Assembly (NCBI GenBank): GCA_973895155.1 | Contig: OZ316892.1 | Span: 4,796,510 to 4,860,509, forward strand | Origin: Marsupella aquatica | Lineage: Eukaryota; Plantae; Marchantiophyta | Reading direction: 5' to 3' | DNA: 64,000 nt | In this document: piece by piece, positions 1 to 64,000 of the stretch | Numbering within the stretch: position 1 is the first letter of the stretch | How the letters are laid out: every line of letters begins with the position of its first letter | Notes under the pieces: generated by a model | Databases searched by the model: none | What the model was told of the DNA's origin: nothing | Seen by the model: only the letters and a program-made list of their open reading frames with translations | Made by a program: the position numbers and the translations under genes

Positions 1-385
1 TTCAAACTTAATCCCACTCAAACCCTAAACGTGAGTCCCCAAAAAACCAGACCCACTTAAATCATTCTCAAATTAGAATCCATGTTAAAATAAACATGAC
101 TTAGGAAAATATATTGAGAATGTTATGTGTGCCATGTGTACCAATGATATAGTGACACGTGTAATTTACATAGTCCGACACAAAGACCCCCTAACTTCCT
201 TGTATGCCTTCCATCTACATAGTCAAAAATATTAATATCCCTATTATTCTTACAAGTTGTCCAACATATAAAATTGACCCTATTGTTCTTACACAAATCT
301 TCTTAAGTCTTCCGAGAAACCCAATTAACGGACCCTATACTTAGTCGCACGTGATATGAGATTTTCGCGAAGTGAGACCCCCGAG
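1..385. mobile_element. Right end of a TIR DNA element (terminus CTCGGGGG...CACGTGCGA read inward) inserted into the CACTA transposase; left end outside the window
   Basis: Transposase similarity stops at about 386. Reverse complement of 345-385 (CTCGGGGGTCTCACTTCGCGAAAATCTCATATCACGTGCGA) resembles the TIRs of the 29228-29518 element. Confidence 0.6.
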
Positions 386-1034
386 GGGTTAGCATGTTTG
401 GCTCATACCGTGGCTCATGACACACTGTGCATTCTGTGATATGGGCTGTATCCCCGTGAAATAACATGCAATCATTCACACAGGCATGAATAATATGGTA
501 ATCCATACCAATGGATGAGAGAACCTTCTTTGCATCCTTCCAGGTCCCTGGCAACACATTCTCCGAGGGTAACATCAAGTCATGACAATATTCAAATATG
601 TCTGATAACATAGAATTGCTTGTCTTGTGTTTGGCTTGAATGTTCAAGAGCCCCAATATGGCAGAAAGACGGCTCAACCGAGCACCCTCAAAAATAGGTT
701 TTCGAGCATGTTCCTCTGCCTCTTTCCATTGTTGTTGTCCCTCTGGAGTATGTTGTGGCCGTGGGTCATTTGAAGGGCCAACCTCATGACCAATGTGAGG
801 CACATCATCCTCAACATTGGCACCAAACCAATCAACCATGAAGTCATCCATGGCTCTATCTTGATCATGCATGACCTGGTCATCAGTCCGAGGTGCGGCT
901 TCCTCATCAGCACCACCTACATCATTACTTGATGAGGAATCACCCTCTGATGGTTCTCCCTCTTCTGGCATACCCATCTCCCGATATGTTGCTCTCAACC
1001 TTCGTGGTAACATTTGTTGAGATGGTTGCGCATT
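386..1034 (-). pseudogene. CACTA transposase (TnpD/Tnp2 type), N-terminal exon, interrupted by an insertion
   Basis: YHIIHACVNDCMLFHGDTAHITECTVCHEPRY matches the CACTA IHACxNDCxL...CxxC...RY motif, preceded by LPSENVLPGTWKDAKKVL. In-frame acceptor AG at 1035-1036. Confidence 0.88.
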
Positions 1035-1245
1035 CTATGCATATTACAACCAAAAAACCTCCTCATGTATATTTGACCAAGAACAACAAATTAAAATAGA
1101 CTTAACACCATTCATTCAAGACATTAAGAATTAAAGTAAATGCATGGGCTAAAACCTTATTACTCCAAAATGAGCCCAAAGGCCATATATATAATAGTAA
1201 ATGGGAAGTCCAAAATAGGTGCAAGAGGATAAAGGACATGATTTC

Positions 1246-2074
1246 CTAATCCCACTCATAGTGTGTGAATAACTCATCTCCTGCTCTAATGGTCCTAGTA
1301 GCAAGAACTAAGCAATAGTCCTTATGATATGTCGTGCCATATGGTGCCGGCATTGGACCATCAGTAAAAACCCACTCACAATTGGCCCTACGTTTGGGCC
1401 GAGTCCCCACTGTACTATTTATGAAACCAGCAATATTCCCATTACGTATGGGATCACCATCTATCACCCGTTGCTCACTATACCTTCTAGTGCTACCATC
1501 AAAAGTATCCATCTCTAGAGCATATGTTTTCCACTCAGGATGTTGTGCAAGGATCATGTTCCAATGTCTTCTCTTGTAGATGGGTCCACCGTATGGGAAC
1601 AAAGTAGGACCCTCTCTACCACGAACACTTGACCCACCCTCCTCATCCATGATGATATCCTCACAAGCAAATACTCCATATCCATGTCTCTCCAAGTGTG
1701 GAAGTTTTCACAATCCAACGTCTACCCCAAACCACAATCTCCTCATCAAAATCTGTAAAATAAGGCAAGCCAAGAGTGATAGGTTCCCAATCCTTGATGA
1801 TAGAGGCACACTTGCCAGTGAATGAACAAACACCCCACCTACCCTGAACTAGTGTTCTGGATGGGTCATTGGGTGCTCGTGGCCTCCTGTTGGATTGGGG
1901 CCTGGACCGGGGTCTTCGTGTCTCAATGGGCACATGAGGGTGTTCCCCTTCTGTCCCATGACTGGTACTAATTCACAAACCCAAGGCTTGTGAAAGTGCA
2001 TTGCCTATAGCATCTAAAACTCCTTGTGATGGGACATAGGGTGGTGGTGTCACCAATCTACGCATACTGGATCC
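1246..2074 (-). pseudogene. SET-domain (lysine methyltransferase-like) exon inside the CACTA element; one premature stop and one frameshift
   Basis: Motifs GYGVFACEDI, YGG, GNIAGFINS..ANC and LATRTIRAGDELFTHY. Acceptor at 2075-2076, TGA at 1973-1975, 1-nt frameshift near 1690 between VKTSTL and RHGYGVFA. Confidence 0.85.
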
Positions 2075-2185
2075 CTATTCCATGCAAACACCCACAAACA
2101 ACCAAATGTGTAAACCATATGTGTAAACATTGATTCACCTCTAAAAATAACAGTAAAGAACGGCAATCAATTGAAACAAACTTAC

Positions 2186-2443
2186 CATATGGGATGAAGA
2201 AGCCCCGGGAGTAAGACCTCTATGACGTCCATATCTCTCAATATGTTGAGCACACACATAAGATTTTTGAGAAATTTGGCCCACACATCTGGTGCAGTCA
2301 CAAAGTCTTCGGGGTGGACCACGAGGACCAGTAACCTCGGGCTGAGGAGGAGGGGGTATATCATCATCGGAGGAGTACTCACTACTGGATAGTTCAGAGG
2401 AAGAGGACATATCCACTGCCACATTACATTGCATGTAGGGCAT
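2186..2443 (-). CDS. CACTA first coding exon with transposase-associated Cys/His domain
   Basis: RLCDCTRC...CAQHIERYG resembles the CPCxxC...H..xxG transposase-associated domain. Phase-0 donor ATG|GTAAG at 2186/2185. Start is ATG 2443 or 2410. Confidence 0.75.
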
Positions 2444-2544
2444 GATTAGGAAAAATTAGGCCATATATAAAGCGATTTAAAAAAAATGAACTCAAAAAAC
2501 AATTAGGTTGGTTTATACATGGGGTTTTATTACCTTTTTATATT

Positions 2545-3580
2545 TGTTAGCATGAAACCCAAATTAAGGTGAGTGTCATGCAAGAAGAAACCACATTATA
2601 ACCTTTGGGAAAATTGTAATACCCTATGTCCTAAGTGAGGTTAGATTATTACCTGAATGAGACCCGGGCTCAACAGTGCCTATAGGTCACGTGGCTTTTG
2701 GAACATTTGCCAAGTCTAGAAGTAGGAGGAAAATACTGGAAACAAAATGTAAGTTTGGATGGTAATTAGCAGCCGTCAAGTTGTGGAATCTTAGACATTT
2801 ACCCACATATATCATGGCACAACAAAGAAGGGCAAGCATAAAAATCTGTACTAACAACATTGACTGTATACATGATGTTATACCTTTTAGATGCCCGGGT
2901 TCCCACAATGCATATGCATTAGACAAAAGTTGAGGTAGTAGTGTTGGCCCTGCGTTGTATCATGATTACATGGGTTTTCCCCTCAATTGTTAGCATAAAA
3001 CCCTAAACCCTAAACCCTTATCCCCCCTCGAGTGAAAGGTGAGTGTCATGCAATAAAAACCCACCCTAGACCCCTGGGAAAACTCTAAAGGCCTAAGCCC
3101 AGAATGAAGTTGGACAATAATTACCTGAATGAGATCCGGACTCAATAGTGCCTGTAGGTCGTGTGGCTCATTGAACATGAGCTGAATCTAGAAGCACGAG
3201 GAAAATACTGGAAACAAAAAAGTAAGTTTGGATAGCCATTAGCTTCTCTCAAGTTGTAGACCCCCAAACATGTGCATATAGATATTCTTGCACAACAAAG
3301 AAGGGCAAGGTTTATGAACAATCTCTTTATCAAACCCTGCTAACATACATGTTTAAATATACCTTTTAGATGTCCGGGTTCCCACAATGCATATGCATTA
3401 GACAAAAGTTGAGGAAGCAGTGATGGTCCTGCATTGGATCATGATTACATGGGATTTCCCTCAATTGTTAGCATAAAAACCAAAACCTCATCCCGCTTCA
3501 AGTGAAAGGTGAGTGTCATGCAATAAAAACCCACCATAGACCCTTGGGAACTCTAAAAGCGTAAGCCAATGAAGTTAGCA
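2545..3580. repeat. About 470-bp internal tandem repeat (about 2.2 copies) inside the CACTA element
   Basis: GGTGAGTGTCATGCAA recurs near 2568, 3038 and 3508. CCGGGTTCCCACAATGCATATGCATTAGACAAAAGTTGAGG recurs near 2895 and 3374. Confidence 0.85.
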
Positions 3581-4280
3581 AAAACCTAAATGGTCAATTC
3601 CCTTCAACCATCCTATGCTTCTCTCTACCATAATTATATGTCACCCCTCTTGGTTACCCTCCTAAGATACCATAAAAGTAACCCAAGATACTATAAAACT
3701 GAAACCTCTCTTTCAAACCCTCCTAAGTTGGCCTAAACCCCAAAACCCAAAACATAAAACCCCTCCTAGCTCTTACCCTCCAATACATATAACCCCAACC
3801 TTCATAAATAAAACCCCCCTGCAAACCCAAAACATAAAACCCCTCGTATCTAAGCCAATCTAAGCCCAACCTTCACAAAAGAAACCCTCCCCTAACCAGG
3901 CCAAACCCCCTCCTCTTACCCTGCAATATAACTCCTTCAATTTTCTAACCCCCCCAATCCTTATCTCATCACATCCCACTAAAATGCAACATAATCCTCT
4001 ACATCTACCCCATTTAATGTTCATAAGCCCCCTTAGTATCCCTAACAACACATCAAATACGCATGCGAGACGGGGGTTATGGCAAAACCAAATAGCGAAG
4101 GCTTTTCCGAATCTTGAAGCTTCGCAAAGATAGAATTTGCGAAGGCCGATGCATCGCAAACTGCGATGCGAAACAAATCGCAAAGCCCAATATTTTGAAT
4201 CCTTATGGATTGCCGAGCGCGGACAAGGCGGATTCAGTTCATTCAGGCCTGAGGAGAGCAACGAGGGCAAGGGCGGAGCA

Positions 4281-6384
4281 ATGGCGAGCGAAGAGGGGAC
4301 TGGTGGTGATGGAGGAGCTTCTGGCAGCAGCGGAGGCAACCGAGGGGGGGGGATCGATTGAAGGCGATTGTGGATGAGCATTTTTCGGTTGCACAGTTGA
4401 GTCAAATTGATTTCACCAGTCCAGCAGGGCTGGCATCATTGAGTGCCCTTCTGGGCCAAGCCTTGCAAGTAGGTCTCACTGCAGGGCAAGCAACAGTGGA
4501 GGAGGATGCAAGGAAGGCAGCAGAGCAGGCGGCTGCTGAGAGGAAGCGAAAGAGGGACGAGAGAGCTCAGGCTGGAGTGCTCTCGCCTCAAGCATTGGAA
4601 AAGAAGAGGAGGAAAGATGAGAGAGACCTGATCAGGAAACAGAGGGAGGAGCAAAGAAAGAAGGAGGCAACAAGGAGGAAGCTACCTCTGATTACTTTAG
4701 AGGATGAGGGGATTCCCACCGAGCTTGCTTACAATGGGGCCAAGAGCACAATCAGGCACATTGTATCCACAAATTTTGCAAGAGGAGTCGAGTGGGGCAC
4801 TTGCTCAAAGGCAGAGCAGAAGCGAGTCATCAATCAAGTGAAAGATGCATTTCGAAATGGAGGAGAGATGGATTCACAGTGGCTTGCTGACAAAATTTCA
4901 AACTCCATGTCACAAGCTAGATACCATGATAGAATGAAGATTAGGTCTCACCTTAGAGATTTGGAGGAGTATAGGAATTTGCAGAGGCCGCTGCAATTCT
5001 CAGAAGATATCTGGCAGGCCTTCTACCAGACAGAGGTGAAGTTGAAAGCAGCCAGGCTCCTCAATGATTTCACAGAGAAGCTGGCAAAGGCTCGAAGGGC
5101 AAAGGAGGCCGGGAAGTCTGACCGGGACTTGAAGGTGATGGAGCAGAAGGTAGCCCAGCTCCAGCAGGTTGTAGCAGAAGTAGGCGATCCACCCAACAAG
5201 TTCCTGAAGGCAGCTGAGCGAGTCCGAGACAAGCCCAACATCACCCACAGGCTGGGTCAAGGTGGCCTCCCCGGCCTCAAAGCAGCATTCGTGAGTGCAC
5301 CTCCCTCTCCTCCCTTGACTTCTTGCTACTCCAATTCCTATTCCAACACACCTGCAATGAGCCAACTCTTTCTTGCATTTCCACCAAGTAGTTACAATTA
5401 GACTTGTTGTGTCAGATTAGGTCACGTACAGTTGCTTCCCTCTCGGGTTTTTGCCATGACAGAGTTTGCGATACATTTGCGATGCGGGTAGCTTCGCAAA
5501 TCCTTCGCAAACCTTATTATGCCCTTTTTTTGCTTACGTTTGCGAAGGCGTTGCGAAGACGTTTGCATCGCAACCAGCTTCGCAAACGTAATTGTCCTTA
5601 TGATTGCGAAGCTGGCGCCTTCACAAAATTTCAAAAATTTGAATTTTTAAATTTTCCGATCGTTTAAGTGTTCTTTGAGGGTCTTCCCCATATATGCCAC
5701 CCTCCATAACCCCAAAACCTTGATGCACCACCCCACCAGCCCCAACAAACCCCCTAATTTTTAGAAGCCATGTGAATCGGGTTATGGGTTGGTGTTAACC
5801 CAATTGTGCTGGTTTTGTTTTGGCTTAGTACAAGAGGTACAAGAGGAAGATTACGGCGGCTGAGATGGAGGTGGGCCAGAAACATGGGAAGGAGCATCTC
5901 TTTCAGCAAGTTGATGAATTATTGGTGAGAATTTTTAGGTTATTACATTCATTGCAATTTTGAATGAATATCTCTTTTGTTCACACTTGTAAAGAATATG
6001 AGACTAACAGACACCCTGGTTTGCTAATGGAAGCAGGGAGGGGAGGATGGTGACTCCCATACCGAGGGTGGCACCGATAGTAGTGATGAGGATGTGGAGG
6101 GGACAGGGGAGGGGAGCACAGCTCCTGCTACTCAAGCCAGGCCAACTAGCACTGGAGACCAGTCATTTGCATCAGCACGTTCCAGTGGTGCTGGGGGTGG
6201 TAGCGCGGCAAGCCAGGGCGGTGGAGGTGGGGATGAGGATGAGGATGAGGATGAGGATGAGGGTGACCCCGAGGGTGACCAAGAGGAGGAGGAAGTCCAA
6301 GTTGCACCCCCCCCAAGAGCACACAAGGGCAAGGAGAAGGCCAAGGGGAAGAAGGCAAGGAGGGGCAGGAACACTCCTTTCTAG
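4281..6384 (+). CDS. Second CACTA gene (TnpA/Ptta-En/Spm-like); exons about 4281-5290, 5829-5924, 6037-6384; frameshift in a G9 run near 4344-4352
   Basis: 347-aa ORF with RPLQFSEDIWQAF and ITHRLGQGG (compare the Ptta H(R/H)LGxGGY motif). Canonical in-phase GT-AG junctions and an acidic, then basic, tail. Confidence 0.65.
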
Positions 6385-6636
6385 CTCGATGTAGACAAGT
6401 TGTAGCTAGAGCACTTACATCGAGTTCACATGTATAGCGATCAGCATGCATGGCCGTGGCACTTTACCTAAGGGTTTTTACCCTTCCATTTTGTAACTTT
6501 TGTACTTTTTCAGTAATGCCATTTTAATTGTGGCAGACTGGGTCAACATCACTTTCCTCCCTCCTTCAAAACCCATGAATGGTCTCCCTCACCCTCACCC
6601 TAACCCAAATACACAAAAACCCATGAAATATACATT

Positions 6637-7172
6637 TTGCGAAGCTTTTGCGAACCAACCCCCATCTCAAAGAGCCACGGTGAACGTATCGCAACCATTC
6701 CGAGGAGAAACGCATCGCAACACTTGCGATGTTGTCTAAATCACAACCCGAGCGAAGACTTCCTCTCCACACGTTTGCGAGTTAAATGCCTTCGCAACAA
6801 AGCGGTCATCCGCTTCTCGCAATCTTACGAGTTTGTTTGCATCGCAAGTTATAGAGAAATTTAACATCGGAAATTGCGATGTAAATGTTATCGCAACGCG
6901 AGCGATTCATTTGTTCTCGCAAAATAATGAAATTTGTCGTTTCTCAATATTTGCAAGGACAGTGCCGTCGCAACGTTGCGGAGATGTTGCGATGTATTTA
7001 GAATCGCAAGTTGCGAAGTAGTTGCGAAGGGCCGTTTGCGAAGAATTTGAGATGGGAAGTAGCGAAGACGTTGCGATGCGAGTAAGTTCGCAAATTGGGT
7101 ATTTCGGATTTTGTTTCCTTTGTATGATGCGAAGGGTGGTGGTTCGCAAAAGAGGTGCATAGTGTTGTAGTG
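6637..7172. repeat. CACTA subterminal repeats and TIR
   Basis: Many direct and inverted copies of TTGCGA(A/T)/(A/T)TCGCAA ending in ...TGTTGTAGTG. Confidence 0.85.
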
Positions 7173-7270
7173 AGTCTTCCTCCATTGTATCAATATCATG
7201 TAATTTATAAACATGATATATTAAATCTAGTTATAGCGCAGTTGACTACATAGTTACCACTACATAGTCA

Positions 7271-7672
7271 AGGGGGAGTGTTAAACTCTACCTATAACTA
7301 GAGTTACTTTCACCATGGTTACATTAACCTCCATGTATATATATCAATACCATTGAGTAAACACAAGACTGAATCATTCTCATTCATCTCGTATCATATA
7401 CATCTATCTCTTGTTTATATTTGTATGTCTCATCCCCATTTTTTGTTCACCCTCACTTTGTCTTTATTTAGAGTCCAATTTTGTCCATACTTTTGGACTT
7501 ATTCTCTAGAGGCTTCACTCTAGACCCTAGCTGTAGCTCGTGTTTGTAGTTTTTGATTTTTGGATTTACTGTCTAGAGGCCTCACTCTTGACCCTAGCCC
7601 TTGAAAGTAGTTTGTGTTTGCAATTTACTAGTAAGAATTTTATTCTTTCATTTTTGAGGCATTATATCTCAC
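7271..7672 (+). mobile_element. Copia-type polypurine tract plus 3' LTR remnant
   Basis: AGGGGGAG immediately followed by TGTT at 7279, TATA-like run near 7336. The LTR end is uncertain. Confidence 0.55.
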
Positions 7673-9989
7673 AATGTCTGAAAATGAAGCCCTGATAAAC
7701 CTCGGGTTGTCAAAATGCTCCTATATATTTTTGCAACTCAGATGGACCCCATTTTACTCATAGAAAATATTTCTAATTAGTCCATCCCCATTGTATGATT
7801 GTGGTCTAGAGTCCATGGGAGCATTGTTTTCCACAATAACTTCCAACAAGTAAAATATTCTATTCTTAATAGCTTTGGTGATTACTCCCTTTGTATTTTT
7901 CAGGGCATTCTGGGAGCATAATGCCCAAGTTTAAATTTGGATCACATCTTTATGAAGAGGCTTACACAAATCAACTGAGTAAATAAATTTATTCTGCAGC
8001 TATGCTAGAGACATTTGGGGCAGAAAGGGCAGGAACTAAACGTAGAGAGCCACCGAAAGGGCAAAGAGAGTAAACCAAGAGAAAAAGAGGGAGAAAAATA
8101 TTTATAGAAGAGAGAAGGACTATGACACCTTTATCCACACCTTTATTTCTTTTTCTTTTTCTTTTCCTTTTTTCCTTTCTTTTCCCTTTTTAAAGCCTTC
8201 CTGTCAGAATTGTCCTAACTTAATTCCTTTCATGATTTTTCCTTTTGTATTTTTGAAGGCATTCTGGGAGCACAATGTTTGGGTCAAGATCTGGATCAAC
8301 TCTTTAAGAAGATTCTCCTGTAACTATTAAAGTCTCTCTGGGCTTTAAGTGTAGTCAGGTCCTTATTGTGAAATCCAGCAAAGGGCAAATTTCACTTTCT
8401 TAATATGTAATCTGCTAAGATAACCCCAGCAATATGAAACAAAATTGTAGAAGACACATCTACTTACCAAGAGCATTACTTTCTACAAATACAATGTGAA
8501 TCACTAATATTTTTATTTTGGTTAAGATTAGAGAAATCTCTGATCATTCAAATAATAAGCTTTAGGTGTTGTGGTAAAATATGAATATAGTAATTTTCAC
8601 ATCCACATATGATAATCCTATATGTTTTAACTTTTTGATCAATTATTTTATAATAAAAATTATTCTGATAAATAGGACATGTATGAAAAATAAATTTGAA
8701 AGTATTGATACAGTCCATGCTTGATTTAGCTTTATAAAATATCAGTTTTAGCAATCACACTTATTGAATGGGGGAAAAAAGAGAGAGAACCAAACCTCTA
8801 TTTGAAGCCTTATTAAAAGCTTGGGGTTATTTATTAGTGACGTTTGCGACTCTCCAAAATTTTTCTGGAAACCCACACAGAAACATCAAGCCACTTCACA
8901 TGTAACAAATCAATAAAAATTCTAGTCTTAAAAAACATGTAAGGATATATCAACTCCTTCCAAAAATTTAGGCATCACATTTTGGCACATCACTGGTTTT
9001 AGTCACCAAGAGAAACTTGTATGATTGTGGCAACAAACATTCATGACTATTTGTTTTTTTTTTCTCTCTTTTAACCTTTTCCCTCCCTTTCCTTCCCACC
9101 CATCTCCACACAAGGGAGGGCACACACAGACTACAAGGGAGGTGCCAAGGGTTAGAAGGGAGTTTTGGCAGACTTGACGACCAGGAAAAAGAGGCAATAA
9201 GAAAACAAGTAATATTACTTTTCACCCAAAAATATTAGATAAATGAGATTATGGAGAGATTGAATATTGTTGATGAGTTTTGATATCATACATATGAATT
9301 CCGCCCACTTAATTCTAAAACAAGTAAGGATAATAGTACCAATGCGACAAAAAATTGAGCTGGAAAACATACTAGTTGCTACTAAAACTTTCCAAGTAGT
9401 GTCAGCATAATGTCCTGAGCCTGACAAAATGCCATCTGCATGTGATAAAATGCCCTCCCCCTTTCTTATTGCTTTGATGTGCTTAATAAAGTGCATTCAA
9501 TCTACAAAGACAAATTCCAGGGTATGGGTTAAAGTGTATAGTACTGTTCTCTCATGAGGGCTCTGGCCTGGACAAAACTGGACGGTAGGCCTCCCAAAGG
9601 TACTTTGTGGGGAAACTGTGCCTCCCTCCCATACACAACAGGGCTTTAGGGTCTTGATTTTCTTATTGTTAGAATATTTGGTAGCTGAAAAGGTGCCCAG
9701 GGCATTCACACTTCTGCCCACAGCCATTCATGTGACCATTAATTAGATAACTGCAGTCCAAACCCTGCGTGTAATCACACATCAAAAAGTGGTAATATAT
9801 GGTGTTCACTCATTGATTTACAAAAAGATAATAGATGGTGTTCATTCATTAATTTAAAGAAAATAACGAGATTTGTCATGGTATGGAGTAATGTTGTCCA
9901 AAGTACAAACAAACAAAACTAGGAGGGCTTTCAGACAAGAATGTTGCGGCTTGTTTAGCGCATATCCCCATGATTCAGCATTGACAACT

Positions 9990-10860
9990 TTATCCACAAC
10001 TTAACCCCCTCTCACTCCCACAGAAAGCAGTAAACCCACAGTCCTGATTGAGACACATCTTATGACAGCCATTGCAACCAAATCTATATTAGCCCATAGC
10101 AGAGAGCAATATGGAGAGTGAAAAAATCCTGTGGTACTGTTCGGAAGGATTTCATCTTCGTGATACTTTTGTTTAGTGAGGTGGTAGCAAGCCATGCACA
10201 GCCAAGCCAGAGGTGAGTGAACAACAGCCTTACTGTCATGATTTAGCCAAATTTGATGTTCCTTTCTCCGCAAGGGCAACGTAACAATGGTTTGTTGTTC
10301 AAATACTTCCGGTGACAGATTGGGCATCCTTTGTATAGGTGTCAAAGCTCTACTCTCAAGATGTCAAGTAGAAGACCAGTTTGTGTTGCTTGTTGCCCGC
10401 AGTAGCTTCAATGCTTATTTTGAAAGAAAGAGATGGAGGTCATAAGTGAGTCGCTTCGATGAGGAGCCAGGATGGGCGTCAATTTGTGTCGACACCTAAT
10501 TTTGCCATAGCGCATCAGAGTGTCCCTATGGCACAAGCAACGGACTGCTACTGGCACTTTCATGATGATTACTTAGATCACGTTATTTGGTAATAGTGAT
10601 GGAACTGTTGGCACATCGCTGACGTTCCAGCGACTAGAGAATTTGGTAGGAGACAACTCTTGGTAGCAAATTAGTGAATAAACTCCCAGCATCATGGAAT
10701 TCCGAGGTACTTTCACCAACGTATTGGCCAATCTCGCAATTAGAGTTCCTCATAATTAACACACACAGTAGACCATCTGTCCTGTAACCTGGCACATTCC
10801 ATTTGGTGACTAAATGCTGAAAGTTCCAAGAACAAGGAAAATTTCTCGCAACCAAGTTCT
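9990..10860 (-). pseudogene. Highly degenerate LINE reverse-transcriptase fragment
   Basis: Frameshifted traces, in the expected order, resembling LLPK.GDL, KLxPIL, LLD...FDT and VR.GCSLSPL. Confidence 0.4.
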
Positions 10861-11542
10861 GACAGCCAGAACAAGGCCGGTCTTCAAACTGACTCTAATC
10901 CAAGGAAAGCCTTCATAATCAATGTAATATTGAGGCTTCAAAATCTACGTGAACCCTAAAGTACATCATTTCAAAGCAGAGAACTACATCACTAATTAAT
11001 CATTCTAAACTAATTCTAACCAACCTCACAGAGCTCGAACTTCACACAGCTTTAATGACAAAAACGAGTGTTAGGTTATTGAAGATTCTCCACCGCACCA
11101 TACAGAAAAGAAGAAAGTGCCTCTCATATGTAGGAAAGAAGTATTGCAATCGAGAATGCTGAGCACTTGGAGCAGGATACGGCATTATAGTGATATCAAC
11201 CAAGACTAGGGAAGTATCCGCGAGGAACTATCCAAGGCCCGGGGAAATACAGCAGATTCACCAATAGACCCAGAAGTCCGCACTCTCAAGGTTCAATACA
11301 AACCCCCTCTTGGTTTAAATGTGACATGGTGAAGCTTTCTAGTGGACAACAATTAGTCATAGATCCACTGCAGGACACTAGCATGACACAGCATCAGCAG
11401 TATCATTTGGTGAGATTGGGAGTAGGAGTAAGCTAAAAGAGCCCACATCAATGGACAAGGGTGGAGGATACGAAGGATTGAATGCCCAAAGAAGAAGTTT
11501 TGGGAGGTCCGACGGAGGAACATACGCAAGAACGACTCTTGT

Positions 11543-14500
11543 CTAAAAAGCGCTCCAGCCACGCTCGGCTGTTTTCTTCTCCTGGCCTCCTGCGGAGAAA
11601 GGACCTGTACCAGCAAAGAGATCATCCCCATCATCGAAGGATCGAAACGTCCCGAGCCTCCCATTAGCACCATCACCTTTCACACTGCTGAATGAATCGA
11701 ATCTGGCAAAACTGCGGTCACTTTGGTTCCCAGCTCCAAAACTGTTCTCGAGGCGATCTTCACCAGTTCCTGGAAATGCTGGATTGTTTTGAGGGCTTGC
11801 AAACGAATCGAATCTGGTAAAGCCGTGGTCACTACCAGCTCCAGACTTTCGTGGGCTGTCAAACAAAGTGTTTCCCGTATGAGTGTTATGATTGCCTCCA
11901 AAGACTTTTGGTGATCTGTCAAAGTCTTTGGAAGAGCCAAGTGGTCCAAATCCATCATACTCTTCTGAATCTCGGAAACCATTACCACCATGACTCAGCG
12001 TTGGACTGGAAACATCGAGGACCCGACCAGGACTTGACACGTGCATTGACCCCGTGTCCAACGAATCTCCAAAGCCATGTGATGATAATCCTGTCTTGCC
12101 AAATCGAGACGTCCGGCTACCAGTCACATCCAAAGATGCCTGCACCACAAATTGTGTTAATAACTGTCGTTCCAAGTAGATCAGCCCCAAAACACAGCAC
12201 TGATTGCCACTAGACTATAAATTAAAAGCCATCAGCACCGAACATTGGTAATTGAGATATGTGACATCAGACCCTGTCCAAGGGAGACGATAAAGTCAAT
12301 CGAACATAAACAGCTGATGATAAGCTCCTGTAGGTTTCTTCAAACCTCAATTGTACTCAATGATCAGCGTATTGAGAATGTATGCGTAGAACTTCCAAAT
12401 ACCTGAGTACTGGGTGGATTGCTCTGCAGCCCCCATGATGCCCTTACACCAGAGTCCACCTCCTCATCATGACTAAAAGCCGCTGACCAAGAGACACCTC
12501 CATCGCCGAATGTATCACTGACAGAATTGTATGACGGTGAAAATTGGTCAACAATGCCAAATTTCAAGGAGAATTCCTGATTTCACATATATCTATTCCT
12601 ATCGATTTTTATACTTCCCAATCTACAGCCAATACTAAAGGTCTACTCAACAGAACTCTGCACAAAAAGCACGGGCTAAGCCTCGAAATCGAAATCTTTC
12701 ACCAGAAAATGACACGCTTCTGCTCTGTATATACCTGTTCGTGGTAGAGCTATAAGATGTAGGACCATTGAACACGTCCTCTTGTGACTCGGTCATATTG
12801 GCATATCTGCACAACCATCATTTCAGAAATTCAGACTACACCCATGATTGAGCCAAGAACCGGGACCTAAGGCTTAGTCTGATGCGTGTTGAACAAAAAG
12901 GCACGAGATCGTCGACCTTTGATTCGCCTTGCTGGCATTTGCTGTTTTGTCATGGTTGCTTTTATCAACTGCTTGAGAACTCGAAGTGGACACCTCATTT
13001 GGAGGGCTCTCAAGTCCACTCCTGCCTGATTCACTTCCAGCTCGAGGAGACGCAAAGTCGGCTGCTGCAAGCTCTTTTGGAACTTGTACAGTAGGCCCTG
13101 CTTTTGGGGATGATGCAAATCCATCATCCCCAAACGGACTGCCTTCATCCCAACTTGCAGTGGGCTTCGCTGTGGAGGCTGCGAGGTTACCCCCAGTTGC
13201 ATCATCCATGAAATCTTGAAGAGAAACAAAACCTGGTCGATGACCCCACCGAGCGAAAGGTCAAACGGTCAATACCATGACAACAGGCCAACTGCTATCA
13301 AACAATTCACGAGCAGAAGGGTCGAAATGACTGCGTATAGGCCTATGATCAATTCTAGTCATCAGTTCGTACGCCTTGCATAATTTGAGTCTCGATAAGA
13401 GAAAATGCAAGGGAAGCATAAAAAAACCTTCATCATCGAACTTATCCCAATCCTCATCCCACTCTGCAGCCTTCTCCTGAAGCCCGGGTTGCCAGCCTGC
13501 ACGAGAAGTACCAACAAGATCCATCCACATTTATCACCAAAAGTTCGCCACCCAATAAATGAGGTGAGAGTGCACTAGAAATAACAGGTAACATAAGCGA
13601 CGACAAGAACAAGTATCACGCCGGTCCGTAGGGTGTGCGTTATGAAAGTAGACGCGTCGACTCCAGCAAGGTCAGAAACCTTCGAAAGAACGAAAGGCGC
13701 TAACAATGTCCAAATCAATCATGCAATTCCATACCCATGCTCTGTGCTTCATTTCATATTCCTTAGGGCGTACAATAGATCATTTCCAACTTGCCATCTG
13801 GAGTTTGACACAAGACGCGAGTGCTAGCAAGTAATACGCTCCGACACGATTAGAAGTAATTACCAAATTGCTGCTCCGTTGGAGCTGATGCCTTCACATT
13901 TAAGCCCAGACGTTTTGCGCGCTCATTAAGGGCTTTCTTCAGCTCATCCAGATCAGAGCCTATCCGGTCAGCTTTACTCTGTTCCATCAAAATAGTTGTT
14001 ACAACATGACCAAAAGCCGCCGACATCCGCCCATCCAACCAGCATTACTGCAGTACTGAAGTGACCGACATTGGATTAAAAATATATCACAACCGAGTAA
14101 TTGTTTTAGGCTGTAATTACCTGGAGCAATCCATTGGCATCACCACCCTGCTCCATCTTGGCGATTGCATTATATAGCTCTATCTTTTTCTCCTGTCATG
14201 GTAAAATATCGGCTATTAAAGGTGACAACCACGAGAGGCCTTCGAAAATGCATATGATTGGGGACTTCTCGGAACTATAGATATTGATTTCGTGGTGTGA
14301 ACTGGAATCGTTCCAAGAGCTCGAAAAGAAATCCTGGCACGGAAATCTATGTTTTAAAACTGGTCAACGGACGTTCCTAACCGCAAGTCCTCTGTTCAAA
14401 CAAGTTCGGCGCATCACTGTTCAGTGTCAAAAAGTCAACACGCAAAATTGAGTATTCACGACTCCTAACTGCAATTGTGGCAAACCTGGATATCACGGAA

Positions 14501-17500
14501 GGCTGCTTCCTCAGCAAGCAATCGCGAATTAGATTCACCAGCAGCCTTGAATCTCTCATCATATTTCTTCGCTAGTGATTCCATCTGCAATTGAAGAACC
14601 ACATAAACAATCACTGAGGCATCCTACGCATGATAGTTGAAGAACACAAAAGTACAGTGTCTGATCAGCCCATGGAAAAACGCTACAATGCAAATTCGTA
14701 GCTAAAATTGTCTGGAATGAAATGAAGAGGCAGTCATCCAATTGGAAATATTTCTATATAATTGCATCTATCTTATAATACTCTTCCCCCAAATTCCTTT
14801 TGGTCTGGAATTGTGATGTCATATCCAACCAGGGGTATAAAATGCAACCTACCTCACGCTTATCAGCAGATGCCCTCTCGGTAATTTCCCCAAGCCGGTT
14901 TTCACATCTGCTTTTGAACAATATCTGGAGACATATGGACGTTAGAAAATCTCAAAGTCTGATGCCAACTGACTGAGAACTCATAAAAAATGACTAATAA
15001 ACAAGTACGTATGGAACTATAGAATCATATAGAGCACGGGTTCAAGAAGCCCATGATGCTCACAATCTCTTGCAACTTTGTGCGGTAAAACTCAGCCTTC
15101 TCCTTGTAGTCCATAATCTCCTTGTCTAATTCATAGGCCTGCCACATAACGATCCAGACAGACGGTCCTTTGCCGTCATTACGCTTCACCAGGAAAAAGA
15201 AAATCGCTGCATCTATAATCCTTAGAAAACTCTTGGCTATATGATGGCCATGATTAGCATGAAGAAATTTAATCTGGAAAACATGCTTGTCACCCAACCC
15301 TTTATGACTGGGCCATAGCATGTTGCACTAAATTATTAAACATTGTATCTTTCCGTCTCTGAGTAGCCTTTTGACCCTAGCCTCATTATCCCCAGGTCTA
15401 GAATCCCTCAAACGCTTATCCCCCACAGAGAAAACAGTGCCAATTTTATCAACAGCAGATTGTGCTCATAGTGTATCCGTGAGTTGCGAAGGTTGACTTA
15501 GACCATACTTGGAATTCTCAACTCTCGAGAGAAAAATGTTACACCTTCACTAATGACATCAAAGAGGGGAGGGTACTGCAGAAGACCTATGTTCTATCAC
15601 CATCAACACAAACAGGTCGAAACAATATGTGTTCTAAGAAGAACCACTGCTCTCTAGAGTTACACTTTCCCTGGTTGGTTAGGCTCGAAATGCAAGCTTT
15701 TCCTCCAAGACAGCAAACACCAATCCATTTCAATCTTCTTTGTGTTTTAGCGAAAACTGTAGTATCGACTCTTTGATCATGGATTCCAGATCCTGAAAAG
15801 AGAAACCAGCTGAACGTTTACATGCAATAACCTTTATTTTATTCATTCTCAAGGTTCCGTAGCTGACCAACCATAAGATCCTTCTTGGCAAGCTCTTATA
15901 ATCTATGGGGAAAAGCAAACATAATACGCTCTTCTTAGTAGTTTAGTTTGTAACCTGTTTTTTTTTACTGCTTAAACATTTAATTATCATTCTGCAGTTA
16001 TCTGTTTTTAGTACTTGCCTTCGATATTTACTGTACTTTGCCTAGTTGCCTCACTGGGGAGACCCTTTGAAATTGAATCAATTTAATAGTTCCCAGTGAA
16101 ACACAAAGAAACCTATCACAACCAAAATCAAAAGAGATCCAGGCTCACAGCACAGACGTCACATACATTCAAGATAGCATTGAGGACTCTATTTTGAGGA
16201 CAGCCTCAAACTTCAAAAACTTACAGATTTGAGCTAACCCTTCGCCAAACCATCAAAGAAAACGCTAAAGCCAAGTTCTACCAAACATCTGGTCTTCGAA
16301 CAGAGGACCGTTCTTTACCTTTTTTTCTGCCACTTCAGCATCCTTGTGTCTTGACTTCAAAGTATCCTGCTCATCTCTAGACAGTTGATTTACTAAATGT
16401 GGCTCCAAGATGGGAGCCTTGGATTTAAACTGTGCAGCCTGTAGAGGATCACCAACACCACCTGCAGAATTTGGCATTTGTGATGTTGTGGCACGATCGG
16501 CTCCTACAGGCGGCATCGGTCGGGGAAAACCTGCGTTGTTCGGCTGCAAACCACCTGAGTCAAGCACATGACAAGTATGAATAATGGTTGCAAAACGAAT
16601 ATCATGGGATCCAAGAGCAGGAACTTAGAATGAGCAAATACGAAGGTGTTGTCAACAAATTTCTCTCAAGATAATCCAACGCTCGGAAGGTCACAAGTTC
16701 CTAGCTTAACCCATAATCAACACAAATAAAATCCTTAGTAAGTCCTTCACTAGGTCCACACCGAAACTGAAACCAATAAATCAAAGTACTGATACTCTGC
16801 CAGAATAGCACGGAAACCCAGCCACAGTACTTCCGAAGAGTATTTGCAAATTATACTCAGTTAATTTATAGAGATCCACTAGAAAAAAACGGATATCCCT
16901 TCCTGAGTTTACAGGCAGTTGAAAAAATTATACACCTGCATTCTGTTGCCAACTGGGGGCATTGTAGCGAGGTTCATTGTTCTGTAGAGTAGTGCGACCC
17001 TGCTGGGTTGGAGCTCCTGGTTGATAAGTTTCAGTCTGCTTGTCATCAGCAAATATGCCTGGAGGAAGTACAGGGGGCAATGGTCTGCCTTCTCGATACC
17101 TTTCCATAAGATAGAGGGCGGTACAAAACTCTCGCATGGACAGCATACTATCTCCATCCTGATCAGATAGATCCCATACCTGCTTCAAAACCTCTGCAGA
17201 TAATTGAGATTTGGTGAGCTTTCCAATTTCTAAAGGTGAGTATCTCCACTCAAAGGGCCCCCAATCCATATAATAGGGCCATAAGCCTTGTCTACTGGTA
17301 TCTCCAGATAGGCCAGGCTTATAACATCTCCAATCGTAGAGAGCACAGAGGAACTTGCATTCGATCACTTCAGATATGCTTTCATTTATGATCAAGGCAG
17401 AAGGAATGCTCTTCACAATCAGGGTCATTCTCAGCAATTTTATCGTTCCACTGGAACAAGTAATACTTTCTAGCAGTCACTCTAAACAGACAGCAACATT

Positions 17501-18976
17501 AAAGCCATAATTGTACCTCTAGGAAGGCGCCAACTCAAGAAAAGATCTCGAGCCTGCTCGCCTGTAATTCTCCCATCTCTGTCTGAATCAACCTCTGCAA
17601 ACACTTTGGTGTAACGTTGCATATCGGAGGGTGTCATCCGGGGCCAGGGAGCTCCCAATCCCACACCCACAGGTGGAGGAGCACCGAACCCTTGCCCAAA
17701 TCCCCCAAGAGAAGCAGACCCAACAGATCTCGCAAGTGAACCAGCTTGCTGTTGCTGAACATCTTTGCTGGCATCCCGTGAAGGTACACCCGTTGGGACT
17801 AGCGCCCTTGTGGTAGGCTCCGCGTGAAATCCTCCATCCCCAAAATCACCAAATCCTTGGGATGAAGCTGGAGCTGGTTTTGGAGGGACTGGCACTACTG
17901 CCTTAGCAGCAAATGGATCCCCCCCAAATGCATCAACCAACGATGAGCTTGTAAATGCGCTTGGAGTAGACTTCGGAGCACCCTCTCCACGCAAGAAATT
18001 ATCTATACCTGTTTGCCCAGCAGGTGCATCTTTCCTTCCCTGCGAAGGACCAGCCTGATAGCTAACTGCAGGAGTAGGAGCACTCACAGGAGCTTGCGGC
18101 GCAGGAGAACTCCCAGATGATGTTCTTATGGAAGGCCACGTATCTGCGACAAATCCCCCGGAAGTCCGTTGTCCCGTCGCTGATCCGGGCCTGGGAATTG
18201 GCGGAGGGGGCCCAGAGTTATTGTTGGGCAACGCAGGCGGCTGCGAAGACCAAGATCTCGGGGGAGCTCCTGAACCAGACGAGAACTGACCCTGACCCTG
18301 GAAACTCCCAGATGGAGCTTGCAGGGGTGCCGGGGCCGCCGGATAGCTAGGAGGTTGAGAGGGAGGAGTGATAATGCGGGGAGCTGGGATTTGCGCTGCT
18401 GCGGGGCCAGCCAAGGCAGCACGCACTATCTCGTTTGTGAGCTCCCTTCCGGTCTGCGCGACTGTCACGAGCTTTAAGGCATTGTAAAATTCAAGTTTCG
18501 ACAGAAAACCGGACGACCCGTGATCTGCGAACTGCCATATCTGCAAACAAAGTGAAGTCAACGATGTAGTGTTACACATTTGCACGTCCATACCATTTCT
18601 GAAAGTCTGTCTACTCAATCCCTATGGCAAATGCACTGACAATACAGCTACCGAAACTTCCGCGCGGTCCCAAAAATCTTTCAGAAAAGCTCACACAAAG
18701 CACTACACTGCATCTTCATCGATTTTTGAATCTATGGAGTGAAGGCCAGTCGATCCCGACATCATTAAACGCGTTTGAAGCACCAAATGGATACTTCTGC
18801 GATAGCACATTGATGTCGTGGCTGGAAAGGGGAGAATATACACGCACCTTTGCTAGAGTAGGTTGAGGGAGATTGGCTCCCTGGAAAAATGCGACAGCTT
18901 CCGCACCACTGACCTTGCCATCCTTGTCCAAATCAGCTCGACGAAAGTAATCCTCAAAAATAGATAGGTTTGCCAT
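11543..18976 (-). CDS. Eps15-homology (EH) domain protein, AtEH1/AtEH2 (Pan1)-like TPLATE-complex subunit; about 14 exons
   Basis: EH1: FRRADLDKDGKVSGAEAVAFFQGANLPQPTLAK|IWQFAD. EH2: FAEVDSDRDGRITGEQARDLFLSWRLPR|EVLKQVWDLSDQDGDSMLSMREFCTALYLME. Also coiled-coil exons, WDEDWDKFDDEGF and an RFDSF-repeat tail. Junctions checked at 18848/18540, 17517/17193 and 16936. Confidence 0.93.
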
Positions 18977-21571
18977 GAACGCCTCGCTTCGATTCGTCAG
19001 TCCTCCCTGACAAAAGTGAAATTAGAAAGAGATCTGACAGGATATTCTGATCACACGTCTTCGTCCGGGAGCACGCACATCGGAGAAGCAGTCTGTATAG
19101 TGCAGTGCGTCCACAATCTCTAGAGAAAAATCGCGTCCTGTTGTGTTAAGTTGACAACCCCACCAATCGGCCAATCCTCCTCCTCTACGACAATGGTACT
19201 CAATTCCGCAAACTCCTCGGTGCAATCCAGCGCTTCTTCAGATCTCGCACAAACTCTGTCTCGCATTGTGTTTTATCAATCAGTTACCGGGAAACTCGTT
19301 CTTCGAGTTAGGTCCGAAGCACACCCTCACCAAGATCGATGCCTCCTCCGACAGCAAGCGAGCATCCCCCACACAGAAGCAGCGATCTCCAACTGCGTCT
19401 CCACCGACCAAACTTTAGGGCTCATCTCGCAGGGCAGCGCTCCGCACAGAAATCAAACAGGCGGACCCGATCTGGAGCGTTCCAGCAGAGCACTCCCTCA
19501 CTCCATCTCTCTATCCCGCACTCCCTCCCTACTAACTTTCCTCCACACTTTCACAACAACAACCCCAGCCAGCGATCACAGCAATCAGTCGTTGGTCGGT
19601 GCCATAAGCTCAAGCTTACAGCAGAACATAGAAAATCCGTTCCACACACAGCACCCAGGCACTCGATTAGCAGAGCAATATCCGTTCCACGCAAAAAACA
19701 CGAAGGAATCGATTGGAACAGAGAAATCACTCCGTTTCCACACAAAGCACCGAGGAATCGACAGAGGAATCAATCAGTTCGTTCCGCAACGCGCACGCAG
19801 GAATCGATAGGGGGGGACAGGTCCGACTGATGAAGAACATGATCCACCTTCCGGGAACGGCACGGCATGGCACGGCGCTGATCTGTACTCTGTTCGGCGA
19901 TGGCGGGGACAGACCGAGAGCAGTGGAGAATGATGGCAAGGGAAGCGAACGAGCGAGACAGAGAGAGCCCGGAGCTCTGTCTCAATGCGAGACAGAGGAG
20001 ACGAGGAAGTTCTTCGAACAACGGAACGAAACAACCCAACAAAAATAATTTGGCAGATTGGCAGAACCAAGGACCGGCTGGATTCGACGGTGCCGACGGC
20101 GCTTCCACTTTCCAGTCAATATTGACTAATAATAGCAATAAAACGCATGGCCAAGATGTCTCCCGAGACTGAGTTCCTCTGGGAAGCCGTCGGATAAGAG
20201 TTAAATGTTGAGGAGAAAATGTCGCAGGCGAATAATAATGCGACGGTGCAAAGGCTTTCCGCATGGCTGAGATGTCTACCGCGACGGCGTTTATCAGGTG
20301 AGCCGTTTGATCAGGAAAACAATTTGATGGGAAAAGCTCCGCACCGTCGGGTACTGGACTGTGATTGCATTTGTCCGACCGTCAGGTAATAATAATGGAT
20401 GCGACCAGTGAATAGATAGGCCTGGCCGTGTGTGACCTCCCTTTCTGCTAATCCACACAATAATGGAAACTTTCCATTTGCCTCCCTTTTTCACCCCTTA
20501 CAAGTGTTTCCTATTTGTGCCAATTTTCAGGTAATTCTTGTCAGGAAAAAACTTTTTTATTAGGTGTCACCATTTACATAACCTTGTGTCCAGAAAATCT
20601 TGCCCAGTAATCTTTTTCCAGACATATATTACATATGATAATGACTGTTTGGGCTGGGGTTACTGTCTGAAACATATTTCCACAAAGCTTAGAAAAATTT
20701 CCCGGCTACCACCAGGTCAGCATTTCCTCACTTTTTGGTCACATGGTTACAAACCTCACTTTCTGGTCACAGGGTTATAGACCAGTAACCCTAGACCAAA
20801 CCGTCATTACCCTATACATATTTGTGACCAGGTGAAGGGTTTTTGAATGATGTTGAGAAGTAGATTTCAACAAATTAATATATAGTGAAATATTCGCCAA
20901 AGATGATGCTCCAGATTTTACTGCACATAGATCTAATGGTCATTATTTTTGCTAAGCCCAGATTTCTAACTCACTACAAGTGCAACCTACCCAAAAATAC
21001 AAACTTAACGGTGCCTCTTACCTACTTCCTTGGAAAGAAGGCAGTCCATCCTACGTGTACGCTTCCACCCTGTTGCCCTCTAAGAAAGTAAAACACCAGT
21101 GAACTACACCCCTCACCATTATTAGTCTTTGTTAATATCAAATTAGTGTTACTAACAATGAGAGCCGGGGAATAGGGTTTATTCAGACAGATTCATGGAT
21201 GCTAGACCAAGGTTCATGTGGAACCTGAGTAACCACCTCCCTTCCAGTGGAACAAAGCATTGTTTAAAATGCCTGTTTATTTTAAAGGTGGCACAAATTC
21301 ATGAATGCAGCCCTCACAGGTCCGCTATGGAAATCAGTAGGAAACAATGTGCAAGTAAAAATAAGAGTATTTGAATGATGTTTGTAAAAAAATGTTAGAA
21401 ATGTAGGAGATAAGAGAAGGTAGTGTAGACTCATATATTAAGTATGTTATGCAAGAAGTAAGAATCCATAGCCAAGTTCTCCAAATGTAGATTGATCTTC
21501 CATTACCCCATTGGGACTTATATTCTTTGGGGTTACAAGTGTGGTAGTTATTGTAACTACCTTGAGTACCT

Positions 21572-22629
21572 TGTCGTGCGCATACACATCGCTACACAAC
21601 ATACATCGCTTGTCACATACATCCAGACATAGTCACACTGCCACATCACAAACACAAGAGAATGAAATATAAGTGGAACTCATGTCCACACATGTCGAAA
21701 ACCCACAATAATCTTCAATAGAAACCAGCGCACAACGATCACGGTCAACAATACCCCATCGATCCCGCACCGATCCGATCACACACGTATGTCAAGCCAA
21801 CGCACCTTGCACTACTCAAGGAATTCACGTTACACAAACGGAGCTCACAGCCACCATAGCCACACTCACACTCCTCTCTCTCCAAGGCTCAACATTGAAA
21901 GATGACCTTTCAATGCCTCACAAGAGAGAAGTACCCTCTCACTCAAACCTAATGGAACCTTATAGGCTCATATAACACACATACCAAACATACGGATCTA
22001 GATAGTACGATACACTAACACTACCTAGAATGGTGTGACAACCTAACTAGGGTTTAATGTTAACCTAACCTTTGGGGTTCAACAAAGTACATTTTCTATT
22101 AGAATTTTCTTTAAGTAAATAGGTCATGCAACATTGCACCGGCCAATTGGGGTCCATTCACGGGATGATCTTCGTCCAGCCATGTGTTGAGCATAGACGA
22201 CAGTTGCAACGGTAAGCACATGACACATCCAACACGCAAGTAGTCGACACAAGAGATACGTGGTTCATCTCCTCGAGGCTACGTCCACGGGAACACACAA
22301 GAGAGCTTTACTGAACTCTAAGTCTGTCGGCCATACCAAATCTCCACAGTGTAAGCTCTCCTCATCTCTCAAGTGGCTCTATAACAATGAGCCTTAGTTT
22401 CACTTATCCAAACAAACACAACTTGGCATATAGTGTGCATCCTAGTTAACCTAACCACGTCTCCGACTATGGTTAGGCTAACTACGGTTACATGTCATAA
22501 CCCTAGACCTTGAGTAAATACCTAACACCATGGAGCCTCTCAATCTATTTCCTTAGGGGAGTCTAAGCCGGTTGATTCATCATGTTGTGCTTGAACAAAG
22601 TTGTGTAGCTTTGCGCATATAGTATGACA
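21572..22629. mobile_element. Probable solo LTR (TGTC...GACA) hosting a nested solo LTR
   Basis: Ends TGTCGT/ATGACA and LTR-like composition. Flanks ACCT/ACAT give only an imperfect TSD. Confidence 0.5.
22185..22527. mobile_element. Copia-like solo LTR, 343 bp
   Basis: TGTT...AACA ends with a perfect 5-bp TSD CCATG (22180-22184 and 22528-22532). Internal TACGTGGTTC...CTACGTCCAC motif. Confidence 0.85.
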
Positions 22630-22639
22630 ACATTTGTTT

Positions 22640-23400
22640 AGATCCAACTTTTGAGAAAAGATATTTTCAGTGTTTTCACAGGAATCATTCTTAGTACAAT
22701 ATCTCCACAATCAACCCACAACCTCTGTTGAGTCCCGCAGGTCTCCTCCTTGCTAAACATCATATTGACCCTCCAATATATGTATGGGCTGCTCTGGCTC
22801 TTCACTTGGTTCAGCATCATCTGAAGATGAAGTTCCAAATTCTTTTGCACGTGCAACTGAAGTTGCTATTGGAGCATCAAGATCAAGTCCAACCCTACTT
22901 CCATCAAAATTCTCTCCATATTTGCATATGATAATGTGCAGCTCAAGATTAAGTTGATCCTTAAACCACACACCATTCGCATTGAGAGACAAACCAGTTC
23001 TGATCATTGACTTTTGTGCATAAGACACATGTTTGTCAACTAAATTGTTCACCTCAGCTACAGAGTCACTTGCCAATTTTAGAAACCAATGCTTGCCTGG
23101 ATTGAGCAATTTACCAGAAGTACCCTCTATCCCAATCCCCACCCATTGTCCAGCAAGCAGCATATCTGCCTTTTCCCTTCCCACCTCTTTGTCCGGGCAT
23201 TTTTAATTTTTGAAATCACAAAATAATCACATGGTTAGCAAACATAAGTTGAATTTGTTGGAAGATACTTAATTTCTGTGATAATCTCATCCAAAGGTGC
23301 CAACACTCCTGGTGTTTGGTTGTTTCCATTGTAATTGTCCAGCCATTGAACCTTAACTCTCCCTTGATTATCTGGTTTGTTTGCTCTTCATTCAGGAACA
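22640..23400 (-). pseudogene. pogo/Tc1-mariner-type DDE_1 transposase remnant
   Basis: QWLDNYNGN...IKYLPTNSTYVC*PCDYFVISKLK (DDE_1 DN...LPxNxT...QPxD), then NPGKHWFLKLA...SYAQKSMIRTGLSL. Stops and frameshifts present. Confidence 0.75.
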
Positions 23401-24084
23401 ACAGAGAAATCTAACAGTGATTGTTCTGGCATCCTCAAGACAAGAACTTGAATGGCTTTCAAGAACAAGACATATTTGCAACAAAGGAAAGATAAGGAGA
23501 AAAAGCATGTCATGGAGCACATTACCAGTGGCAACAATTACATTCTGAAGCTATTCTTGTGAATATCTAATGAAAATTCTTGCTTAGTGTATTACTTGAC
23601 ATTTTGGGTTTTAAAATTATTTTAATAATTTCATTTTTATTCCACATGATCCCCGCGGATGGGGAGAGCCAGCAGGCTATAAAGGCATAGTACCTGGTAA
23701 GGCAAAGAGGCCAATAAAACCAGAAAGGAAAGCAAAAGAAGCGGTCGGCATGATTGTCCGTCCCACCAACACCAGCGGGAAGCATGCCATTGTCACATAC
23801 TCTCAGCCCAGAAAAACCAACACGGGTATTCAGCATAGGTTATCCAATAACATCTACCATAGTGATAGGGTTTGTCATCTTGTTAGTCAAGCAAGAGACC
23901 TATCAACACAAGGAGGAGCATGGCAACATTGTGTGTTGGGGTACAAATATTCCCAGATCTGTCTAACAGCCAAGATTTTTGGGCCAAAAGCAACAAGTGT
24001 CGATCACTATTCTCTGTGTACCTAAATCAGCCTAAGAGAAGTAACGAATGTTCATAAAAGGCACCTTCTCCGGCTCATAAAAGT

Positions 24085-24315
24085 CTCATATGCGTACTCC
24101 CAGGAGCATGGTTGCTCCAACAGCAGTTAGATGATCCAAAGTTTCAAACAAAATTGATTGTTGATTAAAAAGATGGGGTTTAGATGGATCAAAGACTTGC
24201 CCATTCCATGCCAACCATACATTCCACAGTACCTAGTGATCAGAAACAGCCTTAGTGTGTGATGGTGCCTGGATCTCTGAAGGTTGAGCAGTAAGCCAAC
24301 CAGCTTTTGTCATTT
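24085..24315 (-). pseudogene. LINE ORF2 C-terminal fragment
   Basis: VLWNVWLAWNGQVFD...ILFETLDHLTAVGA is similar to VLWHLWNARNVQVFE...IISEIMNHITAVSA in the 32113-32874 ORF. Confidence 0.6.
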
Positions 24316-24574
24316 TAAACTAGGGGTGACAATAAATAGTCACAACCAGGGCTTACACAATAAATAGTATGTATGATACTAATTTTGGTTGATACTAATT
24401 ATTGTAAAGAGTGCAGCTACAGAACCTTGGACATAAGTTGACACCTTCAATGTGTTTTTGCTGGTTATAGCCTGAGGTTCCTTCGGACGTCTTTCTGGGC
24501 TTCTTTGCAACAACTATGAAGTCGTTGTCTAGGCCCGTGATTGTTTAATACATTCACACAGCATCCGTATAAAA

Positions 24575-25130
24575 ATACTGCCACCCCAGTTATTCTGTAG
24601 TTAGACTCAGTATAATGTTTATCAATTGCTTCACGTTCGTGATAAGATAGTCTTTCGTTCATCGGCCATTCCATAGAAGTGATAAGATAGTCTTTCGTTC
24701 ATCGGCCATTCCATAGAAGTGATCACATTCTCTATAACTGAGTAGTAATTACTAATTTGAAAGGTCCATTGGCACACCCCTGGTGGTGCATCGACAGGGT
24801 TCTATAATTATATTCAGTATAATTTCTGTCAATTGCTTCAAGCACGTGATAAGATACACTCTTTTTCCTCTGTCGTTCTATAGAAATGATCACATTCTAT
24901 AGAACTGAATTGTAATTGCTACTTTCAAAGGCCCATAGAACACCCCTGGTGGCATCAACAGCGTCGCAATTGTGCGAGGGTGAAAGTAGTCCGTAGCTGT
25001 GACTTTGAGATATGCGCCAGAAACGGCTTGGGTGAGGTAGGACGGAAATGCACCGGTAATGCTTCAGAGACCAGGGACATTAGGACACCCCTGGTGGTGC
25101 ATAAACAGGGCTGCAATTGTGCAGGGCGAA
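24575..25130. repeat. Nested tandem repeats: 40-bp exact duplication plus about 150-190-bp degenerate units
   Basis: GTGATAAGATAGTCTTTCGTTCATCGGCCATTCCATAGAA x2 (24639-24718). CACCCCTGGTGG near 24775, 24941 and 25086. Confidence 0.8.
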
Positions 25131-28100
25131 AGTACTCCGTGACTTCAGCAGGATATGTGCCAAAAACAGCTTGGGTGACAAGGGGGTAATGCACCCATTA
25201 TGCTTCAGAGACAAGGGGCAGGAACTCTGTGTCGTGACCACCAGCTTGGCCTCGGAATGACTTGGCAGCACAGAGATACTCCGTGCAACGCCCGCCATTG
25301 GCACTGTGAAGTGCAACTCGTACGTAGTGGAAGATTGGTGCTACCACCGAGACCTGCCCAGAGAGAGTCTGAAGGCGAATGGGAGGGGCTGTGAATCCCA
25401 TTCAAACCAAATAAGTAAGTAATTACTAGAAAGTAACAAATCATTGACTGATCTATGTGATGGTCTTTAGTTCGACGATACTCTTTTAATTCTGTTCCTC
25501 AACTTCGACTTCTTGCACCTGGTAGCAGCTACATTTCCATGTTTTAGAGACATACGCTTGTGCGGAAGAATTTCTCTTTGGTAAGTGTGTCCCTCTCTGC
25601 TCTCTGTCCCGTGCTCCAATTGGAGGTTTGTGAACTGTGGAATCAAATGTCTAAACCTGCTCCGAGAGACTCTCTAAACCCTAAACCCTAAAGCTTTACA
25701 AAAACAAAGACCGTCTCAATCCATTCCTTCATTCTAAATCGCCTATTTCTTTCAGCTGCCATGACAGAATCTGAATTCTCGCAGCAACCACAACACATCT
25801 CCTAAGAGAGATAGGTTTTAGCTATATTTGACAATGAACTCACACTCACTGTGAGTCAGCTCCTGATACAAATCTTTCACTCACATATTGTCCCTCGGTA
25901 TCTCCTAGTTGATCCAATTTCGATTCCACTTCACTCTTCCTCTCGAGAAAGAAAAATTGCGGGTCAAATATACATGAGCACTCCAGATTCTGCCAAATTG
26001 CTGCCGGTGCGAGGTCCTAAAAGGCAGGTCAGGTTAAGCACCATCTCTTATCACTCTAACAAGAATGAAAATACAACTGCAGACCCAAAATCCACACGCA
26101 ATTACATAAGAACAACTCGGAGAGAGGATTCCGGGATAGCTACCGTATCACCAGGAGAAAGTTCATCATAGGAAAGAGCGGAGGCTATGCCAAGACAACG
26201 TTCCAGCCTATGAGCCCACGTCTTAGGGTTCCGTCATTCGCCATACATCACAGACAACCTGTTGGGAAACACTTTACCTCCTCTCTGTATGAAAGTCATT
26301 GGAAACGTGAATGGACTCACTGGGGCATAGTTCGTTCACACTTTGGAAGAGCGTCCCTCACCATCTGTCCTACCATGCCTTGCAGCTCCTCGACTGAATC
26401 ACTTGCTGTGTCGGGTTGTCTCTTTTTGTCTTTTTCTTTTTCTTTTCAACTGAAGCCCTATTTAAGACTTCATCTTTTTCCAATCCCAATCCTTGTCAGC
26501 AAATTGATCACGACACAATATCTTTGAACAGTCTAGTGCTTTCCCTTGTCTATATCTGTCGCCTGAGATGTTCCTATACGTTTGCTCCAGTCAGAATTCA
26601 GAGGTGTGATGGAATTCGTCTTACTTAATTCTCAACCTTGCGGGGATTTTATCTGACTCCTTGTAGGTCGTATTGGCTCCTTCTTTTGAGGCTTCTAAAT
26701 CTGAAGCTATTTTGGGGACTTCTTCTCCACTTCCCAGAATTCCAGATCACTAGCAGAAATCAACCTGATGAATCTGATCTACCTTTGCTGTGATCACATG
26801 GGAAGGAGACCTTAGTTCTCAAATTCAAAAGCTATTCAAGATTGCACATCCCAGGATGGCGAGCCCCATGTTGCAACTCAGACGAAAATCTCTCCGTTGG
26901 GTCCCAGGAGGGATGTAACACATGTGACTACGACACCTAAGGGGACTGTCAAGCCTCTTATGTATAGTAGAAGACCATGTTGCACGGTGTGTAATTTACT
27001 GTTTGAACATGACTATCCAGCTCTCACTAACGGCACTGAAGATGACCCGGTCTCCAGAGATCAAAGAATCGAGACTCATCAGTGGACCCAATTACCCCAG
27101 GTAGAACAATTTGGCTTTGGGCACCCTTTGTCTGGAGAAAGTATTGAAAAGAGATTTCGCAGCAACCAAGTCCACTTCACAGAGAAAATTCAGTTTATCA
27201 AGCTGCAGCAGAGATGCACCAACTCCGACAAAGACAACCAGCGGAAACTGAGATGCTTGCGAACAGGAAACCTTGAACTGTATTTCTATTCTCAAGAACA
27301 TCAAAATCCTTCAACCGACATAAACACTACGGTGGCAATCACAATTTGAAACGCAACAGGCTAAGTCTCTATACGAAAAGGTACATCATACTACAAGTGA
27401 AAAGAGTCGTTGCACCACAAGACAGAACCTGTGTCCATATGCGTCTGCCCAGCCAGTATTCATGGCAGGACAGGCCCGTGTACCGTGCACTGGAGCTCTG
27501 GCCTCTGTTCGTTGAACACAAGTCTGTGTGGATCACTTGCTCATCTGGAAGGGTTGGAAATGAAGTCAGCAATTGAGATCTCGGTAAGGCATCTGACCAT
27601 AACAATTGTCATGAACTGTGAGCAACCTTCAAAATTGACGATTTATGTCCCATAATTACTCACTGTTTGCAACCTGTCCAGAAGCCATTATTCATCTCGG
27701 CATCAACCTCCCAAAATATCTGGTAATTGCTCTTCGGCTGCCTGCAACAGTCATGTGTCATAAATATTTAGTTCAACCCTGTTCAAGGTGAGAAGATTTA
27801 AGCTCTTGCCTCTAAGGTCAATGTGATGTTTTTTAGTTTTTTTATTATGTATCTCCATTCAGGCTCTTCATATGTTTGCCATTGACACTCTAACAGTCAT
27901 CATACAATCAGAATTGATACTGGTCTTTCTCCACTAAGTGCTGCTCTACTCTAGGGCAAACAGTCTCAACCCCTGGTCCCAAGACTGGCTCATCATGGTG
28001 GAACATTATACAGGCACACCTCTGCAATCTACTGTGTCCATCCCGCCTATATATATCCCCTGGGTGCACTCCACATTTTGGGCAAAAATCCTCACAACTG

Positions 28101-28437
28101 TGGATACAGGCAGAGTAGCAGATTTGCTTTGGTTGTAACACTCCATTATCGACTGCCACAATACAAAAACCTATGGGCAAGGGTGGAGCATCTAGAGTAA
28201 TGGGCCGACTGTACATGTATGCCTGCATGTATGTACAGGCAAAAACTCCCATTGCACAGCAAAACTGGCAGGGACCAACTTCATTCCACCAGCTTCAGGC
28301 GTAGCCTCTCAGCTCTGCCTTCAAGGTCAGCTCCCAAGCTGCAGCGCGTCCTTGGTATTACTGTGACAAATACAAGAAGCAATAGTTTATCCAACCCAAA
28401 CACTTCAATGAATTTCACGCAACAATTAAGGGTTCAA

Positions 28438-28645
28438 CTATTTCATACAATCAGATAGTGCAGTCCATTTGAGTTTAGTCCATCAGACAGTGTAGTCCAC
28501 TTCATACAATCAGACAATTTAGTCCACTTCATACAATCAGACAATTTAGTCCATTTCATACAATCTAGTCCACTTCATACAATGAGACAGTTTAGTCCAT
28601 TTCATACAATCATCCTGCTTTAGTCCATTTCAGTGAAGTCCATTG
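28438..28645. repeat. About 27-bp minisatellite in a putative intron
   Basis: Repeated TTCATACAATCAGACAATTTAGTCCA(C/T) units. Confidence 0.85.
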
Positions 28646-29227
28646 AATCCAACTTGACACTTCACTCCATTTTCATCCAACCATAAACTCTGGTGCTCCA
28701 TCGTACCCCTTTAGTCCATTTTTTATGTCCAGTATACTTCCATAAGTCCTTAATTAGCCCATTTTAAGTTCAGTATACTTTGTACTATGCAGTGTTTTCT
28801 ACACAACTGAACTAAGGCTTATGATCTATTTGAAATCATGAGGTGGCACATCAGAACCCTCTGGTATGACATGGCGATTGTAGTACACCATACGCCATGG
28901 ACCAATATCCCATATTTCTCTACCCTTCACCCCTCTCTTGAGGTGTATGTCTGCCTCTGGTCCCTCATCCCTGCACCATGCACGAGGGCACCTACGACAC
29001 TGGAAAATTCCCAGATGCCATCCCGATACTCCTTGCAAACATCACAATAATGCCTTGGGCATATCAGCGTAGCGGGATGTGCATCTGAGTTCTCTGCGTA
29101 CCCCATGAGAGGCAACTCCCTTGCCCTCAATATGGTCCGCAGACAACCCACATGATAAAAGGACAAGCAGTCATCCTGTGCACACTGGACCAAAAGGGCT
29201 CATCTGTAGTGGGCTTTAGGGTTCGGC

Positions 29228-29518
29228 CTCGGGGGGTTAACTAAGTGTATATTTGGGGGTACCACGTGCGATCCTAGCCTAATATAAATAGGCCTATTTT
29301 ATAAAGAAAATATTCCAAGAATATTCTCTAGCTATTTTCAATATTAATAACCTATTTTACTTTATAAAAAATATATATTAGAGAATATTCTATAAACATG
29401 AGTTTATAATACCTTCTTTTGCCTCCTATGCTTTTTAAAAATTTAGTTAAGTTCTATCCAAAATACCTATTTTGGATCGCACGTGGTTCCTAAGATTTTT
29501 TATAGTTAACCCCCCGAG
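29228..29518. mobile_element. 291-bp non-autonomous TIR element (MITE-like)
   Basis: TIR CTCGGGGGGTTAACTA...CCACGTGCGATCC at both ends. TSD GGTTCGGC (8 bp, or 10 bp GGGTTCGGCC if the TIR is 1 nt shorter). AT-rich core. Confidence 0.9.
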
Positions 29519-32112
29519 GGTTCGGCCAAGTAGTCCACCAGCAAAGCAATGACCTCGATTCTGCTGACAGAGGTCACAAAGCCACTCCTTGGCCCAATCA
29601 TGCCCTCTAGAAATGGCAATTCGTGTGCACTCAGGCCCATGGCCATCAGGCTCCTCAGGATCCTGCCCATCAACTAAGTAATGGAAATGACGACTGCAAG
29701 GCCCATCGCAGAACAAAATTGTACCTCCCTCATCACATTGAAAACAACAAGGGGGATCCATGCAAAGGTGCTCTTTATGGGCAAACTTTGGATCCAGCCA
29801 GGTAGCAGCAGCCCCTGCCATGCCCGATGTCATGTGTGGATCTGCACAATTACCTGGAATATTACAACAAATCTATGGAGAGGGACAAGGCACAAACATG
29901 AAGACCCGCATGAAGAGCGTATGTGTAGTGTACTTACCGTGAGAGAGAACAAAGTAGAAATCAGGAGATGTCCCGCCCACTCAGTCTCACGGAGTACAAT
30001 AACTTAACTTGGCACTGGTTTATGTGTGCTCTGCACAAAGAGCAAAAAAGTTAAACATGGTTGGTTGAGAGAAAATCGAGGAATGGATTGCCTCTCTCAA
30101 AATTTGTTGACTCACACGTATTGACTATCTATTCGTCTTCTATCAAAGTTGTTGAGAAATAAACAAAATAAAAAAGGCTCAACTGCAGTGGAATGGAAGG
30201 AAAGCAAAGTGGCGGCAGTCAGGCAGACTGGAAACAAAAGACTTTACAAGGGCTAAGGAGAAGCTAGCAAAAGAGAGTAAAGGGAAACTCCACAACAAAC
30301 AAAACACTTCAGAACCTAGCAAAATTGATGGACAACTGCACTTTTGGTCAACAAAGCTCCAAACATACAGACAAGGAAACTATCTCATAGGAGGGAAAAA
30401 ATTATTGGGAAAGAGGCAGAGCAACAAGTGGAATGCAGACAAAAATGCAGGGCAAGTGGCCAAGGCATGGCAAAAGAAAAGTAATGTATTAGGCTGGACG
30501 GAACTTGAGGGTCATATTGTCTGTCAGATAAGTACAGATAGTACTAATGGAGACAAGATGGGAGTAAACAATGAATGACTACAAGGGAATGCGTCGAAGG
30601 TGTATCATGAAAAGAAAGATGTACTTATACACACCAGGAACCAGAAAATCCCTTCAAGCTAGAACACTGTTGTTTGACGATTGCTGCTGCTACTACTGCT
30701 TTGCACCCACCCACTAGTTCACCCAGAGCTGCAGCATTCAACCTTGCAGCATCCAGCGGATAGAATGAGAAGTCACAGCAACTCCTAGTGCTTGCAGCAA
30801 CTAGCAGCAAGTTGTAGTCGCTTGCAGCAATTTGCAGCAAGTCCCAACACCTCCCAGTGGCTCCCAACAACTCCAACAGCGCACCTCAGGAGCAGGAAAT
30901 CACTTCAGATATGCAAGACCGATGGAGGTGCAACACACAGACAAAAAGCGGGACTCCAGCAAAACTAGTTCACATAATTGTACGCAGATAAGCAACGTAG
31001 ACAAAGCCCAAATACTGTTTGACACACTGGGGATAAGATTGGTGGACTTACGCACTATGCATATGGCATGAAGCATGCCTTTAAGCGGTTCCGATTAAAT
31101 AGTCACAACAGCAAACACAACATACCAATTATACAACCAATATTGGATCAATGCAACAGAAATGGATCTATACACATTGTCTGGTTAATTAAACTATGTG
31201 TGTGTGCTCTAAACAGAGAGCCAAAGTTAAACATGGTAGGCAGGTCAGTCGCAGGCCGCCCCAGCTCACAAGTCCCAAGTGAAACTGATGACTAACCCAG
31301 AAAATAGAGCCTTACATCAAACGAAGTGAATCTTCGTCATAGTCACTTGGCGCTAATCGGTTCTTGAGAAACAATCAATAAAAGAGGAGAAAATTGGGAA
31401 ACCATGGCTGCAAAGGGGGAGCAAAAGCGCTAAATGAGCAGCATGGCTGGTCGGGGGAATAAAAAATTCACTTCATAAAGCACATTGATGGAACAGAAAT
31501 GATCCACTCATGTACCTTGATTGACACAAATATCTGCTCAATTCCATTGACTCCTAAACTCCATCGACACTTCAGCAAAAAAAATAGATACATCACTTCA
31601 ATGATCTTCCCACATTGACATTTACCAAGGTCATCAATAAGCATTGAAGCACTTGGGAACAACTGCTAAACAAAGTGTATTCATGCGCAACTGTAGCCAC
31701 TCGAACTCAGAAGCAGCGCAGCTCACTCGCACTCCAACTCGGAAGCAAAAACCATGGGATACACTTCAGCTCGGAACAGCAATGCCAAGGACAAATCGTA
31801 GGGCAGAAAACAGCAGGTGGATGGGGGATGGAGCAACCTCAAACAGATGTACACGGACTCAGACACAATTTGTAGCATCAGGAGATGAGCAATGACATCA
31901 GTGCTCAGAATATACCAGATGCATCACATCTCAGAGGAAAGGAAAACAGAGTAGACCAATCAAGGGTCTATTTAAGTAGATGAAAAGTTCACCACCTAGA
32001 GTTCACCTAAGTGCCTTATACACAGTCAAGCAAGGGAGGAACCCCTAAGATTAAAGAGTTTACTAGATCCTCTCTGCAATGCACTATCTAATCCGCAGGT
32101 CGATTTCAACTT

Positions 32113-32940
32113 CTAACAATCACTACTCTTCTTACTTGTGCCCTTAAAAGTGTCATGCGTTATGTTTCCAGAAGCTTCAATGCTATAGTTAACCGCGCGT
32201 TCCTGTTTCTTAGAAGAGAGGGAAGTAGCTCCTGCCGACACCGCCGTGATATGATTCATGATCTCTGAAATTATTTGCATCGGATCAAATGAGAGACAGG
32301 GTGTTAACTCGAACACTTGTACATTCCTAGCATTCCACAAGTGCCACAGAACCTGATAAATTACGAAGGCCCGCAGTGACAATAGAGGTGAGCATCCCAG
32401 GATGGAGCACAACAGATCTACAATGCTCGTAAAGTTTCCGATAAGTTCTCCTCTCATCCATCTCTTCATCTCAGTCCAGACATTGAGAGCATGCTTACAG
32501 TGGCAAAATAAGTGTGGTAAGGTTTCTATCCTTGAGGTGCACATTGTGCAACATCCATTAGATTTCCCGATCCGCAAGGCCCGAACACCAGAAAATAACC
32601 CCTGTGCAATAATTCGCCATATGAAGACCTTTGCTCTTGTTGAGAGGTCCAAAGACCACATCCCCTTCCACACTGAGCTCCATTCAGTCTCATTAAGTGT
32701 CACATTCCAGATACGATTCAGCCTTTCCCAGTCAGAGCCTTTAGGTCGTAGCATCTCATACACCCTCAGATTTGTTGTGGTAAATCTCCTCATCTCAGTC
32801 TCAGTGTCATTCCATCTCCAAAGTCGAGGAACAGCACCAGATTCCCTGCCCCTAACAGTAGAACAACAGATCATATTGTATATGACCCGATGAAGGATCC
32901 GTCCAGTATATGTGGGTAAAAAGTTAGTAAATGAGGCTAG
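32113..32940 (-). mobile_element. 5'-truncated L1-like LINE (zf-RVT and C-terminal region)
   Basis: WKGMWSLDLSTRAKVFIWRII..GL, CTMC...ETLPHLFCHC and LWHLWNARN. Confidence 0.88.
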
Positions 32941-33051
32941 CAGTGTCCCGTGCTGATAAGCCGCGGAACTGGCCTTGGCAAGAGCGAAACCGGTGGGAAT
33001 CGACTTGTTCAGGGCGGGTTCTTGGGTTTAGAGAGCCATGGGACGCACCAC

Positions 33052-33665
33052 AACACATTTGAACTAACCATGTTTAAGAGTTAAAGTACATCAATTTGCC
33101 AGCTTTGAGACACCCTAATAGCACAGCAGCACATTTGCACTAACCATGTTTAAGAGTTAAAGTACATCAAATTGCCAACTTTGAGACGCCCTATTATTAT
33201 GAAGCGGGGCAACACATTTGCACTAACCATGTTTAAGAGTTAAAGTACATCAAATTGCCAGCTTTGAGACGCACTATTATTATGAAGCCCGGCAGCACAT
33301 TTGCACTGACCATGTTTGAGAGGACGCACTATTATTATGAAGCACAGCAGCACATTTGCAGTGACCATGTTTAAGAGTTAAAGTACATCGAATTGCCAGC
33401 TTTGAGATGCCCTGTTACTATGAAGCGCGGAAACACATTTGCACTAACCATGTCTAAGCTTTGAGAAGCCCTATTATTATTATGAATCGCGGCAAGACAT
33501 TTGCACTAACCATGTCTAAGCTTTGAGAAGCCCTATTATTATTATGAATCGCGGCAAGACATTTGCACTAACCATGCTTAAGAGTTAAAGTACATAAAAT
33601 TGCCAGCTTTGAGAGGCCCTGTTATTATGAAGCGCGACAATACATTTGCACTAACCATGTTTAAG
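33052..33665. repeat. Tandem repeat with variable 55-85-bp units, about 9 copies of the core
   Basis: Core CACATTTGCACTAACCATGTTTAAGAGTTAAAGTACATCAAATTGCCAGCTTTGAGA..CCCTATTATTATGAAGC, with modular deletions. Confidence 0.92.
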
Positions 33666-34448
33666 TGCACATGCCGATGCAGTGACAGTCCGAGCTTTCG
33701 TGGCGGGGGCCCTTTTGGGGAACCACACATTCCCGACTTACGCCCATCATTCCGGTAGCGTAAAACGTGTAAAACACTAAAACCTCAGATGAACAGAACA
33801 GCAGGAACAGCAGGTACAGCAGGTTTGAGACGCCCTGATGGAGCTCCAAGAGACATTGCCCAGGGAGGTTGCGTCGTTCAGCAATCCGCTCGGTGGGTCC
33901 GGAGCGGGAGAGGTGTTTGCTGAGTTGGGGAACACAAGCTTACTCCATAGAGTAGGCCCCCCTCGCTGTCTTCCAACCAGGGAAAAAGAGATCCCCGATG
34001 ATTGCTCTCCCCTTCGAATCGCGAAATGCGCGTCCAAAGAATGAAGTCGGGCATCTGAAAAGGGACCTGTGATCCATCCCCCGTCAACGAAGAATCGTTT
34101 ATGGTGGTTGCTTGAAAACGTTTTGGTGATGTTGGTCCACAACAGATGGCGGAGGACGTTTCTGGAGACGTTCGATCGTTGAAATTTCTTCTGTACAGAG
34201 TTTGATTGAAGGAAGGTCCGCGAGAAAGCATGGCGGACGATAATTCTCGGACAGCGGAGGAATGACACGAACTAAGGGCATCACTGCGGCTCCTGTGATA
34301 GCATTTTGGTGCTCGTCGACGGACAAGGCCGACCAACTGAAGTTCCTCGTAAATTTCATCTTCTTTCGCTGATCAATTTACTTTTGACAACGTAAGATCT
34401 TCGGACGAGATTCCAGGATTCTTTCAATAATGTTGATCCGTTGGGAGG

Positions 34449-36554
34449 ATGTCCAAGTATAATTCTTGGTCAAGACAGGAAATGACAGGAACAATGGGCG
34501 TCACTACCGTTCCCCTGCCAGCTTTTTGGTTTTCGTCGAAGAATGAGGGCGACCAACTCAGACGGTCTCCTCGTAAAGAGCATATTTGCCAGAACCCACG
34601 TTGTGCGGCCAACGACTTGGCCTACAGCACACCTTATTCGGAACCCCCTATTAAACGGATTAAGGGTTCCTTCAAGAACGTCAGGCCCAACAATGGTTGT
34701 CCGGTTTCCTCCAACGGAACTCCAACAGAATCAGAAACTTGTGGAGGCATCAAAGCACATGGTAGACATGCTGGTAAATATGCGGATTGTGATGTTGCTT
34801 CTTCTCCAAGACCGACGGAGACCTGTGGACGTATCAAAGCACATCGTAGGCAGGCTGGAGCATGTGCGGATTGCAATGTTGATGCTTATCCAAGACCCAC
34901 GGGAAAACCCCGAGGAGAATCATGTTTAGTGCACTCTCTGAAGGGATCCACAGGCATGAATCCCAAAGAGTCCACACCATTGTCAGGAATTAATCGCAAG
35001 GAGTTGACAGGAATTTATCCCAACGACTCCAAAAGATCGACAGGAATGAATTCCAAGGAGTCCGCGAGATTGACAGGAATTAATCCCAGGGAGTTCAAGG
35101 TATCGACAAAAATTAACTCTAAGGAGTCCACGCGATTGACAGGACTTTATCTCAACGAGTCAACCAGATCAGCAAGGCTCAATTCCAAAGAGTTTACATC
35201 ATCGACAGGAATGGATTCCATTGAGTCCACAACGTCGATTTCTTCGAGCAGCCATGCTCCTTCGATTTCCACCCCACGCAGAAGCCCTCCAAAGCCAAGT
35301 AAAATTGCTCTAGGACATCTGTCAGTCCGGAAGGGGAGTACGAGCACAGAAAGTTCTAGTCCTGGATGTTCCCAAGGAACAACTCAGTCTCTGCCAATCA
35401 GTCGTCTTTCGGAGTCCATGGACAGGTCAATTGCCGGTCCCAACCTGACACCTTCCTTTCTCAAGAGCGGAAGAATGGCTCCCCCGAATTCAGAGAGGGA
35501 TGAGGAGGAGCTGCCTTCCATCAAAGAATTAGACTCACTAACATTACCGCAATTTCATGGATTACCAGTAGGATCTTCTTCGACTCCAAATTGGCCTCCT
35601 TTGGCAACTACCATTGACCCCATTGTAAAGCCTATAAATCCGGCGCCTACGAACCATGCCCCAACTTCTATCGATTGTTTACCAGTAAGGTCCTCGTCAA
35701 ATTCAAGTTGGCCCCCTACTTTGCCAACTGACGTTACTCCCATTTCAAGAGCTGTAAACGTGGCGTCCAAGAGTGATTCGCGGCCTTCGAACTTGCCTGC
35801 TGCACCATTAAGTAGCATCGCAGCCACGATGCCACCGGAAGCTACTACGACTGGCATCCGGGCAATGCCTATACGCTCTTCTTCTCCAACGATGAATAAA
35901 TTGTCTGAAGATCGCAGTGGCTCCGGCTTTCGCCACGCACCTTCAATAACTGAACATGTCAAGTGTAGAAGGACCCCGGCCCTTCCGAAGAGCAGGGAGA
36001 GTGATTTGTCAACCAGATCACCGACCGTTGCGACGACGAGCAATGCCGCCCAGATGTGCATATTGGAACAGAGGCTGGAGGACGAAGATCACAGAAGCAA
36101 TGCCTCCAGTCTCAACACTGCTACTAGTGATAGCTCCACGGAGTCATGCTCCATTGGGCTTGGTACACTTCGAGGAGCCGAGCCCGTTTCGGCCTTCTAC
36201 AATGCTCTATATGCTCCGGATTGCACATTGAGCGGCACGACGGCACTGGAGGCGCATCTCCACTGGCAGAATCGCAATGCAGATCGGAGGTTGAGGGTTG
36301 CACTTGAGATCGCCATCTTAAGTGCGATGGTTACGATTCTCGTTGTCGTGCTTTACCCTGCACTTACACGAGGTTTGAGGTCGCATTTCTACGGCAATTG
36401 CTCATGTCCGGTTGGCCCGGCCATCGCTGCTTCACGGAATCCAAGCAAACACAACTCGCAGCTGAAATCGGCTGATGGATGTGCGTACAGGGGAACAACC
36501 TCATGGAGTTGCCTACCGGAACAGCAGACGAGGGGTTCGACTGTTGTTAAATAA
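34449..36554 (+). CDS. Uncharacterised 701-aa Ser/Pro/Thr-rich protein with internal repeats and a C-proximal transmembrane helix
   Basis: Uninterrupted 2.1-kb ORF with a 28-aa duplication, about 9 x 11-aa repeats, and hydrophobic VALEIAILSAMVTILVVVLYPAL. Confidence 0.7.
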   Translation: MSKYNSWSRQEMTGTMGVTTVPLPAFWFSSKNEGDQLRRSPRKEHICQNPRCAANDLAYSTPYSEPPIKRIKGSFKNVRPNNGCPVSSNGTPTESETCGGIKAHGRHAGKYADCDVASSPRPTETCGRIKAHRRQAGACADCNVDAYPRPTGKPRGESCLVHSLKGSTGMNPKESTPLSGINRKELTGIYPNDSKRSTGMNSKESARLTGINPREFKVSTKINSKESTRLTGLYLNESTRSARLNSKEFTSSTGMDSIESTTSISSSSHAPSISTPRRSPPKPSKIALGHLSVRKGSTSTESSSPGCSQGTTQSLPISRLSESMDRSIAGPNLTPSFLKSGRMAPPNSERDEEELPSIKELDSLTLPQFHGLPVGSSSTPNWPPLATTIDPIVKPINPAPTNHAPTSIDCLPVRSSSNSSWPPTLPTDVTPISRAVNVASKSDSRPSNLPAAPLSSIAATMPPEATTTGIRAMPIRSSSPTMNKLSEDRSGSGFRHAPSITEHVKCRRTPALPKSRESDLSTRSPTVATTSNAAQMCILEQRLEDEDHRSNASSLNTATSDSSTESCSIGLGTLRGAEPVSAFYNALYAPDCTLSGTTALEAHLHWQNRNADRRLRVALEIAILSAMVTILVVVLYPALTRGLRSHFYGNCSCPVGPAIAASRNPSKHNSQLKSADGCAYRGTTSWSCLPEQQTRGSTVVK

Positions 36555-37347
36555 CGCCGGGCTTAGTACGCACCTAGTGTAGTGTAGGTGGCCTTGTGGC
36601 TACGCAATGCACCTTTTTTGCAAACCTTGGGGTTCTCGAGCGTGATCCAATTATATCATTACTGTAATGCTATCTATCCTCCATACATTCTTCTCCCAAG
36701 GTTGTCTTGTGATGTAGTAGCGCCGTGCTGGCCATGTCATGACTAAAACTCCAACTTAACTAGAGTAGTACCGTGTTTGCAAACCTCTGGCTTCTTTCGT
36801 ATGATCAAAAAATGTGCACAGGCTAATATTCATTCATCACATCTACTCAGATTCCCGGTCAGATTGCGTTGTATATTATCGAAAAGTCCTAGGCTGCTTT
36901 ACATATCAATTTGAGCTGCCTAGAGGGTTGGACTTCATTGGGGCGTACCACTTCGTCTTCACTTGACCGTCAAGAGGCCATTTCCGTCGGCGTTATTAAA
37001 TGACAGGCGTTATTAGCTTCCCATATCAAGATACAAAGAAAGGTTCCGACTCTTGCCGATCAGGGCATGGGAAATCCTTGTTGGCGACCACTTTCCCAAT
37101 CCTGGATTAATGTTTGAAAACATCTGATCGTCAACAGCGGGCTGGACAAATTAGGACGTATGAACTTTGACACGAGCTCGTTCAATCTCAACTACCTTTG
37201 CCACCTTCGAAACAATCTAGTCAATTACTACTACTGGACATATGCAAGGATTCAAGACCTTTATTTTGCAATCACTAGGGACGATCGTTATAGTGATTCG
37301 TAAAAGTAGATGTTGGTGATCAAGTGGTCCGAATGATTTCTGAGTAA

Positions 37348-40300
37348 TCAGGTTTGCAGAGTTAGCCTAGCTGAGGAAGACCAGTCTTGCTTGTTGAGAT
37401 TGACCGGACGCATGGGAGTAACGTAAACGCGAACAGATTCAGTCCTTGTCTTTCCCGAACCGGAGTTCTTGCTGGCACCGCTTAAGCTCGCTGGAGTTGT
37501 AGGACTACGGTCAACTGAAGGTAAGTAGTCAGATTTCCCGGTGCAAAGAAGGAGCAGATGTCGGAGGTAGGCGAAAAGTGGATACTCCTGCATGGGGCAC
37601 AAATTTATCAACCTATTGTCAGCTCTGCTCATACCCTTATTAGATGGTCTTCTGGTGAGCCTACTCTACTGTCCGAAACTGAACGTTTTTGCAGATTCAG
37701 TCGCAATCAGACGTAGACAGTGTTTTCAAATCCATTGCAGGGTAGGCGTAGCCTACTCGACTCCCGAGCCTGGCGGCGGCTCGGTCAAGTCCCTAACTTT
37801 CTTTCGGGGCTGGCCCCCCGCCTTCCAAGGACTAGGCATTTTTTCGCAACATGAAATTCTCCCAAATATTAGAAGTACCTTCAGTGCCATGGCACAAAAC
37901 AATAAGGTTGTCAAATCTATCTCACTTACAATTTTAACGTCACGGAATGTGGTGTCCTGTAGCTGTGTTGGCATTTGATCTTTCAGCAATTCCAAAGCTC
38001 TGTAAAAGTTACAACAGGAAACTCAGTATAATGGGTTCTCAGATATTTGGTAAAGCTTCGACTGGTATTTGATCTTTCTACAATTCCAAAGCTCTGTAAG
38101 AGTTACAACAGAAACAGAGTCACAATAGGAAACTCAGTATAATGGGTTCTCAGAAATTTCGTAAAGCTTCGACTGTACTAAGTTACCAACCCTCGGGCAC
38201 TCTTTGATCGAATCCCTTGCTAGAACATTATGTACGTTAAGCATGCATTTCAGAACACAATTGTTGAGAATTCCCAACTACTATGTACGGTAAACGCAGA
38301 GTCACCCTCCCGCTTCTCTTTGGCTGGTCGTGCTCATTAAGCCCTACGGTGACCCCCTGTGGGTCGGCTAACAGATTGTCAATACTCCCGATATGTAATG
38401 GTATTGGTATCGGACAGATTAGTATACTAACAAGAACCGCGGACGGGTATGATGTTGCTATACTGCCGGATTAGTTTGCACTCTCTATCTCTTCTAACAC
38501 AGATCGGCCAGTCAGAAATACAGTACCTGCAGTTTTGACACAGTAAAATGAAGCTGCGGACAACGAGAAAAAGTAGCCTGGGGGAGAAACCTTGAATGTA
38601 AGCGAGAACGGATACCTGTGAAGAACAACATGACGTCAAATTGTAGGAAAAGCAATTGTAAATGTTAACGTGACAAGAGTGGTATCTGACAATATTTTTT
38701 CCTGATATGCCAGGTGCAGCGTTCGCGGCACGAACTGCGCAGGTTAGTTCAACAAGTAAATATTATATGGGTGCGGTCTGACCAGATCTTCACATAGTTT
38801 GATGAACCTTGGTAGGAGGCCGCAACTTGGTTCACAAATCGCAGATAGTCCTTCATCGACACGGAGTATAGAGTCCAGTATGGTCATTGCAAGCTACAGT
38901 AAGTACCACGGTACAATCAGAATTATGTCATCCATATCGTTAACTATCTCAGAATCATCTGAGGAACCGAACTGATATGAACTTGCTGACGAATGCATCT
39001 AAGAAAAATATTATCTGTTGAGGATGATGGCAGTGCAGAGAAGCCCAGATAAAATTAGATTCCTGTACAATTTGGATTGATGTCTGATATGTGCAAATGA
39101 ATCAAATTGTGTAATCATCAGATCTTCAAAAAATTGAATATTCAATACAGCATAGCTTCAATTTCTTGATAAATTCCTGTGGTAGTGTGTGAACTGCTGC
39201 TCAAGACCACAGATCCTCTCCACTCTATCACATTCACGGACATTCGATTAGGTTCTATGGTCTGGGTTGGCGGGAGGACACGGACAGGCTCTGCATCAAG
39301 GCATACCACTTTCGAAAGCTCGCTCCCAACATCCAATGCATAGAAGCAGACTTCAATGACATCATTTTGAAGAGCCCACTCGATGACCTCCTTCTGAAGG
39401 GTCTTCACAATGGTACACTGAGGTTTAGTTGCATCAGCGTTTATTGTGTGAACTAGCAAGTTTCAGATGAGAACTCACGCTATCATCATACACATCCAAA
39501 AAACATTTAACGCTGAACAAACTACTACACTCATAGGTCAGCTAGTAGCTGATGTTGAAACAAGATGAAGTCGTTTTTACCTGGCAGAGAATGCTGATGA
39601 CAGAGAGAGACAATGCTCTCAGGTTCTCGTAGACCTCTTCTGTGTATTCGGATAAAATGAACGGGATTAAGTAGTTTGGAATTTGCGCTGCAAGGGGAAT
39701 TGGTATCAGTGACAATGACGCACGTAAGCATATGAATGTAGTCTGCAAGAGCTGCAGAGACCCTCACAGTTAGTGCGTTCTAGAAAAGCAAGCAAATCGA
39801 CTGCATGATTGGCTGCTTTCTATGTTCCTGTTGAACTATTATAAATAATCATCCAATAAACAGACGTACATTGGATTCTGATAAATATTATCCTAGAGCG
39901 AAACAAATTGACTAGCAGATCTACTCACAAGAATTCACTAGGTACACTCCCTGCATCATTTTTTAACGAAGGTGATATCCAGCCATCACCTTGGGCGAGT
40001 AGATGAAGGAGGGCAGGATGGAAAGTTAAACGCCAGCACCTTTCAGGAAAGGAAGACGAGTCTCGTCGTTTGTTGCCACGCACTGCAAAATAAATGGGGA
40101 CGTTAACTTCGTATAAGTCGATGTGATCGATATCCGAAGCCGCCGCGACATTGCACGCAAGCTACCCAAATGATATAATCATTTGATTGAGGATAAGTAC
40201 AACTGTGACAGCTCTGCTACCTGGAGAAGACACAAAACGTTGGCCATTCGCTTGGATCTCCTGATATTCAGATCATCTTCGTAATATTTTTCGTAGACGA

Positions 40301-43222
40301 AGAGTATCTCCTGAGATCAAACGAACGCTGGCTAATGATGGCAAGCTTTCCGCTTCAAAGTCTCAACGCTGCGATCTATTGTTTATCAAGTGTAACACAT
40401 ACATAGATCGAGATCATGAGCATGTACCGATAAGCTAAGACAAGAGGTCCCTCTAGAACAAGCTCTGGGAGTGAGATCGTCCGGATCAGACTGACAGCTA
40501 GAGTAGACAATCACCTGAATCAAAATTACTAAGGTGCTGCATGAGTGGAAAATGTAGAAACCAGCTTGACGATAGAAGTCCGGATCCTGCTCTCGTCTCT
40601 GCGACATGACATCCCCGCACCTAATGTTAGACACTTACTAACTAGTCAAGAATCCAGGGATAAATTTACCTAAAGTAAGCTCTAATTCCCCTCTCTCCTC
40701 GGTATTTTGAGTGAAGGTTAAATAGTCAGTAAGATGTTTTCTTGCCTAGTACACATTTCGCACGTTTCAAATTCTACGTACTTTCCACTGCGACCGATGT
40801 GCACGTGCATATAATGACGGGACTTCGGCGGAGGTATGGCATTAGTTATTGTGTCATTACCATTCAAAAAGGACCTTGATCGAGAGCCTTGACATCGGTC
40901 GAGACCTTGCGTAAGAACAGCCTGGATCATTGACTTTCATCATGACCCGTATCCGCCGAAATTGGAAGACAAAAGCTGAATTGACAAAAGTGGTCATGAT
41001 ATGTAAATTTGTAGACCATTCACCTCTACGAGATGGCCGCTTAAGCATCGAAGCGCATTTTCCCTTAAATCGTTGTTCTTCAGCTCCTCAATGACCTCTG
41101 ACAAGGCCATGGGCCGCTTCATGAAATGCCCCTTGTGACGGCGCCCTCCCCTTTTACGTGACTTCACCTCTACGTCTTCCGCATTCAAGGTATTGATCTC
41201 TTGAAATTCTTCTGCAATGACAATGAGCCGGATGTTGATACAGATTCGCTAGTGTTGAATGGGATCCCTGTCCGCGACTTCGATTTCCGTCTTCAAAGTC
41301 TGACTCACGGCTCGTACAGGCCGATTCACACTGGAGAAGGTGAGAAAGACTACAAGTAGCAAGCGATATGTGAAGAGCTATAAACTGACGGAGACGGCGA
41401 ATTCATTGTTAGTTTTCGATTGAGTAGCATCTATAGTTGACTCTTCTGTCGAACAACTCAGTGATGTCTACTATCACAGCGGATATTCATATGAACTTTT
41501 GTAATTAGCTTATAATTCAATGAATTCATGTGCTCCAAAAGTATTGTGCTTTTTAAGATTGTCAAGCAAACGTACAACGAAATCTGCAGTACAGAGCAAA
41601 GGTATGGGATTCTCTTATTTGCGTAGAGAATCCAACTTGCCTGCTCCATCTGTAGCATCGTTGATGTCATCTAGGAATGTCTCAAGATCACATTGAGTCT
41701 CCGATATTGGTTCTTCATAAAGAACCGAGTCTGGTACGTGCCACAACTCGTGAGCTATGAGATACTCCGTGATCTCCTTCACATGTGTAGCTGCTTCTGG
41801 AGGCCGTATTTCTTGCAGTTCTGCAGTTGTCTGAACAAGCTGTTTCTCGTGCATATGCGCAGGCCAGTCGAGAAGCTGTGTCCCTTGCGGATATTGAGGC
41901 GACGGAATGAGCTCAGCCTCTTGCATATGTTCTGATCGGGGTTCTGATCTTTGAAAAATCTCTTTCTCTTGCACATGTCGAGGTGACTGAAGAAGCTGCA
42001 GCCCTTGGGCATATTGCGGTGATGCAATAAGCTGAACCTCTTGCATACCGGTATATGTCGATGACTGAAAAAGCTGTTTCTCTTGCGAATGTCGAGGTGA
42101 CAGGACAAATTGGAGCCCTTGCTCATGCTGATGTCGCGAGATCAGCTGAACCTCTTGCATTTGTGCCGATGACTGAAAATGCTGTTTCTCTTGCTCATGT
42201 CTAGGTGACAGGACAAGCTTTTGACCTTGCGCATGTTGAAGTGGTGGAATAAGCTGAACCTCTTGAATGCCGGATTGAGTGTACATCGATGGAAGAAATA
42301 CTTGTTTCTCTGGTGCATGTCGAGGTGACAGAACAAGCTGGAGGCCTTGCGGATGTTGATGTGGCGACACCAGCTCGGGGATCAGCTCAACCTCTTGGAT
42401 GTGTGCCGATGACTGAAAATGCTGTTTCTCTTGGTCATGTCGAGGTGACGAGACAAGCTGTTGACCTTGCGCATGTTGAGGCGGTGGAATAAGCTGAACT
42501 TCTTGAGTGTACATCGATGAAAGAAATACAGTCTGTTTCTCTGGTGAATGTCGAGGTGACAGAACAAGCTGGAGCCCTTGCGCATGTTGCTGTGACGAGG
42601 TCACCTCAACCTCTTGGATATGTGCCGATGAATGAAAATGTGGTTTCTCTTGCTCACATCTAGGTGACACTACAAGCTGTAGACCTTGCGTATGTTGAGA
42701 TGATGGAGTAAGCTGAACCTCTTCAGTGTACATCGATGAAGGAAATACTTGTTTCTCTTGTGCATATCGAGGTGACAGAATTAGCTGGAGCCCTTGCGAA
42801 TGTTGATGTGGCGAGATCAGCTCAACCTCTTGGATGTGTGCCGATGACTGGAAATGTTGTTTCTCTTTCTCATGTCTAGGTGACACGACAAGCTGTAGAC
42901 CTTGCGTATGTTGAGCTGATGGAGTAAGCTGAACCTCTTCAGTGTACATCGATGAAGGAAATACTTGTTTCTCTTGTGCATATCGAGGTGACAGAATTAG
43001 CTGGAGCCCTTGCGCATGTTGATGTGGCGAGATCAGCTCAACCTCTTGGATGTGTGCTGATGACTGGAAATGCTGTTTCTCTTGCTCAATTCTAGGTGAC
43101 AGGACAAGCTGTAGCCCTTGCGCGTGTTGAGGTGCCTGACCAAGCTCAACCTCGTGCATGTGTGCTAATGACTGGAAAAGCTCTATCTCCAGCGCACGTC
43201 GAGGTGGCTGAACAGGTTTCAT
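37348..43222 (-). CDS. Divergent CNOT9/RCD1/Caf40-like protein (CCR4-NOT subunit paralog) with a long N-terminal repeat exon
   Basis: Successive exons LRENALRCLS, HSCSTLVILIQ|EIL..SKRMANVLCLLQ|CVATNDETR, AQIPNYLIPFI..YENLRALSLSVI, GSELSKV, SPRLLFLVVR and MPTQLQDTTF are colinear with Rcd1. The join to the repeat exon is inferred via CAG|GCAAGT at 41641. Confidence 0.85.
41830..43160 (-). repeat. Coding tandem repeat, 12 x about 108 bp (36 aa) with an alternating dimer structure
   Basis: QEV(E/Q)L...QH.QGLQLVLSPR..QEKQ.F.SS repeated, ending alternately in AHI and MYT. Confidence 0.95.
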
Positions 43223-44832
43223 CTGTTCCAATCGATAACTCGATTCTAAGCAAGTGTTGGAGTCTCTAACCTCGTCTCAATGCAAACTCGAGATACTCGT
43301 TCGTTTCATCGATCGGCATCTTCTGCTCTGAACACAATTATTTCTGGGAATCCAGAAGACAGTCCGGGTATTTCAGTTTAACGTGAACGAGCTTCCATTT
43401 GACAGAATATGTATTCTCGCTCAGTGTCAAGAAGGCAAAATGTCTGCTAAATCGTCAGAGAAATGCGAACAAGGTTGATCCAACTGAGGTCTGATGTGTG
43501 CCAACTTGAAGGGATCATTCATACAAACTCACGTAACTTTGTTCTGCGAATTCTGTAAACCCAAATAAAAGTAGAGTTATCTGCGTGGGACGGTGTCACA
43601 GAAATCTAGAATCCACGTGACCTTCCAGAAATTGTTTTAGTTTAAAGGAAATCTTCTTTAAGCTTAAATGCGGTCCAAAGGTGAACTTCGAACGCCAACT
43701 TTTGAATCAGGATGGAAGCATTCAATTCCCTCGTGTACCGGATCAGATTAGACACGAATTCAAGCACATCAAATTGACGCACAAATCCTGAACAATTCAC
43801 AATATAGAGAATCATCACTTACCGTGTGTGGCAATCACCGGACAGAATTGTCGGCATTGCACGTTTCACATCTTCAGTGTCGATATTCCGGTATGCAGAC
43901 TACGTTCAACAGGTCGGAGTGTACAATGTGACTTCTGTTTAGTCTTTGAGGCGCGTCTCCATCACCGCTTCTGTTTCACACCGCTTATATTTCTGTCACT
44001 GAGGTTTTGCCTGGCCTCAAACTTTTCTTGCCTGCATGATTCCTCAGAGGATCGTTTGGCCGCTTGTCGATCGCATGCCACTACACGAATGTTAAGCTGG
44101 TGCTGCCGGTTTTGAAGCGCGGCCCCGTCATGTGCTCACCAAGTTCAAAATCTGTGCCTCCGTCGTAGGCCTGCAGCGGTGCCGACAGTCGAGTTACCTT
44201 TACTCACGATCTGTTTCACTTGGACAGCCCGACACTCGAGAGTTACCTTTAGTCGGGATCTGTTTCACTTGGACAGCCCCACCAGGAACAATTTTATTTT
44301 TTATGTATCGAACCGAAATCAACACTTGGTAGTCTGTCCCCACCCGAACAGGGTGACATTTGCTCCATTGTTCTAAAATGGTCAAATGTTAAAAAGCAAC
44401 TGAAAATGGGTGTTTCATATTTGTGAAGGAAGTCTGACTAGTATGCCGGGGCATGATCAGCAACTGATCACTGGATAAACTAACTCAAAAGGGCTGCAAA
44501 CATGGATAAACTAATTCAAAATGACTGCAAACAGTCAGTAGAGCATTTACAAGTCACATTTCAATCACAACTATTGAAGGCGTTATCTGAGTCTTTTCCA
44601 CCTTCAGGACTAACCCGTTGGTCCAACCAAGGTTAATTTAGATTCCCTCAATACAGAACGAGTGGGTTGGGATCCCACCAAGGTCTAAGTGAAAATGTTC
44701 CTGATAGCCTTGAATTGCCTGAGGTCAGTAGGCAAGGGGATTAGCCTGGAAATGAAAGGTCCCAGGCCGGTATATCTCCCCACCCCAACAGGGAGATATA
44801 TTCATTCTAAGGGAACCCATTTGAGGGTGACA

Positions 44833-44911
44833 TTACAGACCTCTATTTAAGCACAAATTTTGCCATAAGAGAACAGGCTGACAAAATTTGTGCTTAAATA
44901 GAGGTCCGTAA
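44833..44911. repeat. Perfect 25-bp inverted repeat with a 19-nt loop
   Basis: GACCTCTATTTAAGCACAAATTTTG (44838-44862) / CAAAATTTGTGCTTAAATAGAGGTC (44882-44906). Confidence 0.9.
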
Positions 44912-47900
44912 GTTATCCAAGTAAACGGACAAGGCTGTCAAAAACCAACAGTCTGTGATTGGTAATGGCGCTGCTCAGGCATCGCACAAAGGTGAAACGT
45001 CCCAAATGCAGCTGGGTCCTTTTTCTTTTTGGTGTAAACCAGTTGAAAATTTTATGCATCCATGTGGATGGGCATATAAAACATCTTGAGCTTTTTCGTC
45101 CATCCAGGCTTTGGTTCCGTACTCAGGATTGTATTTGAGCTATTTGAGGGTAGGCTGGTTGAGGATATTAATATTCTGGGATATACAAGGAAAGTTCAAG
45201 ACAGGGACTCTGGGTATAGGATAAAAACGTTTTAGTGCCTCCCGTCAGCTTGTTCTTACAATTCGGACACAACGTTATAGACAGAACCCCTGCCCAGACA
45301 TTGGTTTATTTGAGTAATTCTTTTTCAAACAATGGTTAGCGCTATAAATATGTGGGCGCGTGGTTATGAGAGTAGACTTAGGTAAGCGTTAAGTAGAAAT
45401 GCTTTGTTCCCTTCTTAAAAGCATAAGAGAGCTTTTATTTTTCTATCTTTGCTAGAAACAGAGGAGAACTTTCATGATGAGGCAATCCACATCTTGACTC
45501 TGCATTCTTCTCAGGGGATGCACTGAACATTACAAAGTGAAAGATTCTTAATATGTAAATGAGATTATGAGTGACAGAGATGTGCAAAGCTGAGTTGCTC
45601 AAATCAGTCTGAGCAACCGATGATGAGCTTTGAACGCATATATGAAACATGGGCATTGCCCCACGCCTGGTCTCTTGTCTTCTCGCACCCCTAGCTTGTC
45701 TTAGGGCTCAACTTTTCAGCTTATTCTGACTACTGTAGTTTCCTCAGTTGTCAATGTCAGTCCCTTTTGGATGGTGACGTAGCAAGCTAGCTTGTGAATG
45801 TTACCAGGCCTAGTTGATGGTCTTGACCAATATATTGTGCCCAAGTATTACTAGGATTAACCACACTAACTTGAGCCACAAATTTTTGAATAGATTGACT
45901 AAACAATTTTCGGGAGAATAATCTAATCATCTCCTGGTCCAAAAAAAAATTTTGATCACTTCCACTCTTTCTCTCTCAATAATACTTCTATATTTGGAAA
46001 TTATGAAAGACGAGAAAACTCCATTTATTTAGGAAGGGGGAGAAACACTGCCCAATCAATTAAGAAGAGTGGAAACCAGGGGAAAACATAGCTGCTGTTT
46101 CTTGTGCCTCATTGTCTAAACCCCTTTATGATTTGAAACACATTTGCGTGACTCGCTTTAACTTTCTAGAAGTTTCAATTGGAGATGTAGTTGGGTACCT
46201 ACTAAGGGTCAACAATGTAAAAGCTATTTAATTGCACCTACATAACTTTTAGAAGTTGTCATTAAATTATTTCTAAATGAAACCCAAACTGAAGGCAAAC
46301 CAAATTAAATTTGTAACTAATTTTCTATCACACTGACTGGGGCAAACCCTTTCAAAAAGTAGACTTCTGTAGATCAATTAAACATCCAAATTGAAACTCT
46401 ATAGAAATTCCAACCTAGAACCTAGTATACTCAAAAGCTCCAAATCATCTTGAAATCAAAATCAAATTGATTCCAATCAAAATTGAAGAAGAGATTGAGT
46501 TAGATTAGATAGTGTTACTAGGTTATTGATTGGAGCTGGATCTTTGCAGAAAGGGGTACAGGTTTAATGATTTATACTCTCCTAATTTATGTCAGGATTT
46601 TATTAAACCATCTTTGAATGAAAATTGAATTGAAATTGATCAGCTAGCTAATTCTACAGGGATTGTAACGAGCTACGGCTTTGTTTACGGGAATGGTTAG
46701 CATACATTCCAAAGAGAAGTTTTGAACATCTGATCAAACTGTTGTGAGATGAAATTTATTAGAGTTTTGTTTGAATTTCAAGACCATTCCAAAAAATAGT
46801 TTGAAATTTTTTATCAGACTATTTGAATGTGAGATTAAATTCAGAAGAGTAACATTTGAATTTCAAGACCAAGAGACAATTAGGAAATCGGCTCAATTTA
46901 TGTGCATTGTCTGGTTCTAGATCTTTTGAAAGCTATTGAGGGTTCTGCATTCATTCAGGGTTTTCTAAATGTGGGAAATTTTGATCCAGCCAGTTATGAA
47001 TGAAAGAATGATATACGTGAAAATAACTCAAATGTCCTTTGTTAGTTTGTTGTTGTTCTTGCATCCTGAACCCCAGGTATATAGGGACAGTGGGCTGCCC
47101 TTATATGTTTGATCCGTTTGTCTTTTGGCTAGAGTTTGGTTACTACAGCCATTACCTGATGTTAGTCCTTTTTTACATTTCTCATCCCTAGTCCAGTGTT
47201 CGTCAAGTTGGCTATGCAAATTAAGCTGCAGTTGTTCTGAGATTCTCCCTAGTCCAAAGGAAATTAGAGGGTTAGAAAGGATACTAATGTCCCAAGTTCT
47301 AATTTGTTCACCATCCTCTTGATTGCACCCCAAGGTCTTCATGCTGACCTTCAAAGCTAGAGTTTTTTAAATTAATTATAGAACATGATGACATTATGTT
47401 TACTATTGAAGCGCACTAAACCGCAGTAGGGATAATTTTCCTTTATATTACCTTGGGGTGCAATCAAGGGGATTATTCTGGCAGCAGTCGTCAGCTCAAG
47501 CAACTACAGTGGGCACCAATAGCTGCAACTTCTTTGCCAAGGCTGTATGCATATAGTAAAGTATTTTTGAGTGTTTCCAAGATTATAAAAAATTCGTCAT
47601 TAAGGTGCCAGCCTTGTGACGTTTATAAAATTTATAATGCCTCTATAAAGCATCTGGCGTGTGATATGTGCATTTGCCCAAAATAGCAAAAGAACTACTG
47701 CTGAAGTTGCAATTGGCGAATACCAATTTCTCAAATGATTCATAATGGCCCCCACTGATTCCTAACCATTTGAGGAATTTTACGTAATTTTCAAGTTCAT
47801 GTATTGTGCTTTATGTCAAAGGGAATGCGAAACCTATAAATTCAGTAAATGCTCAGCACTTAATTAACAGAAGGGTTCTTTGCAAGGTGAATATAGTTCA

Positions 47901-48311
47901 TCATAGTTCATGCTTGTGGTGTATTGAACGGTGACCTATATTGTTTCCTAGAGCAGTTTTTGTGTTAGATTCTATTAAATGAAAGTTTGCCTTCAACTTT
48001 GCCTTAAAATAAAGGCTACCCACCAGCCTACCCAATAATGGCTTTTGCAAGGTTCTCCCTTTTAGGCTTTGGGCACTCGCCTCTGTGTCTGCCTACACCC
48101 AAAATCAAATCGAAACGAAACAGAATAAATGAACGTAAACTGTTTCCAGCAGTGGTTTAGTACCCAACCTTACCCAAGTTTTCTGAATTCTGACTAGCAA
48201 AACTTTGCCTTCAAACAACCTGGGTCCAGTCTCAAAGCTAGCTGGGGTAAACCAACGAACAAGAACTCATCGGAGCACACCACTGCAACTTCACTAGACT
48301 TCACCCCCCTT

Positions 48312-48860
48312 CAAAAGGAAGAGAGCAAACGGACAACTGGGGGTGGAAATGAGCCAGATTTTAGAAGCAGAATAGAGTAAACATGGAGCTTAACTAGGGA
48401 AGACTTTGGCCACCCCTCTAAAGGAAGAGAGCACATTAACGGACCACTGGGGATGAAAAATGACCCAGATCTTACAAATAGAAGAGAGCAAGCATGGAGC
48501 TTAACTAGTGTAGACTTTGGCCACCCCTCCAAAGGAAGAGAGCAAATTAACGGACCACCTGGGATGAAAAATGAGCCTGATCTTACAAACAGAAGAGAGC
48601 AAACATGGAGCTTAACTACTAGTGTAAACTTTGGCCACCCCTCCCAAGGAAGAGAGCAAACGGGCCACTGGGGACGGAAAATGAGCCAGATTATAGAAAC
48701 AGAAAAGAGCAAACGGGCCACTGGGGACGGAAAATGAGCCAAATTATACAAACAGAAGAGAGCAAACATGGAGCTTAACTAACTTAGCGTAGACTGCGAC
48801 CACCCCAAAAAGGAAAGAGCGCACTGGGAAATGGAAAATGGGGCCAAATTTTAGCAACAG
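48312..48860. repeat. About 110-120-bp tandem repeat immediately upstream of DUO1
   Basis: About 4-5 copies of AAGGAAGAGAGCA..AACGG.CCACTGGGG..AAAATGAGCCAGAT...CATGGAGCTTAACTA...CTTTGGCCACCCCTC. Confidence 0.9.
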
Positions 48861-48889
48861 AAGATGGGCTGATTTGCGGCCAGGCACCG

Positions 48890-49005
48890 GACCTAACGGG
48901 GCCCCCTTAGGCACGTTGGGCGAGCTGGCAGCGCAGCGGGTATATAGATATTCCCATTTCCGGTTAGAGGGCATCTTCCATCGTTCATCTCATCTCAACT
49001 GGTAA
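48890..49005 (+). promoter_or_regulatory. Putative DUO1 core promoter: TATA-like box flanked by MYB-type AAC(C/G/T)G sites
   Basis: CTAACGG near 48892, TATATAGATA at 48941, CGGTTAG at 48961 and CAACTGG near 48996. Confidence 0.4.
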
Positions 49006-49535
49006 GTACTCAGCGAGGAGGAGGGAGAGAGCCGAGGGAAGGGCCCGAGGCTAGCACGCTGGCTGCGTGGCTTCTTCGTGTGCGTCGTCGGCTCTCTGGT
49101 CCTCTCCTACGGTAATCTGCGGGACGAACCAACTTTTAGTGAGCCAAAGGCTTTGTTCGTGTTGAACTCTCCTCTTGTTCTTCTTCTTCTTCTTCTTCGG
49201 GCTCCGCGCTTTGCTTCGATTCATTTCGTTGCGTTTCGTTTCGTTTCGGCTCGCTCGCCCAGTCTCGTCTTGTTGGGCGCATGCACGGCACGGGGAATGC
49301 AAGGCCGGGCCAGGGCAGGCCGAGCCCGTGGGAAGGCCTGGGGAAGGGAAAGGGAAGAGTTGTGGTGTGAAGGTGGTTGAGTTGCTCATGGGCGAGAATT
49401 GGTCGTGGAAGAAGTTGGAGCAAGGGGAAAAGAATTACGAGAGAGAGGGAGAGAGAGAGAGATCTATAGCTGGTGGTGGGAGGAAGATTGATTGAGTGAG
49501 ATTGATTCGATTAAGAGTAGAAAAGTTAGAGTAGA

Positions 49536-52500
49536 ATGAAGACCATTCAGAACGGAGACGAGGTGCTGCGAAAGGGGCCATGGATGCCCGAAGAAGATGA
49601 GATCCTGGTCGAATATGTGCGCCAATTCGGCGCACGAGACTGGAGCTCCATTCGGTCTAAAGGCTTACTGCCTCGCACTGGAAAATCTTGCCGGCTACGC
49701 TGGGTCAACAAGCTCAAACCTGATCTCAAAAGGTACAATGAAGGGAAAGCATGAGGGACTCCCCGTTGCCCGGGCGATTTCCGTGGACTTATAATCACAA
49801 CCACTTCAATAAATTCAATCAATCAATCAACGGGTATGTCTGCGTCTGTGTGTGAGAGCGAGTGTGTGGACGCTGTGCCGGGACGTGCGCGCAATGTTGG
49901 GAGCCTCAATGACATGTAGCTTGTTAACGTACACATTGCTCTCTTATCGACCAGAAAGGTCGTGGAATGCCTTGCAGTGCCCTCTCCTGTCCTGGGTGGG
50001 CAGGTAGACCGGATAGGAGTATCATTTTCATCACAGCAGTGGAGGAGTCCGGCCGTCTTCCTGCCTCCCTCACATTGCTACTAGTGACCCCTGAACGGGC
50101 AAACTAACGCCTGCTGCTTGTTTGCGTCATCAGGAAGAAAGAACTTCAGATTATCAGGGTGGTTAGAGATCACGAGGCTTTACAGGAACCTTCTTTCCAC
50201 ATACATCTAGAAGCGAGAAGCTTATGACGAATCGCACCCTCAACCTTAACATCGACTCTCCACCAAGACCTCACGATCGTTTCCTAATAAATGGCGTCGC
50301 CCAAAATCGTACTCTGGACTGCTAAAAGAAACTGCGCATTTGCGTTAGGCTCTGCGGCTTCATGTATTCATACATACGTATGGATGTTTTTCAGCAACAA
50401 CACAACAGCAAAAGTGTGCTTTCCACGCTAAAATGTTGTTGAATTACCAACCGATTTTGTAAAGCCTGGCCAAAATCAGATGTTTGAGCACAGACAGAGG
50501 GGGTGATCAAGAGTTCTTGTGATGTAACTCTCAATTTACTCTTTAGCCAACGGTAGATGCTTATCGCTAATTCTCAGAAAGAGGGAAACATTCGACGCAG
50601 GCGCTCGTTGAGTTTTGAACGTGCCGTTATCTTAATTGGATTTGTTCGAGCTTAGCTTTGAGTTGCGAGTCTGCCAAATTATGTTCAAAGAAAGTCACGA
50701 TTGTTCAAGAACAACCGAGGCATTTTCGTAGCTTGGTCTCTATCTCAATGACATTGAAGCAATTGCCAGGCACGAACAAGAACATATGCATTTGCTAGAA
50801 TTGTGTAGCTATAAAAGAATTTGAGAGGAAATGATTTAAGCTCGTCAATGCTCGGAGGATTCTGCTGGAAATTCTTTACGCAGAAATCAACATGCATCTG
50901 ACCTCCTCGGCGGCTGCCGGTGAGCAAGACAGTGATTCTGTTTTGTTTTCCAAAAGTCTGACAATCGCTTGTGAGAAGCGAACAACATGATGTAAGGCAG
51001 ACCACGCAGATTGTCATTTTTGTGCAAGACAGAGTTCCCGACGCCGATCAGGGTTTGGTTCTATCCTGAAACAGAGGTTGTCTGACTTTTCTCCGGTAAA
51101 CATGATCCTGGGAAGCTTCTCGGTAGAAAATCTTATCTGGTTCAGAAGCCGGCTCCTGCAACACGCATCAGTCGTACAGTTGATGTCTGGAAAGAGACAG
51201 ACGTTAAGTATTGTTTATCTCTTTGAAATTTCCCAGGGGCCAAGCAACGCCGTGAGGATTGATCGCTAAACTTGTGTCATGTGACAGTGCTGAAGGGCAT
51301 GACTGCAGAAAGGTAGAGATCATAGCTCCCGATCACGTTAGAAATTATACAGAACCGTTCGTGGCGAGAAGGCGTGTCGTATGTCCTTCATGGACGAGCT
51401 AGGTCCCGAAGAGATCATCTAGAGAACCGGTTTCGCCATTGCGCGAGGATATCATCAGCATAGAATCAATCTTCTGTACCTCCTTCCTTTTTTACGGAAA
51501 CGCTCGCTGTTACCGTGATTCGCCATTGACACATTGATTTCTTTTAAGGATAAAGGAAAGTGATCAGAAATTGACGAACAAATCAAGTTTCCTAACAGCG
51601 ACATCGTTAATGCACGACAACAAATTCAGTAAATCTTTAGAGTAACTCCTCTTTGTCATCTGGGGTAGTTTCTCACAGTAGAGTTCTTGTAAGGGATCGT
51701 CTGGAAAACTAAAAGAGTTCCTGTAAAGCGAACAGTCTTGTGCATCTGTTCTAATCCTGACAATTTGAAGAGAACGATTAACCGATGTGTGTGTGTCACT
51801 GTGTTCGCAGGAGTGGATGCAAGTTTTCACCGGAGGAAGAGAAGCTTGTGGTAGAGATGCAAGCCAAGCTGGGTAACAAATGGGCAAAAATTGCCTCGTG
51901 CCTTCCTGGGAGAACCGATAATGACGTCAAGAACTTTTGGAGTACGAGACAGAAGCGCATCCTGCGTGCTCTTCAGCGGCCAAAAATGCCCTCCGGTAGC
52001 ACCGACGCTGCCGCTGACACATCTGACCTTAGCAAAGATCACTCCCTAACCGACTTCGGAGCATTTCAGGTTGGTGATGGATGACCCCCTCACAAAAGAC
52101 CTCTCTCGACCACCTCGTGTATTGTTATACCTTCACCTAGTAACCTGGCCAGATAATCAATTCTTTTCAAATCCGTAAAGGTTTGAAGGATTGACTTGTA
52201 CGGCAATAATTTGGAGAAAAGGGCTCCATACAACAATTGCTAAAGAATCTGAAAGTGAAACATAGTACGCTTCAGATGTTTGCTCAAATCGTTGAATTTA
52301 TTAGTCACGTTGTTAGCTCTGTGTCCCTGCACTGTCGTAATGGACGTAAACTTGCACCTGCGGTATCTATCAATCTGTAATTAACCATGTGAAACTACAG
52401 CTCTATCGGATATCTCTTTCTCCGTCTCAGAAAAGTGATCCAATCGCTTGCCCATGAACCCAAGGTTACGAAAGATACTTCAGAATGAGTGAAGTATGAG

Positions 52501-53665
52501 GTCACTCGCCAGTGCTCTCGTTGGACTGAAAAAATTCTCTTTCTCACAAAGCTTCACGTCAGCATGCGGAGGTGAAACGTAGCTTTTCAGAAGCTATGTA
52601 GAATACTGCTGATTTATCCTTTCAATATCCTTATCATCACTTTGACGATAAATTTCTTTGTTATTTTCGAGCGGAATGAGACGACACGTACATGTATCTC
52701 TCCGTGTGTACAGTATTTGAACCTTTCACTTGAGTTCGCACAAACGTCGGAATGTAATCCCGGTTAGTCTCCTTCTACATCGGGTTGGGACGTTGGACTT
52801 ATCTTTACAGATCCAAACATATGTGTGGGAAACATTGTAGAGAAGAAGTTATCTCTCTGTTCATGTGATTCAAAAGATTGTAACAAATCTGGTAATGTTT
52901 CTGGCGATGCAGGTGCACAGCCCAACCGGAACAGGATTAGTACCAACAGGCTTTGTTACTCAGTTTATGTTTGAAGATGACAACGTTTTCAGGGAGCCCC
53001 CATGTCACATGCGCCTGCGCAATTCAGTCCAGCCATTCAATTCGTTGGACGTGGAAGATGTTTTGAGCCTTAAGCTGCAAGACATGGTGGCCAACGATTC
53101 CCACTTCCCCGACTCCGATTTCTCCCAAGCCGGAAGGGTATTCTCGGATGAGACGAGGCACGGCTCTGTGATGTACCAGCACTCCCCGCTCGTTGCCCCT
53201 CCAAGAAGTACCAGATCGGTGAAGCGCAGACCCAGATCGCGGCGAGACACAAGAACCTGTTTTGAGCATCATCCAGGAACTGAAAGTGGCCCTGACTCTA
53301 TGCAAATGTTGCCAGACACTGGCATTCCGCTCATTCAAAACGGCTCCCGCGAGTTCAGAATTCCTCTTCCAACGGAACAGCAGGGAAGCAACTACCTTGA
53401 TTTTCTGCTTCAAACAGAAGCATCGTCCCTGCAGAACAGTCAAATGTTCAGCCCAGAGCTTCCCAGCTTTCTTACCAACAGCCAGCCATGGGAAAAGCTC
53501 CCCATGCTTTACTCCGACGACCCAGGAATTCAAGACCCAGGAGGCAAGGATACTGATTCTTGTAGCCCTGATAGCGTAATATCAGGTTTTGCACCGGATG
53601 TATTTGACTCCTTAGAACCTCTCTGCCCGGCTGCACCAGAATGGTGGGTTGCCCGCTTGACGTGA
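49536..53665 (+). CDS. DUO1: R2R3-MYB transcription factor DUO POLLEN 1; exons 49536-49732, 51811(or 51814)-52069, 52913-53665
   Basis: [29 protein letters not shown], the DUO1 signature [22 protein letters not shown] and the acidic C-terminal SPDS...F.PDVFD.LEP. In-phase GT-AG junctions. Confidence 0.93.
49641..49661 (+). promoter_or_regulatory. miR159/miR319-family complementary site in DUO1 exon 1
   Basis: TGGAGCTCCATTCGGTCTAAA versus the miR319 complement GGAGCTCCCTTCAGTCCAA: one mismatch and two G:U pairs. Confidence 0.65.
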
Positions 53666-55071
53666 ATGAGGACGCAGTTTAAATGGCAGGCAGCGATAGG
53701 TGGTGCTTAGATGGATGCAGCATTAATGTAGATGCATTAAAGATTCAACGAGAAAGAGTCAGATTGGGAAAAGGCTGAAGTTCGCGCCAAAGGCAAGTTA
53801 CTCCCACTTCCTTCGCCCAAGACTGGTTGTTAGATCAGTTCCTAGGACATGATGGACAAAACGATACTCTCCGAAGAAAGGACCAAGTTCTGGTTGGAGA
53901 CATGGGGTGTCAGGAAGGATAATCTTTCCAAGTGTAAACTAAAGATAGAGTAGAAAGGTGATTGAACCTTCCCGTCTCGAGTGGGAGAGTAGATGAGAGC
54001 TCCCAAGGTTCTCCTCCTGGAAGTGTATAAGGCTTAGATACGTAGATTTGAGAAAAGACCACTGCAGTTACTGACGAGACAGTAAGTGCAATTTAGACAC
54101 TTGTTTCTCTGTTAGTTTCCTCCGATTCTAATCCAAATTTTGCCCCCAAAACTCTGACAATTCAAAGACAATGTGATAGAATATACAGGCAACAGCTGTG
54201 CATGTTCATTCACATGTAAGTGAAACTCCTTTTGAAGCTTCAGACTAGCTACTTCACATTCTTATATTACTACTCGGAGGTGACATAATTCGCAACCCAA
54301 CCGAAGTCTTTAAAAGCAGATGTTAGTTTTTCTTTTCCGGCTCTGATTTGTACATATTTGTGTGTAATAATCTTCGAACGACTCTACTGTGGCAAATGAT
54401 TTGCTCGCAGGCGGATATCTATAGTAGATCGTCTATTGTTTAAGGACATCAACATTCTCGTATTTTATTAACTTTGACTAGCGGATTCTTCACCCAGTAC
54501 CCCAATGTGGGTACACGAATCTAACATGTGTCATAAAAAACCCGACCCTCACTGCAGATAATGTCCCATCTCCTTCGCCATTTTCAGTGTTTTCCTTGCA
54601 AAAATTGACGGGTAATGTCGTTGTTATCAAGGTTCGTGTGCAGACATGACGTGAGGTTGACAGTACCAACCTCAGAATCTTGAAAATGCAAGTCAATTGG
54701 ATGAATCATTCAGAGTGCGATTGATACGCTGGAGAATTGCCTTCAACTGTATGCAAGGTTTATATCATCAACACTTCCAGGGCTTTAGTAGATCCATTTT
54801 CTTGTGCTGAGGACCCGGGCTTCTAGACGAGCAGTCTAGAATCTCGGCGTCCGGCAGTCTCAGTGGTTATGGTCACTCCCGACAACCGTACTTGGGGCTT
54901 GACTCATCAGCATACTCCACCTGACACAAATCTCATGACCATGAACTGAGAAGGCCGTCTAGAATGCTCAAATTCGCATGCTGATTACAAACTGTTAAAA
55001 GTCCCACATAGCAATATCCCAAATTGTGCTGGATCTCCTGAAAGGAAAACCTTTCTTGGCTCCTAAAAGTG

Positions 55072-57502
55072 CTATGGATCGATGGTACTTTGGTCAGCTT
55101 CCTCTTTTCCTTTACCGCAGCTGTTTGTACAACACCAAAGAGCAGACATGTTGAGTGAGTACTCTGCAAAGAAAACGCCATCACTAATTCTGGACATAAG
55201 CCGATTATAGCCGATTATAACCAATCGGTCAATTTATCAATTAAGAATATACGTTTCACAACAATCAACAGAAGGGTGTAAGACCGGTATGTACCGGTTG
55301 CAGGAATTGCGGGATGCAAAATTGTGGTTGCTACAACCTTGGCACATCCAATCACCCACTCTCCATTGCTTTGCACTGAACCACCCAACAATTCAACAGA
55401 AGCATTTAGACCGGCCACCAAAAAGACGTGGGAACAAGATAAAATTGGTGTGAACATATGGGATGCACATTGCAAGAAACTGTCAGGACATGTAATGTAT
55501 CCGCTGTCTCTGAAGCATACCCTTTTCCTAATAAAGTAGGCGGCAAGACTGCCATTGGCGCTTGCAAGGTTGGAGGTAGTTGCAAAGAAGCTGGAACTTG
55601 CAGAGGTGCTCCAGATAGTCCCAGTAGCGGTTGTCCAGGGTAGAAACTTCCCCTTCCATTCAAACCTACAGCAAAGGCTAATTGCTGCTGTTGCTGCTGA
55701 GAGATTGAGTACAGACAGATGGGGAACACGTGTGAGTCGGGCATCCATTAAACATTCAATATCAGGTTGAGCAACTTCCTGAATTCAAACACCTTTCAAA
55801 CTTCCTGAACAATTACAGAGAACGTTCACTCACAAGATATTGATGATGCATAGTTGAGAAGTCTCCCCCGGTGTTCAGACGCTTATTGCCCCAGTCTCCG
55901 CCTACATCATCAGTTGCTAGGCGTTTGCCATGACCTGCCATACGAGAATCAGTTAACTACAGCTCCCAATAACTGATCAGAAATGTTTATATTCCGGACA
56001 AAACTAGTCTTTGCTTCTTGCAATGGTCTTGACAGAATTGAACATGAACCAAAGCTGAATGAGATCCTTAAAGTACACAAATGGTCTGTGCCAACTCCTA
56101 GAGTATAGAACTTGGCGTGCTCCGACAACAAGCCAACTTTTGTTTCAACTCTGAGGACGGCGGAGAGAAGAAAACCATTACCTGGAAATGAGTAATTATG
56201 TGCAGGGGGCAGAGTGGCTGCAGAGAGGCCAGAAACCTCCGATGGAGCGTGGCATTGCCTGCACTGCAACCAAATGAAGACAGCTTGTTAGATTACACAA
56301 CTAATCATCAAACTCGATCGGCTAACGGCTCCTGAATTCGAAGGAAATAGTGACATCAATCTGTTCTGTACATTCCAGACGGCCAAGAAAAGAGGAAATG
56401 ATCCTTATTAAAATTCTACAACTCGATACCAAGCTCACCGTCAATCGTGATGAGTAATTGTGAAAGCCACAAGTGCAGATCCAGTCACCAACTCGGAAGC
56501 TACTGCCAGCTGAGACTCCTCCAGCCATACCAGCCCCTCCACTCCCACTCCATGGCCAAGGCATACCTAGAGCATTGGGCATTCCCAGGGGCATTGCCAT
56601 ACCCATATTCAAGCCCACAGCTGCCATCCCGGCAGGACTTATTGGACTGGGGGCAACAAGTCCTTGCTGCGTAGAAAAACCTCCTGTAGCTTTGGGTTGG
56701 CCACATTTGTTGCACTTCTCCCTTGACGCATAATTATTGTTGCTGCAGCCTTTTGACCGCTCCAGTAATCCACCATCACCCCCGGGCGCGCAAACACCAC
56801 CAGTACAACACGGAAATGGCCAGTGTGCAACCAAGCACACACCCCAGCACCCACCACCACCGCACGACCCACCACACACCCACACACACACTCACACATC
56901 ACACACGCCACCTAGACCAGCATGCTTTTGGGCATATCAACCAATTTCTGTCCTGAAGCCCTTTACAGTAGTATTCAACAGAGTATACACTCTTTCATAT
57001 CTTGAGAAGAAGCATTTCCGAAAACAGACTGACAATTTTACCTTAGGTCAAGACCAATGTACCCGGACTGATACTCTCAAGGCCGTGTGTACGCCGTTTA
57101 CATCTGTGTGTTTTCGTCAAATCTAATCCAGCAAAGAAGACTACTGTTCTTTGGAGAGAAGAAGGGGAAGGTGACTCACCCACACCCTCCAACACACACA
57201 TCACAACGCAAAGGATAGCCAGAGCGCAGAGGAGGAATGAATGAATTATTGACATGGACAAGTCTCTTATGGCAACGAGAGGAAGAGGGAGAGACAGTGA
57301 GAGAGAGGGGCGAGGGAGAATCAGAACCAGCGCAAATCCAGTCGCCGATGCGAGGCAGCCATTTGGAATCTGCCGGCGTTTGAGAATCGACCAAGAGCCG
57401 TGCTTGCTTGCACCGATTGCATATTGACCTGAAAGCATAGTTTCTGTTCCCACAGCCCCCACACTTCCAATCGCCTTCTCTTGCTCCTGCCTGTGAGGCC
57501 AT
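55072..57502 (-). CDS. RanBP2-type zinc-finger RNA-binding protein (4 fingers; At1g67325-like)
   Basis: REGDWKCGGCGNRNYAFRSICNRCK, RIGDWICA|GCSNNNYASREKCNKC, RVGDWICTCGFHNYSSR..C and WRVGDWMCQGCSNHNFASRNSCNR|C. Stop at 55072-55074. Confidence 0.92.
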
Positions 57503-57655
57503 CCTACACGTCCGTGTATATGTTACTTACCTGCATCATCACCATCATCAACCACCCATCGACCAGCCACTCGGTAAGTCACAACCACGAGAGATTCAGG
57601 AAAAAAACGAAAACCACCTTCAATTTCCAAACAGCGAACTCCCCGCGCAAACCAC

Positions 57656-58005
57656 TGCTCAAATTAAAAGAGCAGCTGCATAGAACTCCTCCACCACACC
57701 CTAATAAAGAATCTCCAGTTGCAATGTCTCCTCAATCCCCTTCCTTTCACACTTCGTTTTCTCTTCGTCTTCTTACTTATCTTTCTCAAGCTAAATCCAA
57801 TCCAAATCCAAGTACCATGCATGGATTTTTGTTTTTCGTTCCCATTGCTCAAATTAAAAGAGCAGCTGCATACAACTCCTCCGCAACACCCTCCGGAAGA
57901 ATCTCCAGATGCAACATCTCCTCAATCCCAGTTTTTTCAAACCTCTGGTTTTTTCCTCTTCTTCTTACTCGTCTTCCTTACTCTGTCTCCAAATCCAAGT
58001 CCAAT
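57656..58005. repeat. About 190-bp tandem duplication upstream of the RanBP2 start codon
   Basis: GCTCAAATTAAAAGAGCAGCTGCATA.AACTCCTCC near 57657 and 57847; both copies end in AAATCCAAGT. Confidence 0.85.
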
Positions 58006-61000
58006 TTATGAATTTTATATTTCACTCCTTTCCAGTCAACAAAATCCCCAAGGACGGGAGGATGCGAGGGCGTGCATTTGTTTGTTAGCACTACCAGAGA
58101 AGAACTGTTAGCACTACCAGAGAAGAACACTCATGGGGGTTTGCTTGTTTGCACCACGATCAGAGAAGAACATCCCTAGCTACTTGTTTCTTTCTTTCTT
58201 TGCACTTCGTGATTGATACGATTGGGATTTGGTCGGCGAGCAGAAGAGATCACTACATACTCATCGTCTACAAGAGCTACAGTACACCAAAAGTCATTTC
58301 CACAGAAAAAATGGAAGGCATTTCAACAAACTTAGGCACTCTGTCAACTAAGCCAAACAAACAATCAAGCCACAAAGCCAAGCCAGCCAGCTGAAATCTG
58401 CCTGTGGGGTCGGATCGACGGGTGCTTCGAGAGAATTGCCGATTGATGACTGATGGCGACACCTGCTCTGTCGACGAAGCTCAGAAGTTCAGAAGCTCCA
58501 AAGCAGAAGTTCAGAAGCTCAGAAGCAGAAGCTCAGCAGCAGAGCTTGACTCATCAGCTCGATTACAGTAAACGCCACTCGAGACACTCATGAACAGACT
58601 CTGCGCCGCTCCGTTGACTACTACTACTACTACTACCACTGCACCAGCGCTATGGATTGGGTAGTCCTCTCTTTCTCCTCCTACTCTGGCATTGTGCTCT
58701 GCTTGCTTGCCACATCGGTAGTGGGTCCGTTTGCTTGCGGCGATTGTGATTAGACGACTGTGATTAGAGGAGCTTGTGATGCATGATTGTGTGGCTACTG
58801 TCGCTCCTGCAGAGTTGTCTTCCAGTTCAGATTTCAGAGACAGGATTTGATGACAGTGCCACGAATCCACACACGAGAAGACTTTTCATTGCAACTCCTA
58901 CTGAAGAGTGCAACTCCTACTGAAGAGTACAGCCATGTAGTCTAGGCTCAATCCAAGGGTACCAGGCTTCCCTCCAATAATATAGTGTATTTCTTGTTTA
59001 CTAGCCCAATGTTTCTGAGTTGGACACTTGTCAAGAATAAGTATGCCAAGCATACGTGTATATCACACTTGCAAAAGGCAAAAATGAGTATAGTGCCAGA
59101 AGGCAAAAAATGTCAAACTGGAGACAGGGTCCCAATGGCAAAGCAGCCCAATAAAGAGGGGCAAAGGAAAGGGAAGAGGCCCCAGAAAGACCAAGGAGGC
59201 CGACCAAGTCAAGGAGCCCTCCACAACAACAAAGGAACCAAGACAAAAACAAGGAAACCACTAAGAAGCCAGGAAGACTAACACCCACAAGCATAGGTAA
59301 GATGACCATGCACTTCAGGACTAGGGGAGTAGCTGAGTCACCCTGGCAAATGTATTCAAGGAGTGTGTGAGCTTCAGGGAAAGAGAAAGTGATATTACAT
59401 ATTCTAGTGTTTAGATAGATTTAACAAATTGAAGTCAATAATGGTGGGATCCCAACAGGTCTCAAGTTCAAAACCAGAGTTTCACATCTGGTCTCTACAA
59501 AAATTGTGTGCACTACAAGAGCTCTATATACTATAGGAATGTAAATCAAAAAACACCAAAATATTAAATGAGCTTTCCTTAAAAGCTGATGGCCCTCCTA
59601 CTTTGGCTGGTTCTCCCTTCAAAAAGCAAACAATAAAAATGGATCCAACACTTTCCTAGGGTGATATAGTTGTCATAAAAATAGGAGGAGTAATAATCAC
59701 CTTAAGGAATATACAGGGAAAATGCCTGATTGTATGTGAATAGGGCCTAAGGACCATGTTTGCATTTATGTGGAGAGGGAATGGTTTGCCTGAAGTTCAG
59801 TTTTGCTTGTTTTATGTCACTCTTCTATCTCAAGTGGAGGGATATGCTTGGTGGACCCCTAAACAGGAAAACTTTGCTTTGATCAGCCCCCTGGATACTA
59901 TTTTTCCCAGATCAACCCCCTCTTAAATGAACCGTACATGATGTTCTTGTAGAGGTTCTCCTAAAGCAAGATTCAGGCATACAACGACCAAACTTGGTCG
60001 ATAATGAAAAAGGACCCGATTATGACCTTTGCATACTTTTGATGTGACTGTGCAAAGGTCAAACTACAGGCCTTGAATATATTTGTTGGGGCAAAATTCT
60101 TGTTTTGGCAATTTCCTCCCACTAGATCTTGCAAAAACTACTTTTGTTGCAAAGAATGCTAAGTGTGACCTGAAAACAATGTCCACATTATCTTCCAAAT
60201 CCACTAGTGTCAAACATTCACCCCCGTCCTAATGGCATGGATGAGCATAAGTTGCACTTTCTGAAAATAATGTTAAGTGTCAACTAAAGGTACTGTCCAC
60301 AATGACTTCAAAAACCACTAGTGTTGACCATTTAGTTACCCCTCTCATAGTAAAAAATAGTGAGGGCCCGGATTTTGATCATGCCAAGTGGGTGTGCATC
60401 TTTCAAGCAACGATAGAAATTTTTCATGCACTAAATAGTATTGGATGGCAAAGAAAGATAATTTTCCTTTTTTCAAAGGCAACATTGAGCACCATGACAA
60501 GGAACTCATAAATTTATTTCTTTGGATTAAGTAAATCAAAGTGATGTCATGATGTCAAGCTCACTATGTCAACTACAAAAAATCATAGGCAATCTAAAAT
60601 AGGTGTTTTAATACTATTTTGGTCAGGAGACAATCAATGTTTCATAGAGCCTAGAAAGTGATATTAGGTATATATTTAGAAGAAACAATTAAAAAAAATT
60701 ATAGATTGTTTATAAACTAAATAGATTAATAAAGTATAAGAAAATAATGTTTACAAATTTTTTTGCTTTATAAAATAAGTGCATTTTAATTACATCAGTA
60801 TGATTATGGGCTTAGTTTACAATTCAATTCTACAAGAATGTTTTTTACAACTTTGAATGGAAAGCAGTTGCATGGAAATGAATGTGTCACTTTGGAGTCT
60901 TGATATGGGCTACAACAACACATATTGTGGTTGCTTTAGTTTTTGGATTTTGTTTATTTAAATGGCTATGGCTAACTCCTAGCAAATTAAGTCGTTGTGA

Positions 61001-61574
61001 TGTTTTAAGCGGCAAACAATATTTTTTCTTGCTCTAAGCATCTTTTTACTCTCATAGTCTTTTAGTCCTTACATAGGAATATAACACAATTTTTTGGCTT
61101 TTATCGTAGATTTAAAGAGTAACCTAAGCAGACAATACACACAATGCAGAAGTTTATGTAAGAATGGATGAGATCCAAAAGTTATCGGAAAGATGAAGCT
61201 TGAGTCGGTGAAAAGTATTGCTACTAACAATGAGTGTGATTTGAAATGAATAATTTTAACCTACAAGGTTATCTTCAACAGTCAACAAAAATTTGAACAA
61301 GTTGTTAGTCAATCCTAAAAGTTGGAGCATAATTATATGATAACAATAGGTTTGCACTTCTGCTTTTACTCCATTTGTTTTATCTAGCAAGCTAAATATT
61401 GATATTGTCCACTTTTTACTTGATTTGATTACTAAATCAGATTTATCCATCATGATGTACTATTTACTTATGCGATTGAGAATCATCAATTTAACATTTT
61501 TTATTCTTTCCTTGATTAGCGTCAGTTTTGAAATGCAAAAAATTGTAACATCCTGTGTAGGCCAAAGGAAACGG

Positions 61575-62090
61575 TTTTCTACGACCCTAAATGTAATAGG
61601 CATTGACATCAATAGTCCCTCAATTTTTCAATTGGTGTGGCCCTAGTGAAATAGTTTTTGCCACAAAAACAAATTGGTCATTATAAGATACTAGATGTCA
61701 TAGACATTGACATCAATAGTCCTTAAACTCTTCAATTAATGTGAACTTGATGAAATAGCATTTGAGCAATCTGTTTTGCCCATCATACAATCCTAGATGT
61801 CATAGGCATTGATATCAATAGTGCTTCAACTCTTCTATTACTCTATGGTGAAATAACATTTGATCCTTCAATTTAATTTGGCCATCATACAATCCTAGAT
61901 ATAATATCAAGATTTATATCAATAGTACTTCGACTCTCTTGTGGGTATCAACCTAGATATCAACTCTCTTATAGCATTTGACCATCATATGATCCTAGAT
62001 ATAATAGACATTGATATCAATAGTGCATGAACTCTTCTATTGCTATGATCTTGGTGGAATAATATTTAATCAGTTTGATTTGATCATCAT
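61575..62090. repeat. Degenerate tandem repeat, about 95-110-bp unit, about 5 copies
   Basis: CATCATACAATCCTAGAT.T.ATAG.CATTGA.ATCAATAGT recurs. Confidence 0.8.
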
Positions 62091-62099
62091 CACATGATA

Positions 62100-63790
62100 T
62101 TTTTGTCATGAGCAGATTTTTTTTTAATCTCAATAAATTTTGTATTCAATTTTTTGAATATTATCTAATTGAACTCAAAACCCTATATCATTAAATTATC
62201 TATTTTAATTTCATGGATAAAAAATTATTTCCTCAAACTAAAAATATGTATTACTGATAATTTAATAATTATTTATATAAAAAATAATTTTAATTACATA
62301 AAATATAAAACAATTTATTATATGTAATGAACAATATATATTATTAAAAATATTTATCTATTTAAAATATTAAATTCAAATAATATTTATTACATATTAA
62401 TGAATAAATTAAGAAGTAACACCCTAACCAACTAGTAGGTTCTCTGTGCAATTTGTAGCTAAACACAACTTAAATTAATTTAACAAATACATATATATAT
62501 ATTGGATGTAATAATTTACATTTGAATATAAAAATAATTTGTTATCATTATTTTCATTCAATAATCTAAAAATATTATATCAAAATATTATATATCATTA
62601 TTTTTTATAAGACTTGTTATGGTTTGGTAATATTTTATTCCTGCAAGCTAGTCATTTTAATAATTGTTTTAGAATTTAATCAAGTAATAATATATATATA
62701 TATATATTTGGAATTGATCTAGTTTTTATAATATATAAATTTATGTATAGAGTAATCTTTTCAAAATTTTATTTAAAGCATTTAAAGTATTTTGTTCAAT
62801 GACAAAAATAATTTTTTTTCAACATTTTCAAGAATTTTAAGTTTATAATACTTACAAAACTCTCACAAAATCAATAAACAATCACCATAAACAACTGTGA
62901 ACTAACATAACAAGTTTCAAAAATATATTAAAAATTATTAGTTTAAATAATTATTCTTGAAATAAAATATTTATTTTGAGTTAACTATTTGACTAATTTT
63001 ATTATTTTAAATTATAATATAAATTAATATTGTTTAAAAGATTTATTTTTAGATAATTATTTTTGCTATAATAACAATTTTGATGCTTTCTTCTAAAAAA
63101 AATTTAATAAAATTTTAAATATATATATTTTTATTTCATTTCATCTAAATTTTCAGTATATTTTTAAGAACAAATTTTTTCAATATAATTAAAATATAGT
63201 TAAATAATTGAATTTTATTAAGTTATTAAATATACTATATTTAATTTACATATGATTATCCATAAAATATTTTTAAAATATTTATTTCATTTGATTTTGA
63301 TTTTATAAATTTAATTATATTAATTTTAATCAAATATAAATTTTTAATAATATTTTTTTTAAATAATAATAATTATTATTTTATGAAATATTATAAATAA
63401 AATAACTAACTTTATTTTATTTAGAAAACTTATTTATATTATTAAATATTATTTTACTTAATTTATTATTATTTATTTCAAATATTAAATAAAATAATAA
63501 ATTTAAAAATAAATTTAAAAACTTTATATTTATATTTTATTGACATTTTAAATTAAATTTTAAAATATATATGTATTATTATTAGAAAAATGTAAACAAA
63601 TGTTAATAAATTTATTTTAATAAATATAAAATAATCCAATGATTCACAATGAATATTAATATGTAAATAAAATAATAATTAATTTTAAAGATATACATGT
63701 TATTAATTTTTTTAATATTATATTTTACTTTTTTATATATTTTGTATTCATATCCTAAAATATATTATTTTTAAAATAACAAATTATACA
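62100..63790. other. Extremely AT-rich low-complexity tract
   Basis: G/C is very sparse over about 1.7 kb and no ORFs appear in the supplied track. Confidence 0.9.
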
Positions 63791-64000
63791 ATATAGATAC
63801 AAACGTTTGAGAAAAAGCCCTGATGAACAAACACAACCTAGATGGACACAAAATAAACCTAAGATTGTGCTTGTATAACACAATTTTCACTTGTGCTCCA
63901 ATGGTGACCCGTAAAGAACTAGCTGACCGGGAGGAGGAGGAGGTTTTTGCTTGTTTCTTACTTTAGTCTATCCAAGCAAGAGCAACAGAGGAAATTTAAT

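Follow-up and report, generated by a model that had tools for sequence, protein, structure and literature searches.

Can a plant CACTA transposon make both its transposase and a SET-domain protein from a single gene, by joining the same first exon to either of two downstream exons? The question is raised by the stretch of Marsupella aquatica DNA analysed here (64,000 nucleotides, referred to as the window), where a CACTA element is represented by its left half, namely a terminus, a second gene (gene 2), exon 1, a SET exon and a cut-off transposase exon. The reading that we prefer, and to which we give a probability of roughly 45%, is that the window copy is a decayed member of a CACTA family of bryophytes in which a SET exon under selection lies between exon 1 and the transposase, with two proteins likely made from one gene, one of them a predicted methyltransferase that would offset silencing.

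The element is of the CACTA/EnSpm type, with CACTA-type ends, subterminal repeat arrays and a TnpD-type transposase. Its 5' terminus (TIR) lies on the minus strand at 7141..7172, the sequence CACTACAACACTATG being found at 7172-7158. Metagenome contigs were scanned and yielded 34 loci, four of which (L001, L003, L031 and L034) have similar CACTA-type termini at the same place, and the matching 3' end was found in a deleted copy (L022). The element's own 3' end is not present in the 64-kb window and none of the 34 loci has both ends of one copy. The terminal 15-mer has a single exact match, and matches with three mismatches are no commoner than chance. A subterminal field of TTGCGA/TCGCAA repeats occupies positions 6630..7150, with smaller clusters at about 5470-5610 and 4120-4185. 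This motif is matched 34 times in 4.8 kb against 16 times across the other 56.8 kb, and the same three clusters are present in the Sphagnum-type loci. Between gene 2 and the transposase/SET gene there is also a unit of about 470 bp in two to three diverged copies (2541..3560). At the other border the transposase is interrupted by unrelated repeat sequence (1..385), which is placed outside the element because a contig matching 386-1029 continues into different sequence and because no match to 1..385 was found among the 34 loci.

The transposase/SET gene is read from the minus strand. Its first coding exon (2186..2410) begins with a Ser/acidic stretch, followed by a Cys/His module (C-x-C-x2-C-x13-H-x4-G), and ends at 2186, where it had been predicted to end, in front of a phase-0 donor at 2185 (ATG|GTAAGT). 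The upper limit of 2443 given for the feature had to be corrected, the conserved start codon being at 2410 (ATG in 14/15 covering loci). The exon had been described as a transposase-associated Cys/His domain, such a domain (PF13963) being usually N-terminal in plant CACTA transposases. The Cys/His module is indeed there, but the window's own exon 1 has no Pfam match and PF13963 was matched below cut-off in three of the 17 exon-1-bearing sequences scanned (E 0.031-0.14; 12.8-14.9 bits, cut-off 27.7). These weak matches fall on the Cys/His core of the model, and the domain scan detected no PF13963 in the downstream transposase exons. The module is likely a transposase-associated, PF13963-like domain.

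Intron 1 (2075..2185, minus strand, 111 nt), with conserved ends and a diverged interior, separates exon 1 from the SET exon (1246..2074, minus strand). This would be an alternative last exon and comprises a linker, pre-SET strands and the SET core (1683-1249). PF00856 was matched at 1707-1249 with 28.5 bits (cut-off 22.4) and the stop codon occupies 1248-1246, as expected from the proposal that a SET domain stops at 1246. We interpret an open reading frame on the antisense strand of the SET exon as a shadow frame. Beyond an AT-rich spacer (1035..1245, minus strand, GC 0.32), whose acceptor is kept and whose interior is diverged, lies the first transposase exon (386..1034, minus strand), identified by homology and cut off at about 386. 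The frame entered at 1034 is that of a CACTA transposase, since its six best homologues bear PF02992, and the full downstream exon set of locus L016 contains PF02992, PF13960 and PF13952, all above cut-off. AG stands directly ahead of both 2074 and 1034, and both acceptors are in phase with the 2186 donor, so this part of the original prediction held. We infer that the spacer serves as 3' UTR of the SET product and as the end of a long intron in the transposase product.

Both joins had been expected to give in-frame products. They are both of phase 0, but in this copy the frame entered by the 2186>2074 join is broken before the SET core, by a TGA (1975-1973) and by a frameshift of 2 nt near 1686, and the copy is decayed as had been stated. 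The element was found in five public runs of three studies, none of them recorded as RNA, and still in two studies when P1, a possible source, is set aside; the lesions were compared with the contigs of four of these runs (X1, X2, X3 and X5). Position 1975 is part of a sense codon in all the covering contig depth of the four runs. An insertion of 2 nt behind 1686 is present in 669.5/707.1 of the depth in X1 and 30,037/47,528 in X3, and just 644/21,408 in X2 and 577/157,050 in X5, where many short contigs may not span the site. The stop and the frameshift look private to the window copy. Contig pieces more than 99% identical to the element occur next to pieces at 82-90%, depth here not being equal to copy number, and this mixture fits a multi-copy family with subfamilies. 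The joints 2074-2186 and 1034-2186 are absent among the joints listed (15/46); these contigs cover introns as well as exons and hence are uninformative on splicing.

The SET segment also occurs outside this copy. Its core shares 71-82% identity with gene models from Sphagnum and from the liverwort Calypogeia fissa, and one protein cluster has 360 members, five Sphagnum species being named among the 15 listed. Many of the Sphagnum models, from several species, are intact 343-aa proteins made of exon 1 and the SET exon, so the segment is not always decayed. Moreover, the order terminus, gene 2, exon 1, SET and transposase recurs piecewise, in overlapping parts, in the 34 metagenome loci, which places the SET cassette between exon 1 and the transposase exon as had been proposed. 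Riccia has the same architecture, judged from gene models, and Calypogeia has exon 1-SET models. The SET exon architecture is family-wide in mosses and liverworts.

A profile search of 1.84 billion representatives (50% identity) with E up to 0.001 yielded 123 proteins, of which 121 were new. Six of the new proteins have an exon-1-like Cys/His motif and seven have SET pieces running into transposase sequence; a pattern match in P0073 was discarded as chance. Looking up 20 of the proteins gave six models of Riccia sorocarpa, one of Calypogeia and one of Ginkgo, the latter being the weakest match. In a tree built from 59 of 77 aligned rows the window is grouped with Calypogeia P0002, L018, the Sphagnum-type L016 and P0062 (100/99), and the Riccia families are far off. 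No relative was found in viral contigs.

CACTA elements often capture gene fragments, and the broken state of the window copy would suit a captured host fragment or a nested insertion carried along as a functionless passenger. Selection on the segment speaks against this. By Nei-Gojobori counts the SET core has dN/dS of 0.13-0.22 in four between-family pairs (upper bounds 0.22-0.37), none of 2000 bootstraps giving a value of at least 1; exon 1 (0.11-0.14) and the transposase exon (0.18) give between-family values of the same kind. Hence the SET exon is functional in the lineage of the element rather than a passenger, and the proposed check on its reading frame gave a positive answer: it is intact elsewhere and under purifying selection. 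The segment also keeps the same position in the very divergent Riccia families and the same splice signals in other families, with no ends of its own seen, which argues against its being a separate insertion. A functionless captured fragment was ruled out by the selection test, and the passenger explanation as a whole is hardly credible. Among the Sphagnum-type copies the SET exon changes in a near-neutral manner (dN 0.050, dS 0.057; 0.037 and 0.076 for the transposase), and several of 11 such loci have inner stops, as expected from decay after insertion.

Constraint is also visible at the splice sites. The window was aligned with 32 of the 34 loci (L014 and L020 being left out). The donor GT is kept in 18/19 covering loci, the AG of the first acceptor in 23/25 and that of the second in 19/21, and because almost all the aligned loci belong to one Sphagnum-type family (92-97% identical where compared), together with L018, these counts represent two or three independent lineages. 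A comparison of the window with L003 separates the signals from their surroundings: in intron 1 the donor is identical in 6/6 columns and the interior in 42/88 (48%), and in the spacer the second acceptor is identical in 11/13 columns and the interior in 58/187 (31%). The stop codon of SET is conserved across loci. In L018, which represents a third family, the second acceptor was not found within its last 225 nt.

The proposal that one exon 1 serves both products is backed by gene models in one half only. The end of exon 1 was found in 46 proteins. It is joined at the 2074-type acceptor in 25 of them, read through without splicing in 19 and continued otherwise in two. Those that join exon 1 at the 2074-type acceptor are Sphagnum and Calypogeia gene models, and they support the exon 1-SET half. 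The Cys/His module and SET are also found within one protein in a Logan contig (P0071), which would be a cDNA or an intronless form if Logan calls are unspliced, as P0037 suggests. The exon 1-transposase join occurs in none of the 46 proteins, so this second splice is inferred from a conserved acceptor, the phase and the logic of the domains. Judging from these signals, splicing from 2186 to 2074 with 3' end formation ahead of the transposase exon is very probable, and the skipping splice from 2186 to 1034 is probable to a lesser degree.

The missing join can also be read as a sign of two tandem genes, one a SET gene with exclusive use of exon 1, the other a transposase gene that starts at an ATG of its own (1013) or in some other exon upstream. 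A conserved Met seven codons into the transposase exon (1013) would serve such a start, and the EnSpm families of Arabidopsis alternate between spliced and split-gene layouts according to the available text of PMC13547354. Nevertheless, the SET stop is separated from the transposase acceptor by 146-211 nt, which leaves scant space for a 3' end and a promoter, and the acceptor is kept in an otherwise diverged spacer and is in phase with the exon 1 donor. A TAG closes the transposase frame directly before the 1034 acceptor in both families. In the seven codons before the first Met of the transposase exon, N..PS is kept and there is one synonymous change, as if the codons ahead of Met 1013 were translated. 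Tandem genes would moreover leave the transposase without its usual N-terminal Cys/His domain. We regard this arrangement as improbable.

Five gene models (P0006, P0022, P0115, P0140 and P0146) pass from SET pieces into transposase sequence and could suggest a SET-transposase fusion similar to SETMAR, spliced from inside the SET exon. A phase-0 GT at 1467, with 6/9 consensus matches and common to three families, could act as the donor. However, the models leave the SET exon at differing points, the stronger inner donors (1842 and 1379) are out of phase, and a splice at 1467 would lose motifs III and IV, against a conserved SET stop codon. As the inner donors are either out of phase or cut the domain, these models are probably annotation artefacts. 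A frame of the SETMAR kind with the whole of SET plus transposase was not found: SET is followed by a stop, a further stop precedes the acceptor, and no shared donor in frame lies close to the end of SET. A fusion of this type is very improbable, and we return to the preferred reading of two products with a common exon 1.

For the short product the question is then what its SET domain may do. A model of L016:3-608, predicted from a 77-sequence alignment, has a pLDDT of 93.7; a previous alignment of seven sequences had given no PDB match and a pLDDT of 33.5, both remedied by the larger alignment. The model matches Set1, EZH2, SET8 and SET7/9 in a tie (Z 12.5-11.8, 15-23% identity), the best rmsd being 2.5 over 124 residues. 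The SET exon product can be predicted with confidence to have a SET fold. The target lysine cannot be read from these matches. A viral fold library gave generic SET matches alone (13-20% identity), and in the full-length models PF00856 is the only domain matched. As a separate observation, a giant-virus SET cluster is listed in the Atlas at 0.96 and does not indicate where the domain came from.

The motifs of the active site are mostly kept, namely GxG (62/67 and 67/68), YxG (Y/F in 70/70, G in 69/71), the Asn of motif III (67/74) and the Tyr of motif IV (56/61), as well as the motif IV Glu, and they span sequences that are just 23-50% identical. The canonical form of motif III is NH, and in 70/75 sequences its His is replaced by Ser. 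After the motif IV Tyr there are three residues in the window and a median of seven in 56 rows, none of which has a Cys-rich post-SET segment (0/56 with at least two Cys after the Tyr). The cofactor pocket may be incomplete, as suggested by the Ser in place of His and the lack of post-SET. These same features, together with Pfam scores that are weak and in some cases below cut-off, could mean that the splicing is as we propose but that the SET product lacks catalysis and serves as a reader or decoy, shielding the element by binding to a histone tail or to a silencing factor of the host. We consider this rather improbable, given that the cofactor-binding GxG, the Asn and the catalytic Tyr are conserved across such distant sequences. 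An informative comparison is that with LegAS4/RomA (PDB 8sr6, 8swi, 5czy), the best sequence-profile match among solved structures (E 6e-7). It shares, as aligned with the profile, a GNxxxYIN motif without His and an NxE(W/F)V strand. According to the accessible part of PMC10653858 it is an active H3K14 methyltransferase, and therefore active without this His, yet it has a post-SET segment. LegAS4/RomA differs as well in being a bacterial effector with post-SET and ankyrin parts, in its low identity (21-26%) and in a fold match tied with or below those of other SET families, so that it points to neither the origin nor the target lysine. On balance SAM-dependent catalysis is predicted for the element's protein, with somewhat better than even odds.

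An active enzyme need not act on histones. Its targets could be the transposase, the product of gene 2 or a silencing protein of the host, or its effect could be to damp the element, and the tied fold matches (Z 12.5-11.8, 15-23% identity), with no histone-mark family closer than another, agree with this. So does the fact that SET domains methylate non-histone targets too, as the accessible text of PMC10653858 describes. The analogy with VANC, TnpA and TET/JBP, which are read as anti-silencing in the available parts of PMC12730594 and bioRxiv 10.64898/2026.08.24.746577, points the other way, and a non-histone or damping role seems quite unlikely.

According to the preferred reading the short product would consist of the Cys/His module and SET, with about 345 residues and its end in the spacer, and the long product of the same N-terminal module and the transposase. 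The former, as a predicted lysine methyltransferase, would mark the chromatin at the element, and this mark would offset host silencing. It could be brought to the element by the shared module, or by the protein of gene 2, at the TTGCGA repeat fields. That the substrate is a histone and the effect anti-silencing, with recruitment to these fields by the shared module or the gene 2 product, is a tentative proposal by analogy, for which we would give slightly less than even odds.

Gene 2 (4281..6384, plus strand) is a divergent gene, unassigned to a family, with exons at about 4281-5290, 5829-5924 and 6037-6384. In the window copy it has a frameshift within the G-run 4344-4352. Between families its dN/dS is 0.17, and no match was obtained in Pfam or the Atlas. 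A TnpA-like role is putatively attributed to it.

A comparable division of labour is known from En/Spm of maize and Arabidopsis. In the accessible text of bioRxiv 10.64898/2026.08.24.746577 and PMC13547354, TnpA and TnpD of Spm are produced by alternative splicing, and TnpA has an anti-silencing function, acts via clustered motifs and reduces DNA methylation at cognate copies. The likeness lies in a single CACTA gene yielding the transposase and an alternatively spliced second protein, the latter being putative in the present element. TnpA is described in the same parts of these sources as a transposase-derived DNA-binding protein, with no enzyme domain named, whereas here the alternative product carries SET and the part of TnpA may be played by the divergent gene 2. 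VANC of the VANDAL MULEs is likewise a plant transposon factor that acts on the chromatin of its own element, as shown for VANC and proposed here, and VANC and TnpA, the plant anti-silencing factors named in the sources cited here, are DNA-binding proteins. VANC, however, does not belong to the SET proteins and acts by recruiting machinery of the host instead of writing a mark itself.

SET genes on transposons have been reported before, and the claim that no plant CACTA of this architecture had been described needs to be narrowed accordingly. As far as the accessible text of PMC12730594 goes, HarbingerS and MuDR elements of Phytophthora carry SET genes thought to counter silencing, and SET-carrying Helitrons are reported both there and in bioRxiv 10.1101/2025.02.11.637652. 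These belong to other superfamilies and hosts, and in the available parts of the two sources SET is described as an accessory gene, with no shared exon mentioned. HarbingerS and MuDR elements have a Harbinger or MuDR transposase, in contrast with the CACTA-type transposase found here. The closest case is the red-algal Plavaka of the EnSpm superfamily, whose accessory gene PAG2 carries SET (bioRxiv 10.1101/2025.02.11.637652, in its accessible sections). The same sections describe a long-kept PF00856 and repeat arrays proposed as binding sites of an accessory protein, both similar to what is seen here, the function being untested. However, PAG2 is a separate gene that combines an N6-adenine DNA methylase with SET, on giant elements of 17-19 kb. 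In the present land-plant element SET is instead an exon of a classical CACTA transposase gene; it is joined to a Cys/His module and to no DNA methylase domain. SET on DNA transposons, including one of the EnSpm superfamily, is thus already published, but in the openly accessible literature that was searched we found neither a transposon of land plants with a SET domain nor SET in a shared-exon arrangement. The accessible parts of PMC11982613 and PMC4158355 contain nothing on SET in CACTA elements.

A bolder version of the preferred reading would have an old, bryophyte-wide CACTA clade in which the transposase comes from the same gene as a minimal but active histone methyltransferase of the SET type (without the His or post-SET), targeted by the shared zinc module. 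This would be the first land-plant transposon to write its own histone mark, with one young branch having moved between peat mosses and liverworts. We consider the combination doubtful.

If a transposon SET enzyme is confirmed, mosses and liverworts would have an element that directly writes a chromatin mark, which can be tested in Marchantia or Physcomitrium. If the splicing from a shared gene is true, the dose of SET would be tied to that of the transposase. The element family also defines a large subgroup of SET domains whose active site is unusually composed and which might be developed into a compact component for epigenome editing. Finally, hundreds of models named 'SET domain-containing protein' in Sphagnum, Calypogeia and Riccia probably derive from this transposon and would inflate the counts of host methyltransferases.

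The SET core of the CACTA element (window 1683-1249) differs from that of L016, a Sphagnum-type locus on a metagenome contig, by a synonymous distance (dS) of 0.63 (range 0.42-0.96), whereas between the window and L016 families the transposase exon gives 1.50 (1.01-3.12) and gene 2, the divergent second gene of the element, 1.19 (0.89-1.70). In this one pair of families the dS of the SET core is about half that of the other two coding regions. The SET exon may have been exchanged between families, or its DNA or RNA may be under additional constraint.

Protein relatives of the SET exon product are unevenly similar. In the SET region, P0002 and P0052 from Calypogeia are 70-77% identical to Sphagnum-type L016 and P0003, whereas the Riccia families share just 37-44% with L016, a difference which hints that horizontal transfer may have occurred between mosses and leafy liverworts. 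P0182 (Ginkgo Gb_21150) and P0132 (Calypogeia) are remote members of the SET subgroup with different N-termini; these could be domesticated genes or be carried on other elements.

Gene 2 (window 4281-6384, plus strand) is conserved, has three exons and belongs to no known family. Repeat clusters are found upstream of it, inside its first intron and downstream, and its product is a candidate for a new protein resembling TnpA, the En/Spm regulator. Between the two genes of the element lies a unit of about 470 bp in 2-3 copies (window 2541-3560), which may include non-coding exons or promoter parts. Portions of this unit are also present in two other metagenome-contig loci, L018 (a third family) and L031.

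The transposase is interrupted by the sequence at window 1-385, and the high contig depth at 248-494 suggests that this sequence is a different repeat family. In the related locus L022 a 3' CACTA terminus (2386-2449) directly follows a truncated transposase, this copy being internally deleted.

Elsewhere in the window, the minus strand holds a host gene (~11500-18600) whose product contains EH and EF-hand domains. A minus-strand frame at 29450-29872 weakly matches an NSD-like PHD finger (PF23011, E 0.004) and is accompanied by a Cys-rich frame at 27911-28294; together they are perhaps another element bearing a chromatin domain. The minus strand also carries a LINE-type zf-RVT fragment (PF13966, 32116-33027) and an open frame of 553 aa (41618-43276) composed of 36-residue tandem repeats (108-bp period, ~11 copies). 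At 62000-64000 the GC content drops to 0.14-0.17.
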